Assembly (NCBI GenBank): GCA_963840855.1
Contig: CAWJBB010000062.1
Span: 32,001 to 96,000, forward strand
Origin: an uncultured delta proteobacterium
Lineage (GTDB): Bacteria > Desulfobacterota > Binatia > UBA9968
Direction of reading: 5' to 3'
Length of the DNA stretch: 64,000 nt
Shown here: piece after piece, positions 1-64,000 of the stretch
Position numbering within the stretch: the stretch's first letter is position 1
How the letters are laid out: each line of letters starts with the position of its first letter
Made by a program: the position numbers and the translations under genes
Notes under the pieces: generated by a model
Databases searched by the model: none
Told to the model about the DNA's origin: nothing
Seen by the model: only the letters and a program-made list of their open reading frames with translations

Positions 1-1503
1 GGTCACGGTCTTCGGCAGGTCGTCGACGAATTCGACCCAGCGCGGGTACTTGTAGGGGGCGAGTTTGCTTTTCACAAGGTTCTGCAGGCCTACGCGCAGT
101 TCGTCGCTGGGCTTGTATTCGCTCTTCAGTACCACGTAGGCTTTCGGCTTCAGCAGACCGTCGGAATCTGCGGCGCCGATCACTCCGGACTCAAGCACCG
201 CAGGGTGCTCCATGAGCGTATTTTCGATCTCGATCGGCGACACCCATAGTCCTCCAACTTTCATCATGTCGTCGGAGCGGCCGCAATACCAATAATAACC
301 GTCGGCGTCGCAATAATACATGTCCCCGGTCTTCAACCACTCGCCCAGCATCATGCGTTTGGTCTGCTCATGCTTGTTCCAGTAGTACGGCGCGGTGGCG
401 TCGCCTCTCACCAGCAGGTTGCCGACTTCGCCAACGGGGACTTCGCGTCCCTCGTCATCGACGACCTTCGCTTCAAACGCTGGAGTGACCTGGCCGCTGC
501 TGCCGGCCTTCGCTCTTCCCGGCCGATTGGCAAGAAAATCATGCGTCGCTTCAGTCGAACCGACGACGTCCAGAAGTTCCAATCCTGTTCGTTCCTTCCA
601 TTGATGGAAAATCGCCGGCGGTAAGGGCTCGCCGGATGAAAGACAGATGCGCAAAGAACTCAGGTCGTATTTCTTTTCGACGCGCAAAAACCGCGCGAAA
701 AGAGTTGGCACGGAGAAAAAGAAAGTCGGTTTGTACCTTTCGATGACCTGAAGAATTTTTTCCGGATCGGGCTTTTCCGGCCACAGCACGGTGGAAGCGC
801 CAAAGCGGAAGGGAAAATAGAGAGAATTGCCCAAGCCGTAGGAGAAAAACATCTTCGACGCCGAGAAGCACAGGTCCTTTTCATTCATTCCCAGCACGGG
901 TTTCACGAAGAGATCGCTGATCGTAATCATGTCGTGCTGCAAGTGGACAGCACCCTTTGGGTTGCCCGTGCTTCCCGATGTATAGCCCCAGAAGCAAACG
1001 TCGTCGCGCGTGGTCTTCTCAGCTTCCAGCTTCTCAGAGGCCCTGGCGATCATGCCCTCGTAGGCAAGCGCCTTGCCTCTAGGCGTGCCGACGACGATGA
1101 TATGCTTCAGAAAGGGCGTCGCGTCCCTGATCTTTTCGATTTCTGGAAACGTCGATTCGTGAACGATAATCGCCTGCGCCCGGCTGTCGTTGATCAGATA
1201 CTCATAATCCTTGGCGAACATCCAAGGGTTGGTGGGAACCGCCACGGCGCCGATCTTGATGGCGCCGAAAAAACTATAGGCGAATTCGGGCGAATCCGGC
1301 AAAATCACCAGGACACGGTTCTCAAACCCTATGCCAAGTTCTTTTAGCGCGTTGCCGGTGCGGTTAACTTTCTCGAAGACTTCCTGGTAGGTAATCTTCT
1401 GATCTTCGTAGTAGATGGCGACCGTGGCGCCGCGACCTTCGGCGATGTTGTTGTCGATGAAGGTCGTGGCGGCATTATAAATTTCAGGCAGGTCGACTCT
1501 CAT
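1..1503 (-). CDS. Benzoate/aryl-CoA ligase family AMP-binding enzyme (3' end runs off the window)
   Basis: Manual translation: MRVDLPEIYNAATTFID..., AMP-binding motif WGYTSGSTGNPKGAVH, LDVVGSTEATH, and C-terminal KYPRWVEFVDDLPKTVT. Not in the ORF track because its stop is outside the window. Confidence 0.88.
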   Translation of the reverse strand, partial: MRVDLPEIYNAATTFIDNNIAEGRGATVAIYYEDQKITYQEVFEKVNRTGNALKELGIGFENRVLVILPDSPEFAYSFFGAIKIGAVAVPTNPWMFAKDYEYLINDSRAQAIIVHESTFPEIEKIRDATPFLKHIIVVGTPRGKALAYEGMIARASEKLEAEKTTRDDVCFWGYTSGSTGNPKGAVHLQHDMITISDLFVKPVLGMNEKDLCFSASKMFFSYGLGNSLYFPFRFGASTVLWPEKPDPEKILQVIERYKPTFFFSVPTLFARFLRVEKKYDLSSLRICLSSGEPLPPAIFHQWKERTGLELLDVVGSTEATHDFLANRPGRAKAGSSGQVTPAFEAKVVDDEGREVPVGEVGNLLVRGDATAPYYWNKHEQTKRMMLGEWLKTGDMYYCDADGYYWYCGRSDDMMKVGGLWVSPIEIENTLMEHPAVLESGVIGAADSDGLLKPKAYVVLKSEYKPSDELRVGLQNLVKSKLAPYKYPRWVEFVDDLPKTVT

Positions 1504-1586
1504 GCGTCCTCGCTGCGCGAGGAATCGCAAATTTCTGATCTCATATTTAAACCGTGAGATCTGTCATTTGAGATCCGTGGAGCGGC

Positions 1587-3059
1587 TCATTCGCCGCCGA
1601 TGATCTCTGAGTTGGTCTCAGTGGCGATAACGACCGATTTCGAGTCCGTGTAGTGCTCGATGGCTTCGTCACCGTGCTCTTTGCCGAGGCCGCTTTGCTT
1701 GACGCCGCCGAAGGGCAGTTCGTCGTAGATGATTTGCGCTGAGTTGACCCAAGTGTAACCGGCTTCGATGTTTTCAGCTCCGTACATGGCACGGTTGATA
1801 TCGCGGGTCCAGATCGACGAGCCCAGGCCGAAAATCGAGCCATTCGCTTGCTCGATGGCCTGGTCGAGATTCTTCACGCGCACGATCGGCAGCGCCGGTC
1901 CAAAGACCTCCTCCTGGATCATTCGCGCCCCGGGATCGACATCGGCGACTAGGGTCGGCTGGAGATAGAAACCTTTGTCATACTCATCGCCTTTGGGCCG
2001 TTGGCCGCCGAAGATAACTTTAGCGCCGCGCTTCACTGCGTCTTCCACTTGCTCTTCCACTTCTTGGCGCTGTTCTTTAGTATGCAGCGGACCCATCAAG
2101 GTACCCTTGGCCAAGCCGTTGCCAACACCGATTTTCTGCGCTTTCTCAACCAGTTTCGCCATGAAATCGTCGGCAATATTATCGAACAAATACAAGCGTT
2201 TAACGGCCAAACAAGCCTGACCACAGTTGAAGAAACGGCCGACCGAAGCGGCGCTGACGGCGCGATCAATATCAGCGTCGTCGCAAACGATCATCGGATC
2301 GCTGCCGCCCAACTCCAGCGTCACATGCTTGAAATCTTTAGCGGCGGACTGCATGACGCGCCGTCCGGTGTCCGTCGCGCCGGTGAAGCCGATCTTGCGC
2401 ACGGTGGGATTCACGAGCAGTTCTTCGCCGATGACGCTGCCCGGACCCGTGACGACGCTGAGCACGCCTTTGGGCCCACCGGCGTCTTGGATCGCCTTGT
2501 CGATGATTTCGCAACAGCGGAGATCGGTCAGCGGCGTTGTGCCGGCTGGCTTGACGACCACGGTATTGCCTGCAAGCAGTGCCGGCCCGAGCTTGTTGCC
2601 CATTAGCGATACCGGAAAATTCCATGGCACGATGGAGCCGCAGACGCCGAGGGGCTTACGCAGCACTATGCCATGGCGGCCGGTGTCGAGCATGACTGCG
2701 CTGGTGCGCATGGTCTTCGCCATTCCCCCGTAATGATCCAAAGTATGCACGAAACGGCGGATTTCCAGAATCGATTCGCGCATCGGCTTGCCTTGTTCCT
2801 TGGTCAGCAAGGTCGCGAGTTCCTTTTCCTCTTGGAGAATCGTATGACCTGCGGCCAGTAAAACTGCGCCGCGCTTGGATGGGGCCATCGCGGACCATTT
2901 CTTGAGAGCGCTTTTCGCGCCGTCGATGGCGCGCCGGATATCGTTGACAGTTCCTTTGGGAACGCTGTCGACGACTTCTCCGGTCGCCGGGTTTTTAATC
3001 GCCGTTGTTTCCCGGCTTTCCGAGTCGACTAACTCGCTGGCGATCAGCATTCTTGCCAT
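1587..3059 (-). CDS. NAD(P)-dependent aldehyde dehydrogenase
   Basis: PWNFP, GFTGAT, LELGGSDP, FFNCGQAC (catalytic Cys), EEVFGP, PFGGVKQSG. Start placed at MARML after a GGAGG RBS. Confidence 0.93.
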   Translation of the reverse strand: MARMLIASELVDSESRETTAIKNPATGEVVDSVPKGTVNDIRRAIDGAKSALKKWSAMAPSKRGAVLLAAGHTILQEEKELATLLTKEQGKPMRESILEIRRFVHTLDHYGGMAKTMRTSAVMLDTGRHGIVLRKPLGVCGSIVPWNFPVSLMGNKLGPALLAGNTVVVKPAGTTPLTDLRCCEIIDKAIQDAGGPKGVLSVVTGPGSVIGEELLVNPTVRKIGFTGATDTGRRVMQSAAKDFKHVTLELGGSDPMIVCDDADIDRAVSAASVGRFFNCGQACLAVKRLYLFDNIADDFMAKLVEKAQKIGVGNGLAKGTLMGPLHTKEQRQEVEEQVEDAVKRGAKVIFGGQRPKGDEYDKGFYLQPTLVADVDPGARMIQEEVFGPALPIVRVKNLDQAIEQANGSIFGLGSSIWTRDINRAMYGAENIEAGYTWVNSAQIIYDELPFGGVKQSGLGKEHGDEAIEHYTDSKSVVIATETNSEIIGGE

Positions 3060-3214
3060 ACGGGATCCTCCCTCTTGTGTCAGAACCTCAAAAACAATCA
3101 TTTTCATAGGACGATGTCAAGAAATCGGCCGGCACAAATAGGGCCAATTGGCGAGAAACGGCAGCGCAAATTGCCTTTAACAATCGCGCGCATTTAGCTT
3201 ACTATGCAGTAAGA

Positions 3215-3361
3215 CACAAAGGGTTCAATTTGTGGGTCGGGGGATTGATCACTGCGGTCCGGGAGATCCATAACGGCTCGGTCCGCGTCCCCCATAGCGA
3301 TCAAGTTAGACATTGACTGGCGGCCGAAATACGACTAATGCTTTCGACGCCGCTACAGGAG
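3215..3361 (+). promoter_or_regulatory. Candidate structured 5' leader (cis-regulatory RNA) of the tandem-cupin gene
   Basis: Complementary segments GGGGGA/TCCCCC, GCGGTCCGGG/CTCGGTCCGC, TTGATCACT/AGCGATCAA and TGGCGGC-CGAAA/TTTCG-GCCGCTA, the last ending right before the CAGGAG RBS. No known riboswitch consensus recognised. Confidence 0.35.
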
Positions 3362-3369
3362 CCATCATC

Positions 3370-4236
3370 ATGATCGATAAATTCATCGTTAAGGCGAGAC
3401 CGGGAGTCCTCGGCGGCAAACACGAAGAGAAGCGCCCGCTGCGCCAACTCAGCGTGCTGCCGGTAAAGCGGCATGTGTTTATCAATCGCGACTCCCATCC
3501 GGATGCCGACATCTACGTCGCGATTCATGAAGCGAAAGACCTGCCGTCGCCGGTGCCTGATTATCAGGTTCCTCATTGTCACAACACCGATGAGTTCTAT
3601 TACTTCATCGGCAATAACCCCGATCTCACGGGCCTCGAAGGGCAGATCATCTTCGAAGGCAAAGTTCACAAAATCATCTCGCCGGCCTGTGTCTATATCC
3701 CTACCGGCGCGGTGCATGAATACAAAGTCACCAAGGGCGCGGGAACCGTGACAGTGCTATTCCGCAATCGCGGCTACACGCATGAAGACAAGCCCTTCGA
3801 TGTCGCTAGAGGTGAGCGCGATTTTACCAAGTATGCCGGCTACATTTTCCAGCCCGAAGTGCGTCCGGCGACCGAAATCAAATATCACACCGACGCCGCG
3901 CCTGGCGTGCGTTACGTGTTCGTCGATGGTAAGCTCAAGCCCGAGGCGGATTTTTACACCGTGGTGCGCAGCGTCGTTGACGTTAAGCCAACACAGCGAA
4001 ATTATGTGGATAAACATACCCATAATTGCGACACGCAGCATATCGCCATCGGCACTGGACCGGAACTGACCGGGCTCAGGATCGAGTTTCAGATTCATGA
4101 CGAAAAAATCGTCGCCGAGAGTCCCGTGGGCGTGAATATCCCGGCGGGAACGCCGCACTCACAGCGCATCGTTGAAGGATCAGGGCACTTCTTCAACTTC
4201 GTGCCAAAGGCGAATTACAACGACGGCTTGATGTGA
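3370..4236 (+). CDS. Uncharacterised tandem (bi)cupin protein
   Basis: Two internal repeats: PHCHNTDE...SPACVYIPTGAVH and KHTHNCDT...SPVGVNIPAGTPH. ATG 3370 follows AGGAG. Confidence 0.75.
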   Translation: MIDKFIVKARPGVLGGKHEEKRPLRQLSVLPVKRHVFINRDSHPDADIYVAIHEAKDLPSPVPDYQVPHCHNTDEFYYFIGNNPDLTGLEGQIIFEGKVHKIISPACVYIPTGAVHEYKVTKGAGTVTVLFRNRGYTHEDKPFDVARGERDFTKYAGYIFQPEVRPATEIKYHTDAAPGVRYVFVDGKLKPEADFYTVVRSVVDVKPTQRNYVDKHTHNCDTQHIAIGTGPELTGLRIEFQIHDEKIVAESPVGVNIPAGTPHSQRIVEGSGHFFNFVPKANYNDGLM

Positions 4237-4270
4237 ACTCCATTAATTTCTCGCTTAAGGAGCGCGTCCA

Positions 4271-4825
4271 ATGAACAACGATAAAAATGCCGGCGCGGTT
4301 TTCGGCGGCGGTTGTTTCTGGTGTGTTGAAGCAGTCTTCGATGAGCTGCGCGGCGTGCATTCCGTGGTCTCCGGCTACGCCGGCGGCACGACGAAGAATC
4401 CGACCTATGAGCAGATCTGCGGCGGGCGCACCGGACATGCCGAAGTGATAAAGATCGAGTTCGACCCCGGCCAGATATCGTTTCGGGACCTGATGACGGT
4501 CTTCTTCGCGACGCATGATCCGACAACCCTCAACCGTCAAGGCAACGACGTGGGTACGCAATACCGCTCGGCGATTTTTTATGCCGACGAAGACCAGAAA
4601 CAGGAAGCCGCAGCATTCATCAAAGAACTCGATGAGGCCAAGACGTTCAAAAATTCGATAGTCACGACTCTAGAGCCATTGACGGAATTCTATGCCGCCG
4701 AGGATTACCATCAGAAATATTTCGCCAATAACCCGTACCAGCCCTATTGCCAGTCCATGATCCCGCCCAAGTTGAACAAGCTGCACAAGCAATTTTCCGA
4801 GCTGCTGAAATCACATGGCAAGTAG
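4271..4825 (+). CDS. msrA: Peptide-methionine (S)-S-oxide reductase
   Basis: [34 protein letters not shown]. Confidence 0.97.
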
Positions 4826-4900
4826 GAGCGAGCGGCATATCAAAGACTATTCGTTGCTTTTTCTTTCCCTTTCTAAAGAGGGCGGCGTGGTTTATTTGTG

Positions 4901-7153
4901 ATGGCACTTTCCGCTCATGACAACCTGGGACCGGACCTGCGCAGGCGAAGGTTGGTGATCGTATCCAACCGCTTGCCTTTCAATGTCAGCGTAGACGATG
5001 GCCGCCTAGTGTTCCATTCAAGCGCCGGCGGGCTGGTCACCGGCCTGGCATCCTTTCGGGAGTCGCTCCAACAGGGTGTGGCCCTGCCGCCGGAACACCT
5101 TTGGGTCGGTTGGCCGGGTAACAGTGTCGATGCTCTGCTGCGCGAAAGCGTCGTCGAGGAAGCTCGGAGCCGTTTCCAGTCTTATCCCGTGTTTCTCTCC
5201 GAAGAGCAGATGGAACAATTCTACCAAGGGTTCTGCAACTCAACGATCTGGCCACTGTTTCATTATTTCCCTTCATATACAATTTACCAACCGCCGCTTT
5301 GGCAGACGTACAAACAGATTAATGGGCTTTTTGCCGACGCTCTTGACGCCATTCTTAAGCCGGATGACGTCGTTTGGGTTCACGACTATCACTTGATGTT
5401 GTTGCCTCGACTCTTGAAAGCGCGCCGACCTCAATTGTCGATAGGCTTTTTCTTGCATATTCCATTTCCTTCCTTCGAGGTGTTTCGACTTCTGCCGGGA
5501 GAGTGGCGCCGTGAAATATTGGACGGACTGTTAGGAGCAGACGTCATCGGTTTCCACACCTATGAATATACCCACCATTTTCTCCAATCCGTGCTGCGCA
5601 TTTTCGGCTACGAACATCACATGGGCCAAGTGCTGGTCGCGGACCACGCCGTCAGAGTCGACACGTTTCCCATGGGCATCGATTTCGAAAAGTTTACACG
5701 AGCTACCGCTGAAAGTGATACCGAGAGCGAGCGGCGTAATCTCAAAGATGCATTGTCCGGAGTGAAACTTGTCCTCTCCGTGGATCGGCTGGATTATTCC
5801 AAGGGTATTCCGAACCGCTTGGAGGGCTACGAGCTGTTTTTGGAAACCTATCCGGAATTTCAAGGTAAAGTCGCGCTCCTCATGGTGGTGGTCCCGTCGC
5901 GTATCGGCGTGATGCAGTATGATTTGATGAAGCGGCAGATTGAAGAACTGGTCGGCAAGATCAACGGTCGTTTCGGGCGCGTGGGTTGGACTCCGGTGAT
6001 CTATCAGTACCGGCACGTGCCGTTCACCTCGTTGGCGGCGCTTTACGCCGTTAGCGACGTCTGCCTGGTTACGCCGCTCAGGGACGGCATGAACCTCATT
6101 GCAAAAGAATATTTAGCCACAAGAGGCGATGAATCGGGGATGCTGATACTGAGCGAGATGGCCGGCGCCGCGAAGGAACTGCCGGAAGCGATCATCATCA
6201 ATCCCAATAACCGAGCGGAAATCGCCATGGCTTTGAAAGAGGCGCTGGAAACGCCGGTCGAGGAGCAACAGAAACGCAATCGGATTATGCGACGTCGGTT
6301 GCAACGCTATGACGTAACCCGTTGGGCCGGCGACTTTTTGACTGTTCTTTTGGGCATGAGGGAAATTCAGAACCGCATCGAATCCAAGCTCTTGTCGTCG
6401 TCGGCATCAACGGCTATCCGCGAGCGTTACCAAAACAGCCTCCGCCGGCTGCTGTTCCTCGATTACGACGGCACCCTGACACCGTTGGTTCGAACCCCCG
6501 CGCTGGCCGCACCCGATGAGAAAATCATCAAACTCTTGAATACACTGTGCGCCGATTCAAGAAACAGCGTTGTCATCACCAGCGGACGAGACCGTCGAAC
6601 GCTGGAAGGATGGTTCCGTGATATACGGCTAGGATTGGTCGCGGAACACGGCGCCTGGCTTCAGCCCGCTGGCGAATCGTGGCAACGGGCGAAAACGGCG
6701 GCGAGCGAGTGGAAGTACGACTTACTTCCCACGCTCGAGACTTACGCGGATCGATTGCCCGGGAGCTTTGTCGAAGAGAAGGAAGAATCGGTGGCCTGGC
6801 ATTACCGCTTGGCCGATCCGGAACAAGCGGAACTACGAGCGGCTGAACTGGTCGATCACCTCCTCAATCTGACCGGGAAAACCGATCTGCAGGTGGTCCA
6901 AGGAAATAAGGTGGTGGAGATCCGGCGGGCGGGTCTCGACAAAGGAAATGCCGCTGCGCTCTGGATGAGCAAGAGCAACTATGATTTCATCCTAGCGATC
7001 GGCGATGACGCGACGGACGAGGACTTGTTCAGATCCATGCCGGTGGCGGCAGTATCGATCCGAGTCGGAGTTTCGGGAACACATGCGCAGTATAACATTC
7101 GGAATTGCGCTGAGGTGATCGATCTGCTTTTCTTGCTGGCTGCTCAGAACTGA
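4901..7153 (+). CDS. Bifunctional trehalose-6-phosphate synthase/phosphatase (GT20 + HAD; OtsA-OtsB fusion)
   Basis: VSNRLP, WVHDYHL, FFLHIPFP, DRLDYSKG, DGMNL; C-terminal HAD motifs LDYDGTL and GDDATDED. Confidence 0.95.
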   Translation: MALSAHDNLGPDLRRRRLVIVSNRLPFNVSVDDGRLVFHSSAGGLVTGLASFRESLQQGVALPPEHLWVGWPGNSVDALLRESVVEEARSRFQSYPVFLSEEQMEQFYQGFCNSTIWPLFHYFPSYTIYQPPLWQTYKQINGLFADALDAILKPDDVVWVHDYHLMLLPRLLKARRPQLSIGFFLHIPFPSFEVFRLLPGEWRREILDGLLGADVIGFHTYEYTHHFLQSVLRIFGYEHHMGQVLVADHAVRVDTFPMGIDFEKFTRATAESDTESERRNLKDALSGVKLVLSVDRLDYSKGIPNRLEGYELFLETYPEFQGKVALLMVVVPSRIGVMQYDLMKRQIEELVGKINGRFGRVGWTPVIYQYRHVPFTSLAALYAVSDVCLVTPLRDGMNLIAKEYLATRGDESGMLILSEMAGAAKELPEAIIINPNNRAEIAMALKEALETPVEEQQKRNRIMRRRLQRYDVTRWAGDFLTVLLGMREIQNRIESKLLSSSASTAIRERYQNSLRRLLFLDYDGTLTPLVRTPALAAPDEKIIKLLNTLCADSRNSVVITSGRDRRTLEGWFRDIRLGLVAEHGAWLQPAGESWQRAKTAASEWKYDLLPTLETYADRLPGSFVEEKEESVAWHYRLADPEQAELRAAELVDHLLNLTGKTDLQVVQGNKVVEIRRAGLDKGNAAALWMSKSNYDFILAIGDDATDEDLFRSMPVAAVSIRVGVSGTHAQYNIRNCAEVIDLLFLLAAQN

Positions 7154-7163
7154 CGCCGACTTC

Positions 7164-7237
7164 AGTTGAAGGAGCTGCACACGCAGTTCTCAGCGTTGTT
7201 GAAGTCCCATGATGGGACCGGTAACTTTTTGATCTGA
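7164..7237 (+). pseudogene. Diverged duplicate of the msrA 3' end
   Basis: 7164-7211 matches 4770-4817 at 37/48 nt by manual alignment; reads LKELHTQFSALLKSH versus [15 protein letters not shown]. Confidence 0.75.
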
Positions 7238-7409
7238 CGCGCCAAGTCATAGCTCAGCCGGTAGGGTCGCTAGAGCTTGCATAAATCTGCCTGAAGGTTA
7301 AATCTTCATATAGCGGGAGATTTTCCTTCAGTCCATGAACGGCACCTAGATTCTCGGTCCATTCCCTAGAAAAACGCATGGGAATTTGTCAATGTTCTAA
7401 ATCAGGGGT

Positions 7410-7425
7410 TGGCACTACATTTGCT
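7410..7425 (+). promoter_or_regulatory. Sigma-54 (-24/-12) promoter
   Basis: TGGCAC-TACAT-TTGCT, consensus sequence and spacing, intergenic, upstream of the ExeA-like gene. Confidence 0.6.
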
Positions 7426-7557
7426 CGAAATAAGATAGTGATCCCGGTTTCTCGGGATATTGTCGTGATGGTCGAATCCGACCATTCCCAAAGGAAGTAA
7501 CGTCGGAACCGACATCCCAACGCTGGTTACTTCCTATTGCGGCCACGCGAGGGTTTT

Positions 7558-8808
7558 ATGTATACAGAGCATTTCGGATTTTGCGCGTTGGCTTTCACCG
7601 ATGCGCCGGAGCCGCACTCCTTCTACTGGAATCCGGTTTATCAGACCGCTTTCGTCAACTTGCGCCACGGCGTCCTGGCCAAGAAAGGGGTTATTGTCCT
7701 GACCGGCGCAACTGGAACGGGGAAGACGGTACTGCTGCGAAAATTATTCGACGATCTCGGTCCCTCAGTGAAACCAATTTGGGTTGTAGGCAGCGGAGAT
7801 TCAGTCGCCGGCGTGTTGAGGACGGCCCTGTCCGAATTGAACATAAAGCCCGAGAGTGCCGAACCAACGGCAATGATCGACGCGCTCCATCGCTTTCTGA
7901 TCCAGAGTGCCAATAGCAAAAACATCATTTGCATAATCATTGAAGGGGCGCAAAATTTGGATAGCGAAACCCTCGAGGGTTTGAGACAGGTGTCCAATTT
8001 CGAAGCGGAAGGGCAGAAGCTATTGCAACTCATCCTTGTGGGCCAGCCCGAATTCATAAAAACGCTAGATGATCCGGAACGTCGGTCGTTGAAGCAGCGT
8101 GTAGCCTTGTTCTGCCGGTTGTTCCCGCTGAGCCAAAGCGAGGTGGGCCGCTATATTGAGTTCCAGCTTGATGCGGCGGGTTATCAAGGCCAGAGGCTAT
8201 TCGATCCCAGCGCCGTAGCGCGCATCGCGCATTACTCTGGGGGAATCCCGCGTTTGGTGAATACCATTTGCGACAATGCTCTACGCACCGCGTGTCGCAG
8301 TTTACGAAAAGAAGTTTCCCAAAAACTCATCGACGAGGTCGCTATGGACATGCAGCTCGTAGATCACCAACGAGCGAGCCCAGCGGCGGTATTCGATAGG
8401 GAAAGCTGGATTAACCGCAAAGAGCCGCCTCCGGACTCACAAATCGAGACCGTGTGGTCGAATTTCCAGTTCGATCGCGCGCCGCCACAGTCCACCATGA
8501 TCGCGAGGCCGCCGAGGCGGAGAGTCACTGGCATGATCGGCGCCGCGCTGCTTGCGCTCATTACAATTGGAGCTGCCGGCTGGGCCGTCCATGTCCAGGA
8601 AGCCATGCCGTTTCTGGAGTACTTAAAAGCCCAGGTGGAGGTGGTTCAATCGGGGTATGGGCACTTGGACGGAAGCGCCAAAAGCGAAACAGCAAATCAA
8701 TCATCGCTGCAGCAAACAGCCGTGGCCGATCGCAGCTCGGCGGCATTGGACGGCGCCGAGCCCAACGTAGGAGCGATAGCCGAGAGCGGAAAATTTGCGC
8801 GAACCTGA
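7558..8808 (+). CDS. ExeA/GspA-like AAA ATPase with a transmembrane helix; possibly frameshifted from the downstream BON domain
   Basis: MYTEHFGF N-terminus, Walker A GATGTGKT, LILVGQPE, SGGIPRLVNTICD; Walker B altered to IIEGAQ; TM segment near the C-terminus. Confidence 0.8.
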   Translation: MYTEHFGFCALAFTDAPEPHSFYWNPVYQTAFVNLRHGVLAKKGVIVLTGATGTGKTVLLRKLFDDLGPSVKPIWVVGSGDSVAGVLRTALSELNIKPESAEPTAMIDALHRFLIQSANSKNIICIIIEGAQNLDSETLEGLRQVSNFEAEGQKLLQLILVGQPEFIKTLDDPERRSLKQRVALFCRLFPLSQSEVGRYIEFQLDAAGYQGQRLFDPSAVARIAHYSGGIPRLVNTICDNALRTACRSLRKEVSQKLIDEVAMDMQLVDHQRASPAAVFDRESWINRKEPPPDSQIETVWSNFQFDRAPPQSTMIARPPRRRVTGMIGAALLALITIGAAGWAVHVQEAMPFLEYLKAQVEVVQSGYGHLDGSAKSETANQSSLQQTAVADRSSAALDGAEPNVGAIAESGKFART

Positions 8809-9118
8809 AGAATCGGTGCCGGCGCAGCAAAAGTCTCAGGAAGAACGGAAAGATAATCAAATTCACAGCCCGGCAAGGTCAGCGAGAAAAGACCGGCCGG
8901 GCCAAGATCCCGCTGTGAGAAGAAGATTTCTCGAAATCGAAATTCACAGGGCGATTCAAAATCGCGCCATCGAAGGTGTATCGGTGAAGCTTATCAACGG
9001 TACAGCTTATCTCGATGGACAAGTGGCCTCGGAAACGCAAAGGTCCATGGCGGAACGCGCAGCACTCGGCGTGGAGGAAGTGGCGAGCGTGGAAAATCAT
9101 ATCCAGATCCGCCCGTAG
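8795..9118 (+). CDS. BON-domain protein, or the C-terminal part of the upstream ExeA-like gene
   Basis: VSVKLINGTAYLDGQVASETQRSMAERAALGVEEVASVENHI is a typical BON domain; overlaps the upstream stop in the +1 frame. Confidence 0.65.
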   Translation: MREPEESVPAQQKSQEERKDNQIHSPARSARKDRPGQDPAVRRRFLEIEIHRAIQNRAIEGVSVKLINGTAYLDGQVASETQRSMAERAALGVEEVASVENHIQIRP

Positions 9119-9187
9119 CGGCGTGTTTCAGCGCAAGCTACGGGCTTACATCACACCCCAGCGTGTCGTATACGTTTGGCTAATTTT

Positions 9188-10243
9188 TCAGACCACGCCT
9201 AGCAAGAGCAGTCCCGCCGTCAGGACCATAAGAATCAGGCCAAGGGGGACGCCGAGACGGGCCCATTCGGTGCTCGTGATGTGGAGCGCGTGGGCGGCGA
9301 TGATATTGGGAATATTACCGGGGATCAGCATGCCGCCCGCAATGAGCAGACCCAACAGCGCGCTTTTGATCTGCGTTTGATCGAGGGATGGACCGATTTC
9401 CGCCGCCGCAAGCGTGGCATTGTCGAGAACCGCAGAGATTATGTTGACCCAAAAGAGGGCTTGTGAAGGAATTTTTGTCAGATAGGCGTCGATCAGCGGT
9501 TTAAAACCGGCGCCAAGAAAGATAAGCGCCATCACAAAGATATAGACTTTGAGCGAACGTATGAACACGTCACCGAGCTTTTCTTCATGCGCCTCGGCCC
9601 CGAGCGTAGCGGCGGGATCCGCCGCTCGGTCGCGAACCATGTAGGCAGCCAAGAATCCCATCACGACGACTGCTGGTACAATGTAGAGTCCCAAGAGGTC
9701 CGCCAAGAATAGAAACTTGGCGTGATACGGCTCACCGCTAAGCTTGGAGATCGCGATCGTCGACAACGGTTCTCCCAAAGGCGTTAAAGCGGCTCCCAAG
9801 CCGATGGCGAAGCAGGCAATGATGGTTAGGGCGACTTCCGCGCGGCGGTGCAACCGTAGTACAGTTACCAGTTCAACCAAGAGCAGCGCCGCGATGATGG
9901 CGGAGATCACGCTTGAAAACAGTCCCAGCACAACGGTGCCCAGAAAGATGACAATGGGAAGCGGAACTGCATTGAGGAGTAATTTCATCCACGAGTCGAT
10001 GCGACGGCGCAGGTAGTGAAAAAGTATGCCTGCGCAGAGCACCGCTAGGGTGATATCGATGGGTGCGGTCAACGCTTCATAGACGACCTCGGAGCTCCAG
10101 GCGCTGGAGAGAGTGGCACCGAGCGCGCCCATGAGGAAAAGAAACGCTTCGAGGTTCGACTCGATTTTCTTGTTAAGAAAAGGCCCCAGAAGCACAACAA
10201 GAAAAATCAGCGATAGACCCGCGGTAATTGCGCCGTTGCTCAT
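9188..10243 (-). CDS. DUF1646-family membrane protein (putative cation transporter)
   Basis: Multi-TM protein with NLEAFLF, GLGAALTPLGEPLSTI, SAVLDNATLAAAEI, GGMLIPGNIPNII. Confidence 0.8.
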   Translation of the reverse strand: MSNGAITAGLSLIFLVVLLGPFLNKKIESNLEAFLFLMGALGATLSSAWSSEVVYEALTAPIDITLAVLCAGILFHYLRRRIDSWMKLLLNAVPLPIVIFLGTVVLGLFSSVISAIIAALLLVELVTVLRLHRRAEVALTIIACFAIGLGAALTPLGEPLSTIAISKLSGEPYHAKFLFLADLLGLYIVPAVVVMGFLAAYMVRDRAADPAATLGAEAHEEKLGDVFIRSLKVYIFVMALIFLGAGFKPLIDAYLTKIPSQALFWVNIISAVLDNATLAAAEIGPSLDQTQIKSALLGLLIAGGMLIPGNIPNIIAAHALHITSTEWARLGVPLGLILMVLTAGLLLLGVV

Positions 10244-10378
10244 AGTCGAGATTTCATGCCATACGCCGCGCAGAGACGCAATGCGGCGCAGCGATTGCTA
10301 AACAAGGGAGCGCGTCAAGCGCCTTGACAGCGCGAATATTTCAACGATAGATGTGCGTCATTGAGAGCGGAGGACGCC

Positions 10379-11452
10379 ATGGAAATCTCATTAGAAGAAA
10401 TGACCCGTATCGATCACAAAAAACTCACGCGCTTCGTGAACCGGAGCTTCGAGAAGCTCGGTGTGCCGAGGAGTGACGCCGAAATCGCCGCAAAGGTGTT
10501 GGTAGCCGCCGATCTGCGCGGCGTGGACACGCACGGGGTGATCCGCTTCAATCCCCATAGCTGGTACGTGAAATGGTTGACCGAAGGGTCCATGACCCCC
10601 GGCCCCAGCATTCGTATAGTTTCTGAGAGCGCGACCACGGCGCTCCTCGACGGCGATTGCGGCATGGGCATGGTGATCGGCCACCGGGCCATGGAAATGG
10701 CGATTCAGAAGGCCAAGAGCGCGGGTGTTGCGATGGTCGGCGTGCGCAATAGCCGCCATTACGGTATGTCGGCTCACTACTCCATGCTTGCCTTGCCGCA
10801 CGACATGATCGGCATCGCCATGACCAACGCCAGTAGACAAGTCGTGCCCACCTTTGGACGGGAATCAAAGTACGGCACCAACCCGATGTGCTTCGCCGTG
10901 CCGACGAACAAAGAATTGCCCTTCGTTCTCGACATGGCAACGACCACGGCCGCGGCGGGGAAACTGGAGCTTGCGGCCAGGCTTGGAAAGTCCGTTCCCG
11001 GCGGCTGGGCGCTGAATGAGAGCGCTGAACCGACCCACGACCCGCGCACGGCGCAGAAAGCCCGCAAGTTGTTACCACTAGGCGGCAGCCGCGACGGCGG
11101 AAGTCACAAAGGTTACGGGCTTGCGATACTCGTGGAAATTCTTTGCGGTGTGCTGACTGGTACGATCACAGCATTGAATGATAACCAAGACCCGCGTGGC
11201 CATTTCTTCGGCGCGATTCGCATCGACGCTTTCCGCCCGGCGCCGGATTTCAAAAGCGACATGGACCGGCTGATGCGTGAGTTAAAGTCAACGCCGCCGG
11301 CGCAAGGACAGGAGCGTGTCTATGTCGCGGGGGAGATTGAATTCGAAACCGCCCAGGAGCGCGCCGAGCATGGCATTCCACTGCACGGTTCGGTGCTCAA
11401 AGGGTTGCGCGAAGTGGGGGAGCAGGTCGGAGTACCGTATGATCTTGAGTAG
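10379..11452 (+). CDS. Ldh_2-family (malate/L-lactate/ureidoglycolate-type) oxidoreductase
   Basis: ADLRGVDTHG, NSRHYG, GTNP, LDMAT, GSHKGYGL; GGAGG RBS. Confidence 0.9.
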   Translation: MEISLEEMTRIDHKKLTRFVNRSFEKLGVPRSDAEIAAKVLVAADLRGVDTHGVIRFNPHSWYVKWLTEGSMTPGPSIRIVSESATTALLDGDCGMGMVIGHRAMEMAIQKAKSAGVAMVGVRNSRHYGMSAHYSMLALPHDMIGIAMTNASRQVVPTFGRESKYGTNPMCFAVPTNKELPFVLDMATTTAAAGKLELAARLGKSVPGGWALNESAEPTHDPRTAQKARKLLPLGGSRDGGSHKGYGLAILVEILCGVLTGTITALNDNQDPRGHFFGAIRIDAFRPAPDFKSDMDRLMRELKSTPPAQGQERVYVAGEIEFETAQERAEHGIPLHGSVLKGLREVGEQVGVPYDLE

Positions 11453-11544
11453 GAGGTAGAGCGGCAACCAGTTCTTTTACAAAGCGATCGTCGACAAACT
11501 GGTCCCACTTGGCGCCTTTGGCTTCAGGATTCTCCGAAGGAACG

Positions 11545-12141
11545 TCAGTATCTCCCCCGCGTGATCACGACTTCTTCCAACACGATGTCTTTTACCGGCC
11601 GGTCGCGGGAATCCCGTGGCGCGTTGCCGATGGCGTCGACGACATTCTGGCCCTTGACGACTTCGCCGAACACACTGTGGCGCCCGTCGAGCCATGGGGT
11701 TGCTTTGTAAGTGATAAAGAACTGGCTGCCGTTAGTGTTGGGACCGGCATTGGCCATGGAGAGAATACCGATTTTGGAGTGCTTCAAGTCGGCATGGAAC
11801 TCGTCTTCGAATCGATATCCCGGCCCCCCCGTGCCATTGCCGAGGGGATCGCCGCCCTGAATCATGAAGCCGGGAATGACGCGATGAAAGATGGTTCCGT
11901 TGTAAAGGGGCCGTTTCACTTTTTCTTTCGTCTTTGGGTCGGTCCACTCCTTTACGCCGGTCGCCAGTTCGATGAAATTAGCAACGGTTTTTGGCGCTTT
12001 ATCCTCGAACAATTGAATGACGATATCGCCCATGCTGGTTTTAAGCGTCGCGTAAACCGGCCCTTTTTTTTCTTGCGCCAGCGAACCACCCGCGTACCAC
12101 AAAGCGGCGATCAAGCCCGTCACTGCCAGAAGTCGGCTCAT
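11545..12141 (-). CDS. Cyclophilin-type peptidyl-prolyl isomerase with signal peptide
   Basis: [32 protein letters not shown]; MSRLLAV... signal peptide after GGAGG. Confidence 0.95.
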
Positions 12142-12439
12142 CTTTAACCTCCCTAAATAGCGTCTCAGTCTGAGGCTCATCCGTCCTTTGACGATTCGCG
12201 CGAGTGAATTTTTTCGATTTCCCCAAAATAAGCAATTCACATCGGTGGGTCAATAGAATGCCGAGGAGCAGGCCAGATTTTTTCCGGCAGTAAGCAAACT
12301 GATATCCTGGATGAATTATTGCGGTCGTAGCTCAAATCGGCCGGAATGTTCAATCACTGAGACGGCCCCATGTTTTGACTTCGGCAGTGCTGGATGCTAT
12401 AGACCAAAGTTGCCAAAAGTAGAGGGGAATTTCTTTCCG

Positions 12440-13015
12440 ATGGCATGGTTTGATCGGGGTTCAGGCGAAAAGAGGGGCGGGGAAAATGAACCGGAGAATT
12501 CTGCGCCGGGGCTCAAGGTGAACCCCGAGCCCACGAAGGCCGCGGTCCCGGTGACGCCGATAGCGAAACCCACGGCGGCGCCGGTGGCAGCCCCAGCGGA
12601 AACGGGGTTGGTCGGTCATCTTTACAAAGGCAGCCGCGTTTCCGGTCAATTGATGTTCCAGGGGTCGGCCAGGATCGATGGCAACGTAGAAGGAGAGATC
12701 CAGTGTTACGGAACCCTCACAATCGGCGAGGGCGCGGAGATTCGCGCCAAGATTTCCAGCCAGGTCGTGGTCATTCGCGGCAAGGTGGAAGGTAATGTGA
12801 CGGCCAAGGAAAAAGTGGAGCTGTTATCACCGGCTCGAGTCGTTGGCAATATCACCACACCGAGGCTCGCCATCACTGAGGGTGTGGTATATGACGGTGA
12901 CTGCTCCATGGGAATGGCAAAGCAAAAAAGTGGAGTCGCGAGTTCACTAGCTGTAAGCGCCGACAAAGCGACGCCGGCGTCAACGCCGGCGCTGCAATCC
13001 GATTCCCTAAAGTAA
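12440..13015 (+). CDS. Bactofilin (polymer-forming cytoskeletal protein, CcmA/DUF583)
   Basis: Beta-helix repeats RIDGNVEGEI...LTIGEGAEIRAKI...VVIRGKVEGNV...LAITEGVVYDG; Pro/Ala-rich N-terminus. Confidence 0.9.
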   Translation: MAWFDRGSGEKRGGENEPENSAPGLKVNPEPTKAAVPVTPIAKPTAAPVAAPAETGLVGHLYKGSRVSGQLMFQGSARIDGNVEGEIQCYGTLTIGEGAEIRAKISSQVVVIRGKVEGNVTAKEKVELLSPARVVGNITTPRLAITEGVVYDGDCSMGMAKQKSGVASSLAVSADKATPASTPALQSDSLK

Positions 13016-13044
13016 ATTTCGTTTCGCCGTTCATCCCAACTTAA

Positions 13045-13085
13045 AATCCCGCGTTCACGATTTTGTCGTGAAGGCGGGTTTTTTC
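13045..13085 (+). terminator. Probable intrinsic terminator between bactofilin and atpF'
   Basis: CCCGC-GTTCACGA/TCGTGAAG-GCGGG hairpin followed by a T-run. Confidence 0.6.
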
Positions 13086-13165
13086 TTACTTTGGGCGTCT
13101 GGTTAGACAGCGCCTGCGAGCTTTGCAAGGGGCCCATGAAGATTCTTCGTATCGGCAACTAGATA

Positions 13166-13594
13166 ATGATTTCGCTCGATATTTCAATTCTTTATCAGAT
13201 CGCTATCTTTTTGGTGCTATGGCTGGGGCTGAGCAAAGTGCTATTCCGGCCGTACTTGGACTTGCTCGAAGAGCGAGAGCGTAAAACCAGCGGCACCCGG
13301 CATGATACCAGCCAGCTGGAGCACGAAGGCGCGCGGCTCAAGGCGGAGTACGAGGAGAAAATCACCCAGGCCCGGAGAGCCGGCATCGCGGCCAAGGACG
13401 CAATCATCCGAGAAGGGCGGGAGGAGCGCGAGCGGCTGCTCCAGCAGGCCCGTGAAGAAGCGGCGCGTACGCTTGAAAGCATGCGCCGCGACGTGCAGAG
13501 CCAACTGGAACGGGAACGCGAGCTGGCGGTGGCGGAAGTGGCGGGCGTCGCCCAAGACATGGTGAGTAAGGTTCTGGGGAGGAGAGTCGGGTGA
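13166..13594 (+). CDS. ATP synthase F0 subunit b'
   Basis: N-terminal TM, LFRPYLDLLEERE, coiled coil; first gene of the atp cluster. Confidence 0.85.
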   Translation: MISLDISILYQIAIFLVLWLGLSKVLFRPYLDLLEERERKTSGTRHDTSQLEHEGARLKAEYEEKITQARRAGIAAKDAIIREGREERERLLQQAREEAARTLESMRRDVQSQLERERELAVAEVAGVAQDMVSKVLGRRVG

Positions 13595-14139
13595 GCCTCT
13601 TTGAATTTCTATTTAGCGCCCAGGCTTGGGCCTCTTCAGCCGCCGCCGAACACCACGGGCCCTCGATTCACGAAATCTGGTTTCCCCTCGGTAACTTTCT
13701 GATTTTTGCGTTCATCATTGTCCGCTTCGCTCTTCCCCCGGTGCGCGCCTTTTTGCAATCCCGGCGCGAAGAAGTTTTGGCAACGGTAGAAGAGTTATCC
13801 GCTAAGAAACAGCGGGCCGAAGCGTTGGCGCAAGATTACCGGGGGCGTTTGGCGGTTTTGGACAAGGAAGTCGCGGCGCTGCAGGAGTCCTTGCGCGACG
13901 ACGGCGAAAGAGAAAAAAACAAGCTCTTGAACGAAGCGCAAACGCTGGCCGTGAAAATCAAAGAAGATGCCCGTTTTCTCGCGGACCAGGAAGTCAAATT
14001 AGCGCGTCAAAAAGTGCGCGAAGAGATGGCCGCCCGGGCCGAAGCCGCGGCGCGCGAATTAGTGCGGCGCAATCTTTCGGCGGCGGATCAGGGGCGATTA
14101 GTGGAAGACTTTATTCAGAGCATCGGGCCGACGCGATGA
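13591..14139 (+). CDS. atpF: ATP synthase F0 subunit b
   Basis: NFLIF TM, coiled coil, DQGRLVEDFI C-terminus; operon position. Confidence 0.88.
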   Translation: MSLFEFLFSAQAWASSAAAEHHGPSIHEIWFPLGNFLIFAFIIVRFALPPVRAFLQSRREEVLATVEELSAKKQRAEALAQDYRGRLAVLDKEVAALQESLRDDGEREKNKLLNEAQTLAVKIKEDARFLADQEVKLARQKVREEMAARAEAAARELVRRNLSAADQGRLVEDFIQSIGPTR

Positions 14140-14678
14140 TCGAAGGCAGCTTGGCCCGCCGGTATACGAGAGCGCTTTTCCAACTCGCTCGCGAAGCCGG
14201 CCAGGAAGAACAAGTGGGGCAGGAGGTCGAGCAGTTTTACGCTGCTTATAGCGCATCGGAGCTGCAGGGCGTTCTGACCAATCCCGCCTTCGGCGTCGAC
14301 GCCCGGAAGCGGATTCTCATTCAGGTCGCCAACGCTCAGGGACTTTCGGTGCTATCGATTCATTTTTTCTCTTTGCTTCTGGAGCGCGACAGATTAGCCC
14401 ACTTGCCAGGAATTGCGAGCTGCTACCGACGTCTGTTGAACCAGGCCAAAGGGCGAGTTGAAGCCAAGGTCATCGGCGCAAGCCCGCTCGAGCCAGCGCA
14501 TGTGGAGCGGCTGCGCGGAACGCTCAGGGGAATTTCCGGCAAAGAAGTGGTGCTGCACGAAGATACCGATCCGGCGCTTATCGGCGGGTTGCTGGTGGAG
14601 CTGGAAGGCAAGGTCTACGATGGCAGCGTGCGGACTCAGCTAGAAAAGATGAAACAGCGCATCGCGCGCGGCTACTAA
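14136..14678 (+). CDS. atpH: ATP synthase F1 subunit delta
   Basis: LARRYTRALF, DPALIGG, YDGSVRTQL. Confidence 0.95.
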   Translation: MIEGSLARRYTRALFQLAREAGQEEQVGQEVEQFYAAYSASELQGVLTNPAFGVDARKRILIQVANAQGLSVLSIHFFSLLLERDRLAHLPGIASCYRRLLNQAKGRVEAKVIGASPLEPAHVERLRGTLRGISGKEVVLHEDTDPALIGGLLVELEGKVYDGSVRTQLEKMKQRIARGY

Positions 14679-14685
14679 GGAGTGA

Positions 14686-16197
<1,512 letters not shown>

Positions 16198-16262
16198 GTC
16201 TAGGTTCTCGCGTCTGGAGTCTCGCGTTAACCTGAAACCCGAAACATGAAACTTTAAGAAGC

Positions 16263-17129
16263 ATGGCGACTCTAAAGGCCATACGTAAGCGGATCGGCTC
16301 GGTCCGCAACACACAGCAGATCACCAAGGCCATGAAAATGGTCTCGGCGGCGAAGCTGCGGCGCGCTCAAGAAGCGGCGGTGCAGGCGCGCCCCTACGCG
16401 GAAAAGATGACCGAGCTTTTGAAGAATGTTTCCAGCCGAGTTTCCAGTGAGGCGCATGCATTATTACGAGTGCGCGAGCAGAAGAAGATCCAGCTGGTGC
16501 TTTTCACGTCCGATCGCGGCCTTTGCGGCGGCTACAACACCAACTTGATCCGCGCGGCCGAAGCGTTCATGCGCCAGCACGCCGGCGACAAGGAAATAGA
16601 GCTGACTTTGGTCGGGCGCAAGGGTGCTGACCATTTTCGCCGGCGCCGGGCGAACATCGCCGAGCGCTACACCGATATTCTCTACAAAGTGCCGGAAGAA
16701 TTGGCCGGCGAAATCGCGCAAAAATTGATCGGCCGGTTTGTCAACAGCGAAACCGACACGGTCTATATTCTCTACAGCCGGTTCCGTTCGGCATTATCGC
16801 AGGTGCCGACCCTGGAAAGACTTTTACCCGTCGCACTGGCGGAAGCCGTGGAATCCGATGCGCAGCAACAGACGGAATATTTATACGAGCCGGGAGTGCA
16901 GCAACTCCTGGCGAGCCTTTTGCCGCGAATTACCGACGTTGCAGTGCAGAGGGCGCTGTTGGAGGCGACCGCCAGCGAGCATGGCGCACGCATGACCGCC
17001 ATGGATTCGGCCACCGGCAACGCCGCTAAGATGATCGGTTCATTGACATTGCAAATGAACCGGGCGCGCCAGGCTTCGATCACGCGCGAGCTGATGGAAA
17101 TCGTCGGTACGGCGGAAGCTTTGAAGTAA
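16263..17129 (+). CDS. atpG: ATP synthase F1 subunit gamma
   Basis: ITKAMKMVSAAK, SDRGLCG, RQASITRELMEI. Confidence 0.98.
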   Translation: MATLKAIRKRIGSVRNTQQITKAMKMVSAAKLRRAQEAAVQARPYAEKMTELLKNVSSRVSSEAHALLRVREQKKIQLVLFTSDRGLCGGYNTNLIRAAEAFMRQHAGDKEIELTLVGRKGADHFRRRRANIAERYTDILYKVPEELAGEIAQKLIGRFVNSETDTVYILYSRFRSALSQVPTLERLLPVALAEAVESDAQQQTEYLYEPGVQQLLASLLPRITDVAVQRALLEATASEHGARMTAMDSATGNAAKMIGSLTLQMNRARQASITRELMEIVGTAEALK

Positions 17130-17158
17130 GAAAATACCGCGCTCGTGCTTGCAAATGA

Positions 17159-18625
<1,467 letters not shown>

Positions 18626-18705
18626 GTTAGGCGAGAGGCACGAGGCAACAGGTGTGAGGCGGGGACTAACGCCTTTCGCCGCACGGCTCACGCCTGGAAT
18701 TTGAG

Positions 18706-19122
18706 ATGGCAGACAAAATCCGACTTAGAGTCGTAACGCCGAGCCGGATGCTCCTCGATGAGGATGTCGACGAAGTGACCGCCCCGGGTGAGTTGGGCGA
18801 GTTCGGCGTGCTGCCGAATCATATTGCTTTTCTAACCACGCTCGTGCCCGGCGAGCTGAGTTATAAGCAAGGATCGAGCAAAAAGACCTTGGCGGTGAGC
18901 GGCGGCTACGCCGAAGTCCTGGACAATGTCATGACTGTTTTGGCGCCGGCCGCGGAGTTCGCCGATGAGATCGATAGCGCCAGGGCGCAGCGGGCTAAAG
19001 AGCGGGCAGAAAAATTGATGGCTGAGCTGAATCGAGGGGAGAAAGATTGGGAGATGGCCGAGGCAGCGTTGAAAAGAGCCCTTGTCAGGCTCCAGGTTGC
19101 CAGCAGAGAAGCAAGAAGGTAA
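18706..19122 (+). CDS. atpC: ATP synthase F1 subunit epsilon
   Basis: VVTP, GEFGVLPNH, VSGGYAEV, ID..RA. Confidence 0.96.
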   Translation: MADKIRLRVVTPSRMLLDEDVDEVTAPGELGEFGVLPNHIAFLTTLVPGELSYKQGSSKKTLAVSGGYAEVLDNVMTVLAPAAEFADEIDSARAQRAKERAEKLMAELNRGEKDWEMAEAALKRALVRLQVASREARR

Positions 19123-19155
19123 AAGGAAAGAAGCCTGAAGTAAGGAGGACGATTT

Positions 19156-20292
19156 ATGGCCGAAGCAGCCAAACAAGAACCCGTAATCACCATGTGGAGC
19201 AAAGAGTTCACCTACGACCGGTGGATGAAATCCAAGGGCATTCCGATCCACAGGGGCTACTATATCGAAGATCTCCGCACCGTCGACTTGGAATGGTGGG
19301 AAGAGAGAGGCTGTAAAGCGGCGTTCATTCAGCTGCTGGGCCAGGAAGGCGTCAGCGCGTCGCGCGTCACCGAAGTCCCTCCCGGTAAGTCGTTGCCGCC
19401 CGTGAAGTTTGCCTTGGATGAAATCGTTTATGTCTGTGCCGGCCGCGGCCTGACCACGGTCTGGACCGGTGCAGGCAAAGCGAAGAAAAACTTCGAGTGG
19501 CAAGAGCACTCCATGTTCCTGGTGCCGCGCAATCATTGGCATGTATTCAGCAACATGCAGGGCGACAAGCCGGTCCGGCTGTTCCATTACAGCTATATGC
19601 CGATGGCGATGTCGGCGCTGCCTGAACCGGACATGTACTTTAACAATCCGTACGAGCCAAAAGTCAGCGCGGCCGAGAGCGGCGATTTCTATTCGGAAGC
19701 CAAGATGGTTCAAGCGAAAGACGCCGACGAAGGCTTGGGCATGCGCGCCTTTTGGTACGGCAATTTCTTCCCCGACATGCGCGCATGGAATAAGCTTGAC
19801 GCCAACGAACGGCGCGGCGCCGGCGGCAAGAGCGTTTTTATGCAGTTCCCCAATTCTGAATTGACCGCTCATATGTCAGTCTTTGCGCCAAAGACCTACA
19901 AGAAGGCGCACCGCCATGGACCCGGCCGGGCGATTATTATTCCGGCGGGCGAAGGCTACTCGATCATGTGGGAAGAGGGCAAAGAGAAGATCGTCTGTCC
20001 ATGGCATGAGTGCTCGATGGTAACGCCGCCCAACAAGTGGTTCCACCAACACTTTAACGCCGGCGGCGACATGGCGCGTTATCTGGCGCTCCATCCGCCG
20101 ATGCAGTTTCATGGTCACGCTGAGAAAGTTGAGGACCGCGCTAAAGACCAGATCGAGTATCCCAATGAAGATCCGTTTATCCGCCAGAAATTCGAGGCGG
20201 AACTGGGCAAGCGCGGCATAAAGAGCATTATGCCTGAAGAGTGTTACAGCGATCCGGATTACGAATGGTCCAAGTCGATGGGGAAACAGTAA
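19156..20292 (+). CDS. Bicupin protein (gentisate 1,2-dioxygenase-like fold), function unknown
   Basis: C-terminal cupin HRHGPG...WFHQHFN; N-terminal cupin degenerate (DEIVYV...WHVFSN); AGGAGG RBS; starts 33 bp after atpC. Confidence 0.8.
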   Translation: MAEAAKQEPVITMWSKEFTYDRWMKSKGIPIHRGYYIEDLRTVDLEWWEERGCKAAFIQLLGQEGVSASRVTEVPPGKSLPPVKFALDEIVYVCAGRGLTTVWTGAGKAKKNFEWQEHSMFLVPRNHWHVFSNMQGDKPVRLFHYSYMPMAMSALPEPDMYFNNPYEPKVSAAESGDFYSEAKMVQAKDADEGLGMRAFWYGNFFPDMRAWNKLDANERRGAGGKSVFMQFPNSELTAHMSVFAPKTYKKAHRHGPGRAIIIPAGEGYSIMWEEGKEKIVCPWHECSMVTPPNKWFHQHFNAGGDMARYLALHPPMQFHGHAEKVEDRAKDQIEYPNEDPFIRQKFEAELGKRGIKSIMPEECYSDPDYEWSKSMGKQ

Positions 20293-20323
20293 GCCGGTTC
20301 CAGGATTTAAAACGGGTTCCGCG

Positions 20324-20361
20324 AAGAATCCCTGCACGCGAGTGCGGGGATTCTTGTTTAT
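20324..20361 (+). terminator. Strong hairpin (terminator or mRNA stabiliser) between the bicupin and EutA-like genes
   Basis: AAGAATCCCTGCAC-GCGA-GTGCGGGGATTCTT then GTTTAT. Confidence 0.55.
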
Positions 20362-20391
20362 GAAGGCAAGCAAAAGATAAGGATGTGAGGT

Positions 20392-21915
20392 ATGGCAATG
20401 CACGACGATATCTATGATCACGACCATCCGGATAATTTCATCATCGGGGAAGATGACATCGTCACCGAGATCGAGGGCCTGGAGATGTTTTCGCTCAAGA
20501 GCGTGGGCATCGACATCGGGTCTTCGACCTCGCATTTGATTTTTTCACTGATCACGCTCAGGCGCGAAGGCGCGTCGCTTTCGGGAAAATTCAAAGTCAC
20601 CAACCGCGAGGTACTGTATCGTTCGCCGATCATGCTGACTCCCTATTTGTCGGCGACCAAGATCGACACGGACCAGGTCAATGCGTTCATTCAGCGGGCC
20701 TACAAAGAAGCGGGTTTGACGGCGGAAGACGTCGACACCGGCGCGGTGATTATCACCGGCGAGGCGCTCAAAAAAGAAAACGCCCAGCCCATCGTCGAAA
20801 ACTTCGCCAAGTACTCAGGCAAATTTATCTGCGCGGCGGCCGGCCACAACCATGAGGCGTTGCTCGCGGCCTATGGCTGCGGCGCCGTGGACCTGTCTAA
20901 AGCGGAACACAAGACGGTGCTCAACGTCGATATGGGCGGCGGCACGACGAAGTTCTCGCTGGTCGAAGACGGCATCGTGACGCAAACGGCGGCGATCAAC
21001 ATCGGCGCGCGTCTGATCGCTTTCGACGAGAAGGACAAGATCACCCGCATCGAAGATGCCGGCCGGACGATGATGAAAGAGCTCGGCCACAAAGTGGAGC
21101 TCGGTCAGACGATTAGTGATAAAATGAAGGAAGACTTCGGCGCCTACATGGCGAAAATCCTCTTCGAGACTATCGAAGACGGGCCGAATTCGCCCATGGC
21201 TAGTTCGCTAATGGTTACACCGTCGTTCACCAACTACCGCGGTTTCACGCAAATACAGCATATTGTTTTCTCCGGCGGCGTTTCCGAGCATGTCTATGAC
21301 CGCGATCCCAAGGCCTACGGTGACATCGGACCCGTGCTGGGTAAGAACGTGCGCGAGTATTTGAAGAAGCTGCCGAAGGATATCCTGCGCGAGCCCATCG
21401 AAGGAATTCGCGCCACAGTCATCGGTGCCGGCGAATACACAATCCAGGCCAGTGGTAACACCAGTTACGTTTCCAATGAGAAGGCACTGCCAGTGCATGG
21501 CCTCAAAGTGATTCAAGCGTCGATCCGTGACGGAGAGCCGGTGAGCGAGGCGCTCAGGCAGTCGCTCAGAAAATTTGACATGACTCGTTTCACTTCTGGA
21601 CTGGCTCTTTCGCTGACCGTGAGCGGCGTACCGGATTACCAGTCGGTCAGGCGCATCGCCGAGGGCGTCGTGGAGATACTCAAAGATGCCGACGATCCGA
21701 AGTGTCCTTTGTACCTGACCCTCGACCTGGACATCGCCAAATCACTTGGCGGCATGCTTAGAGATGAATTCAGGGTCGCCCGGGACATCATCGCCATCGA
21801 CGGCATCGAGGTAGGCGATCTGGACTACATCGACATCGGAGAGTGCTTGGGTATCACGGAAGTCATTCCGGTCACCGTCAAGTCGCTGATGTTTCCGACG
21901 AAGCTAAGCGATTAA
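20392..21915 (+). CDS. EutA-like ASKHA-fold ATPase (ethanolamine ammonia-lyase reactivase family) with His/Asp-rich N-terminus
   Basis: SVGIDIGSSTS, YRSPI.LTP, DTGAVIITGE, AAGH..EA, NVDMGGGTT, FSGGV, IRATVIGAG, DYIDIG, PVTVKSL. Confidence 0.88.
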   Translation: MAMHDDIYDHDHPDNFIIGEDDIVTEIEGLEMFSLKSVGIDIGSSTSHLIFSLITLRREGASLSGKFKVTNREVLYRSPIMLTPYLSATKIDTDQVNAFIQRAYKEAGLTAEDVDTGAVIITGEALKKENAQPIVENFAKYSGKFICAAAGHNHEALLAAYGCGAVDLSKAEHKTVLNVDMGGGTTKFSLVEDGIVTQTAAINIGARLIAFDEKDKITRIEDAGRTMMKELGHKVELGQTISDKMKEDFGAYMAKILFETIEDGPNSPMASSLMVTPSFTNYRGFTQIQHIVFSGGVSEHVYDRDPKAYGDIGPVLGKNVREYLKKLPKDILREPIEGIRATVIGAGEYTIQASGNTSYVSNEKALPVHGLKVIQASIRDGEPVSEALRQSLRKFDMTRFTSGLALSLTVSGVPDYQSVRRIAEGVVEILKDADDPKCPLYLTLDLDIAKSLGGMLRDEFRVARDIIAIDGIEVGDLDYIDIGECLGITEVIPVTVKSLMFPTKLSD

Positions 21916-21945
21916 CCCGCATTTCGCATGTGGTTCTAAGCAAAT

Positions 21946-21980
21946 CGAGGCCTCGCTTCCATGCGGGGCCTCGGTGTTTT
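21946..21980 (+). terminator. Probable intrinsic terminator after the EutA-like gene
   Basis: CGAGGCCTCGC-TTCCAT-GCGGGGCCTCG then GTGTTTT. Confidence 0.55.
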
Positions 21981-22005
21981 AGGGGCTGCGTTTTTAACTC
22001 ATTCC

Positions 22006-22866
22006 ATGGCCGAATACTATGCCTTGCAGGCCGCCCTCTGTTTCTCCATTGCCCATATCTTTGTCCGGCGCGGCTTGGTTCATTCCAACGCTTTCACCGG
22101 CTCGGTGATTTCACTCGGTACCAGCGCGACCATACTTTGGCTCCTGGCGCTGATCATGGTTCCATTGTCCGTTTTGCGATCTCCCGCTGTCGGTTACTTT
22201 ATCGCTGCCGGTTTTTTTGCGCCGGCGATCGGACAAACCCTCGGGTACATCGGTATGGAGCGCATTGGAGTTGCGCGGTCAGCACCGATCGTCAACACAT
22301 CCCCGATGTTTTCTTCCATCTTCGCGGTTCTATTCTTGGGCGAGATATGGTTAGCGCGGAATATCATCGGGACCTGTCTGGTCATACTCGGGGTCGTCAT
22401 TCTGTCGTTGAGTAAAACGACAGGGGGCCATTGGAATAAGAAAGATATCGTTTATCCGGTGCTTGCCGCGCTGGCGTTTGGTATCTCAACAACGCTCAGG
22501 AAAACCGGCTTGATGACGGTGCACGTTCCGTTGTTGGCCGCCGCGATTACGGTCGGAACAGCGTTTTTTGTTTTATTGGGAATCATTTACCTCCAGGGAG
22601 GGCGCCGGGCGCTCCAGTTCAACCGGCAAAGCAGCGGCTGGCTATTCGGCGCCGCGCTGGTCAATACCGGCGCGATCCTATCTTTCTTTTCCGCGCTCAA
22701 TGTCGGCCAGATCGTGCGCGTCGAGCCCTTGGTGGCTTGCAATCCCCTGCTGACGATCATTTTGGCCGCTTTTTTCCTCAAGCAAATTGAGCAATTAACC
22801 TCTCGTGTCCTGGTCGGCGCAGTAGTTACGGTAATTGGCACAGTGCTGGTGGTGACGGCAAAATAA
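22006..22866 (+). CDS. EamA/DMT-family transporter
   Basis: About 10 TM helices, two EamA repeats, FAPAIG...IGVARSAPI. Confidence 0.88.
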   Translation: MAEYYALQAALCFSIAHIFVRRGLVHSNAFTGSVISLGTSATILWLLALIMVPLSVLRSPAVGYFIAAGFFAPAIGQTLGYIGMERIGVARSAPIVNTSPMFSSIFAVLFLGEIWLARNIIGTCLVILGVVILSLSKTTGGHWNKKDIVYPVLAALAFGISTTLRKTGLMTVHVPLLAAAITVGTAFFVLLGIIYLQGGRRALQFNRQSSGWLFGAALVNTGAILSFFSALNVGQIVRVEPLVACNPLLTIILAAFFLKQIEQLTSRVLVGAVVTVIGTVLVVTAK

Positions 22867-22875
22867 GGACGCTTC

Positions 22876-23736
22876 GTGGAGATATACTTCTCGTTTCAAG
22901 CAGCGCTGTGCTTTTCCATCGCTCATATTTTGATCCGGCGAGGGCTGGTCGAATCTAACGCATTAACGGGCTCGTTCATTTCTCTATCCATCAGCGCCGT
23001 AGTGTCATGGGCGCTGGTGGCGTTTTTTGTGTCGCCGTCTGAGGTACGGATCCCAGCGGTATTAATTTTTATGACGGCGGGTATTTTCGCGCCGGGCATT
23101 GGCCGAACTCTAAGCTACGTGGGCATCGAAAAGATCGGCGTTGCCCGGTCGGTTCCGATTGCCAACTCCTCGCCGATCGTCGCCTCTATTTTTGCGGTCA
23201 TCTTTCTGGGAGAGTCATGGGTGCCGCGTAATATTGCCGGTACGTTGTCGGTCATCGCGGGCGTCGTAGTTCTGTCCATGGCCAAGCCCGCCCGGGGGCC
23301 CTGGCGCAAGTTTGATGTGATCTATCCGCTTATTGGCGCGGCTGCCTTCGGGGCGTCGACGACGCTGCGAAAAGCAGGTTTGGGTTATAGCAATATGCCC
23401 ATATTGGCGGCAGCCGTGACCGCGGCAGCGGCGGCGATATTCTCGTTTATTTTAATGCAGGTCCGAGGCGGTAAAGTAGCGCTCAAGCTGACGCGCAAAA
23501 GCGCCGCCTGGTTATTCGCCGCCGGTTTTTGCAACACCGCGGCGATGCTGTCGGTGTTCTACGCCTTGAGCCATGGCAAAGTGGTGATCGTCGAACCACT
23601 TGTGAGTTCCAATCCCGTCCTTACTTTGTTGCTGACGTCGATATTTTTGCGCGACGTGGAAGCTTTGAGCACGCGCGTGATTATCGGCGCGCTGCTGACG
23701 GTGGCGGGGACTATTCTAGTTATCACCGCGAAATAA
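22876..23736 (+). CDS. EamA/DMT-family transporter (tandem paralogue)
   Basis: Shares QAALCFSIAHI, IGVARS, VEPLV and the VTAK/ITAK end with the preceding gene. Confidence 0.88.
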   Translation: MEIYFSFQAALCFSIAHILIRRGLVESNALTGSFISLSISAVVSWALVAFFVSPSEVRIPAVLIFMTAGIFAPGIGRTLSYVGIEKIGVARSVPIANSSPIVASIFAVIFLGESWVPRNIAGTLSVIAGVVVLSMAKPARGPWRKFDVIYPLIGAAAFGASTTLRKAGLGYSNMPILAAAVTAAAAAIFSFILMQVRGGKVALKLTRKSAAWLFAAGFCNTAAMLSVFYALSHGKVVIVEPLVSSNPVLTLLLTSIFLRDVEALSTRVIIGALLTVAGTILVITAK

Positions 23737-23998
23737 CGATGACGGACGGATTGGCGTCATGGGGACATTCAAAAGTCAAAGCGATACATCGCGAAATCGG
23801 ATTTTGGATCTGAGCGCTGATTACGGATTCAATTCATCAAAATCTATCGACTTCAGGCACGGCAACAGATGACGTCGTAGACAAGTGAAAAACGCTGCGG
23901 TAGAAAAAAAGGCATCAGGTATAATAGTCATATCACAGAAGCCACATGGCATATTTAGGTTGCAGCCTCAGTGTGAGGTCATTGTTGAGCGACTTCCC

Positions 23999-25294
23999 AT
24001 GCGCGACACGTCACACCCGCTTCCGGTGTCGTTACGCCCACTGAGCTTCGACGGCCCACTCGGACAGCAAATCGTCGAATTACACATGTGGGTGGTACGC
24101 GAAGGACTTCGCGGCGCTGCCGCCGCTGCGCTTTTCGATGGTCTCTGTCAGCGCCTCGTGATCGCTGGGGTGCCTCTGTGGCGCGCTTTCATAGGAATGC
24201 CGACGTTGCATCCGCAGTGGGGCGGCTACAGCTACACCTGGCGGCGGGACCTCAATGCCATCGAGCCCGCGCAATTTGGCCGCGGCGACGAGTACCAGCA
24301 GATCTTGCTGAATAGCCCCTTCGGCTATCTGATCCGGCAAGTAGAAAACTCCGCCCAAGAGGCAGATCCCTGGCAGTACTTGCGTCGCCGTCTCGCCGGA
24401 CCCGAGGCACAGCTCGATTTTCCCATTCTCAAGGAGTTAGCCGCCACTGGCGCATCCGATTATTTCGCCGAGGTCGTCCGCTTCGGCGCGGGCGGGGACC
24501 CTTCCCATGGCACCGGCATCGGCTATTCGTTTGCGAGCGACTTGCCGGGGGGCTTCCGCGACGATGACCTGGTATTGCTGCGGGCCGTGCTGCCGGCCGT
24601 ATCTCTCGCGATGATGACACATGCCGGCCACACGATTGCCTCCGGTCTCCTGGGAGCCTACCTGGGCGGCGATGCCGGCGGGCGTGTTCATGCGGGCGCG
24701 GTGGAGCGCGGCTCGGTCGAAAGTGTTCGCGCTGTGCTATGGTACGCCGATATCCGCGGCTTCACGGCGATCGCCGACACGACGCCGGGGCTCATTCTCA
24801 TCGAGTTGCTCAACGCAATCTTTGAGACGCTTACGGCTTCACTGCGCCCGTGCGGTGGCCAAGTGCTGAAATTCCTCGGCGACGGCATGCTCGCGACCTT
24901 TCCCTTCGTGGATGCGACGCGGGATGAAACCTGCGGCCGGGCCCTCGATGCTGCAGCGGAAGCGATGTATGGTCTCGATCGGCTCAATGCCGAGCGGCGC
25001 GAGGCCGGCAAGCCAATTGCCGAGGTTGACCTCGCGCTCCATATCGGCGAGGTGCTCTATGGCAATGTCGGCGCCGTCGACCGCCTCGACTTCACCGTAA
25101 TCGGGCCGGCGGTCAACGAAGTCGCGCGCATCGAGACCTTGTGCGAGCCCCTGGGGCGCAAGGTGCTTATCTCCGCCGAGCTTGCCTCGGTGGTCGGCGA
25201 CAGGCGCCGTCTTGAGCCGCTCGGCTACCACACGCTGCGCGGCGTGCGAGACCCACGAGAGATCTACGGGCTCGATCTTGGCTTTAAATCATGA
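23999..25294 (+). CDS. Class III adenylate/guanylate cyclase with N-terminal GAF-like region
   Basis: YADIRGFT, LKFLGDG, GNVGAVDRLDFTVIGPAVNEVAR; TLHPQ in the N-terminal domain. Start uncertain. Confidence 0.9.
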   Translation: MRDTSHPLPVSLRPLSFDGPLGQQIVELHMWVVREGLRGAAAAALFDGLCQRLVIAGVPLWRAFIGMPTLHPQWGGYSYTWRRDLNAIEPAQFGRGDEYQQILLNSPFGYLIRQVENSAQEADPWQYLRRRLAGPEAQLDFPILKELAATGASDYFAEVVRFGAGGDPSHGTGIGYSFASDLPGGFRDDDLVLLRAVLPAVSLAMMTHAGHTIASGLLGAYLGGDAGGRVHAGAVERGSVESVRAVLWYADIRGFTAIADTTPGLILIELLNAIFETLTASLRPCGGQVLKFLGDGMLATFPFVDATRDETCGRALDAAAEAMYGLDRLNAERREAGKPIAEVDLALHIGEVLYGNVGAVDRLDFTVIGPAVNEVARIETLCEPLGRKVLISAELASVVGDRRRLEPLGYHTLRGVRDPREIYGLDLGFKS

Positions 25295-25494
25295 AGTGTT
25301 GCGGAAATGCGTGTTCGCTCGAGCCTGACGAACACACTGGCACCACAGCCATCCCGGGGCGCGGCTGAATGAGCAACAAGGTTTGCCGTGCCTGACCGAT
25401 GACCTCATTTTCCTGCGCCCGAGGATCTGCTAGCGTCTATTTATTCCCATCACATTGACGCGTGCATCGCGTCCAAGAAGAGGAGAGTGCCAGA

Positions 25495-26151
25495 ATGAGA
25501 TCAATCATTTTTCTACTCATCGCAGCTCTATTTCCCGCGTGCGCCACCACCTCGAGCCGTGAATCCATGGAGGCAGATATTGACCAGGCTGCAGCGATCA
25601 TCGAACGGTTTGAGGCGATCCCGGAGAGCGCGATCCCGCCCGCAGTCATGCGCTCTGCGAGGGGCCTGGCAATTCTTACCGTAACGAAAGCCGCCTTCAT
25701 CGGTGGTGTCAGGGGCGGCACGGGAATTTTCGTTGCGCGGACCGAAAAGGGTTGGAGCGGTCCGTCAGCAATCGGCACAGGAGGATTGGGGGTCGGCTTT
25801 CAGGCTGGCGTTGAGGTTGCCGAGCTCGTTATAGTTCTTAATACTCAGGAGGCTGTGAACGCCTTCGCCAAAGGCGGTAACGTGACCCTTGGAGGCGCTC
25901 TGAGTGTAGCGGCGGGTCCGGTGGGACGTACCGCCGAGGCCGGCGTGGCCGTGGGGGCGGCTGTGTATACTTACAGCCGCAGTCAGGGGCTTTTTGCCGG
26001 TGTGTCGCTCGAGGGAACTGTGATAGCCGCCAGAGACCGGGTCAACGCAGCGTATTACGGTGATCCGGTCGAACCGAGGGAGATTCTCGCAGGCAAGATA
26101 CAGCCGCCCGCCAGTGCTCAGAAGTTGTTGGCCGTTCTATCGAAATACTGA
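25495..26151 (+). CDS. Ysc84/SYLF lipid-binding domain lipoprotein
   Basis: Lipobox-like FPAC, GWSGPSAI, GFQAG, AAGPVGR, YSRSQGLFAGVSLEG. Confidence 0.9.
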   Translation: MRSIIFLLIAALFPACATTSSRESMEADIDQAAAIIERFEAIPESAIPPAVMRSARGLAILTVTKAAFIGGVRGGTGIFVARTEKGWSGPSAIGTGGLGVGFQAGVEVAELVIVLNTQEAVNAFAKGGNVTLGGALSVAAGPVGRTAEAGVAVGAAVYTYSRSQGLFAGVSLEGTVIAARDRVNAAYYGDPVEPREILAGKIQPPASAQKLLAVLSKY

Positions 26152-26210
26152 TCCCAAATTTATCGAGCGAACATCGCAGCTATTTCCCGGGCACATCCTG
26201 GACCGGCAAC

Positions 26211-26429
26211 TCAATGATTCTTCAGGCTCATGAACCGCCGCGCTGTAGCTTTTAGTTTAGGCAGGTCTCTAGAGACGCTAGCGGCGATGCGTTTCAGCAG
26301 ATTAGGCGCTGGAATCGATTTGTAGCGCGCTCGTCTCAGTGTTTCTCGTTCCGCTTCTGCCCGCTGGGCTTCATTCCAGGTGATATGAACCATTTTTTTT
26401 GCCTGCTCTTGCTTAGGTTGCTTTTCCAT
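26211..26429 (-). CDS. Small basic hypothetical protein (72 aa)
   Basis: ATG preceded by GGAGG; no recognised motif. Confidence 0.4.
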   Translation of the reverse strand: MEKQPKQEQAKKMVHITWNEAQRAEAERETLRRARYKSIPAPNLLKRIAASVSRDLPKLKATARRFMSLKNH

Positions 26430-26644
26430 TCGAACCTCCGACAACCTGAGTATATGGTCGACCGGCAATGATCAAGGGTTAAAATTAGATATCGCTGAAA
26501 AAATCCTCCCCCAGACGCCCCCCGACACTTTGCCGCACGCCTTTTGAATATCGACCGGCGAAAAAAGAAGATTCGCAAGAAAAGAAAGCGTGGCCCCGAT
26601 TATCCTTCGAAATGACAAGCCGGGTGCATTGTCATCCCGAACGA

Positions 26645-26776
26645 CAGACTGTGTGAAAACTCTTAGGAGCCCTTCGACGACGCTTAGGGCGAACGGGTAA
26701 ATATTTGAATTGTAATGTCTGGCATCCGTTCGTGGTGAGCCCCGTCGAACCATGAACGCAGTTTTCGCACGGTCTG
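26645..26776. mobile_element. 132-bp MITE with IS1182-like ends, inserted into a REP-like hairpin
   Basis: TIRs CAGACTGTGTGAAAACT and AGTTTTCGCACGGTCTG (15/17); ACGA duplicated at 26641-26644 and 26777-26780; internal palindromic repeat. Confidence 0.7.
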
Positions 26777-26981
26777 ACGAAGAGGGATGTTGACCAAACT
26801 GACCACTAACTTGAATATGAGTACGATGACACGGAGAATCTTGTCTGATTCCGGCGGGCGCTAAAAGTTTTCCTTGCGCAAGTCGTTTCGTTTAACTAGG
26901 ATCGCCACGTCGCAGTCACATCTCTGGTGTTCCAGCTTTTTGTTCTGTCTAAAGCTAATTTTTCACGAGAGGAGACACGCC

Positions 26982-28094
26982 ATGATCACTTTCGGTCGGA
27001 AGAGACCCATCGTTAGAGCTCTTGTCGCTCTCACCTTGATGCTTGCCTCAACCCCCTTCGTCGAAGCGTTACAAGCGGCCGAAGCAAAGCAGCAAGCAGG
27101 GCCGAAGCGCCACAAGCTTGCCGCCACGCTGGAAACAACCCAGTGGGGTTGGCTTGATCCTAATGAAGCTCCCAAGCTTACGGTCAATTCGGGGGATATC
27201 GTCTCCATTGAGACCATGATGCACTCCCACAATAAGATCCAGCCGGGCACCACGATGGAGGAGATCGTCGCGCTAAGAAAGGCTAATCCGGGCGGAGGGC
27301 CGCACTCTGTGACCGGTCCCATCTACGTCAATGGCGCCGAGCCCGGAGATGTCATGGAGATTCGCATCTTGACAATCACACCGAAGCCCTTTGGGGTTAA
27401 CTTCAACCTTCCGGGCAAGGACTTCCCCACGATCGGCGCGCTGGCTCCCGAATTTCCCGAAGGATTCGTCAAGTACTTCAATTTGGATTGGAAAAACCGC
27501 CAGGCCGAGTTTAAACCGGGTATCACGATCGATATAAAACCGTTTCCGGGAACCCTGGCAGTCGGGATCGACCCCAACGACCCTTCGCCACGCAAGGGCG
27601 GGGCTAAAGATCCGATGGCGCCGGTTTCAACGCTGCGGCCCTGGAAGAACGGCTCCAACATGGATCTTAACGAACTTCAGGAGGGAAGCACCATCTTCAT
27701 TCCGGTCTTTCTGAAGGGCGGGCTGATATGGACCGGAGACTCGCACTGCCGGCAGGGAAACGGCGAGGTCAATCTCACCGCGCTGGAGTGTGCCTTTCGG
27801 GACATCACGCTGCAATTGATCGTCCGCAAGGACATGAAGCTAGAGTGGCCGCGAGCGGAGAACAAAAGCCACTGGATCTTCATGGGCTTCGATGAAGACC
27901 TTAATAAGGCGATGGTTAGCGCTGTCCGCGAAACGGTTGATTTTCTAGCGAGTCAAAAAATGGTGGGTGTGGATCGTTACGAGGCTTACTCGATAACCTC
28001 GATGGTGGCTGACTGTCGCGTGACCCAGGTAGTTGATATCCGCAAAGGGGTCCACTGCATGGTCCCTAAAGCTATTTTTTCCAAAAAGAAGTAG
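26982..28094 (+). CDS. Acetamidase/formamidase-family amidase with signal peptide
   Basis: HSVTGPIYVNGAEPGD, PFPG, GSNMD, GDSHCRQGNGEV, VTQVVD; basic/hydrophobic N-terminus ending ALQA. Confidence 0.88.
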   Translation: MITFGRKRPIVRALVALTLMLASTPFVEALQAAEAKQQAGPKRHKLAATLETTQWGWLDPNEAPKLTVNSGDIVSIETMMHSHNKIQPGTTMEEIVALRKANPGGGPHSVTGPIYVNGAEPGDVMEIRILTITPKPFGVNFNLPGKDFPTIGALAPEFPEGFVKYFNLDWKNRQAEFKPGITIDIKPFPGTLAVGIDPNDPSPRKGGAKDPMAPVSTLRPWKNGSNMDLNELQEGSTIFIPVFLKGGLIWTGDSHCRQGNGEVNLTALECAFRDITLQLIVRKDMKLEWPRAENKSHWIFMGFDEDLNKAMVSAVRETVDFLASQKMVGVDRYEAYSITSMVADCRVTQVVDIRKGVHCMVPKAIFSKKK

Positions 28095-28097
28095 CGG

Positions 28098-29006
28098 GTG
28101 CTCTACGCGCTTCCATTCCTCCTGCTGTGGATCGCTGTTGCCTGGGGCGCCGCCCCGGTTTCTGTAGTTACGACCTCAACGGACTTGAAGGCCCTAGCGG
28201 AGGCTGTGGGAGGGGAGAGAGTCCAGGTGGAGAGCCTCGCTCCTCCGCTGCACGATCCGCACGCTTTGGAGGTCAAGCCAGGCCAACTGTCTAAGATCAA
28301 AGCTGCGTCTTTGCTCGTCAGGATCGGCCTCGATCACGAGCCCTGGCTTGGCCGCGCTCTGCGGACCCTGAGTGATCGCCGCTTTGTCCGCGACAGCCCG
28401 CACTATCTCGATACCTCTAAGGGAATCCAACTCCTTCAGGCGGAGACTCCGAGAGTCCGGGCGGATAAGGGAGCGCACGTCCACGGCTTCGGTAATACCC
28501 ACTACTGGCTTGATCCGGAAAACAGCAAGCCTATCACTGCAGCAATCCTGGAAGCCTTGGATCGCCTGGTCCCTGGGGAGCGCCGCTATTTTGAGGCGAA
28601 CCGAAAGCGATTCCTCGACCAACTCGATAAACGGCTAAATATTTGGTTGCGCGCTATGGCTTCCTACAAGGGCACGCGAGCAATTGCGGTTCACGAGACA
28701 TGGCCCTATTTTGCCCAACGCTTCGGCCTTGTGGTCGTCGCGGTTGTGGAGCCAATCCCAGGAGTCCCGCCTTCTCCATCATACCTTGCTAGCCTTATTC
28801 AGAAGATGCGAGACTCCGGGGTTAGGCTACTGATAGCCGAGCCTTACTCGAATGCCTCAGTGGTAAGACAGATCGCGGCGCAAAGCGGTGCCACCGCCAT
28901 TACGCTGATTCCCTCGGTGGGCGGAGATCCGGAGGCTGCTGATTATCTCAGCCTCTTCGACCTCAACATCAAGCGGCTCTCAGAGGCTGCAGCCGCGGCG
29001 CGCTAG
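28098..29006 (+). CDS. Zn/Mn (TroA/ZnuA-like) ABC substrate-binding protein
   Basis: HDPH, GLDHEPW, HVH.FGNTHYWLDP, HETWPYF, EP.PGVPPS. Confidence 0.9.
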   Translation: MLYALPFLLLWIAVAWGAAPVSVVTTSTDLKALAEAVGGERVQVESLAPPLHDPHALEVKPGQLSKIKAASLLVRIGLDHEPWLGRALRTLSDRRFVRDSPHYLDTSKGIQLLQAETPRVRADKGAHVHGFGNTHYWLDPENSKPITAAILEALDRLVPGERRYFEANRKRFLDQLDKRLNIWLRAMASYKGTRAIAVHETWPYFAQRFGLVVVAVVEPIPGVPPSPSYLASLIQKMRDSGVRLLIAEPYSNASVVRQIAAQSGATAITLIPSVGGDPEAADYLSLFDLNIKRLSEAAAAAR

Positions 29007-29033
29007 GAAGTTTGACTATTCCATCATGAGAAG

Positions 29034-30320
29034 ATGATTTCGACTATCGAGTATCTCTGGGTGCCATTCTTGGCCTGCTTGGTTCTCACCGGTATCCACG
29101 TCTACCTGGGCCTCCACGTCCTGGCCCGGGGCATCATCTTCGTTGATTTGGCCCTTGCTCAGGTAGCGGCTCTGGGAATCACAGTCGCCCTTCTTGCCGG
29201 CCACCCGATCCAGAGCGAAGCAGCGTATTGGTATGCCCTGGCGTTCACAATGGCCGGGAGTCTCCTCTTTGCCATGAGCCGAACCCATCGAGCCCCGATT
29301 CCTCAGGAAGCCATCATTGGGATCGTGTATGCCGTGTCGGCAGCCATCGCCATCCTAGTGATTGATCGCGCGCCACAAGGTAGCGAGCATATTAAACAGC
29401 TCCTCGTGGGAAGCATACTTACAGTCACCTTGAAAGAAGTTGGTACTCTGGCGCTTTTGTATGCGATCGTCGGCTCAATCCACTGGACGATCCGCCGGCC
29501 GCTGCTGGAGATCTCGCTTGATCCTGAAGCGGCCGCAAGCAAAGGGCGGCGGGTGCATTGGTGGGATTTTGTCTTCTATTCCTCTTTCGGGCTTGTCGTT
29601 ACGAGTTCTGTGCAAATCGCCGGGGTCCTGCTGGTCTTCTCCTACCTGATTGTCCCCGCGGCTATCGCAGCCCTTCTCGCTCGCTCAGTAAGCGCAAGGT
29701 TAGCTCTCGGCTGGGGGCTTGGCTTTGTCGTTAGCATCCTCGGCCTCGTCGCCTCCGCCGCCTGGGATCTTCCCACCGGGGCCACGGTCGTGACAACGTT
29801 CGGCGTATCCGTGGCGGCCGTCGTCGTCTGGCTCGCTCTACTGGCCCTTATTCAAGCGACCAGAGCTAAAGGCCTAGGCGCGTTTGCCGGCGCGGGCATT
29901 GCTGCTTTTGCCATGGTGGGACTGGCTGGCTTCTTGCTCTGTACCTTTCCGCAGATAGACCACCATTGGCTCAACTGGCTGGAAAAGGCAGTGCCCACTG
30001 TCCAACTCGCTTTTCTCACTTCCGACGAGCGCGAAACCTATCGGGATAGCCAAGAAGCAGTTCAGCAAGGGCAGGGCGAAATCCGACGGCTGCGCGCCAT
30101 GCAGGAACAAGTGCAGTGGGGTGCTCGCGAGATGACCGAAGAGATGCAGGAGCGCCTTAGACAGTATCTTGCGAGCCGGAGCGAAATCATCGCCGGTGAC
30201 CAGATAGTGCTCAAGCATCTTCAAACGACGGCAAGACAACGCCAACGTTTTTGGTTGGGCATCCCATTCCTTTTGATCGGAGCTGGAGGCGCTCTCACTC
30301 TGGCTCGCGCGAGACGGTAA
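29034..30320 (+). CDS. ABC-3 (ZnuB-like) metal permease with an extra C-terminal TM-helical-TM module
   Basis: HVYLGLHV, RGIIFVDLALAQ, QEAIIG, WDFVFY, GVLLVFSYLIVPA; long extension beyond the permease core. Confidence 0.85.
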   Translation: MISTIEYLWVPFLACLVLTGIHVYLGLHVLARGIIFVDLALAQVAALGITVALLAGHPIQSEAAYWYALAFTMAGSLLFAMSRTHRAPIPQEAIIGIVYAVSAAIAILVIDRAPQGSEHIKQLLVGSILTVTLKEVGTLALLYAIVGSIHWTIRRPLLEISLDPEAAASKGRRVHWWDFVFYSSFGLVVTSSVQIAGVLLVFSYLIVPAAIAALLARSVSARLALGWGLGFVVSILGLVASAAWDLPTGATVVTTFGVSVAAVVVWLALLALIQATRAKGLGAFAGAGIAAFAMVGLAGFLLCTFPQIDHHWLNWLEKAVPTVQLAFLTSDERETYRDSQEAVQQGQGEIRRLRAMQEQVQWGAREMTEEMQERLRQYLASRSEIIAGDQIVLKHLQTTARQRQRFWLGIPFLLIGAGGALTLARARR

Positions 30321-30919
30321 GATCAACACTAGCAAACATAGCTGGGGTGATGACAGCGACATCATAATAGGCGGCGACGGCGCCGGACGGTATTTCAACT
30401 GTTCGAATGAAAGAAAACACATGCTACCTGGGGGCCAGGATTTCAAATCTTGCGAATCTTGGCGGAGGATGGACGAGCGCAATCAAATCTTTGTCCTGAC
30501 ATTCGGTTTTTGCTGCAACCAGAATAGTTGGCGACGTTTCTCGGCATAAATGCCGATTGACATCTTCAACACGCCATATTTCTTCGTAGACGATTGGAAC
30601 GCTTGAAACGTGTGAAACGTTCGGAACCGTTTTGGTTCGACGAACGTGCCCAGACTACCTCCAACTTACCAAAAGCGCCTCTACTCTCGTGCAATTGACG
30701 GATAAAAGGCCTGCTTGAGTGGGTAGTCTGGATCGAGCCGGAAGGAGATCGTCGTTTGTAGGGCTTCTACGGGGGCCGGTTTTTACAGGACCGGACCTTG
30801 ATTTGGCAATAGGGAGTAGGCAAGAGGCTAGCCGGGAGGCGTGAGGCAACAGGTGGGAGGGGAGAAAGATGAAAGCGAAACCGGAACTGGAAAAAACAGC
30901 GACGGGCCAGCCCGACTGA

Positions 30920-31110
30920 TGAGCAATAAAAACTCGCTTTATGCATCAAAGAGCCTCTCTTTGTGAGCTATAAACAAAGTGTTGAAAAATCACGAGCTGG
31001 AACGGCTGAAAGCCTCAAAAATTAGGACAACCAACGTTGAGGCATATAGTCTGGCTTTTTTAATCAAATAATGGCAGTTTGTGAGTTATATGGGAGTTTT
31101 TTATAACTCA
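30920..31110 (+). promoter_or_regulatory. Repeated operator-like motif TGAG(C/T)(A/T)ATA upstream of the Fic gene
   Basis: TGAGCAATAAA (30920), TGAGCTATAAA (30964), and the inverted repeat TGAGTTATA-N11-TATAACTCA (31082-31110) covering the RBS and start. Confidence 0.5.
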
Positions 31111-32234
31111 TGGACTCTGAAAACAGATGGAACTGGCAACAGGACGACTGGCCTCGGTTCCGTCTCGACAAGTCAGCTCTCGAAGAAATGGAGGCGAAGT
31201 TTCTGCTTCACGGCGGCCTTCTGCTGGGCGCGCTCCTACATATCCGCGACGACGACAAAAGCGCCCTGACCGTCGACCTGATCAGCAACGAGGCTCTCAA
31301 AACTTCCGAGATTGAAGGCGAGTATCTCAACCGCGAGAGTGTGCAATCGTCCATCCGGCGCAATTTCGGGCTCGATACCGACGCGCGCAGAATTCCGCCC
31401 GCCGAGCAGGGCATTGCCGATATGATGATGGATCTCTATCGCAGCTTCGCCGAGCCTCTCACCGACAAGACCATGTTCCGATGGCACGGCATGCTTACAG
31501 CCGGGAGGCGGGATTTGAAAAACATTGGAGCCTACAGAACGGATAGTGAGCCGATGCAAATTATCTCCGGCCCGATTGGCGATCCGAAGATTCATTTCGA
31601 AGCGCCGCCATCGGCCGCCATGGAAAAAGAAATGGAGGGCTTCGTCAACTGGTTCAATGATACGGCGCCGCACGGCAACATGGTCCTTCCGGCTCTTACA
31701 CGGGCAGGCATCGCCCATCTGTATTTTCTCACCATCCATCCTTTTGAAGACGGCAACGGACGCATTGCGCGCGCGCTGGCCGAAAAGGCTCTGTCCCAGG
31801 TTCTCGGCCAGCCGACGCTGATTGCGCTCTCGCAGACCATTCAGAAGAACAAGAAATCTTATTACGAGGCGCTCCACCACAGCAGCAGGGAGAACGAAAT
31901 CACGGCGTGGCTTGGGTATTTCGCCGACATTGTTTTGCAGGCGCAGGAGACGACGCAGCGCATGATCGACTTCCTGATCCAGAAAACGAAGCTCTACGAC
32001 AGGGTCAAGAATCAACTCAATGAGCGGCAGGAAAAAGCTCTCGCTCGGATCTTCCGTGAAGGGGTGGAGGGTTTCAAGGGCGGCGTGAGCGCCGAAAATT
32101 ACATTTCGATCACCGGCGCTGCGCGCGCCACCGCCACGCGCGACCTTCAGGGTCTCGTCGACAAGGGCGTCCTGGTCCGCACCGGCGCGCTCAAAAGCAC
32201 GCGCTACCACTTGAACCTCGAGGCAAGAAAATAA
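31110..32234 (+). CDS. Fic-domain protein (DUF4172-type N-terminus, C-terminal wHTH)
   Basis: WNWQ..DWP, TSEIEGE, intact Fic motif HPFEDGNGRIAR, ATATRDL...V.KG. Confidence 0.92.
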   Translation: MDSENRWNWQQDDWPRFRLDKSALEEMEAKFLLHGGLLLGALLHIRDDDKSALTVDLISNEALKTSEIEGEYLNRESVQSSIRRNFGLDTDARRIPPAEQGIADMMMDLYRSFAEPLTDKTMFRWHGMLTAGRRDLKNIGAYRTDSEPMQIISGPIGDPKIHFEAPPSAAMEKEMEGFVNWFNDTAPHGNMVLPALTRAGIAHLYFLTIHPFEDGNGRIARALAEKALSQVLGQPTLIALSQTIQKNKKSYYEALHHSSRENEITAWLGYFADIVLQAQETTQRMIDFLIQKTKLYDRVKNQLNERQEKALARIFREGVEGFKGGVSAENYISITGAARATATRDLQGLVDKGVLVRTGALKSTRYHLNLEARK

Positions 32235-32441
32235 ACCTGCCAACGGCGCGCGGATTTAAGGTACCCTTACGAGGCACGTGACATCTCGGGCAAGTTCAGC
32301 AATTCCGCATCCGCAGTTTTTAGTTTAGGCTAACGCGCGGTTTTATATTCAGATCCAATCTTAGTCCGTTTTCGGGGCAAATTCGCATTCGTTTTTTTTC
32401 CTTGACAAAGGTTGGCTTCTTGTATAGTGAAGATGTACAAG

Positions 32442-32777
32442 ATGGCAACACGCCTGCCCCGAACGACTTTTGCTCCCCCCGAGCGCCGGCGCCGTTCTCG
32501 CGTCGCCGAGTTGGCCCACTCTAGCCGGCTTTTGCGCGGGACCCTCTCAGTGCGAAACCAAACCTGTGGCAAGGAGAGCTGCCGCTGCGCTCGTGGGGAA
32601 CCCCATGTCTCACTTTATCTGGTCCAGAGCCATCACGGTAAGCCTCGTCAACTCTACGTTCCCAAAGAGTGGGAAGAGCGGGTCAATCGAGCGGTTAAGG
32701 ATTATCAGGAATTGCAAACTCTTTTGGAAGAGCTCTCGGAGTTGGAGTGGAGGCGGCTGACGCGCAGGGAGGAATAA
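32442..32777 (+). CDS. IS accessory protein (DUF6788-like, Cys/His motif)
   Basis: LRGTL...CGKESCRC..GEPH...YL...GK....YVP followed by a coiled coil; lies inside the IS. Confidence 0.75.
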   Translation: MATRLPRTTFAPPERRRRSRVAELAHSSRLLRGTLSVRNQTCGKESCRCARGEPHVSLYLVQSHHGKPRQLYVPKEWEERVNRAVKDYQELQTLLEELSELEWRRLTRREE

Positions 32778-34004
32778 GCCCGTTCTTCGCCGACTGAGTC
32801 GATATTGCGAGAAGGTCTTTGCCTTATCGGAGAAGGTCATTGAAGAGGTCTCTGATGGCCGGCTATTGCCACGCATTGATACAGCGGTGGCGCTCAAAGC
32901 CGGGTTGGTGCTTTTCTGGGCTCGCCTGGGTAGCCTCAATGCCTTGGGGACAACGGCTGCGGCGCGGTTCTGGAAGCAGTGGCTGGGAGAGGATCTTTGC
33001 AGTGTGGATACGGTGGGACGGGTTCACGCCCTGATGGACGCGCAGGGACTGAGAAGGGGGCTCCATCGGATCTATGCCTGCTTGAAACGGAACAAGGCGT
33101 TGAGCGCTCTGGGAGGATGGGAGGTGGCGGTGGTGGACGGGCATGAGACTCACTCAAGTTACCGGCGTCATTGTTCGGGGTGCCTTAAAAGAACGGTGCA
33201 CACTAGCGCAGGAGAGCGCGTTCAGTATTACCATCGCCATGTGGCTTTTCTATTATTGACCGACAAGCTTCGGCTTCTGCTCGATCTGGAACCGCAACGC
33301 CCAGGAGAAGACGAGGTAAGGGCGGCGTTGCGGTTGGTGGAGCGGGTGGTTCAAGCCTACCCCCGCGCCTTTAAGGTCGTTCTGGCCGATGCTCTTTATG
33401 CCGAAGCACGGTTTTTAAATTTTTTGTTATCGCACCGCAAACACGTCCTGATTGTGCTCAAGGATGAGCGGCGCGATCTGTACCGCGACGCCACGGCTCT
33501 GTTTGGACTCCAAGAGCCTCAACCAGGGCAGTATCGGAGCCGGCAATGTCTGTGGTGGGATGTACAAGAGCTGAACACGTGGCCCCAAGTGCTCGCCCCT
33601 TACGGGTGGTGCGGTCCCAAGAGAGCTATTTTATCCGGCGGCAAATGACGGGGAATCTCGAGCAGCAAAATACCCAATGGATGTGGGTGACCACGTTGAC
33701 GCAGTCTGAAGTGTCGACCGAGCGGGTAGTCCGCTTGGGTCACGCGCGCTGGGATATTGAGAACTACGGCTTCAACGAATTGGTTAATGCGTGGCATGCT
33801 GACCACGTCTACAAGCATGACTCGTGCGCCATGGAGAGTTTCGCTCTGGTGGCATTCTTAGCTTACAATCTTTTCCATGCTTTCTTGGCTCTCAACCTCA
33901 AACCCCAGCTGCGCCGTTCCTGCACGGAGTCTTTCTGGGCCTGTGCGATGGCAGCGGAAATTTATCAAGATGCCCTGGACTCCAGAGCCGGGCATCCGCC
34001 GTAG
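32761..34004 (+). pseudogene. DDE transposase split by a 1-bp frameshift near 33596
   Basis: VVDGHE, HCSGCL, YYH, LADALY in ORF 32866; RWDIENYGFNEL in ORF 33546. Adding one C at GCCCCT restores TWPQVLAPLRVVRS. Confidence 0.8.
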
Positions 34005-34389
34005 AACTGGTTCTGATGCTTTAGCATACTATTCCATCCCACCTCCCTGGGGACTACCGGGCACTGCTTGGCCCAGCAGCCCCTAGGTATTTCTTTTGCC
34101 ACGAATATTCGCGGCTCCGAGCCCAAAAAACCATGAGAATTTGACAGATACTTTCGTACACGCCTATGGCTAAGGTTTTCAAACACTTCCAGCCACCGTT
34201 GCGGAATCGCTGGGCCAAGTTGTTTTGCCTTGACTGCCCCTGGCTGTTTGCCTAATGTGCGGCCATTCGATGCGACGGGGGGTCGCTCGTCGTGTAACAT
34301 CTTCGTTTCCAACTCCCCCTCCTTCGTCGATCCCCCGCTCGCGCGGGGGCGAAGACATGTGGGGCGCACCAGAAGTTGGAGATCTCTAT

Positions 34390-35394
34390 ATGCGTGGACC
34401 ACTCTTTCTGAAACGCATTAGGATTTTGCTGCTGATTGTCTGCGCCGTGGCAGGGCTGCCAGCTCTGGCGCCGGCGGCAGAATTTCAGGGAAGAACTACC
34501 GGTTCCGCTACTAAGATCAGACTTGGCACCCCGGTGGCATCGCTGAGCTACCTGCCAATTCATGTGGCGCTCAAGAAAGGTTTCTTTGCGAAACGCGGCT
34601 TTGACGTGGAGGTCATTCAGATGGCCGCCGGCCTGGTGACCCCGGCACTTCTCAACCGGGCGATCGATTACACGACGATACCCAGTGGGCCCGCTACGGC
34701 CGGCGCTCGGGGACTGCCCCTGAAAGTGATTTGCTTTACTTCGGTGAAGCTCCAGCATGTTCTCATCGGCCGCCCGGAGATCATGACGGTGACCGATCTT
34801 GCCGGCAAACGGATCGGTGCCGGAAGCCTTGGGACTCTCCCTGCATACGAGGTGCGCGTGCTCATCGATCGCTACAAACTGGGATCCAACACGGTCATCG
34901 TTCCCTTGAACTCCACCAACGACAGGATGCTCGGCACGCAAAGGGGAACCATCGACGGCACCGTGGTGCCCGCACCGTTCGATCTGAAGGCTGAGGAAAT
35001 GGGATTGAGACGGCTCCTGCAAATGGGCTCGATACTGCCGATCCCCCAAGCCGGCCTGGCCACCACGGAAGAAAAAATTAAGACAGCACGCCAGGAAATC
35101 ATCGAACTCCTCAAGGCTACGGTCGAAGGGCTCGATTACACCTGGAACGAGCGCGAAGGGACGATCGATATCATTGCCAAATGGATGAACCTCAATGCAT
35201 CACAAGCCGGCAGAGCCTACGATTCCGTACGCGACACTTACTCAAAAAACGGCATCCCTTCCGAAGAGCAAACGAAGGCCTATATCGCGATGCTCGGCGC
35301 GACGGCCGGCCTCAAGGGAGACGTTGCCGCTAATTCGATCTTCGATTTTTCTCTTGCCGCGGAGGCGGCGAAAGAAATGACAGGGAAAAAGTAG
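34390..35394 (+). CDS. Orphan NitT/TauT (NMT1/SsuA-like) ABC substrate-binding protein
   Basis: Signal peptide, YLPIHVALKKGFF...G.DVE.I, DLAGKRIG, FDFSL. Confidence 0.85.
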   Translation: MRGPLFLKRIRILLLIVCAVAGLPALAPAAEFQGRTTGSATKIRLGTPVASLSYLPIHVALKKGFFAKRGFDVEVIQMAAGLVTPALLNRAIDYTTIPSGPATAGARGLPLKVICFTSVKLQHVLIGRPEIMTVTDLAGKRIGAGSLGTLPAYEVRVLIDRYKLGSNTVIVPLNSTNDRMLGTQRGTIDGTVVPAPFDLKAEEMGLRRLLQMGSILPIPQAGLATTEEKIKTARQEIIELLKATVEGLDYTWNEREGTIDIIAKWMNLNASQAGRAYDSVRDTYSKNGIPSEEQTKAYIAMLGATAGLKGDVAANSIFDFSLAAEAAKEMTGKK

Positions 35395-35612
35395 CGTGGC
35401 TTGCAACCGCTCGCTAGGCGCGAAATCAATTTTACACAGGAGTCAACCGCGACAATTACCTCGACGATCATGCGCTGAGCCAGGGAAGTTGGACTTCAAT
35501 TCTGTGCCAGGTCGTAGTTCTGGAAGCCAAAGGAAATGTCATCCCCGACGATCTCATTCCTATCAAGGATATGAAAAGAAGGGAGCAGATGTGAAGAAGG
35601 AGGGACAATAAC

Positions 35613-36704
35613 ATGCCGATAATCGATGCCGATACGCACGTGGATGAGACCGAGGATACCTGGGCCTATCTGGAGCCGGGCGAAGAGCAGTTCAGACCTG
35701 AGACAGCTTACCCCAAAGAGCAAGACCCGTCTCGGCCACCCATGCGTTACTGGGTCATCGATGGAAAGCGCCACCTCCGCTTTATCCGTAGCGACGCGCA
35801 AACAAAGACGACAGTCCAAACCCGTGAACTTATGGATTTGGACGCCCGCCTGCGGGATATGGACCGGATGGGCGTTGACGTGCAGGTCATGTATCCCACT
35901 CTCTGTTTGGTGGAAATAACCGAGCGGCCAGAGGTAACCTTGGCGCTGCGGCGCAGTTACAATCGCTGGCTCGCCGACAGATGGGCGCGGTCGCGAGGGA
36001 GGCTGAGATGGGTCATGCTGCCGCCTCTAAGAACAATGGACAAGGCATTGGAGGAATTGCGTTTCGCCAAGGACCACGGAGCCTGTGGCGTGCTCAAAAA
36101 GGGAGATCGAGAAGCAGGTTTTTGGCCTGTCGATCCTTATTTTTTTCCCCTCTATGAGGAAGCGCAGCGCCTTGACCTGCCGATCTGCTTTCATACAGGA
36201 TCCGGTACTCCGGATTCTAGTCCGGCGCGCCAGTTCCCGTTTGGCGGTTTTTACCGCATCACGCTTCCTGTTGTGCATGCTTTTCAATCGTTGATTCTAC
36301 AGGGAGTGCCGGCGCAGTTTCCGCGGCTGCGCTTTGGTCTCATCGAAGCGGCCGCTTCCTGGATACCGTTTGTTCTTCACAACCTGCGCAGGCATCTCGC
36401 CAAAAATCGGGAACGACCGGCCAGTGTGCTGCGGGGGGCAGATCAATTCTTGGATATTTGCGAAGACGTCATGCGCAGCAACCACATGTATGTTACATGC
36501 CAGGTGGACGAGGATCTGCCCTATCTCCTAAAGTACACCGGCGAGGAGAATCTGCTTTTGGGGTCCGACTACAGCCACAGCGATCCCGCGCAGGAGATGA
36601 GCTTCATGCGCCGGCTCCAGGAACGCGCTGACGCGGGAGATATCGCACAATCGGTCGTAAAGAAAATTACCGATCACAATCCGAGCGCATTTTATGGCCT
36701 GTAG
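35613..36704 (+). CDS. Amidohydrolase family 2 (ACMSD/LigI-like) protein
   Basis: IDADTHVDE, DMD.MGVDVQV.YPT, YNRWLA, PICFH, GSDYSH. Confidence 0.88.
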   Translation: MPIIDADTHVDETEDTWAYLEPGEEQFRPETAYPKEQDPSRPPMRYWVIDGKRHLRFIRSDAQTKTTVQTRELMDLDARLRDMDRMGVDVQVMYPTLCLVEITERPEVTLALRRSYNRWLADRWARSRGRLRWVMLPPLRTMDKALEELRFAKDHGACGVLKKGDREAGFWPVDPYFFPLYEEAQRLDLPICFHTGSGTPDSSPARQFPFGGFYRITLPVVHAFQSLILQGVPAQFPRLRFGLIEAAASWIPFVLHNLRRHLAKNRERPASVLRGADQFLDICEDVMRSNHMYVTCQVDEDLPYLLKYTGEENLLLGSDYSHSDPAQEMSFMRRLQERADAGDIAQSVVKKITDHNPSAFYGL

Positions 36705-36744
36705 TTGTATAGCTTGAGGGCGCAGGTCACAGCGTTGACGGGGC

Positions 36745-36778
36745 TTAAAGGGGACGGGCTCACTCCTGTCCCCTTTAA
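36745..36778. terminator. Hairpin between convergent genes (possible bidirectional terminator)
   Basis: TTAAAGGGGAC...GTCCCCTTTAA inverted repeat. Confidence 0.55.
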
Positions 36779-36787
36779 ATCGCCCGG

Positions 36788-37702
36788 CTACCGTTTAATT
36801 TGCGGCAACACTTTTTCCCCAAACAGATCCAACTGCCTCGGATCGGGGTCGGCGACGCCGATGATCAGTGTATCGATGCCTTTGCTGAAAAAGTATTCGA
36901 TCTTGTCGGCGCATTGGGCGCCGGAGCCGACGATGGAGACGGGCTCTACGTCGCCGCGCAGGCGGCCGTAGTAGCGCATCGTATAAGCTTCGATGGTTTG
37001 CACGGCCTTGGCTTTGTCGTCGTTGATGGCCATGAACGCGAGGCTGGCTTTGGTGATTTCGTTGGGGTTTCTACCGGCCGCGGCGGCGTAGCTCGCGATT
37101 TTATCCCAGGTCACACGGAAATCCGCAATCGCGGCGCTGCCCGATATGAACCCGTTAGCCCAAGTGCCGGCGCGCTTGAGCGCGGTTTCGGCGCTGCCGC
37201 CGGTCCAGATCGGCGGGTGCGGTTTCTGTACCGGCCGAGGCCCAAGAGTTAGATTCTCCACGTTAAAGAATCGGCCTTTGTGGGTTACGTTGTCTTCGGT
37301 CCAAAGGCGTTTCATCAATTGGACTTGTTCCACCGCCCGGCTGCCGCGGTGCTCATATGGAATCTCGACGGCCTTGTAATCATTTTCGCGGCTGCCGAAG
37401 CCGAGGCCGAGGGTTACGCGGCCATTGGAGATGAAATCCAGCGTGGCGATCATCTTGGCCAAATGGGCCGGGTGACGCGTATTTCCCAATAACACGGAAG
37501 TACCGAGGCGGATCTTTTGCGTGGCGCCCGCCGCGGCGGCGAGAAACGTCAACGGTTCGAGGTTATCGTAGGCGATGCGGTCGATGGCCCACATCGAATG
37601 GCAGCCAATCGCCTCGCATTTCTTGGCGAAGTTCACGGCGTTTTCCGGTTTGGTCAGTGGAGCTGGGTTCACCCAGGCGAGTCCGATGCTGCGCATAATC
37701 AT
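36788..37702 (-). CDS. LLM-class flavin (possibly F420)-dependent oxidoreductase
   Basis: EPLTFLAAAAGATQKIRLGTSVL, ATLD..SNGR..LG.G.G, PRPVQKPHPPIWTGG. Confidence 0.9.
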   Translation of the reverse strand: MIMRSIGLAWVNPAPLTKPENAVNFAKKCEAIGCHSMWAIDRIAYDNLEPLTFLAAAAGATQKIRLGTSVLLGNTRHPAHLAKMIATLDFISNGRVTLGLGFGSRENDYKAVEIPYEHRGSRAVEQVQLMKRLWTEDNVTHKGRFFNVENLTLGPRPVQKPHPPIWTGGSAETALKRAGTWANGFISGSAAIADFRVTWDKIASYAAAAGRNPNEITKASLAFMAINDDKAKAVQTIEAYTMRYYGRLRGDVEPVSIVGSGAQCADKIEYFFSKGIDTLIIGVADPDPRQLDLFGEKVLPQIKR

Positions 37703-37806
37703 CTCCTCAACGGCTCATGTTAATTGGCTCAAAATAGACTAGTCCGACGCCCCTTTTCAAGTTTCAGCGACTGCGCTATATCGGCAGTACAAGGGAGGAA
37801 ACAATC

Positions 37807-38241
37807 ATGGAAGCTTCCACATTCAAACTCAAAACGCCGCACATCACCGACGGGCGAAGTCATATTCCGCTGGCGCAAACGGAACATATGACAATTGGGC
37901 TCAACTACTACGTCCCCGGCCGGAAAAATAAATTGCACACGCACCCCGGCGAAGATCATACCTTTGTCGTGATGGATGGCCAGGCGACTTTCTACAACAA
38001 AGACCATCAGCCGACGGTATTAAACAGGGGCGAAGGCATCATCCTGCCGGAAAATCATTACTATTATTTCGCTAGCACGGGCGATAAACCCCTCGCGCTT
38101 TTCCGCGTGAGCGCGAAAAAAGGCAACAAGCCTAAAGCCGTGCGAGTGGATACCGAAGGCAACAGACGGGCCAATGAGGAAATGGATTTCATCGTCGTGG
38201 ATGGCCAAGTGGTGGAAGGACAGTTCTGGGAAATGAAATGA
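37807..38241 (+). CDS. Monocupin protein
   Basis: LHTHPGEDHTF.V..G, ILPENHYY.F; GGAGG RBS. Confidence 0.82.
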   Translation: MEASTFKLKTPHITDGRSHIPLAQTEHMTIGLNYYVPGRKNKLHTHPGEDHTFVVMDGQATFYNKDHQPTVLNRGEGIILPENHYYYFASTGDKPLALFRVSAKKGNKPKAVRVDTEGNRRANEEMDFIVVDGQVVEGQFWEMK

Positions 38242-38247
38242 GGCGTC

Positions 38248-39402
38248 ATGAAAGTAACTGACGTCAAGACCACTCGGTTACGCGCTGAGATACCGACGGA
38301 AGGCCAAGTTTTTAGCCGCTCCGGTGTGAGAAGCACACGGTCAGCGACGCTGGTGCAGGTGGAAACCGATGAAGGGATTACTGGCATAGGTTCCTGCTCG
38401 GGAAACGGCGAGCTGCTGGAGTTCATTATCGCAAGGGTGCTGAAGCCGCTGATCGTCGATATGGACCCAACCGAGATCGACGCCATTTGGGACAAGGCCT
38501 ATGTGCGCGGCGGTCACAAAGAGTTCGGCACCCGAGGAATTGGTATCGTGGCGCTCAGCGGCATCGACATCGCGCTCTGGGATATCCTCGGCAAGGTGCG
38601 CGGCGTTCCGCTCTACCAATTGTTAGGCGGGAAGTGCCGCGACAAAGTGCCGGTTTACGCGACTGCGTTGTACCCGGAGGAACCATCGAAAGTCGCCGCC
38701 AGGGCGCGCACCTTCGCCGAGCAAGGTTTTCACGGGGTAAAAATTAAAGTCGGATTTGACTTGGATCAAGATGTCCGCATCGTTCGCGCCGTGCGGCAGG
38801 AGCTCGGTAAAGACTTTATCGTCATGACGGACGCGAATCAGGGTTATAGCTTGGATGTGGCCTTGCAAGCAGCGGCAGGGTTCGCCGACGCCGGCGCATT
38901 TTGGCTGGAGGAACCGCTCTTCGTGGAAGATGTCGAGGGTCACGCGGCGTTGCGCGAGCGCGGCAAAGTTCCCATCGCCGTGGGTGAGAACCTACATACC
39001 TGCGGCGCCTTTCGCGATTTCGTCGTGAGCGGCGCGGTGGACTTCTTGCAGCCGGACGTGGCCCGCGCCGGCGGCATTAGCGAAATAAGGAAAATTACCG
39101 CCATGGCAGCCAAGTATAAGGTGCCGGTGTCGTTTCACACTTGGGGGGACGGTGTCGCATTGGCGGCCAGTGTTCACCTTGCGGCGGCGTTGCAGGATTG
39201 CATCGTCATGGAACTGGATTACACTTACAATCCACTGCGAGAAGAGCTGCTGCGCGAACCTATCAACGTTCATGGCGGGTTTCTCACGCCGCCGGAGAAG
39301 CCCGGCCTTGGGGTCGAGTTAAACGCGGAAGCGTTGCAAAGATTTGCCTTTGCTGGAAGCGAGGAGCTTGCGGTCAGGCAGAAAACTCTCGGTTCAGCTT
39401 AG
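38248..39402 (+). CDS. Mandelate racemase/muconate lactonising enzyme family protein
   Basis: SGIDIALWDI.GK, KIK, DAN, WLEEP, GE, QPD, PGLGVE. Confidence 0.93.
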   Translation: MKVTDVKTTRLRAEIPTEGQVFSRSGVRSTRSATLVQVETDEGITGIGSCSGNGELLEFIIARVLKPLIVDMDPTEIDAIWDKAYVRGGHKEFGTRGIGIVALSGIDIALWDILGKVRGVPLYQLLGGKCRDKVPVYATALYPEEPSKVAARARTFAEQGFHGVKIKVGFDLDQDVRIVRAVRQELGKDFIVMTDANQGYSLDVALQAAAGFADAGAFWLEEPLFVEDVEGHAALRERGKVPIAVGENLHTCGAFRDFVVSGAVDFLQPDVARAGGISEIRKITAMAAKYKVPVSFHTWGDGVALAASVHLAAALQDCIVMELDYTYNPLREELLREPINVHGGFLTPPEKPGLGVELNAEALQRFAFAGSEELAVRQKTLGSA

Positions 39403-39535
39403 TCCGGGCGAGTTCATTGAGAAAAGGCGCGAGGCATGAGGCGAAAGGCGTGAGGAAGACTTTGCGCAAGTCCCGGGGCACTGCGAAATCTAGCTTCTTC
39501 TCGATCGATTTCTAGTAACGGCTTGCAAGGCCGCA

Positions 39536-39690
39536 AATCGTTTCAGTCCACTCCGGGCGAAAATCCTACGGCGGATTCCAGCAATTGTAGTTTTCGTCCT
39601 CGTCGATGTTTGGCAGCGAGCAACGGTTCGATTGCGCTGCCGATTTTTGTGCGCATGGAATCTTACGACACTAGCCGAGACGAAGATTTT
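39536..39690 (+). ncRNA. Candidate structured intergenic RNA (unassigned)
   Basis: Nested pairings TCGTTTCAGT/GCCGAGACGA, GGATTCCA/TGGAATCT, GGCAGCG/CGCTGCC, followed by a terminator. Confidence 0.3.
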
Positions 39691-39697
39691 AGCAATG

Positions 39698-39736
39698 AAA
39701 TCCCGGATCGCCGTTGGGCAATCCGGGATTTTTTTT
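39698..39736 (+). terminator. Intrinsic terminator
   Basis: AAATCCCGGAT...ATCCGGGATTT stem with a long T-run. Confidence 0.75.
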
Positions 39737-39823
39737 GACTCGTGTTTGGCGCCACTCAAATTCCGGTCACCATGAAGCAGGGTCTCGTCAAAGTCTTGTT
39801 GAGCAGATGAAAATCCCTCTAAA

Positions 39824-39843
39824 TCTCCCTTTATAAAGGGAGA
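39824..39843. repeat. Perfect 20-bp palindrome (REP-like)
   Basis: TCTCCCTTTATAAAGGGAGA. Confidence 0.6.
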
Positions 39844-39997
39844 CTTTCTATTTCCTTTTTTTATTCTATGTAAATACCTCGCCCAAGTCTCGACCCGAAG
39901 TTAATGGCCTAGCCCCCGGCGACCTACTCGACTCGTCTTTCCCGATAGTTTTTTATATTGTTTTAAGTTCGAGAGTTGTTAAGATTACCCGGCTGTT

Positions 39998-41374
39998 ATG
40001 TATGAGCAGGATACGATTGCGGCGATCGCCACGCCGGTCGGGGAGGGGGCGGTGGCGATCGTGCGTATGAGTGGGCCGGATGCCGAACGGATCGCGGCCA
40101 ATGTCTTCGTGCGCCGCGAAGGCAAGAATGGGAAACTGGCTTCGCACCGGCTTTATCACGGCAGGATTCAGGACCCCGGCTCGAGGAAATTTCTCGATGA
40201 AGTTTTGCTCGCAGTAATGCGCAAACCGCGCAGCTACACCGGCGAGGATATAGTCGAAGTGTACTGCCACGGCGGCGCGTTTGTTGTCCGGCGCGTATTG
40301 GAGCTGGTACTTGCTCGAGGCGCGCGCCATGCTGAGCCCGGCGAGTTTACCAAGCGCGCGTTTCTAAACGGTCGAATCGATCTGGCGCAGGCGGAGGCGG
40401 TTCTAGATATAATCCAGGCGCGCACGGAAACAGGCGTCGAGCTCGCCGTCAATCAAGCCAGCGGGGAGTTGTCCCGGTGGGTGCATGAGTTGCGCGAGTA
40501 TCTCCTGGATATTCTGGTGCAGGTCGAGGCCGCCATCGACTTCCCGGAGGAAGAAATCGAATTCCTGCAACACCCGGAGTTGATTAGGAAGATCGACTCT
40601 CTCAGATCCAAGATCGGGGAAATAATTGCGACTTACGATTGGGGTCGCATATTGCGGGACGGCGCCAGGGTGTGTATCTGTGGGCGGCCCAACGTGGGCA
40701 AATCCAGCCTGCTCAATGCGCTCTTGGGCGAGCAACGGGTGATAGTGACCCCGGTTCCAGGCACGACCCGAGACGTCATCGAGGAAGCGATCAATCTCGA
40801 CGGTTTGCCGGTAGTGCTTTGGGACACCGCGGGAATTCGGATGACGGAAGATCAAGTGGAAAAGCTAGGTGTCGAGTTGTCGTTGGCGCATGTCGAAAAA
40901 TCTGATGCGGCCATCGTAGTTCTCGATGGCTCGGAGAAGATCACGGAAGATGACCTGCGGTGCTTGGGCTCCACGAAGAGTAAAAAAAGATTGATCGTGC
41001 TAAACAAAAATGATCTGCCGCTAGCTGTCGATGTCGGAGAACTGGGCGAAGCCGTATCAGGGGCGGCTTTGTTCCACGTCTCCGCCAAAAACGGCAAGGG
41101 TCTAGATGAACTGAAACAATCACTGCGGGAGCTGTTGCTGAATCAGGAGGTCGAGGCGCCGGTGGTTTTGACCAATCTACGTCATAGAGCAGCGCTCGAA
41201 GCGAGCAACTCGGCTTTAAGCGATGCGGTTAGCTCTCTGCAAGGCCGGAACGCACCGGAACTGGTAGCGGTCAATCTGCAAGAGGCTAGAGAAAGACTCG
41301 AAGAAATATTTGGCAAGATCACGAACGATAATATTTTAGAACGTATTTTTAGTAATTATTGTATCGGTAAATAG
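39998..41374 (+). CDS. mnmE: tRNA modification GTPase MnmE
   Basis: DTIAAIATP, SYTGED, PGEFTKRAFLNGR, GRPNVGKSS, DTAG, FSNYCIGK. Confidence 0.98.
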   Translation: MYEQDTIAAIATPVGEGAVAIVRMSGPDAERIAANVFVRREGKNGKLASHRLYHGRIQDPGSRKFLDEVLLAVMRKPRSYTGEDIVEVYCHGGAFVVRRVLELVLARGARHAEPGEFTKRAFLNGRIDLAQAEAVLDIIQARTETGVELAVNQASGELSRWVHELREYLLDILVQVEAAIDFPEEEIEFLQHPELIRKIDSLRSKIGEIIATYDWGRILRDGARVCICGRPNVGKSSLLNALLGEQRVIVTPVPGTTRDVIEEAINLDGLPVVLWDTAGIRMTEDQVEKLGVELSLAHVEKSDAAIVVLDGSEKITEDDLRCLGSTKSKKRLIVLNKNDLPLAVDVGELGEAVSGAALFHVSAKNGKGLDELKQSLRELLLNQEVEAPVVLTNLRHRAALEASNSALSDAVSSLQGRNAPELVAVNLQEARERLEEIFGKITNDNILERIFSNYCIGK

Positions 41375-41420
41375 TAAGTTATATTAACAAAATATTTAAA
41401 CATAAATTCATAATATGAAT

Positions 41421-41436
41421 TGTTTCACGTGAAACT
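41421..41436. promoter_or_regulatory. parS site
   Basis: TGTTTCACGTGAAACT, 15/16 match to TGTTTCACGTGAAACA; abuts the mnmG start. Confidence 0.9.
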
Positions 41437-43317
41437 ATGACATCAAGCCAAATAAAAATTTACGACGTAATTGTCGTTGGCGCCGGCCATGCTGGGATCG
41501 AGGCTTGTCTGGCCGCCGCGCGCATGGGATGCGACACTTTGATGCTTACCCTCAATCTTGACCACATCGGCCAGATGTCTTGTAACCCGGCCATCGGTGG
41601 GATTGGCAAGGGGCATCTGGTCAAAGAAATCGACGCGCTCGGTGGCGAGATGGGCCGAGCCATCGATGAAACGGGAATTCAATTTAGAATACTCAATACG
41701 AAAAAAGGGCCGGCCGTTCGAGCTTCACGAGCCCAGGCTGACAAAGCGCTCTATCGGTCACGGATGAAGCGAGTCCTGGAAAACTGCCCCGGCTTGACTT
41801 TGCGGCAGGGAAGCGTCGAAAGGCTGTTGGTGGAAGGAGATCAAGTTAAAGGAGTCGAAACGCAGATCGGCGAATTATTCTTGGGCCGTCGAGTTATATT
41901 GACCACTGGCACATTCCTAAAAGGCCTGATTCATATTGGGGATCGTAATTATTCAGCCGGCAGAGCGGGAGATTTTGCAGTCCAGGGATTGAGCGAATCT
42001 CTCATGAGTTTGGGATTCAAAGTCGGCCGACTCAAAACCGGTACTTGCCCGCGGCTTGATAGCAGGACAATAGATTATTCTCGCTTACAGCCGCAATATG
42101 GGGACAAGGATCCGGTTCCATTTTCATTTTCCAGTGATGGCATCACGCAACGCCAGGTACCTTGTCATATTACTTACACCAATAAGAGCACCCATGAAAT
42201 CATCCAATCCGGGATACATCGTTCGCCTATGTATTCCGGGACCATAAAGAGCCGGGGGCCGCGTTACTGCCCGTCTATCGAGGATAAAATTGTCAGGTTT
42301 GCCGATAAAGAGCGGCATCAAATATTTCTCGAACCGGAGGGGCTGGATACGGTTGAAATTTACCCAAATGGTTTATCGACCAGCTTACCTCTGGATATCC
42401 AGTTGGAGATGGTTCATTCCATCGTCGGGCTGGAGCATGCTGAGATCATGCGTCCCGGGTATGCCATTGAATATGATTACTTCGAGCCGACACAGCTCTA
42501 TCCGTCGCTCGAAACAAAACTAATTAGAGGGCTCTACCACGCTGGACAAATCAACGGGACAACTGGATATGAAGAGGCGGCGGCCCAGGGAATCATGGCT
42601 GGGATCAACTCGGTCTTAAGCCTGAGAAGACAAGACGCTTTGGTGCTATCACGTGACCAAGCGTATATAGGAGTCATGATCGACGACCTGGTAACAAAAG
42701 GCACCGATGCTGAACCCTATAGAATGTTTACGTCGCGGGCCGAATACCGGCTCTTGCTCCGCGAAGATAATGCAGATTTGCGATTGACAGAGATCGGCAA
42801 GGATATCGGCCTGGCCTCTAGCGAAGCGCATCGGCGCCTGTTGGCAAAGAAACAGTCCATTGATGATTTAATGAGATTTTTAGACAAACAGCAAATTACG
42901 CCGACCGAAAAGGCAAATTCCGCATTGACTTCGTTCGCTTCGGCACCGCTCCGCGATGCTATTTCGTTGGCGCGGCTGCTCCGCCGGCCCGAGATTTCCA
43001 TAGAACAAATTCGCATTATCGCGCCAGATATGCCTATTTATGCGCGAGATGTCGATGCCCAGGCGGAAATTCAGATAAAATACGAGGGGTACGTAAACCG
43101 ACAGATGGAAATGGTCGAACGATTTCAAAAAATAGAAAACCTAAAGCTGCCAGACACCCTTGATTACGCGGATATTAATGGGCTGTCCAAAGAGGCGCGT
43201 GAAAAGTTATCGCACATCCGTCCGCGCTCTCTGGGACAGGCTTCGAGGATTTCCGGAATTACTCCAGCTGCAATATCGTTATTGTCGATCTATCTTAAGA
43301 AGCGAAAAAGCGCATAG
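41437..43317 (+). CDS. mnmG: tRNA uridine-5-carboxymethylaminomethyl modification enzyme MnmG (GidA)
   Basis: [47 protein letters not shown]. Confidence 0.99.
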
Positions 43318-43367
43318 CGGATTTATCATAGCCTAGCTAAGACGCGTAAAATTTTCTCTGCAGTGAA

Positions 43368-43383
43368 CGTTTCACGTGAAACA
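43368..43383. promoter_or_regulatory. parS site
   Basis: CGTTTCACGTGAAACA, 15/16 match; between mnmG and parA. Confidence 0.9.
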
Positions 43384-43474
43384 AAATTTTTTCACTTTCA
43401 TTTCTCAGAGCTCTGTGTTATTAGTCATAGTAAATCGATAAATTATATAACTTATTGATTTTAAAAGGGTTTCA

Positions 43475-44257
43475 TTGACTAATATCATAGCAATCGCAAA
43501 CCAAAAGGGAGGCGTGGGTAAGACCACAACCTCAGTCAATTTGGCTGCATCGCTAGCAATTGAGGGCAAGCGTACTCTCCTCGTCGACGTTGATCCGCAA
43601 GGTAACAGCACCACTGGACTCGGTGTCGACCGTGCCCAGTTAACCCTTAGCCTCTATGATGTGCTCGCCGGCAAGTGCCTTCTCGGAGAGGTTTTGCGCC
43701 AGACAGAGATTCCCCAACTCCTACTTATTCCGTCAACGAAAGATCTCATCGGCGCTGAAATTGAGCTGGTGGCCGCCGAGCGCCGAGAGTTCTGGCTAAA
43801 AGACGCAGTCACGCCGCTGCGCGAATTGTACGATTATATACTGCTCGATTCTGCGCCGTCATTGGGGCTGCTCACCCTGAATGCGCTGACGGCGGCGGAC
43901 TCCCTCTTGGTGCCGATTCAGAGTGAATACTATGCGCTGGAAGGATTGAGCGCATTGTTGGAAACGATGCGCTTGGTGCAAAAGGACCTAAATCCCAGTC
44001 TGCGGCTAGAAGGTATTGTGATTACGATGTTCGACGGCCGCAATCGGCTTTCCCATCAGGTCGTCGAGGAAATCCGCGCGCATTTTCCCGACAAGCTTTA
44101 CCGCACAATCATTCGCCGCAACGTACGATTGAGCGAATCTCCGAGTTACGGCAAGCCGGTCTGCTTATACGATCCAACATCGACGGGAGCGCAAGACTAT
44201 TTTGAACTAGCCAAAGAACTCATGGGTCAAGGAGAACAAAATGGCGGTACAGCCTAA
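43475..44257 (+). CDS. parA: Chromosome partitioning ATPase ParA/Soj
   Basis: [32 protein letters not shown]; TTG start. Confidence 0.96.
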
Positions 44258-45122
44258 GGGATTGGGTAGAGGTTTAAGCGCGCTGATTACCAGCGCCACG
44301 GAACCTAAAGCCGAGGCCATAAACGAAAGCCACGGTTTGCGCGTGCGCATCGATCTGATTTCGCCAAGTCCGTTTCAACCGCGCCGCGCCTTCGACGAAG
44401 CCAAGATCGAAGAACTGGCCGCGTCCATCCGTAATCAAGGCATCATTCAACCGCTCGTCATTCGGCGCAAGGAAAACCGCTACGAGTTGATTGCAGGTGA
44501 GCGCCGCTGGCGCGCGGCGATGAAGGCAGGATTAAGTGAAGTTCCCGCGGTCATTCGCGATGCCAGCGATAATGAGGCGTTGCAATTGGCCCTGGTGGAA
44601 AATCTCCAGCGTGAAGACCTGAATCCCATCGAGGAAGCAAGCGGCTACCGGCGCCTCCAAGAAGAGTTTCATTGGAGCCAGGAAGAGACGGCGGACAAAG
44701 TCGGAAAGAGCCGGCCGGCCATCGCCAATTCACTGCGTCTTCTCTCATTACCCGACGAGGTCCAACAAGAAATCGCTCAGGGAAGTCTTCCGGCGGGCCA
44801 AGCCAGAGCCCTCTTGGGCCTTCACTCTGAAGCGCTGATGATCTCGACCTGCCGCGAGGTGATCGCGAAGGGACTTTCGACGCGCGAAACCGAGAAACTG
44901 GTCCGCGCACTCGTCACCGGGCGCCGCCGCCGGCGCCAACTGCCCCTTGTGGATCCCGATCTGCGAGCCATAGTCGAAAACATGCAACGCGCTCTGGGAA
45001 CCCGGGTGCGCCTGTTCCCAAAGGCGCGGTCGACGAAAGGCAAGATCGAGATCGAATATTACTCGCTGCCGGACTTGGAAAGGATCATTCAGACAATCAC
45101 AGCTAGCCAGTCTCGGGCGTGA
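44241..45122 (+). CDS. parB: Chromosome partitioning protein ParB/Spo0J
   Basis: [43 protein letters not shown]. Confidence 0.97.
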
Positions 45123-45232
45123 AGCCAGTTCAAGTTTCAACGTTCAAAGTGTCGGATGGTTACGCCTGGCGTTTTGGCACGAAGTTAAGTTGCCGTTCGA
45201 GCCGGATGGCGCGCATCGCGGCTGCAGGCCAC

Positions 45233-47290
45233 TTAAGATTCGAGTAACGGTCTTAGATCATCCCAGGTGGTCACCGGCGCGGAGCAAGTGAAGTTATGGC
45301 AGACATAACCCGTCCCTTGGCCACCGATCTGGCTCTTGCCTTTGAGCAGCGGCGCGATTTCGTCGATTTTCTCGTCTGGTCTTACCAGTTGAACCGTGCT
45401 GTTCGGCAAATAGGTCGAATGAACCCCCTGTAAAATTTCCCTGGTCCTCGGGTCGTCCGATTCTCCCACGATCACAATCTCTTTGGGTTTCCGCAGATAG
45501 AAATCCAAGGCGCCGAGCATATGCGCGAGACCGAAAGGTTGGGCTGCCATGGCGTCATGGTAGGAACGCAGGATAGTTTCGGCTTTCTTCAGATAAGCTT
45601 CCCGGCTGGTGTAATGATAAAGCCGGAGTAAAAGTTGTGCAGCCATCGAATTCCCCGACGGTATCGAGGCGTCAAAGGCCGGCTTGGCGCGGCTGATGAG
45701 CTGTTCATGCGATTTTCCCGTGTAAAAAAAGGCGCCGTCGTCATCGTCCCAAAACTCGCTGACCAGGATGTCAGTAAGCTCGATAGCCTTGGCCAGCAAT
45801 GAACGGTCGAGAGTCGCTTCGAAGAGATCGAGTAAACCGACTGCGAGAAAAGCATAATCATCCAGATAACCGAGAATCTTGGCGACGCCGTCCCTGTACG
45901 TATGGAGCAAATGGCCGTCGCGGAACAGCTTGGAAAAAATAAACTCGACGGTCCGTGTGGCCGCCCGCCGATATTCTTGATTCCCGGAGATCTTGATTGC
46001 TTCGGCCAGGCCGGACAGCGCGAGCCCGTTCCACGCCGTGATGACTTTTTCGTCACGGAACGGCTTGATTCTCTTTTCGCGCTCCGTGAATAATTTTGCC
46101 TTTGCGTCTCCCAACAGCGCCGCGATCTCGTCAACGCCCCGATTAAAGTATTTGCTTGCCTGCTCCAGCGTCAGGATCGGATGGAGAATATTTTTATCCT
46201 CAAAGTTTCCTTGCTCGCTTACATCATAGATGCGGCAGAATATTTCAGCCGCATCTTCGCCGAGAATTCGTCTCACTTCTTGCGGCGTCCAGACGAAGAA
46301 TTTTCCCTCTTCGCCTTCGCTGTCCGCGTCCTGGGTGGAGTAAAAGCCGCCTTGCGGCTGCAACATCTCGCGCAACAGATAGTCGACGGTTTCTTCGACG
46401 ACGCGCTTGAATTGGGGCTCGCCGGTGATTTGATAAACCTGAGCATAGACGCGCACGAGCTGGGCGTTGTCGTAAAGCATTTTCTCAAAATGCGGCACCA
46501 GCCATTTCTCGTCTACGGAGTAGCGGTGAAAGCCGCCGCCCAGGTGATCGTAAATTCCACCCTGGGCCATCTTCGTCAGCGTGTAAGTAATCGTATCGAG
46601 AAAGCGCGGGTTTTTAGATTGATGAAAAGCGCGCAGGAAAAGCTCGTAGACGCCGGCGTTGGGGAACTTCGGCGCCCGGCCAAATCCGCCATGCTCGGAA
46701 TCATGGGCTTGCGCAAGCTGCTCGGCGCCGCGGCTGATGATATCTGGATCAAACGGCCCGGCGCTCTCCGCCGAGCGGGACATGCTCTGTAACCGCGCAA
46801 GGATTTGGCTCACGCTGTTTTCGATATCCTGCGGTTGCTTGTAAAAGGCGTTGGCCACCCCCTGCAAGATCTTCGGAAACCCTGGAACGCTGTAGCGGTC
46901 CTCCGGCGGAAAGTACGTGCCTCCGTAAAACGGCTTGCCCTCGGGGGTAAGGAACATCGTCATCGGCCAGCCGCCCCGGCCGGTCATCATCTGCACCGCG
47001 TTCATGTATATCTCGTCGAGATCGGGGCGTTCTTCGCGGTCGACTTTGATGTTGACGAATAGCTCGTTCATAAGCGCGGCGATTTCCTCGTTCTCGAAGG
47101 ACTCGCGCTCCATGACATGGCACCAATGACACGCAGAGTAACCGATACTGAGGAGAACCGGTTTGTTTTCGCGTTTGGCCTTTTGAAAAGCCTCTTCGCC
47201 CCAGGGGTGCCAGTCGACAGGATTATGGGCATGCTGTAACAAGTACGGACTGGTTTCATGGATCAAACGATTCGTGTGTTTGTATTCCAT
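45233..47290 (-). CDS. YyaL/SSP411-type thioredoxin-domain (DUF255) protein
   Basis: [50 protein letters not shown]. Confidence 0.94.
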
Positions 47291-47395
47291 CGATTCACGC
47301 TAACACAACCGCTTGAGCACCGAAACCTACTCTCAAACGGAGTTCAAGACGTTCAAGCCGTTCAACACGTTTCGAACGAGTTGAACAACTCGTGA

Positions 47396-48058
47396 TTATG
47401 CGTCGCACTTGGCTTTGAAATGCTCCCAGGCGCGGTCGGTGGAGGCGAGCTTAAACGTCCGCTTGGCGATTCTTTCGGCGTCGTCACGCTCGATGAACAT
47501 CGGCGTTCCAAGCTTCATTGCTTCGGTCTGAAGGCGAGCCGATTCCTCTAGATAAACCGCGAGCATGCAGACTTCGCGAATCGAATGTCCGACCACGACA
47601 GCGCCGTGACCCCGAAGAATCACTGCCTTGGCATTGCCCAGCAACTTGGCCATTTCCCCCGCCCGCGCCGGCGACTCCACCTGCCCGGTTCCCGTATAAA
47701 GCGGTACCCCTTCGTAAAAAATCGCGCTGTAATTATGCATCGGGCGGATGGTTTGCCCGATGACGCTGAGAAGAATCACCGCCGGCGAATGAAAGTGAAA
47801 AACGGCCTTGACGTCGCCGCGGGTCTTGTAAATAGCCTGGTGTATGGACGACTGCGGCACAGGTTTCTCGAAATCCACCACGAACAACTCGTTTGAATTT
47901 ACCAATGCAGGGCTCTTGCGCGGCATGAAAAGCATTGCATCACCGCCATCGGTGCGGGCGCTGAGATGGGCAAAAGCGTCGCTCAAGCCTTCGCAGCTTA
48001 TGATTCGAAGCGCTGTAATGAAGTCGCTTTTCACAGCGGCCATTGATTCTTCAGTCAT
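47396..48058 (-). CDS. Class II aldolase/adducin-family protein
   Basis: AHLSAR, IHQAIYK.R.DVKAVFHFHSP, LRGHGAVVVG. Confidence 0.88.
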   Translation of the reverse strand: MTEESMAAVKSDFITALRIISCEGLSDAFAHLSARTDGGDAMLFMPRKSPALVNSNELFVVDFEKPVPQSSIHQAIYKTRGDVKAVFHFHSPAVILLSVIGQTIRPMHNYSAIFYEGVPLYTGTGQVESPARAGEMAKLLGNAKAVILRGHGAVVVGHSIREVCMLAVYLEESARLQTEAMKLGTPMFIERDDAERIAKRTFKLASTDRAWEHFKAKCDA

Positions 48059-48375
48059 GTCTCGATTCTCCTTTCGTCCGCGCCGCTGTCGGCGATCATC
48101 GCCGCGATTTTTACCGTATTCGCGTCCTCGCTGCCGTAGGCGTCGCGGAGCAGATTATGAACTTTATGAAGCAACGCGAGATATTCGCCGCGGATTTCTC
48201 TTCGCACCTCCGGGGCAAGGCAGCCGTAGCCGGCCGCAACGTTGATCAACCAATTGGGCAAATAATTCTTATCGACTTTTTCTTGTGCGTAAAGATACCC
48301 TTCGAGGGAACCGAGGCGCGAGCCGAGGTCGAAAAGCAAGAGATTTGGGGACAGCGATTTGAATTTCTGCATCAC
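48055..48375 (-). CDS. Hypothetical helical protein
   Basis: 106-aa ORF overlapping the aldolase start by 4 bp; protein-like GSLEGYLY...LPNW segment. Confidence 0.6.
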   Translation of the reverse strand: MMQKFKSLSPNLLLFDLGSRLGSLEGYLYAQEKVDKNYLPNWLINVAAGYGCLAPEVRREIRGEYLALLHKVHNLLRDAYGSEDANTVKIAAMIADSGADERRIET

Positions 48376-48411
48376 GTAATCACCATTAAAAACAACAGCT
48401 GGAAGAACACT

Positions 48412-48615
48412 TCAGCGTATCTTTAGATCAAAGGCCACCGGCCCTTTCTCGCCTTTTCTGGTTTGAAACTGCACTGTGTCGCCTTCGTTTATGTCTTCGA
48501 TTTGACTGCGCGGCGCGAGGCTGCCGCGGTGAAAGAAAACATCCTCGCTGCCGTCGTCGGGCTTGATGAACCCAAAACCTTTCTGGCGTATGATTTTTCT
48601 TACCGTCCCGGTCAT
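48412..48615 (-). CDS. Cold-shock domain protein
   Basis: MTGTV, KGFGFI, DVFFH, GEKGP; GGAGG RBS. Confidence 0.92.
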   Translation of the reverse strand: MTGTVRKIIRQKGFGFIKPDDGSEDVFFHRGSLAPRSQIEDINEGDTVQFQTRKGEKGPVAFDLKIR

Positions 48616-48700
48616 ATTCCTAGCCCTCCTGTGATCCTTGACAAGCCGCAGTCCGCTCTCTACCGTGTTCTCTCCAAATACACATACATCCAAAGCCAGC

Positions 48701-49765
48701 TTGAGTTCAATTCTTTACTATATAACCGGCCATGGCTATGGTCACGCGGTCCGTTCCAACCAAGTGATCCGTAGTCTGAAGAAGGCCCGCCCCGATGCCG
48801 ATATCCAGGTTCGCACGACGGCGCCGAAGTGGCTGTTTCCCAAGACAGTTCGCTATTCCCGCCAAGCCATCGATGTCGGCATTGTGCAGCGGGATAGCCT
48901 GGAGATGGACCTCGACGCCACGCTGCAAACTTGCCGGCTAATGCATAAAAATGCCCCGCGGCTCGTCGATAACGAAATTGCCTTTGTCCGCGATCATGAT
49001 GTGCGGCTGATCATCGGCGATATACCGCCCCTTTGTTTTGAGATCGCCGCGCGCGCCGGTGTTCCCTCGGTGGCGATTACAAATTTTACCTGGGACGGCA
49101 TCTATAGCGCCTATCTCAAAGAACATCCGGAATTCGAACCGCTCATCGATGAGATGAAGCAATGGTACGCCAAAGCGACCCTTGCACTCACGCTCCCCTA
49201 TCCCTGCGACATGAATGTATTTCCGCTGCGCGACCCCATTCCTTGGATCGCGCGGGTTTCGGAGTTGCAGAAAAATGAAGCGAGAAAAAAATTTTCTCTA
49301 CCACGACCAGCAACCGTAGTAATGCTGAGTTTCGGCGGCCTGGGCCTTCAGCGCGTGCCGTGGGACCAGCTAAAAGGGATGCGGGATTATGTATTCCTGA
49401 CTACCGCGGATGAGAGAAAGGTTGACGGCAACATCGTGATTTTGTCCGACGCTCAGCGCCATTACGAAGATCTCGTGCGGGCCGTGGATGTCATCGTTAC
49501 GAAGCCAGGGTACGGCATAGTCGCCGACGTTATCGCTCACCAGGTGCCGATGCTCTACACGGATCGTGGTGAGTTTCCCGAGTATCGTAAACTCGTGGAG
49601 GCACTCGACCACTGCGCGATCGCAGGATTCATTTCCCAAACTGAGCTGCTATCGGGAAACCTAGAATCCTACTTGAAGGGGCTCTTGGATAAGTCACCCA
49701 ACTGGCCTGCTGTGGAACTAAACGGCGCACAAGTCGCAGCGGAGAAAATTCTGGCGCTGATGTAG
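48701..49765 (+). CDS. GT-B glycosyltransferase-like protein (similar to the L-arabinokinase N-terminal domain)
   Basis: YYITGHGYGHAVR, DVG..Q.DS, GDIPP, NFTW, SFGG.G, KPGYG..A. Start uncertain. Confidence 0.75.
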   Translation: MSSILYYITGHGYGHAVRSNQVIRSLKKARPDADIQVRTTAPKWLFPKTVRYSRQAIDVGIVQRDSLEMDLDATLQTCRLMHKNAPRLVDNEIAFVRDHDVRLIIGDIPPLCFEIAARAGVPSVAITNFTWDGIYSAYLKEHPEFEPLIDEMKQWYAKATLALTLPYPCDMNVFPLRDPIPWIARVSELQKNEARKKFSLPRPATVVMLSFGGLGLQRVPWDQLKGMRDYVFLTTADERKVDGNIVILSDAQRHYEDLVRAVDVIVTKPGYGIVADVIAHQVPMLYTDRGEFPEYRKLVEALDHCAIAGFISQTELLSGNLESYLKGLLDKSPNWPAVELNGAQVAAEKILALM

Positions 49766-49777
49766 TACCGCCCGGCT

Positions 49778-50500
49778 TCAGCGATTTCCTATTGGCTCCA
49801 ACCCGCTATTCGTGATGGCGTGGGCCGCCTCCGGCGAGGCGAGAAATTTGATCAGCGCGTGAGCCGCATCCGAATCCCTGGTACTCAGGGCGACGCCGGC
49901 CGAGAACATAGAGACTTTCTGCACTTCCGGCGGCAGCGGTGTCACATGAGCTATGCCGGGCACGGGAAGTAACTCGCTGATCTGCTGGAAGCCGATTTCC
50001 GCCTCTCCCCGTGCGACCACGGCGCCAACTCGCTCACCACCTTCGATGCGCCGGCTTTTGCTTACCACCTGGTCGGCTATTCCCAGGCGCTGAAGCAGCT
50101 CGGTGGAGACGTAGTCGCCGCTTACGCTGGCGGAGTACGCGATGGATTTCGCTTGCAAAAGTGTGCGTTTCAACGTGTCGACCGTGCTGATGTCCGGCTT
50201 GGGGGCTCCTGCCCGCACCGCCATACCGATGGCTGAGCGTGCGAGGGGAGTATAACTTTCGGCCATGATCAGGCCGTCCTTGATGAATCCGACAAGTACG
50301 CTGTCCGCTACAATGACAACGTCAACGGGTTCACCCTGTCGCAGGCGATTCGGGATGGAGGTCTCCCCCGTCCCTATGGACGTTGCGGCGGTCACGAGTT
50401 TTTTCTTCGTAAGGAGTTCGAGTCGAGGAATCAGTTCAAGATATGCCGCGGTAAAAGCGCCTGAGGTCATGACCCGAATGTCATCTGGCATCGTATTCAT
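49778..50500 (-). CDS. ModA-like solute-binding-fold protein without an obvious signal peptide
   Basis: VMTSGAF, IPNRL, GAPKPDIST, SIAYSASVSG, GFQQISELL. Confidence 0.8.
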   Translation of the reverse strand: MNTMPDDIRVMTSGAFTAAYLELIPRLELLTKKKLVTAATSIGTGETSIPNRLRQGEPVDVVIVADSVLVGFIKDGLIMAESYTPLARSAIGMAVRAGAPKPDISTVDTLKRTLLQAKSIAYSASVSGDYVSTELLQRLGIADQVVSKSRRIEGGERVGAVVARGEAEIGFQQISELLPVPGIAHVTPLPPEVQKVSMFSAGVALSTRDSDAAHALIKFLASPEAAHAITNSGLEPIGNR

Positions 50501-50845
50501 GGTTGTCTTAATCTCGTCAGCCGTACGCTGCTGGAGGTGATCATCGCGATTGCCTATTATCTCTAAAACCTGCGAGCTATCAAGATGTCGCAAAGGTCAA
50601 TGTTCAACGTTCAAAGTTGAAGTCCGAAGACGCGGAGCTTGAATAGCGCAAGGTGTTTGATTAAACGACCAACAGCGTATAGACGAACACGATTCACGAA
50701 CACGATAACGATGGCGCGACGACGAGCGATGGCTGGCGGTTGTTACTCAGTCTCCTGTGATGTCTCGGGTTTGACTTGAACTTTTGAACCCTTGAACTTT
50801 GAACGATTTTGTTCACATTTAGTGTGAAGAATTGGAGATAATCCC

Positions 50846-51910
50846 ATGCCAGTGATTGATGCCGATACGCATGTCGACGAGTCCGAAGCCACTTGGGAGA
50901 AGTTGGAAGGCACTCCGTTCGCGAAGTACATACCGGTTACGGTTACATTGCCGCCCGATGAGGCTAAACGTGCCGGTTATAACGCGACGAACCGCCGCTG
51001 CTGGTTGGTTGAAGGCAGGTTACAGAACCGTGCCATCCGAGATGAAGTCAACCATCCTCCCCGGATCCGGCGAGAGCTTGAGGACGTGCTGGGCCGACTC
51101 GCCCACATGGACAAGATGGGCGTTGGAGTACAGGTCATCTTCCCGACCTTCTTCATCCGCTACAATACCAGCAACGCAGAAGCCGAATGGGCCCTGACGA
51201 CTACCTACAACCGCTGGCTTGCCGCGAAATGTGCGGAGACAAACGGCCGGTTACGCTGGGCAGCTGTGCTGCCGCTGCTTCGTCCCGACAAGGCTGTCGA
51301 GGAGCTGCGTTGGGCGAAGGAGCACGGCGCCTGCGGTATCTTCAAGCGCGGATTCGACCTAGACCGGAAGGTCACCGACCCGCACTTTTTTCCAATTTAC
51401 GAGGAGGCCGGCGCGCTCGATCTGCCTCTGTGTATTCACACCGGTCATCCGCTGCCTGGCCACGAATGGGACAGGGGTTTCCCCATCATGTACTCCTTCA
51501 CCGAGCTGGTGACCTCCGGTCTTCCGAAGAAGTTCCCGAAGCTTCGGTTTGGGCTCATTGAGTCGGGGGCCTCCTGGATTCCCTATACGATCTCTCAATT
51601 GGGAGCGGTAAAACGCCAAATGCTGCGAGGTAAACAGACTCGATTGCCCCGCCTGTTTGAACTGGAACCGGAATTGTTCCGCGCCAACCGGCTATTCGTC
51701 ACCATCGACCCGATTGACGACATCGAGTCTCTATTGAAGTTCGGAACTGAAGACAACCTGATGATCGGCACCGACTACAGCCATACCGACATCTCTGCCA
51801 ACCTGAGCGCGCTGGACGAAGTCCGCAGCTGGGTGGATGAGGGCAGAATCAGCAAGGCCCAGGCCCACAAGATTCTCGAGAGCAACTCCCAGGTGTTCTA
51901 CGGCCTGTAA
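50846..51910 (+). CDS. Amidohydrolase family 2 protein (paralogue of 35613-36704)
   Basis: MPVIDADTHVDE, YNRWLA, ELRWAKEHGACG, GTDYSH, FYGL end. Confidence 0.88.
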   Translation: MPVIDADTHVDESEATWEKLEGTPFAKYIPVTVTLPPDEAKRAGYNATNRRCWLVEGRLQNRAIRDEVNHPPRIRRELEDVLGRLAHMDKMGVGVQVIFPTFFIRYNTSNAEAEWALTTTYNRWLAAKCAETNGRLRWAAVLPLLRPDKAVEELRWAKEHGACGIFKRGFDLDRKVTDPHFFPIYEEAGALDLPLCIHTGHPLPGHEWDRGFPIMYSFTELVTSGLPKKFPKLRFGLIESGASWIPYTISQLGAVKRQMLRGKQTRLPRLFELEPELFRANRLFVTIDPIDDIESLLKFGTEDNLMIGTDYSHTDISANLSALDEVRSWVDEGRISKAQAHKILESNSQVFYGL

Positions 51911-52066
51911 AAAAGGTGCGCCGGCCGCGGGCCGCGCGCCGATTCAAGGCTTCTTGCTGCGGGCGGGTAGCAAATTAGAATCGACAGCGGAAATTATCAT
52001 TGATATCGAGGAGTGTGATCGAGTCGAACAAAATAGCTCAAAACTCAGGCATGAACCTTGTTGTCG

Positions 52067-52498
52067 TCATCTTCTCACCGAGAGACGCCAGCAGCGGCGA
52101 CAATGGCGGGCGCCGAAAGCTTTGCGGCCACCGCACGCCGTGCAACTGTAGGCGCGGGGATTTTTTCTGCTCTTCTCAACCGACCTGAGCGGGCTGAGAG
52201 CCAACCGTAATTCGCGCACTTCTTTTTCGCCCGCGCGCTCGGGGCACTCGCGGTCACGCCGCAGCCAGGGCCAGAAAAACGGCACATTCCCGGGCTTCGT
52301 GATCGTTATAGTCCTTAACTGCCGGAGGCTTCCGCAGCCAAACTCTTTTTGCATCTCGGCGCACTTCATGAGGGCCATACCGCTCATCTTCATGGGGCAC
52401 CAAACCATTCCCGTCGGGTAACTCCACTCCTCCTGGGCAATCCGTTCGACAGCGCCCAGTCTCTTCCACACTTGAGCTTTTCTGATTACACCGGCCAT
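52067..52498 (-). CDS. Hypothetical Cys-rich basic protein with C-terminal CxxC...CxxC
   Basis: 143 aa; CTACGG...HCRRC; TTGCGA-N16-CATACT promoter-like element just upstream on the minus strand. Confidence 0.45.
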   Translation of the reverse strand: MAGVIRKAQVWKRLGAVERIAQEEWSYPTGMVWCPMKMSGMALMKCAEMQKEFGCGSLRQLRTITITKPGNVPFFWPWLRRDRECPERAGEKEVRELRLALSPLRSVEKSRKNPRAYSCTACGGRKAFGARHCRRCWRLSVRR

Positions 52499-52714
52499 TT
52501 TTCAAAAAACTTTCTTTCAACTCAGTATGCGTAAAATTTTCGAGATCGCAAGCCAGAAAAAAACGCGAAAAAGCGCGAACGCTGGGCCGGTGCATCGCCG
52601 AGGCTCAGGTCTGACACTCGGTGAGCCGAGTTACTGCGTTGCTGCACCATAAGACCTGACCGTGACAACTCAAAACGTACGCAGGACAGGGATGGACATA
52701 CGCCGCCAGATGGG

Positions 52715-52877
52715 CTAGTAAGGGTTCAAATTACTTGGCTGTTCCTCGATCTTCCTCGGGGCGGTGAGTTGATCGAACTGTAGGATGGAAACCGGAGGAT
52801 CTTCTCCGGGATAGGCATGAGACTCTTCCCACAGACCCAGGTGTTGAAGGATTTTTGATTACTTCTGATTGATCGAC
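52715..52877 (-). pseudogene. Relic C-terminus of an IS91-like (Y2/HUH) transposase
   Basis: Minus strand reads VDQSEVIK/[frameshift]/ILQHLGLWEESHA..DPP, resembling the conserved tail of IS91-like transposases. Confidence 0.45.
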
Positions 52878-52898
52878 AAAAAGATAAGGCGGTCTCTT

Positions 52899-53963
52899 AT
52901 GAATACTCATAGAACGTTTGTTGGAATAGCAGTTTTTGGCGCGCTATTGGTGCTCGCCGGGCTTTCACCCGATCACGGGTTCACTCAAGCGCCATTTTAC
53001 CAGGGCAAAACCATAACGGTCATCGCCGGTACCGCCCCCGGAGGAATCGGCGATAACCGCGTCAAGTCTATGGTTCCTTTTCTGCGCAAATATATCCCAG
53101 GAAATCCCGCCATCGTGGTCCAGTTCATGGACGGCGGCGGCGGTCGACAAGTGGGCAATCATATGTTCCGCAACGCCCGTCCTGACGGGCTCACGATCGG
53201 AGCGTTCAGCAGCTCCGTAATTGCACTGAATCTCTTGGGCGAGACCGGAGTGATGTACGATGTCGATAAATTTATCTACCTTGGCTCACCCGAAAGCGAA
53301 AGCCACCTGGTGTTCTATACCCGAAAAGAAGCCGGCTTGAACAATTTGGAGAAACTCAGAACTACGCCCGGGATCAGAGTCGGCGCCAGGCCGGTAGGAC
53401 ATAGCGCCTACATATCGGCTCGGTTTTTTGCCTACTTTCTCGGTTTAAAGGATACGAAGTTCATCCCGGGTTACGGAGCGCCCGAATTGGATCTTGCGCT
53501 GGTACGCGGGGAAGTCGATGCCAGAGCGAATACTGCGACATCGATTTGGCAGCGGAATCCCGATTGGGCGGAAAAAGGGCTGATGGATTTCCACGCCATT
53601 TTGGAGGTTCCCAAAGGGCTCAAGTTTCCCCGCTTCAGCCACCTTCCTGAGATCGAGACTTTTGCTAAAACTGAAAAAGAAACCAGGCTTATCGCCCTCT
53701 CGCGAACATTAAGGCTTACGGGCTCACCTTACGTTTTGCCTCCTGGAACGCCCAAAGATCGAGTGGAGATCTTTCAGGAAGCGACGCGCAAGACTTTCAA
53801 AGATCCCGACTTTCATCGCGAATACCGAAAGATCGTCGGCGACGACGCCAGTCCCATGACACCGGAGGAATTGACCAAGGCCATCAAAGACACGCCTCGT
53901 GATCCCGAAATGATCGAAATGTTCAAGCTTTTCTCTGGCGGAGCGCCACTGCCAGCCCGCTAG
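52899..53963 (+). CDS. Orphan TctC/Bug-like tripartite tricarboxylate transporter substrate-binding protein
   Basis: Signal peptide, FYQGKTI...APGG..D, IPGNP, PDGLTIG, RGEVD, PPGTPKDR. Confidence 0.88.
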   Translation: MNTHRTFVGIAVFGALLVLAGLSPDHGFTQAPFYQGKTITVIAGTAPGGIGDNRVKSMVPFLRKYIPGNPAIVVQFMDGGGGRQVGNHMFRNARPDGLTIGAFSSSVIALNLLGETGVMYDVDKFIYLGSPESESHLVFYTRKEAGLNNLEKLRTTPGIRVGARPVGHSAYISARFFAYFLGLKDTKFIPGYGAPELDLALVRGEVDARANTATSIWQRNPDWAEKGLMDFHAILEVPKGLKFPRFSHLPEIETFAKTEKETRLIALSRTLRLTGSPYVLPPGTPKDRVEIFQEATRKTFKDPDFHREYRKIVGDDASPMTPEELTKAIKDTPRDPEMIEMFKLFSGGAPLPAR

Positions 53964-53989
53964 AAGGCGCAGAAAAGAGGTCGGGAATC

Positions 53990-54070
53990 TTCTCGCGCCA
54001 AGACGCCAAGAACGCAAAGGAGATCTTCCTTATCCGACTCTGAACTTGGCGCCCTTTGCGCCTTGGCGCG
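53990..54070. repeat. Inverted array of short CGC(C/A)AAG units between convergent genes
   Basis: TCGCGCCAAGACGCCAAGAACGCAAAG ... CTTGGCGCCCTTTGCGCCTTGGCGCGA. Confidence 0.6.
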
Positions 54071-54150
54071 AGTTATAATCGGTGTTTGGAGTATGGGGTC
54101 GCGACTTGCAATGCGATTGCGTGATTGCAAGACTTGGGTCGCTTTCCTGC

Positions 54151-55359
54151 TCAGTAGAAGACTTTCTCTTCCTCTAGCTGCCGGATCTCTTCATCCGTCA
54201 GCCCCAAAAGATCACTTGCGATTTCATAGGTGTGTTGCCCCATGAGCGGAGCGAGCCCCCGTACTTTCCCCGGAGTTTCCGAGAGGCGAATGGGAACATT
54301 TTCGGTGGCGATAGTGCCGGCCTCGGGCTCGTTCATTTCCAATAAGAAACCCGTGGCGGCGTACTGTCGATCGCGCTTGAATTGATCCTCCACGTCCTGA
54401 ACGACGGCGGCGCAAACCCCGACGCCTTGTAAAAGCTCCATGACTTCGTAAGGGTCGTGTTGCAGCGTCCAGTCGGTCACCCACTGGTCTAATTCTTTCC
54501 GGTGGCGTGCGCGGCCCAGGTGAGTGGCAAACTTGGCATCGGGTCTCGAGCCCGATTTTTCCAGTAACCGCGCGAAGTTTTCCCAATCAGCTTGCGTGTA
54601 GACTGAGATCACACACCAACGGTCTGTTCCTCGACATTGATAAGGCCCATAGGGTGCTGCAATCAAACTGTGGTTGCCCACGGGTTTGGGATCGCGCTGG
54701 TTGACAGAATATTCCATATATTTAGGTCCCAGGAGGGTGGCGCCAATTTCCAACTGTGCGTTATCGATCAAGTCGCCGCGCCCCGTGGTCTTGCGTTGCA
54801 GCAGAGCCAGGACGACGCCGAACGCGCCCACGACTCCGCCCATAAAATCGGGATGCTGGGTTCTTGGCTCTGCGGTCGGCGTAGTCGCCCCAGGATAGTT
54901 CCACAGATAACTTGCGCCCATGTTGTTAATGACGTTTGGACCGTAAGTCAGGTCGGTGGCGTGCGGGCCGGTGCAGCCCATGCCTTTGACGCGGATCAAG
55001 ATGCATGCGGGATTGAGCTCCTGGAGTTGAGGATAATCGAGGCCCCATTTTTCCAGCACGCCCAAGCCGAAATTTTCTATGAGGACATCGGACTTCCGGA
55101 CCAATTGCTTTACGAGCTCGCGGCCTTTGGCCATTTGCATATTTACGGTGAAGGACTTCTTGCCGCGCTGGAGCTTGATGAAATCCGGCTTCTTGTTCCA
55201 CAACTTCGGGTCCTCGCCCCGGTGACCATCGCCGCGCAACCGCGTCTCGCAACGGATCACTTCGGCGCCGAACTCGCAGAGCACGCGCCCGACCGTCGGA
55301 CCTGCCGCTCCGGTCGTCAACTCGACAACGCGAATACCCTCCAAAGGTAAATTGGCCAT
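54151..55359 (-). CDS. CaiB/BaiF (family III) CoA transferase, Asp-containing subunit
   Basis: PLEGIRVVE, AGP, GAEVI, DVLIENF, QHPDFMGG, APLMGQH. Confidence 0.9.
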   Translation of the reverse strand: MANLPLEGIRVVELTTGAAGPTVGRVLCEFGAEVIRCETRLRGDGHRGEDPKLWNKKPDFIKLQRGKKSFTVNMQMAKGRELVKQLVRKSDVLIENFGLGVLEKWGLDYPQLQELNPACILIRVKGMGCTGPHATDLTYGPNVINNMGASYLWNYPGATTPTAEPRTQHPDFMGGVVGAFGVVLALLQRKTTGRGDLIDNAQLEIGATLLGPKYMEYSVNQRDPKPVGNHSLIAAPYGPYQCRGTDRWCVISVYTQADWENFARLLEKSGSRPDAKFATHLGRARHRKELDQWVTDWTLQHDPYEVMELLQGVGVCAAVVQDVEDQFKRDRQYAATGFLLEMNEPEAGTIATENVPIRLSETPGKVRGLAPLMGQHTYEIASDLLGLTDEEIRQLEEEKVFY

Positions 55360-56571
55360 CTAAATCACTCCCGACGATCGCAAGGCAACCAAATCGTCGC
55401 TGCTAAACCCGAGTTCGCCGCAAAAAATTTCGTTATTGTGTTCGCCAAGCAGAGGCGCCGGACGGGTGATCGCCCCAGGGCATTCCTTCAGGCGCGGCAC
55501 AGGGGCGAATTGCAGATATTTGCCGACCACGGAGTGATTCATTTCAATAAAGAGCTGCCGCGCCTTGGTTTGAGAGCTCTCCATAAACTCTCCCACCGTG
55601 TTGATCGGCGTCACGCTAATGCGCCGTTTCTGGCCTTCCTCGTACATTTCCTGCTTGGTAAAACCGCGGCAAAATTCCGCTATCGCGGCCTGAACGATGG
55701 CCGGGTGTTGTCGCCGATAGGTCGTCTTTTCGAACTCGGGGCCGGAAATCGCCGCGGGCCGCCCCATCCATTCTACCAGGCGGCGCCATTGTTCCCTGGC
55801 GACAATGAAGAAGCGCACGTAGCCGTCTTTGACCGCATAGGGATCGTAAAGATCCGCCTCTTCGCCGTTGCGCCTCGCCCGCGCTGGTTTCGCCCCCGTG
55901 GCACTGTAATGGGGAATGTAATACCCGGCGATGTGCGCTGCGCATTCGTGGGTCGACACGTCGATATGCTGGCCGCGTCCACTCGCCGCTCGGTGATAGA
56001 GGGCCACCGCAACGCCAAAGGCGCCATAAGCCGATGCCATGCCGTAGGCGAGCTCGCCCGCGGGTTGAAGCGGCGGTTTGCCCCGTTCACCGGCGAGGTA
56101 CAACAAATTGCCGAGCGCGATACCGGCGATGTCATCGGCTTTGTAATCGCGCCATGGACCCGATCGACCAAACGGAGTGATCGAAGCCACGACGAGACGC
56201 GGATTGATGACGCTCAACTGCGCGTAGCTCAGCCCAACTTTGTCTGCGCGTTCCGGTGAATAGGTTTCAATGAGCACATCGGCTTTACGAACCAGCTCGA
56301 GTAAAATCGCTCTACCGTCGGTTGTTTCCACGTCCAGCGTGATGCCGCGCTTATTGGTATTGAAGTGGAGGAAATAGAGGCTTGCCTCGGGATGCGGAAT
56401 ATCATCCTTGAACGGCGGAATGCGCCGCGATTCTTCGCCCGAGGGCGGCTCGACTTTAATGATGTCGGCGCCCATATCGGCCAGGAGCTTGGTGCAATGC
56501 AGTCCCGGCGGCCCAGCCAAGTCGAGCACGCGATAACCAACCAGTGGTCCGCTGGTATGCGGTTTTTCCAT
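55360..56571 (-). CDS. CaiB/BaiF CoA transferase partner subunit
   Basis: RVLDL, LLADMGADIIKVEPPSG, NTNKRGITLD, SITPFG..GP, PAPLLGEH; abuts the downstream paralogue. Confidence 0.9.
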   Translation of the reverse strand: MEKPHTSGPLVGYRVLDLAGPPGLHCTKLLADMGADIIKVEPPSGEESRRIPPFKDDIPHPEASLYFLHFNTNKRGITLDVETTDGRAILLELVRKADVLIETYSPERADKVGLSYAQLSVINPRLVVASITPFGRSGPWRDYKADDIAGIALGNLLYLAGERGKPPLQPAGELAYGMASAYGAFGVAVALYHRAASGRGQHIDVSTHECAAHIAGYYIPHYSATGAKPARARRNGEEADLYDPYAVKDGYVRFFIVAREQWRRLVEWMGRPAAISGPEFEKTTYRRQHPAIVQAAIAEFCRGFTKQEMYEEGQKRRISVTPINTVGEFMESSQTKARQLFIEMNHSVVGKYLQFAPVPRLKECPGAITRPAPLLGEHNNEIFCGELGFSSDDLVALRSSGVI

Positions 56572-57028
56572 AGACTCTCCAGAAATGTATACGAAGCATT
56601 GCGTCAAGCGATCCTGGTATACCGTGTGACTTTGCGAGGTGTCAATAAACAACAAGCTTGAGAAATCCCCTCATACAGCTCACCGAAAATTTTCCCGCGA
56701 TCCTTACCTGCGACCTCTGGCAAGTACAGCTGATAGGACAAGTAAACCTGTCCGGCTGAAAGCGCATCTACCCGCAAATGTCTCGGTTGATCTCGATATT
56801 GGTTGCCTTTTCTTTCATGAAAAAGACCAAGGTCTCGAAAAGATTCTTCCAGCTTCCTTTGAACATCGTCATTCGAACGAAGATCGCGAGATATTTGGGG
56901 GTCTGACGCGGTGAAAGATGATAACTTTCGTGGCCTGTGCGAAAAATCCGTTCGTTGTAGGGTCACGATCAACACGGCGCTGGCAACGAACATAGCGTGG
57001 TGCAACCGGAAGTTTTGGAACTGTAACT

Positions 57029-57979
57029 TTAAGGCGGGCAGCCCAGGATCCAGCCTTCCTCGCTTCGGATCAAGGTATCTTCCCGTGATCCGCTAATGAT
57101 CCCCGGCGGAATGGTGAATTCCCTGAGGAGTAGATTCTTTGCATCGAGATCGCGCGCCCAGTGCCACATCGCGCGCACCTGACCTCGGTCCTTGATCGTG
57201 TCGGCAAGGGGGATTCGGACGCTCGGATAAATCTCGGCGTGCACAACTCGCAGCTCCGGATCGAGCCATGACCCCGTCGCGGGCGCCCACCCAGTCTCAA
57301 AGGGCCACACGGCGGAGCACCGGGCGAACTGCGGATCGAATCGGATGCTCTCGAGGCGCGGAATGCCGGTGATCACCTGGCTGCCGACGCTGCCCGTGCC
57401 GAAGAGACGGAACGGGGTGTCGCTCCTCGCTCTTTCGTCCGTTATGCGCCGCGGAGCGATAGTATCCCTGACGGAAGCGAACGGCTGCGCGGGCCTTTTC
57501 TGTGGAACGCATACGTAACTACCGGACTTGAAAAGACACCAGAATGGACCGGGGGAAACCGGAGTCGAGCCTATGGTGTTGATTGCGCTCGCGACCTCGA
57601 AGCGATTGCTACGGTTCGTTGGTTGTCGGCCCGGCCTCGTCCCGAGGTCATCCTGCACGTGTTTCCTGAGGTACTGCCAGACGATGCGCCAAGGCGATAA
57701 CTCGCCGGGGAGCAACTTGGGAAGCAACGACGCGAACCCCGCGGGGTAACCGTATCCGAAGTCGGCGCAGAGTAGCACGCGGCCCTTCTTCGACCCGACA
57801 ATAAACTGGAGCTGCGAGCGGATGATGTGCGCGGCTTCGGTCCTCGACGGTGGGCTCACCGTTTTTGGCCCGGTGGCTGTAGCGGATCCATGTGCAATCC
57901 AGATGCAGTCCGGCTTTCCCGCACGACGCCCATTTCCTCCGGACCAGTCCACCATAACGTAGGCGTCGAATAGCGGCAT
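57029..57979 (-). CDS. Hypothetical protein, DUF429/RNase H-like fold candidate
   Basis: FDAYVMVDWSG, DFGYGYP, NRFEVA, R.TD, GSVGSQ, VWPF, AEIYPS, EEGWILG. Confidence 0.65.
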   Translation of the reverse strand: MPLFDAYVMVDWSGGNGRRAGKPDCIWIAHGSATATGPKTVSPPSRTEAAHIIRSQLQFIVGSKKGRVLLCADFGYGYPAGFASLLPKLLPGELSPWRIVWQYLRKHVQDDLGTRPGRQPTNRSNRFEVASAINTIGSTPVSPGPFWCLFKSGSYVCVPQKRPAQPFASVRDTIAPRRITDERARSDTPFRLFGTGSVGSQVITGIPRLESIRFDPQFARCSAVWPFETGWAPATGSWLDPELRVVHAEIYPSVRIPLADTIKDRGQVRAMWHWARDLDAKNLLLREFTIPPGIISGSREDTLIRSEEGWILGCPP

Positions 57980-58226
57980 CCCCGTTCATCTGACTTTGAA
58001 TATTTGAGACCTGGAGTCAGGTATGGAAACCTTGCAAGTTTGATTCATTCGTTTAGATAGCACGGCCTTGCCTCTCACCTCGTGATACCGATATACGCTG
58101 ACATTGAGCAGAAATAAACCCGGACTCCGCAGTTAACCTCCGTCCCGGCGCGCGAGGTGCAAGGACGATAGCGCATCAATGGCAGCAGGAGAGCGCCGGC
58201 AAAGAAAGCCGCGGTTTCGCAGTCGA

Positions 58227-58559
58227 TCACTTTCGGCCAAACGACTTCCGAAGTTCGCTTTTGGCCCGTTCCAAGATGCCTCGCTGCCGCTTCGACAAAC
58301 TTTTACCGGCGCGGTTGATGTAAAAGTTCAGCATTGACATGGCTGACTGATAAGGCGTGGCTTTGCGTCTCTTACTGCGTTCGGCCGAGCGTTTGAGAGA
58401 GTTTGCGATTCGTCGCGGGTTAGCCGACCGGAAAATGTTCGACTCGAGGTCGAGCGCGTTACTCCTTCGAGTAACATCGAGCGACCAATAGCGAGCCGCC
58501 GATTTTCGGCCTCCAGTGGGTCTTGCGGTGGAATGGTTCCCATGTCTTCTCATGGTCAA
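58227..58559 (-). CDS. DUF3175-family small basic protein
   Basis: WS..VT..SNALDLE..IF, SLKRSAE.S.RRK..PYQSAMSMLNFYINRAG. Confidence 0.85.
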   Translation of the reverse strand: MTMRRHGNHSTARPTGGRKSAARYWSLDVTRRSNALDLESNIFRSANPRRIANSLKRSAERSKRRKATPYQSAMSMLNFYINRAGKSLSKRQRGILERAKSELRKSFGRK

Positions 58560-59059
58560 CCTCTTTGGGCTGCTTGAGCTTTCTCGATATTTTGCTTTCG
58601 CGCTCTGCGCTGCGCTCGCGTGGGTTTTTCACGCTCAGGGACATTCGGCCTGGGTTTGGCCTTGAATCGATCGCCGGCCAGGTGGGCAGGCTTTGCACCT
58701 AAAGCCGCCAGGACTTTTCGTGCAGCCGCGCTATCGGGGACCAATTCGCCATCTTCAACATGCGCATCCTCTTTGCTGATCAGCCACTTTTGCGTATCCC
58801 ACGAACCATTGCCGCGTCTGCCGGCCACACGCTCAATGCCATGTTTCTTGCCAACGTCTTGAACTCGGAACGTCTCGAACTCGGTCTTCGGCCTGACCTC
58901 GACGTGGTAAAATTCACCTTTTCCTGTGGTTCCCGGCTTTTGCCGCCCTCTTCCGTCGGGTTGAGATCGAGCGCGTGCTGCTAACGACATGCTGCGCCAT
59001 GTTTTCTGCGCTTTTCTAATATTATTCTTCGCAGCCTGTCTTTGCTTCGTCGATGCCAT
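58556..59059 (-). CDS. Conserved basic hypothetical protein
   Basis: GGAGG RBS; terminal repeats KQRQAA.NNIRKAQ and AQRRA.KQNIEKAQ; FRVQDVG, WDTQKWLISK; overlaps the DUF3175 gene. Confidence 0.75.
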   Translation of the reverse strand: MASTKQRQAAKNNIRKAQKTWRSMSLAARARSQPDGRGRQKPGTTGKGEFYHVEVRPKTEFETFRVQDVGKKHGIERVAGRRGNGSWDTQKWLISKEDAHVEDGELVPDSAAARKVLAALGAKPAHLAGDRFKAKPRPNVPEREKPTRAQRRARKQNIEKAQAAQRG

Positions 59060-59258
59060 GTTTCATCCTCCTCCAGACCTGGGCCAGCACCACAAAATGA
59101 TATCCGTCATGTGAATGTTCTGACTGCTGCGCCACTCAAAATGAACGACTGATGCCTTTTGGGATAGTCAAATCCTTTGCGCTTTGGGGGGCTTACTGAA
59201 CCTCTTTTACCTCTTAAAAATTTAGGCGGCAAAAAACTCCAGCCTTTTCTTTTGTCGC

Positions 59259-59274
59259 AGCAAGGCGCATGCCA
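59259..59274 (-). promoter_or_regulatory. Sigma-54 promoter candidate for the 59059/58559 genes
   Basis: Minus strand TGGCAT-GCGCC-TTGCT with correct spacing. Confidence 0.5.
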
Positions 59275-59546
59275 TCAAGGATAACGTTCGCCGCATCGAG
59301 TAAAAGTGCACTATCTTGTTGCTGCGGGGATCGAACGTCCCAAAGCTAATAACTAAAACTTCACGCGGCGTTTCAAAATCGGGACGGCCCTCGCCCTTCT
59401 TCGATTTGCTCAGTGCAACGACGGCGCAAACCGCATAATCGCATCCCTAGTTGATCCGCCCTACTTCGCATTTTATGCTGTAGCATGTGGCACAAATTGT
59501 GTTACGCGCCTGGTACAACAGTACGGGCCATCAAGGAGAATTAAAA

Positions 59547-60743
59547 ATGCAGGTAAAATCAGATATTTTGCTTATCAGCTGCTGTGCAACTAGGTTGCCG
59601 CTGAAGCTAATGTATCTCCTGCTCATCGCCTGCTTGATGGTGGGCGCGCCGTCGCCGGTACAAGCGCAGGCGCCGCGCTCGCCGACGCCGGCCCCGGCAA
59701 AAGGTGTCGTTGACGTCCAGACAATTGCCAAAGGGCTCGAACATCCCTGGAGCCTCGCTTTCCTGCCGGACAAGCGGCTGCTCGTCACAGAACGTCCGGG
59801 TCGCTTGCGCTTGGTAGGGCCGGACGGCCGTGTCTCCGAACCGCTCACCGGTGTGCCGCAGGTATACGCTAGCGGGCAAGGCGGGCTTTTAGACGTAGCA
59901 CTGAGTCCGACATTCGATAAGGATCGGCTCGTCTATCTGTCTTTTGCCGAATCCGGCGAAGGCGGCGCAGGCACTGCCGTCGCCCGCGGGCGACTCGGCG
60001 AGCGCGGACTTGAAAACACTCAGGTGATCTGGCGTCAGCAGCCCAAGGTGAGCGGCCCCAATCACTGGGGCTCGAGAATTGTGTTTCGTCCCGACGGCAC
60101 ACTATTTGTAACTTTAGGTGAGCGGTTCAATTACTCCGAGAGAGCCCAGGACCTAGCTGCAACCCTCGGCAAGATCGTGCGTATCAACCCGGACGGCTCG
60201 GCGCCGCGCGACAACCCGTTCGTCAACCGCGCCGGAGCGCAGCCGGAGATCTGGTCGTACGGGCATCGCAACGTCCAAGCCGCCGCGCTCGATCCTGAGA
60301 CCGGACAGCTCTGGACCGTGGAGCACGGCGCGCGTGGCGGCGACGAGCTGAACCACCCGGAAGCCGGGAAGAATTACGGCTGGCCCGTCATCTCCTACGG
60401 TGTCCATTATTCTTATCTTAAGATTGGCGAAGGCACGGCGAAACAAGGAATGGAACAGCCGGTCTACTATTGGGATCCGGTGATCGCGCCCTCCGGCATG
60501 GTCTTTTACACGGGGAATTTGTTCGCGGGCTGGAAGAACAACATCCTCATCGGCTCACTAACTCCCGGACTCTTGGTGCGGCTCGTAATGAAGGATGGCA
60601 AAGTCGCGCAAGAAGAACGTTACCTGGGTGATTTGCGAGAGCGCATCCGCGACGTGGGCCAAGCGCCGGATGGGTCGCTCTATCTTCTCACCGACGCGCG
60701 CAACGGGCAGATCCTGCGGATAACACCGGCAGCCAACCGCTGA
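59547..60743 (+). CDS. PQQ-dependent aldose sugar dehydrogenase (GSDH/YliI-like), exported
   Basis: [54 protein letters not shown]. Start uncertain. Confidence 0.92.
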
Positions 60744-60771
60744 TGACGTTGGGGCATTGGGGAGGAATGCG

Positions 60772-60874
60772 TCGAGACCCTCAGCATGAACGGAAAATCA
60801 TGAACGGTTTCAAATCGCTCTCGTTGGTCCTGAGCCAGTCGAAGCATTCCGAAAGTTGTTTTTCAGCAACCTGC
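60772..60874. repeat. Degenerate REP/MITE-like element related to the interior of the 26645-26776 MITE
   Basis: TCGAGACCCTCAGCATGAACGG...CGTTGGTCCTGAGCCAGTCGAA then an IS-end-like TTTTTCAGCAACCTGC. Confidence 0.5.
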
Positions 60875-60939
60875 GCGTTTCAAACTGCGCCGCATTTGAT
60901 GTGCACAAAATCCCCAGCAGCTCTTAAGAGGTCGAACCT

Positions 60940-62731
60940 ATGGCGTCACGGATAGAAGACTACGCGCTCATCGGGGATTGCCATACGGCCGCGCTCGTGG
61001 CGCGCAACGGTTCCATCGACTGGCTATGCTTCCCGCGATTCGATTCGGGCGCGTGCTTTGCGGCTCTATTGGGTACCGAGGAACATGGCTGCTGGAGCCT
61101 AAGACCCGCCGGGAAGATTAGCCAAATCCGCCGCGGCTACCACGACGACACTCTCGTTCTCGAGACGGAATACGAAACCGCCGATGGAGTGGTCAGTGTC
61201 ATCGACTGCATGCCACCGCGCAGCAAGGAAGCGGATCTAGTTCGCATCGTGGTCGGCAAACGCGGGCAGGTTCCCATGCGCATGCAGCTCGTGCTCCGGC
61301 CGGACTATGGCTCGATCATTCCGTGGGTGCGCCGAACTGAAAAACGGCATCTGCGCGGTGGCCGGTCCGGACACGCTCACCTTGCAGTCGGATGTAAATC
61401 TGCGCAACGAGAACTTTAAAACCGAAGCGGAGTTCACGGTCTCCGCCGGACAACGTTTGCACTTTGTGCTGACGTGGCTGCCGTCGCACGATGCCGACAA
61501 GGTCACAGCCGACGCCGAAGCATTGCTCGCGCAGGCGGAGCAATGGTGGCAAGAGTGGGCCGGCCACTGCACGTATAAAGGTCCCTACCGCGACAGCGTC
61601 GTCCGTTCGCTGGTGACATTGAAAGCGCTTACATACGCGCCGACGGGCGGGATCGTTGCCGCGCCAACGACTTCTCTTCCGGAACGGCTCGGCGGCGTCC
61701 GAAACTGGGACTACCGCTATTGCTGGGTTCGCGATGCGACGTTCACTCTCTACGCGTTGCTGCTGGCGGGCTACACCGCCGAAGCCGCCGCCTGGCGCGA
61801 TTGGCTTCTCCGGGCGGTCGCCGGCAAGCCGTCCCAGCTGAATATCATGTATGGCCTGGCGGGAGAAAGAAGGCTGCCCGAGATGGAGCTCAACTGGCTA
61901 CCCGGTTACGAAGATTCAGCGCCCGTGCGCATCGGCAATGCCGCATGCGAGCAGTTTCAACTCGACGTCTATGGCGAGCTGATGGACGCGATGTATCTGG
62001 CGCGCCGGGGTGGTCTTGCACCAGACGAAAACGCCTGGCGAGTCGAGCGGGCGCTGACCGATTACCTGGAATCGGCGTGGAGCGAACCGGACAATGGTAT
62101 CTGGGAAGTGCGCGGTCCGAAGCGCCACTTCACTCATTCAAAGGTGATGGCATGGGTAGCCCTGGATCGAATGGTGAAGGCCGTGGAGAACTTCGGCCTG
62201 CAAGGTCCGGTCGAGCGCTGGCGCGGTGTGCGCGCCAAGATACATGACGAAGTCTGCCGCCATGGCTTTGATCGCGAGCGCAACACCTTCGTGCAATACT
62301 ACGGCGGCACGGAGCTCGATGCCAGCCTGCTGATGATCGCGCTAGTTGGGTTTCTGCCGCCAGGCGATCCGCGCATAAAGGGCACCGTCGAGGCTATCGA
62401 ACGCGACCTCATGGACGAGGGTTTTGTCCTGCGCTATCGAACCAAACCGAAAGTTGACGGCCTTCCACCCGGCGAAGCGCCTTTTCTTGCCTGCAGCTTC
62501 TGGCTCGCGGATAATCTGGCGCTGATGGGACGGCGAGAAGACGCGCGGATGCTCTTTGAGCGCTTGTTGGGTCTTTGCAACGACGTGGGTTTATTGGCGG
62601 AAGAGTACGATCCGGCGACCAAGCGCCACCTGGGCAATTTTCCCCAGGCATTTAGCCACGTCGCGCTGATCAATACGGCGTCGAATCTCTCGCAGTCGCA
62701 GGGGCCGGCCAAGGATCGCCAACAAAGCTGA
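60940..62731 (+). pseudogene. GH15 glycoside hydrolase (glucoamylase/trehalase-like), split by +1 A at 61340-61344 (mutation or assembly error)
   Basis: IEDYALIGD, GSIDWLC in the first ORF; AAPTTSLPE, RNWDYR, GIWE, EEYD, GNFPQAFSH in the second. Removing one A joins WVRRTENGI. Confidence 0.85.
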
Positions 62732-62828
62732 ACATACGCAGGGACACCTGAGGTTGCTAAAAAGTGCCGGAATGCTTCGAGAGACAGTTGAAAACAGATG
62801 GCCGTAAGAATATCCCCAAGCCAAGATT

Positions 62829-64000
62829 CTACTCGGCATACTGGCTATATAAACCCTCGATTTCCTGTTTTACCCGGCTGATTTTCTTGGACAGCTCGTT
62901 GATCTGAGGGAGATTATTACGATTCGCTTCGATCACGAGTTGCTCGTTGTATTTCTTTAGCGCGTTTTCACTTCTCAGGATCTGGGCTTCGAGCTTTTCG
63001 ATTCTTGATCTTTCTCTGCGTTGCGCTTTCTCACGTTCTTTTTTCTGGCTGTAATTATTTAGCGACGTAGGCTTCTTCTGCGCGCCGCTGCCGTTGTTTT
63101 CGTCCTCCCAGCCGATCTTTTCTAAAAACTCGTCATAATCTGAATCGAAGACATCCACTCGGCCGCGGTGAAAGACGATCAGCTTTGTGGCCAGGGCGCG
63201 AAGAATCCGTTCGTTATGGGTGACAATCAATAAAGCGCCGGGAAAGTCTTGCAGGCTCTCGATTAAGGCGTCGATGGATTCCATGTCGAGGTGGTTATTG
63301 GGTTCATCCAATAAAAGCAGATTTGAGGGATGAGCGAGGATCTTGCCCAGGAGGGTTCGACTTTTTTCGCCGCCCGACAACACGGAAACTTTCTTTAGAG
63401 CCAAATCGCCGCCGAACATCATCGTGCCGCAAATGTTGCGCACCTGTGTGCGTGTCAGCGCCGGATTGGTCTGTTCAATTTCCTGTTCGATGGTCAACTT
63501 TGGATTGAGCCGTTGAATGTTGGTTTGGCCGAAGAATCCTAGTTTCATGTCGGGATGAGCCTTGATCTCCCCCGTCACCGGTTTGAGTCCGCCAGACAGT
63601 AGTTTTAACAGAGTCGATTTGCCTTTGCCGTTGTTGCCGATCACGCCGAATCTGTCGCGCGCGTTGATGGTCAGATTAATACGCCGAAACAAAGGATTGT
63701 CGGGCGTGTAGCCGAACGAAATATTGCGCGCCTCAAGCAAGGTTTTGGCGGCAAAGGCGGCGTGTCTGAATTCGAAATCCAAACACTCGATATCGGTTAG
63801 CCCGTCGAGTTTGGGGAGTTTTTCGAGCATCTTGATGCGCGACTGAACCATTTTGGCTTTTGCAGCCTGTGCTCGAAACCGATTGATAAAGGCCTCGGCG
63901 TGAGCCCGTTTGCGGTCTTCGTTGGCGCGGGTTTTTTCGTGAATCTCGTCTTCGAGGACGATTTGAGCATATGCTTTGGCGGTGCCGCCCTCGAATTTGC
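62829..64000 (-). CDS. ABC-F family ATPase (5' end outside the window)
   Basis: Linker FINRFRAQAAKAKMVQSRIK, GNNGKGKST, LSGGEK, LLLDEP.NHLD, C-terminal coiled coil; frame open to the window edge. Confidence 0.93.
   Translation of the reverse strand, partial: KFEGGTAKAYAQIVLEDEIHEKTRANEDRKRAHAEAFINRFRAQAAKAKMVQSRIKMLEKLPKLDGLTDIECLDFEFRHAAFAAKTLLEARNISFGYTPDNPLFRRINLTINARDRFGVIGNNGKGKSTLLKLLSGGLKPVTGEIKAHPDMKLGFFGQTNIQRLNPKLTIEQEIEQTNPALTRTQVRNICGTMMFGGDLALKKVSVLSGGEKSRTLLGKILAHPSNLLLLDEPNNHLDMESIDALIESLQDFPGALLIVTHNERILRALATKLIVFHRGRVDVFDSDYDEFLEKIGWEDENNGSGAQKKPTSLNNYSQKKEREKAQRRERSRIEKLEAQILRSENALKKYNEQLVIEANRNNLPQINELSKKISRVKQEIEGLYSQYAE

Follow-up and report, generated by a model that had tools for sequence, protein, structure and literature searches.

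The bicupin gene and the EutA-like ATPase gene that follow the ATP synthase genes in this uncultured soil bacterium are well supported as one functional module. The evidence comes from the window, by which we mean the whole 64,000-nucleotide stretch of DNA that was analysed, and from homologous loci in related genomes and metagenomes. Within the module, we lean with moderate confidence towards an ATPase that uses ATP to act, as a chaperone or reactivase, on the metal centre of a cupin that cleaves aromatic rings. New here are the linkage of the pair to the ATP synthase genes, a conserved hairpin between the two genes, and the expansion and co-divergence of such pairs.

The atpF'-F-H-A-G-D-C cluster occupies positions 13166-19122 with atpC as its last gene, and the bicupin gene comes next without a break (Table 1). 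An initial annotation of the DNA had placed the bicupin 33 nt past atpC with no visible terminator; the coordinates were right, and no inverted repeat or stem-loop was found in 19100-19170, across the spacer. Co-transcription of atpC and the bicupin gene is likely. Two soil metatranscriptome contigs bridge this junction, at 19024-19235 (X5 record 1) and 19086-19359 (X6 record 10), and contigs from four such runs cover the bicupin, the ATPase and both junctions, although DNA carry-over is possible and contigs cannot prove a single transcript.

Table 1. Features of the bicupin-ATPase region, in coordinates of the window.
Feature	Position	Strand	Evidence
atpC (ATP synthase epsilon)	18706..19122	+	Pfam ATP-synt_DE_N 2.8e-26, ATP-synt_DE 1.2e-13
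atpC-bicupin spacer, 33 nt, Shine-Dalgarno AAGGAGGA	19123..19155	+	sequence
Bicupin, 378 aa	19156..20292	+	ORF, Pfam Cupin_1
Bicupin-ATPase intergenic hairpin, GCGA loop, GUUUAU tail	20324..20361	+	fold and conservation
EutA-family ASKHA ATPase, 507 aa	20392..21915	+	ORF, Pfam PF06277
Acidic His-containing N-terminal extension of the ATPase, residues 1-34, MAMHDDIYDHDHPDNF...	20392..20493	+	AF2 pLDDT
Terminator-like hairpin, 11-bp stem, 6-nt loop, then T-run	21946..21981	+	behind the ATPase gene
EamA/DMT-family transporter gene 1	21961-22866	+	Pfam EamA 4.7e-27
EamA/DMT-family transporter gene 2	22876-23736	+	Pfam EamA 2.4e-25

The arrangement of the two genes is conserved beyond chance. The bicupin preceded the ATPase at all 25 related loci holding upstream DNA, and atpC lay directly upstream of the bicupin at all 24 loci that reach that far. 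At most of the closely related loci the ATPase is followed by EamA homologues, and a second bicupin (about 66-71% identical) was located downstream in 17 of 26 close loci, with or without EamA genes in between. The median identities over 16 loci were 92% for the cupin, 90% for the ATPase, 94% for AtpD and 80% for AtpC. The presence of the pair in the complete single-contig genomes G029, G047, G065 and G137 argues against an artefact of assembly or binning.

We also examined the paralogues of the pair. Several full-length EutA-family genes were found in each of 19 genomes of the order, and four in the source genome. Among 35 paralogue loci from 7 genomes of the order, 21 had the ATPase immediately preceded, in the same orientation, by a bicupin of the same family, 2 more had one within about 3 kb and 12 had none nearby. 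The pair was also present at one locus from a different family within the phylum and, in metagenomes, at 22 of the 55 loci with at least 1100 nt of upstream sequence; a bicupin lay within 500 nt on either side at 23 of the 39 metagenome loci with both flanks. The gap between cupin and ATPase is only 4-15 nt in many pairs. Identity matrices of the two proteins correlated with r = 0.97 over 25 pairs and 0.87 between groups, and in 24 of 24 cases a cupin and the cupin nearest to it were partnered by ATPases of one and the same group. The two-protein system proposed in the initial annotation is thus supported, with an adjacency that is conserved, duplicated and accompanied by co-divergence. Among the papers listed, judged by titles and opening lines of abstracts, no description of a cupin-EutA pairing was found; according to the same titles and opening lines, those that mention both EutA and cupin deal with the eut microcompartment or with ectoine genes.

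The bicupin matches Pfam Cupin_1 with 27.1 bits (cut-off 22), through its N-terminal barrel, and its AF2 model (pLDDT 83.6) has the two barrels of the bicupin architecture of the cupin superfamily. Orthologues are 67-90% identical. Both His motifs, HRH (252-254) and HQH (297-299), are located in the C-terminal barrel, as had been claimed, while the N-terminal barrel has FALDE at the usual place of the HxH motif. In an alignment of 22 members of the bicupin family H252, H297 and H299 were invariant and H254 was conserved in at least 90%. Known bicupin structures align with the model over residues 16-335, and the best matches with VIA-align were the gentisate/salicylate 1,2-dioxygenases 3bu7 (Z 21.9), 2phd (Z 21.0) and 2d40 (Z 19.8), at identities of only 10-15% and with seed globulins a small margin below the best dioxygenase (Z 19.1). 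The known gentisate and salicylate 1,2-dioxygenases use the N-terminal barrel, whereas the His cluster H252/H254/H297(+H299) of the bicupin lies in the C-terminal one, and we know of none of these enzymes that needs an ATPase.

Other searches with the bicupin were less specific. Foldseek against the PDB returned generic bicupins only, with oxalate decarboxylases on top and a TM score of only ~0.45, and a sequence search of the PDB gave 3 weak matches, the best being 3bu7 (E = 0.0011 over 40 residues); by this kind of search neither protein had a closely related solved structure. A protein atlas search yielded only unnamed cupin clusters, and the only hit to a curated model of a ring-cleaving dioxygenase, that of 5-aminosalicylate 1,2-dioxygenase, had 19.1 bits where the cut-off is 650. 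The neighbours of paralogous pairs include aromatic-catabolism genes, with Rieske/LigXa, LigB, Amidohydro_2, dienelactone hydrolase, HpaB and molybdenum hydroxylase among the proteins encoded nearby. In our best explanation the bicupin is a metal-dependent enzyme of the gentisate/salicylate 1,2-dioxygenase structural type, which would most likely cleave or transform a hydroxylated aromatic acid.

The ATPase matches Pfam PF06277 with 407.6 bits (cut-off 27, E = 1e-121) over model positions 3-474 of 475, which bears out its description as a full-length member of the EutA family. It is 33% identical to EutA of E. coli (b2451) over 472 residues, and falls short of the cut-off of each of the four NCBIfam EutA equivalogs (NF007991-NF007994; best 354.2 versus 598 bits). 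In an alignment of 25 sequences, G43 and T46 of the DIGSSTS motif were invariant, D41 and I42 were at least 90% conserved, and the DxGGGT and FSGGVSE motifs were invariant or nearly so. The AF2 model (pLDDT 84.4) matched ASKHA folds with Z scores of 11-17, including Ppx/GppA (Z 17), the dehydratase activator 4eht (Z 14.1), FtsA and DdrA (2d0o, Z 11.2). Both the conserved motifs and the predicted fold argue for a competent ASKHA-type ATPase. No fusion of a cupin to EutA was seen; the search for longer forms, which is weak evidence, gave two proteins, neither of them with a cupin.

The ATPase differs from EutA in its N-terminus, where residues 1-30 are predicted to be disordered (pLDDT below 50). 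The acidic, His-rich string MAMHDDIYDHDHPD noted in the initial annotation is real, but it sits here and not in a tail; a second ATG at 20398 (MHDD...) is a possible conserved start. In the branch to which the ATPase belongs, the extension is 23-55 residues long with 1-13 His and 2-16 Asp and Glu (40 sequences with trusted starts). By comparison, the stretch before the first ASKHA motif is 6-9 residues long and lacks His in the two eutBC-adjacent EutA proteins that match the motif (E. coli and L072), and likewise in both homologues that adjoin the tungsten aldehyde oxidoreductase (AOR). At least three His were present in the extensions of 67 of the 136 EutA-family representatives carrying the motif. 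The extension contains 3-13 His in most paralogue groups of the ATPase, one of which is rich in His at the C-terminus as well, whereas a large cupin-linked group, the L007 type, has kept the acidic cluster with a single His, so that a His-based metal-carrier role would not be general. An EHPMW/EHPLW motif recurs in two groups.

EutA uses ATP to open ethanolamine ammonia-lyase and to replace its dead cobalamin. The ATPase of the window belongs to the same Pfam family over its full length and has the same ASKHA nucleotide motifs as EutA of E. coli, and both are probably ATP-driven helpers that service the cofactor site of a partner. The differences are the partner, a cupin and not a B12 lyase, the separate branch in the tree and the additional N-terminal extension. 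The ATPase and EutA share descent, and we suggest that the ATPase has been re-targeted to the cupin. It would bind its cognate cupin, ATP hydrolysis in the ASKHA core would open or remodel the cupin barrel, and the active-site metal would be inserted, exchanged or re-reduced, while the acidic, disordered extension may hold a metal ion or dock on the partner. Since the host is an uncultured soil bacterium without a B12 lyase, loading or repair of the cupin metal site is the most likely task.

Several observations are in line with a role at a metal centre. Most paralogue groups carry an extension rich in His and Asp, containing as many as 13 His, which is absent from the eutBC-linked EutA proteins measured, and the cupin partners all keep their His site. 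Members of the same branch also adjoin other metal enzymes, namely another bicupin, small cupins with UbiD, Amidohydro_2 and two haem-oxygenase-like iron proteins, and sister homologues are found next to the tungsten AOR. His-rich disordered tails are a hallmark of nickel chaperones, but the likeness of the ATPase to the HypB/UreE/SlyD type is limited to such a segment; Pfam and NCBIfam searches gave EutA and ASKHA families only. In the diol/glycerol dehydratase reactivase DdrAB, DdrA is also ATP-driven and of ASKHA fold, and yet we found no sequence-family relation of the ATPase to either system, which makes both functional analogies only. No HupE/UreJ gene was found in the genome, some 185 kb separate the single NicO gene (C30:195988) from the closest bicupin, and there were no nickel genes among the scanned neighbours of the pair and its paralogues.

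Database product names identify homologues of the ATPase as 'ethanolamine ammonia-lyase reactivating factor EutA', and these names and the Pfam EutA match (E = 1e-121) would fit a true EutA acting on a B12-dependent ethanolamine ammonia-lyase whose genes lie in another part of the genome. Neither EutB nor EutC nor BMC shell domains were found in the whole genome (94% complete, 8.3% contamination), which extends beyond the window the earlier observation that eutB, eutC and microcompartment genes are lacking, and none of 61 genomes of the order and none of 80 metagenome loci had EutB. Other members of the phylum do have true eutA-eutB-eutC clusters (L072 and L073), but these encode proteins only 27-28% identical to the ATPase. 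In the tree, a branch with support 100/97 separated 29 sequences of the window type from 3 eutBC-adjacent and 2 AOR-adjacent ones, although the position of the root is unsettled due to the long branches of the eutBC-adjacent sequences. Together with the scores under the equivalog cut-offs, these results refute a true EutA as far as a genome of this completeness can, and we give that reading practically no credence. It is also very improbable that bicupin and ATPase are mere neighbours on a strong atp promoter without a shared function. The short distance to atpC, the hairpin between the two genes in the source lineage and the 19 places that encode the bicupin family in the source genome, against 4 EutA-family genes, would fit such an arrangement, and these numbers do imply that most bicupins manage without a dedicated ATPase. 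Nevertheless, the pairing persists without atp genes in the f2 genomes, in all other paralogue groups and in metagenome loci, and the co-divergence of the two proteins likewise disfavours a chance association.

Two further alternatives accept the module but assign it another task. The ATPase could be a catalytic partner that uses ATP to activate a small-molecule substrate, by phosphorylation or a carboxylation-type step, for conversion of the product by the cupin. The ASKHA fold is common to sugar kinases, pantothenate kinases and Ppx/GppA (best matches Z 12-17), co-divergence is expected of enzyme pairs in one pathway, and UbiD (de)carboxylases adjoin several loci. On the other hand, the sole family member with an assigned function, according to its RefSeq product name and to general knowledge, is a protein-directed reactivase, and disordered His/Asp-rich extensions are atypical of kinases. 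Moreover, the family adjoins enzyme classes as unrelated as EutBC, tungsten AOR, cupins and amidohydrolases, for which a protein client is a better fit than one small substrate. We therefore hold a catalytic role to be unlikely. It is quite unlikely, in our judgement, that the ATPase helps the cupin oligomer to fold or assemble, or regulates it, without acting at the metal centre, in which case the extension would be a docking peptide only. Hsp70-like ASKHA proteins are chaperones, DdrA is among the fold matches, the EHPMW/EHPLW motif resembles a docking motif and the L007 type does with one His; but the abundance of His in most of the extensions, and in one C-terminus, speaks against this reading, and every client seen is a metal or cofactor enzyme.

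As the initial annotation had reported, a GNRA-capped hairpin lies between the two genes. Its arms (20324-20337 and 20342-20355) are 14 nt long and 93% complementary, and the predicted fold has an energy of -26.7 kcal/mol (z = -3.4), which was equalled by 2 of 200 shuffled sequences. The hairpin was retained in all 26 close orthologous intergenic regions, 23 identified by motif search and 3 by fold, where it begins 34-43 nt past the cupin stop codon, and one outer pair has changed from A-U to G-C among the orthologues. Distant orthologous pairs lack it and have gaps of 4-44 nt between cupin and ATPase, indicating that the hairpin is a feature of the lineage and lies outside the core system. 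A terminator was also claimed behind the ATPase, and a terminator-like structure is indeed seen there, at 21946-21973, with an 11-nt stem that is 91% complementary and is followed by GTGTTTTAGG.

The intergenic hairpin and its short U-rich tail fit a leaky terminator that lowers expression of the ATPase. In the source lineage, the bicupin would be transcribed with the ATP synthase genes and the majority of transcripts would probably end at the stem-loop behind it, leaving the ATPase less abundant than the enzyme. The U-tract has only 3-4 U, and one RNA-library contig (X9 record 30, 20254-20404) spans the hairpin. A consensus terminator scan listed neither hairpin, but had no power here (14 sites versus 15.6 expected), and matches to the promoter and terminator consensus were no more numerous than expected from shuffled sequence and hence uninformative. 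No Rfam family matched the intergenic hairpin. A hit to isrJ over the 3' hairpin was below threshold (24.2 versus 37 bits, E = 0.19) and was taken as chance.

More tentatively, the EutA family as a whole may consist of general ATP-driven chaperones for the exchange of cofactors or metal centres, with the B12 reactivase as one offshoot. The branch with the His/Asp-rich extensions might then comprise dedicated partners of non-haem metal oxygenases, that is gentisate-dioxygenase-like bicupins, other cupins and haem-oxygenase-like iron enzymes, and the sister branch might serve tungsten aldehyde oxidoreductases. Each group of oxygenases in the soil lineage that inactivates itself in turnover would keep its own co-evolved reactivase. 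Expression of the most conserved pair together with the ATP synthase would then reflect a constant need for it in respiring cells. Cupin-type oxygenases lose activity through oxidation or loss of the metal. If the proposal is correct, ATP-dependent repair or metal loading would extend beyond B12 enzymes, hydrogenase and urease to cupin-type oxygenases, and would explain why these are frequently poorly expressed in heterologous hosts. It would also mean that aromatic ring cleavage in uncultured but abundant soil bacteria can be tested with a system of two proteins, in a family to which annotation pipelines assign the EutA name in organisms incapable of that function. The family is large, with 764 clusters at 50% identity (E up to 1e-30). 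Some of its representatives have an N-terminal part of ~200 residues with CxxC motifs and without a Pfam match.

The bicupin and the EutA-like ATPase encoded behind the ATP synthase genes very probably constitute a functional module. The initial annotation had proposed a two-protein system in which the ATPase reactivates, metallates or energises the cupin, and all elements that it listed could be located in the window, including the open reading frames, the spacer, the hairpins and the T-run. The segment MAMHDDIYDHDHPD, which it had described as a tail of the ATPase, represents the N-terminus of this protein rather than a C-terminal tail.

Features of the bicupin-ATPase locus (window coordinates)
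Feature	Position	Description
ATP synthase cluster	13166-19122	subunits b', b, delta, alpha, gamma, beta, epsilon
atpC	end at 19122	epsilon subunit gene
atpC-bicupin spacer		33 nt; strong Shine-Dalgarno, without stem-loop
Bicupin ORF	19156-20292	378 aa
Intergenic stem	20324-20355	14 bp, GCGA loop
EutA-like ATPase ORF	20392-21915	507 aa
Hairpin 3' of the ATPase gene	21946-21973	11-bp stem, then T-run
Two EamA transporter genes		downstream of the ATPase gene

The closest public loci were found in MAGs of Candidatus Binatia or of organisms named 'delta proteobacterium'. Among these 26 close loci, the bicupin (87-97% identical) is located directly upstream of the ATPase in all 25 with upstream DNA and is preceded by atpC in all 24 that reach that far, and a second bicupin (about 66-71% identical) is located downstream in 17, usually beyond two EamA genes. 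The median identity to the window, calculated for the 16 loci in which all four genes were complete, was 92% for the bicupin, 90% for the ATPase, 94% for AtpD and 80% for AtpC. A more distant metagenome relative (71% identical) contained atpC, the bicupin, the ATPase and a second bicupin separated by gaps of 4, 14 and 16 nt, with no hairpin. At L035, a locus in the sister-family genome G047 (contig C1), a gap of 529 nt without atpC (5241-5770) separates atpD from the pair; the gap contained no ORF of epsilon size and yielded no tblastn match, and the epsilon gene of this genome must be located elsewhere or be absent.

We also examined 35 paralogue loci, comprising all full-length EutA-family loci of six other genomes of the order and the three other loci of the window's genome. 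At 21 of these, the gene immediately upstream on the same strand encodes a bicupin of the same family; at 2 others such a bicupin is found within about 3 kb, and at the remaining 12 none was seen. Seven of the 12 represent one orthologous group, and three adjoin either a different bicupin or genes for Amidohydro_2 and ABC transporters. The last two, a divergent EutA-family pair (L043 in genome G047 and L050 in genome G113) with 27% identity to the window's ATPase, are instead accompanied by UbiD, a Cdc48-like double AAA ATPase and one or two small cupins. The distance from the cupin stop to the ATPase start was 4-15 nt in many pairs. The cupin groups clearly mirror the ATPase groups, group by group: for 25 pairs, the identity matrices of the two proteins were correlated with r = 0.97 (0.87 for between-group comparisons only) and the nearest cupin belonged to the same ATPase group in 24 of 24 cases, figures that are inflated by sequence kinship and therefore taken as description. 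A family-alignment scan of metagenomes confirmed 555 loci, and the 80 closest to the query were kept. Of these, 55 extended 1100 nt or more upstream, and 22 of them had the bicupin directly upstream; 39 had sequence on both flanks, and in 23 of them a bicupin lay within 500 nt on either side. None of the 80 contained eutB. The adjacency of cupin and EutA-like ATPase is conserved and has been duplicated.

The genes around the paralogue pairs encode Rieske/LigXa-type oxygenases, LigB-type dioxygenases, Amidohydro_2, dienelactone hydrolase, HpaB, molybdenum hydroxylases and UbiD, a set of neighbours that is typical of aerobic aromatic catabolism. Another EutA-family paralogue of the window's genome, with 9 His in its first 27 residues, lies in a same-strand cluster (G000:C40:337423-343589; 5423-11589 of locus L008) with genes for a TenA/haem-oxygenase-like protein, an NMT1/THI5-like protein, two haem-oxygenase-like 'iron-containing redox enzyme' proteins and a bicupin. 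At locus L042 (G047:C1, 6995-8502) the bicupin-adjacent EutA-family gene is interrupted, leaving ORFs of 384 and 113 aa; either the gene is frameshifted or broken, or the sequence contains an error. Two further bicupin copies in the window's genome (G000:C87:58648-59715 and 69415-70482), about 10.8 kb apart, gave the same tblastn scores and the same identity to the query (33.8% over 367 residues), suggestive of a recent segment duplication.

The lack of eutB and eutC, first noted for the window alone, holds for the whole genome (7.1 Mb, 94% complete, 8.3% contaminated), in which EutB, EutC and BMC shell domains are absent, and EutB was found in none of 61 genomes of the order. The genome contains four full-length EutA-family genes. 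Among 151 genomes sampled from the class, the only tally to include the unpublished genome G087, full-length matches were restricted to 19 genomes, all from the window's order and with several copies each, and the remaining genomes gave just local matches of about 30 bits, or nothing. Full-length members were present in 8 of 401 sampled genomes of the phylum. Of six loci fetched outside the window's family, from five genomes of the phylum, two were true eutA-eutB-eutC clusters with 27-28% identity to the window's ATPase, two adjoined genes for a tungsten-type aldehyde ferredoxin oxidoreductase (AOR) and ferredoxin, and one had neither of these sets of neighbours. In the sixth, GntR and UbiD genes lay behind a bicupin-ATPase pair. 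The two AOR-adjacent genes (L068 in G388 and L069 in G329) lack the N-terminal extension described below, and a ThiF-family gene is located near L068; their products are possibly helpers of tungsten enzymes. In a maximum-likelihood tree of 34 rows, inferred after removal of 12 near-duplicate rows and the broken gene of L042, a branch with 100/97 support set 29 window-type ATPases apart from three eutBC-adjacent rows, which formed long branches, and two AOR-adjacent rows.

The Pfam Cupin_1 match of the bicupin was confined to the N-terminal half, and its AlphaFold model (pLDDT 83.6) contained two barrels. Across 22 aligned orthologues and paralogues, H252, H297 and H299 were invariant and H254 nearly so, all four in the C-terminal barrel, and the N-terminal barrel contained no HxH motif. 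A search of the model against structural representatives placed gentisate 1,2-dioxygenase 3bu7 at the top (Z 21.9, rmsd 5.3, 280 aligned residues), followed by salicylate 1,2-dioxygenase 2phd (Z 21.0) and the E. coli O157 gentisate dioxygenase 2d40 (Z 19.8), a small lead over seed globulins (Z 19) and oxalate decarboxylase (Z 18). Oxalate decarboxylases were the top Foldseek matches, at a TM-score of only about 0.45. At the sequence level there was a trace match to 3bu7 (E = 0.0011), and the score of 19 bits against the 5-aminosalicylate dioxygenase model was below the cut-off of 650 bits.

The ATPase matched the whole Pfam EutA model (E = 1e-121) and scored below all four NCBIfam EutA equivalog cut-offs (at best 354 versus 598 bits). 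Its identity to E. coli EutA is 33%, in an alignment beginning at residue 35 of the ATPase. In the model of the ATPase (pLDDT 84.4), the 30 N-terminal residues are disordered and the ASKHA core is joined by an additional C-terminal domain. The structural matches were Ppx/GppA (Z 17), the 2-hydroxyacyl-CoA dehydratase activator (Z 14.1), FtsA/PilM (Z 13) and DdrA (Z 11.2). The nucleotide-binding motifs were conserved in 25 sequences; in DIGSSTS, G43 and T46 did not vary, and conservation was at least 90% at D41 and I42. The extension before the first ASKHA motif comprised 23-55 residues with 2-16 acidic residues and 1-13 His in 40 measured rows with trusted starts from the window's branch (for example HQHHGHGNHGHDHE and HKHTHDSEHDHGGDHEHHGDHDH), whereas two eutBC-adjacent EutA and likewise two AOR-adjacent homologues had 6-9 residues and no His; this count omits the third eutBC-adjacent locus (L073) and the pair-carrying L071, in which the motif pattern was unmatched. 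One ATPase group also has a His-rich C-terminus, and the extension of the large L007-type group consists of an acidic cluster with a single His. Among the best 150 representatives of the 764 or more family clusters at the 50% identity level, the motif was present in 136, with a median extension of 31 residues, at least 3 His in 67 of the 136 and a short N-terminus like that of true EutA in 10. Five EutA-family representatives (P0361, P0372, P0377, P0380 and P0384) begin with about 190-215 residues that contain CxxC motifs and match no Pfam family.

As to the role of the ATPase within the module, we favour with moderate confidence an ATP-driven metal-centre chaperone or reactivase of the cupin, because the one function assigned to the EutA family (from the RefSeq product name) is cofactor exchange on a partner enzyme, because relatives adjoin several unrelated cofactor enzymes, and because the N-terminal extensions resemble metal-binding or docking segments. 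Counted against such a role were the 19 bicupin places versus only 4 ATPases in the window's genome, the His-poor ATPase group, the lack of fusion proteins among the forms searched, and the absence from the window's genome of any link between the pair and uptake of nickel or other metals. We consider it less likely that the ATPase is instead a catalytic partner that activates the substrate of the cupin, and slightly less likely again that it is a metal-independent assembly factor of the cupin. Literature listings and the opening parts of abstracts revealed nothing on EutA homologues paired with cupins. The window contributes the attachment of the pair to the ATP synthase cluster, the conserved hairpin between the two genes, several co-diverged pairs per genome in an expansion within one soil lineage, the tree-based separation from eutBC-linked EutA, and signs of expression of the pair in soil.

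The stem-loop between the bicupin and ATPase genes (-26.7 kcal/mol, z = -3.4 for the copy in the window) was present in all 26 close intergenic regions, 23 by motif search and 3 more by fold, starting 34-43 nt past the cupin stop, and was absent from more distant orthologues. Its core is GAATCCCCGC...GCGGGGATTC, with a variable inner stem and loop and one outer pair changed from A-U to G-C, and its short tail is U-rich (GUUUAU, AUUUAU or UUUUAU); no Rfam family matched. It resembles an intrinsic terminator whose U-tract is weak, which would fit with the lowered ATPase expression proposed in the initial annotation. Contigs assembled from soil RNA libraries (four runs of one study) covered both genes with few differences, and single contigs spanned the atpC-bicupin junction and traversed the hairpin; such contigs indicate presence only; they do not establish that one transcript spans the region, how abundant it is or where it ends, and they may include DNA carry-over.

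The ATP synthase cluster starts with two b-type subunit genes immediately 3' of a bactofilin gene (12311-13594), and no adjacent gene encodes an a or c subunit. About 5 kb downstream of the pair, and with no established tie to it, a formamidase/acetamidase-family gene is followed by genes for a ZnuA-type metal-binding protein and an ABC-3 permease (26874-30320).
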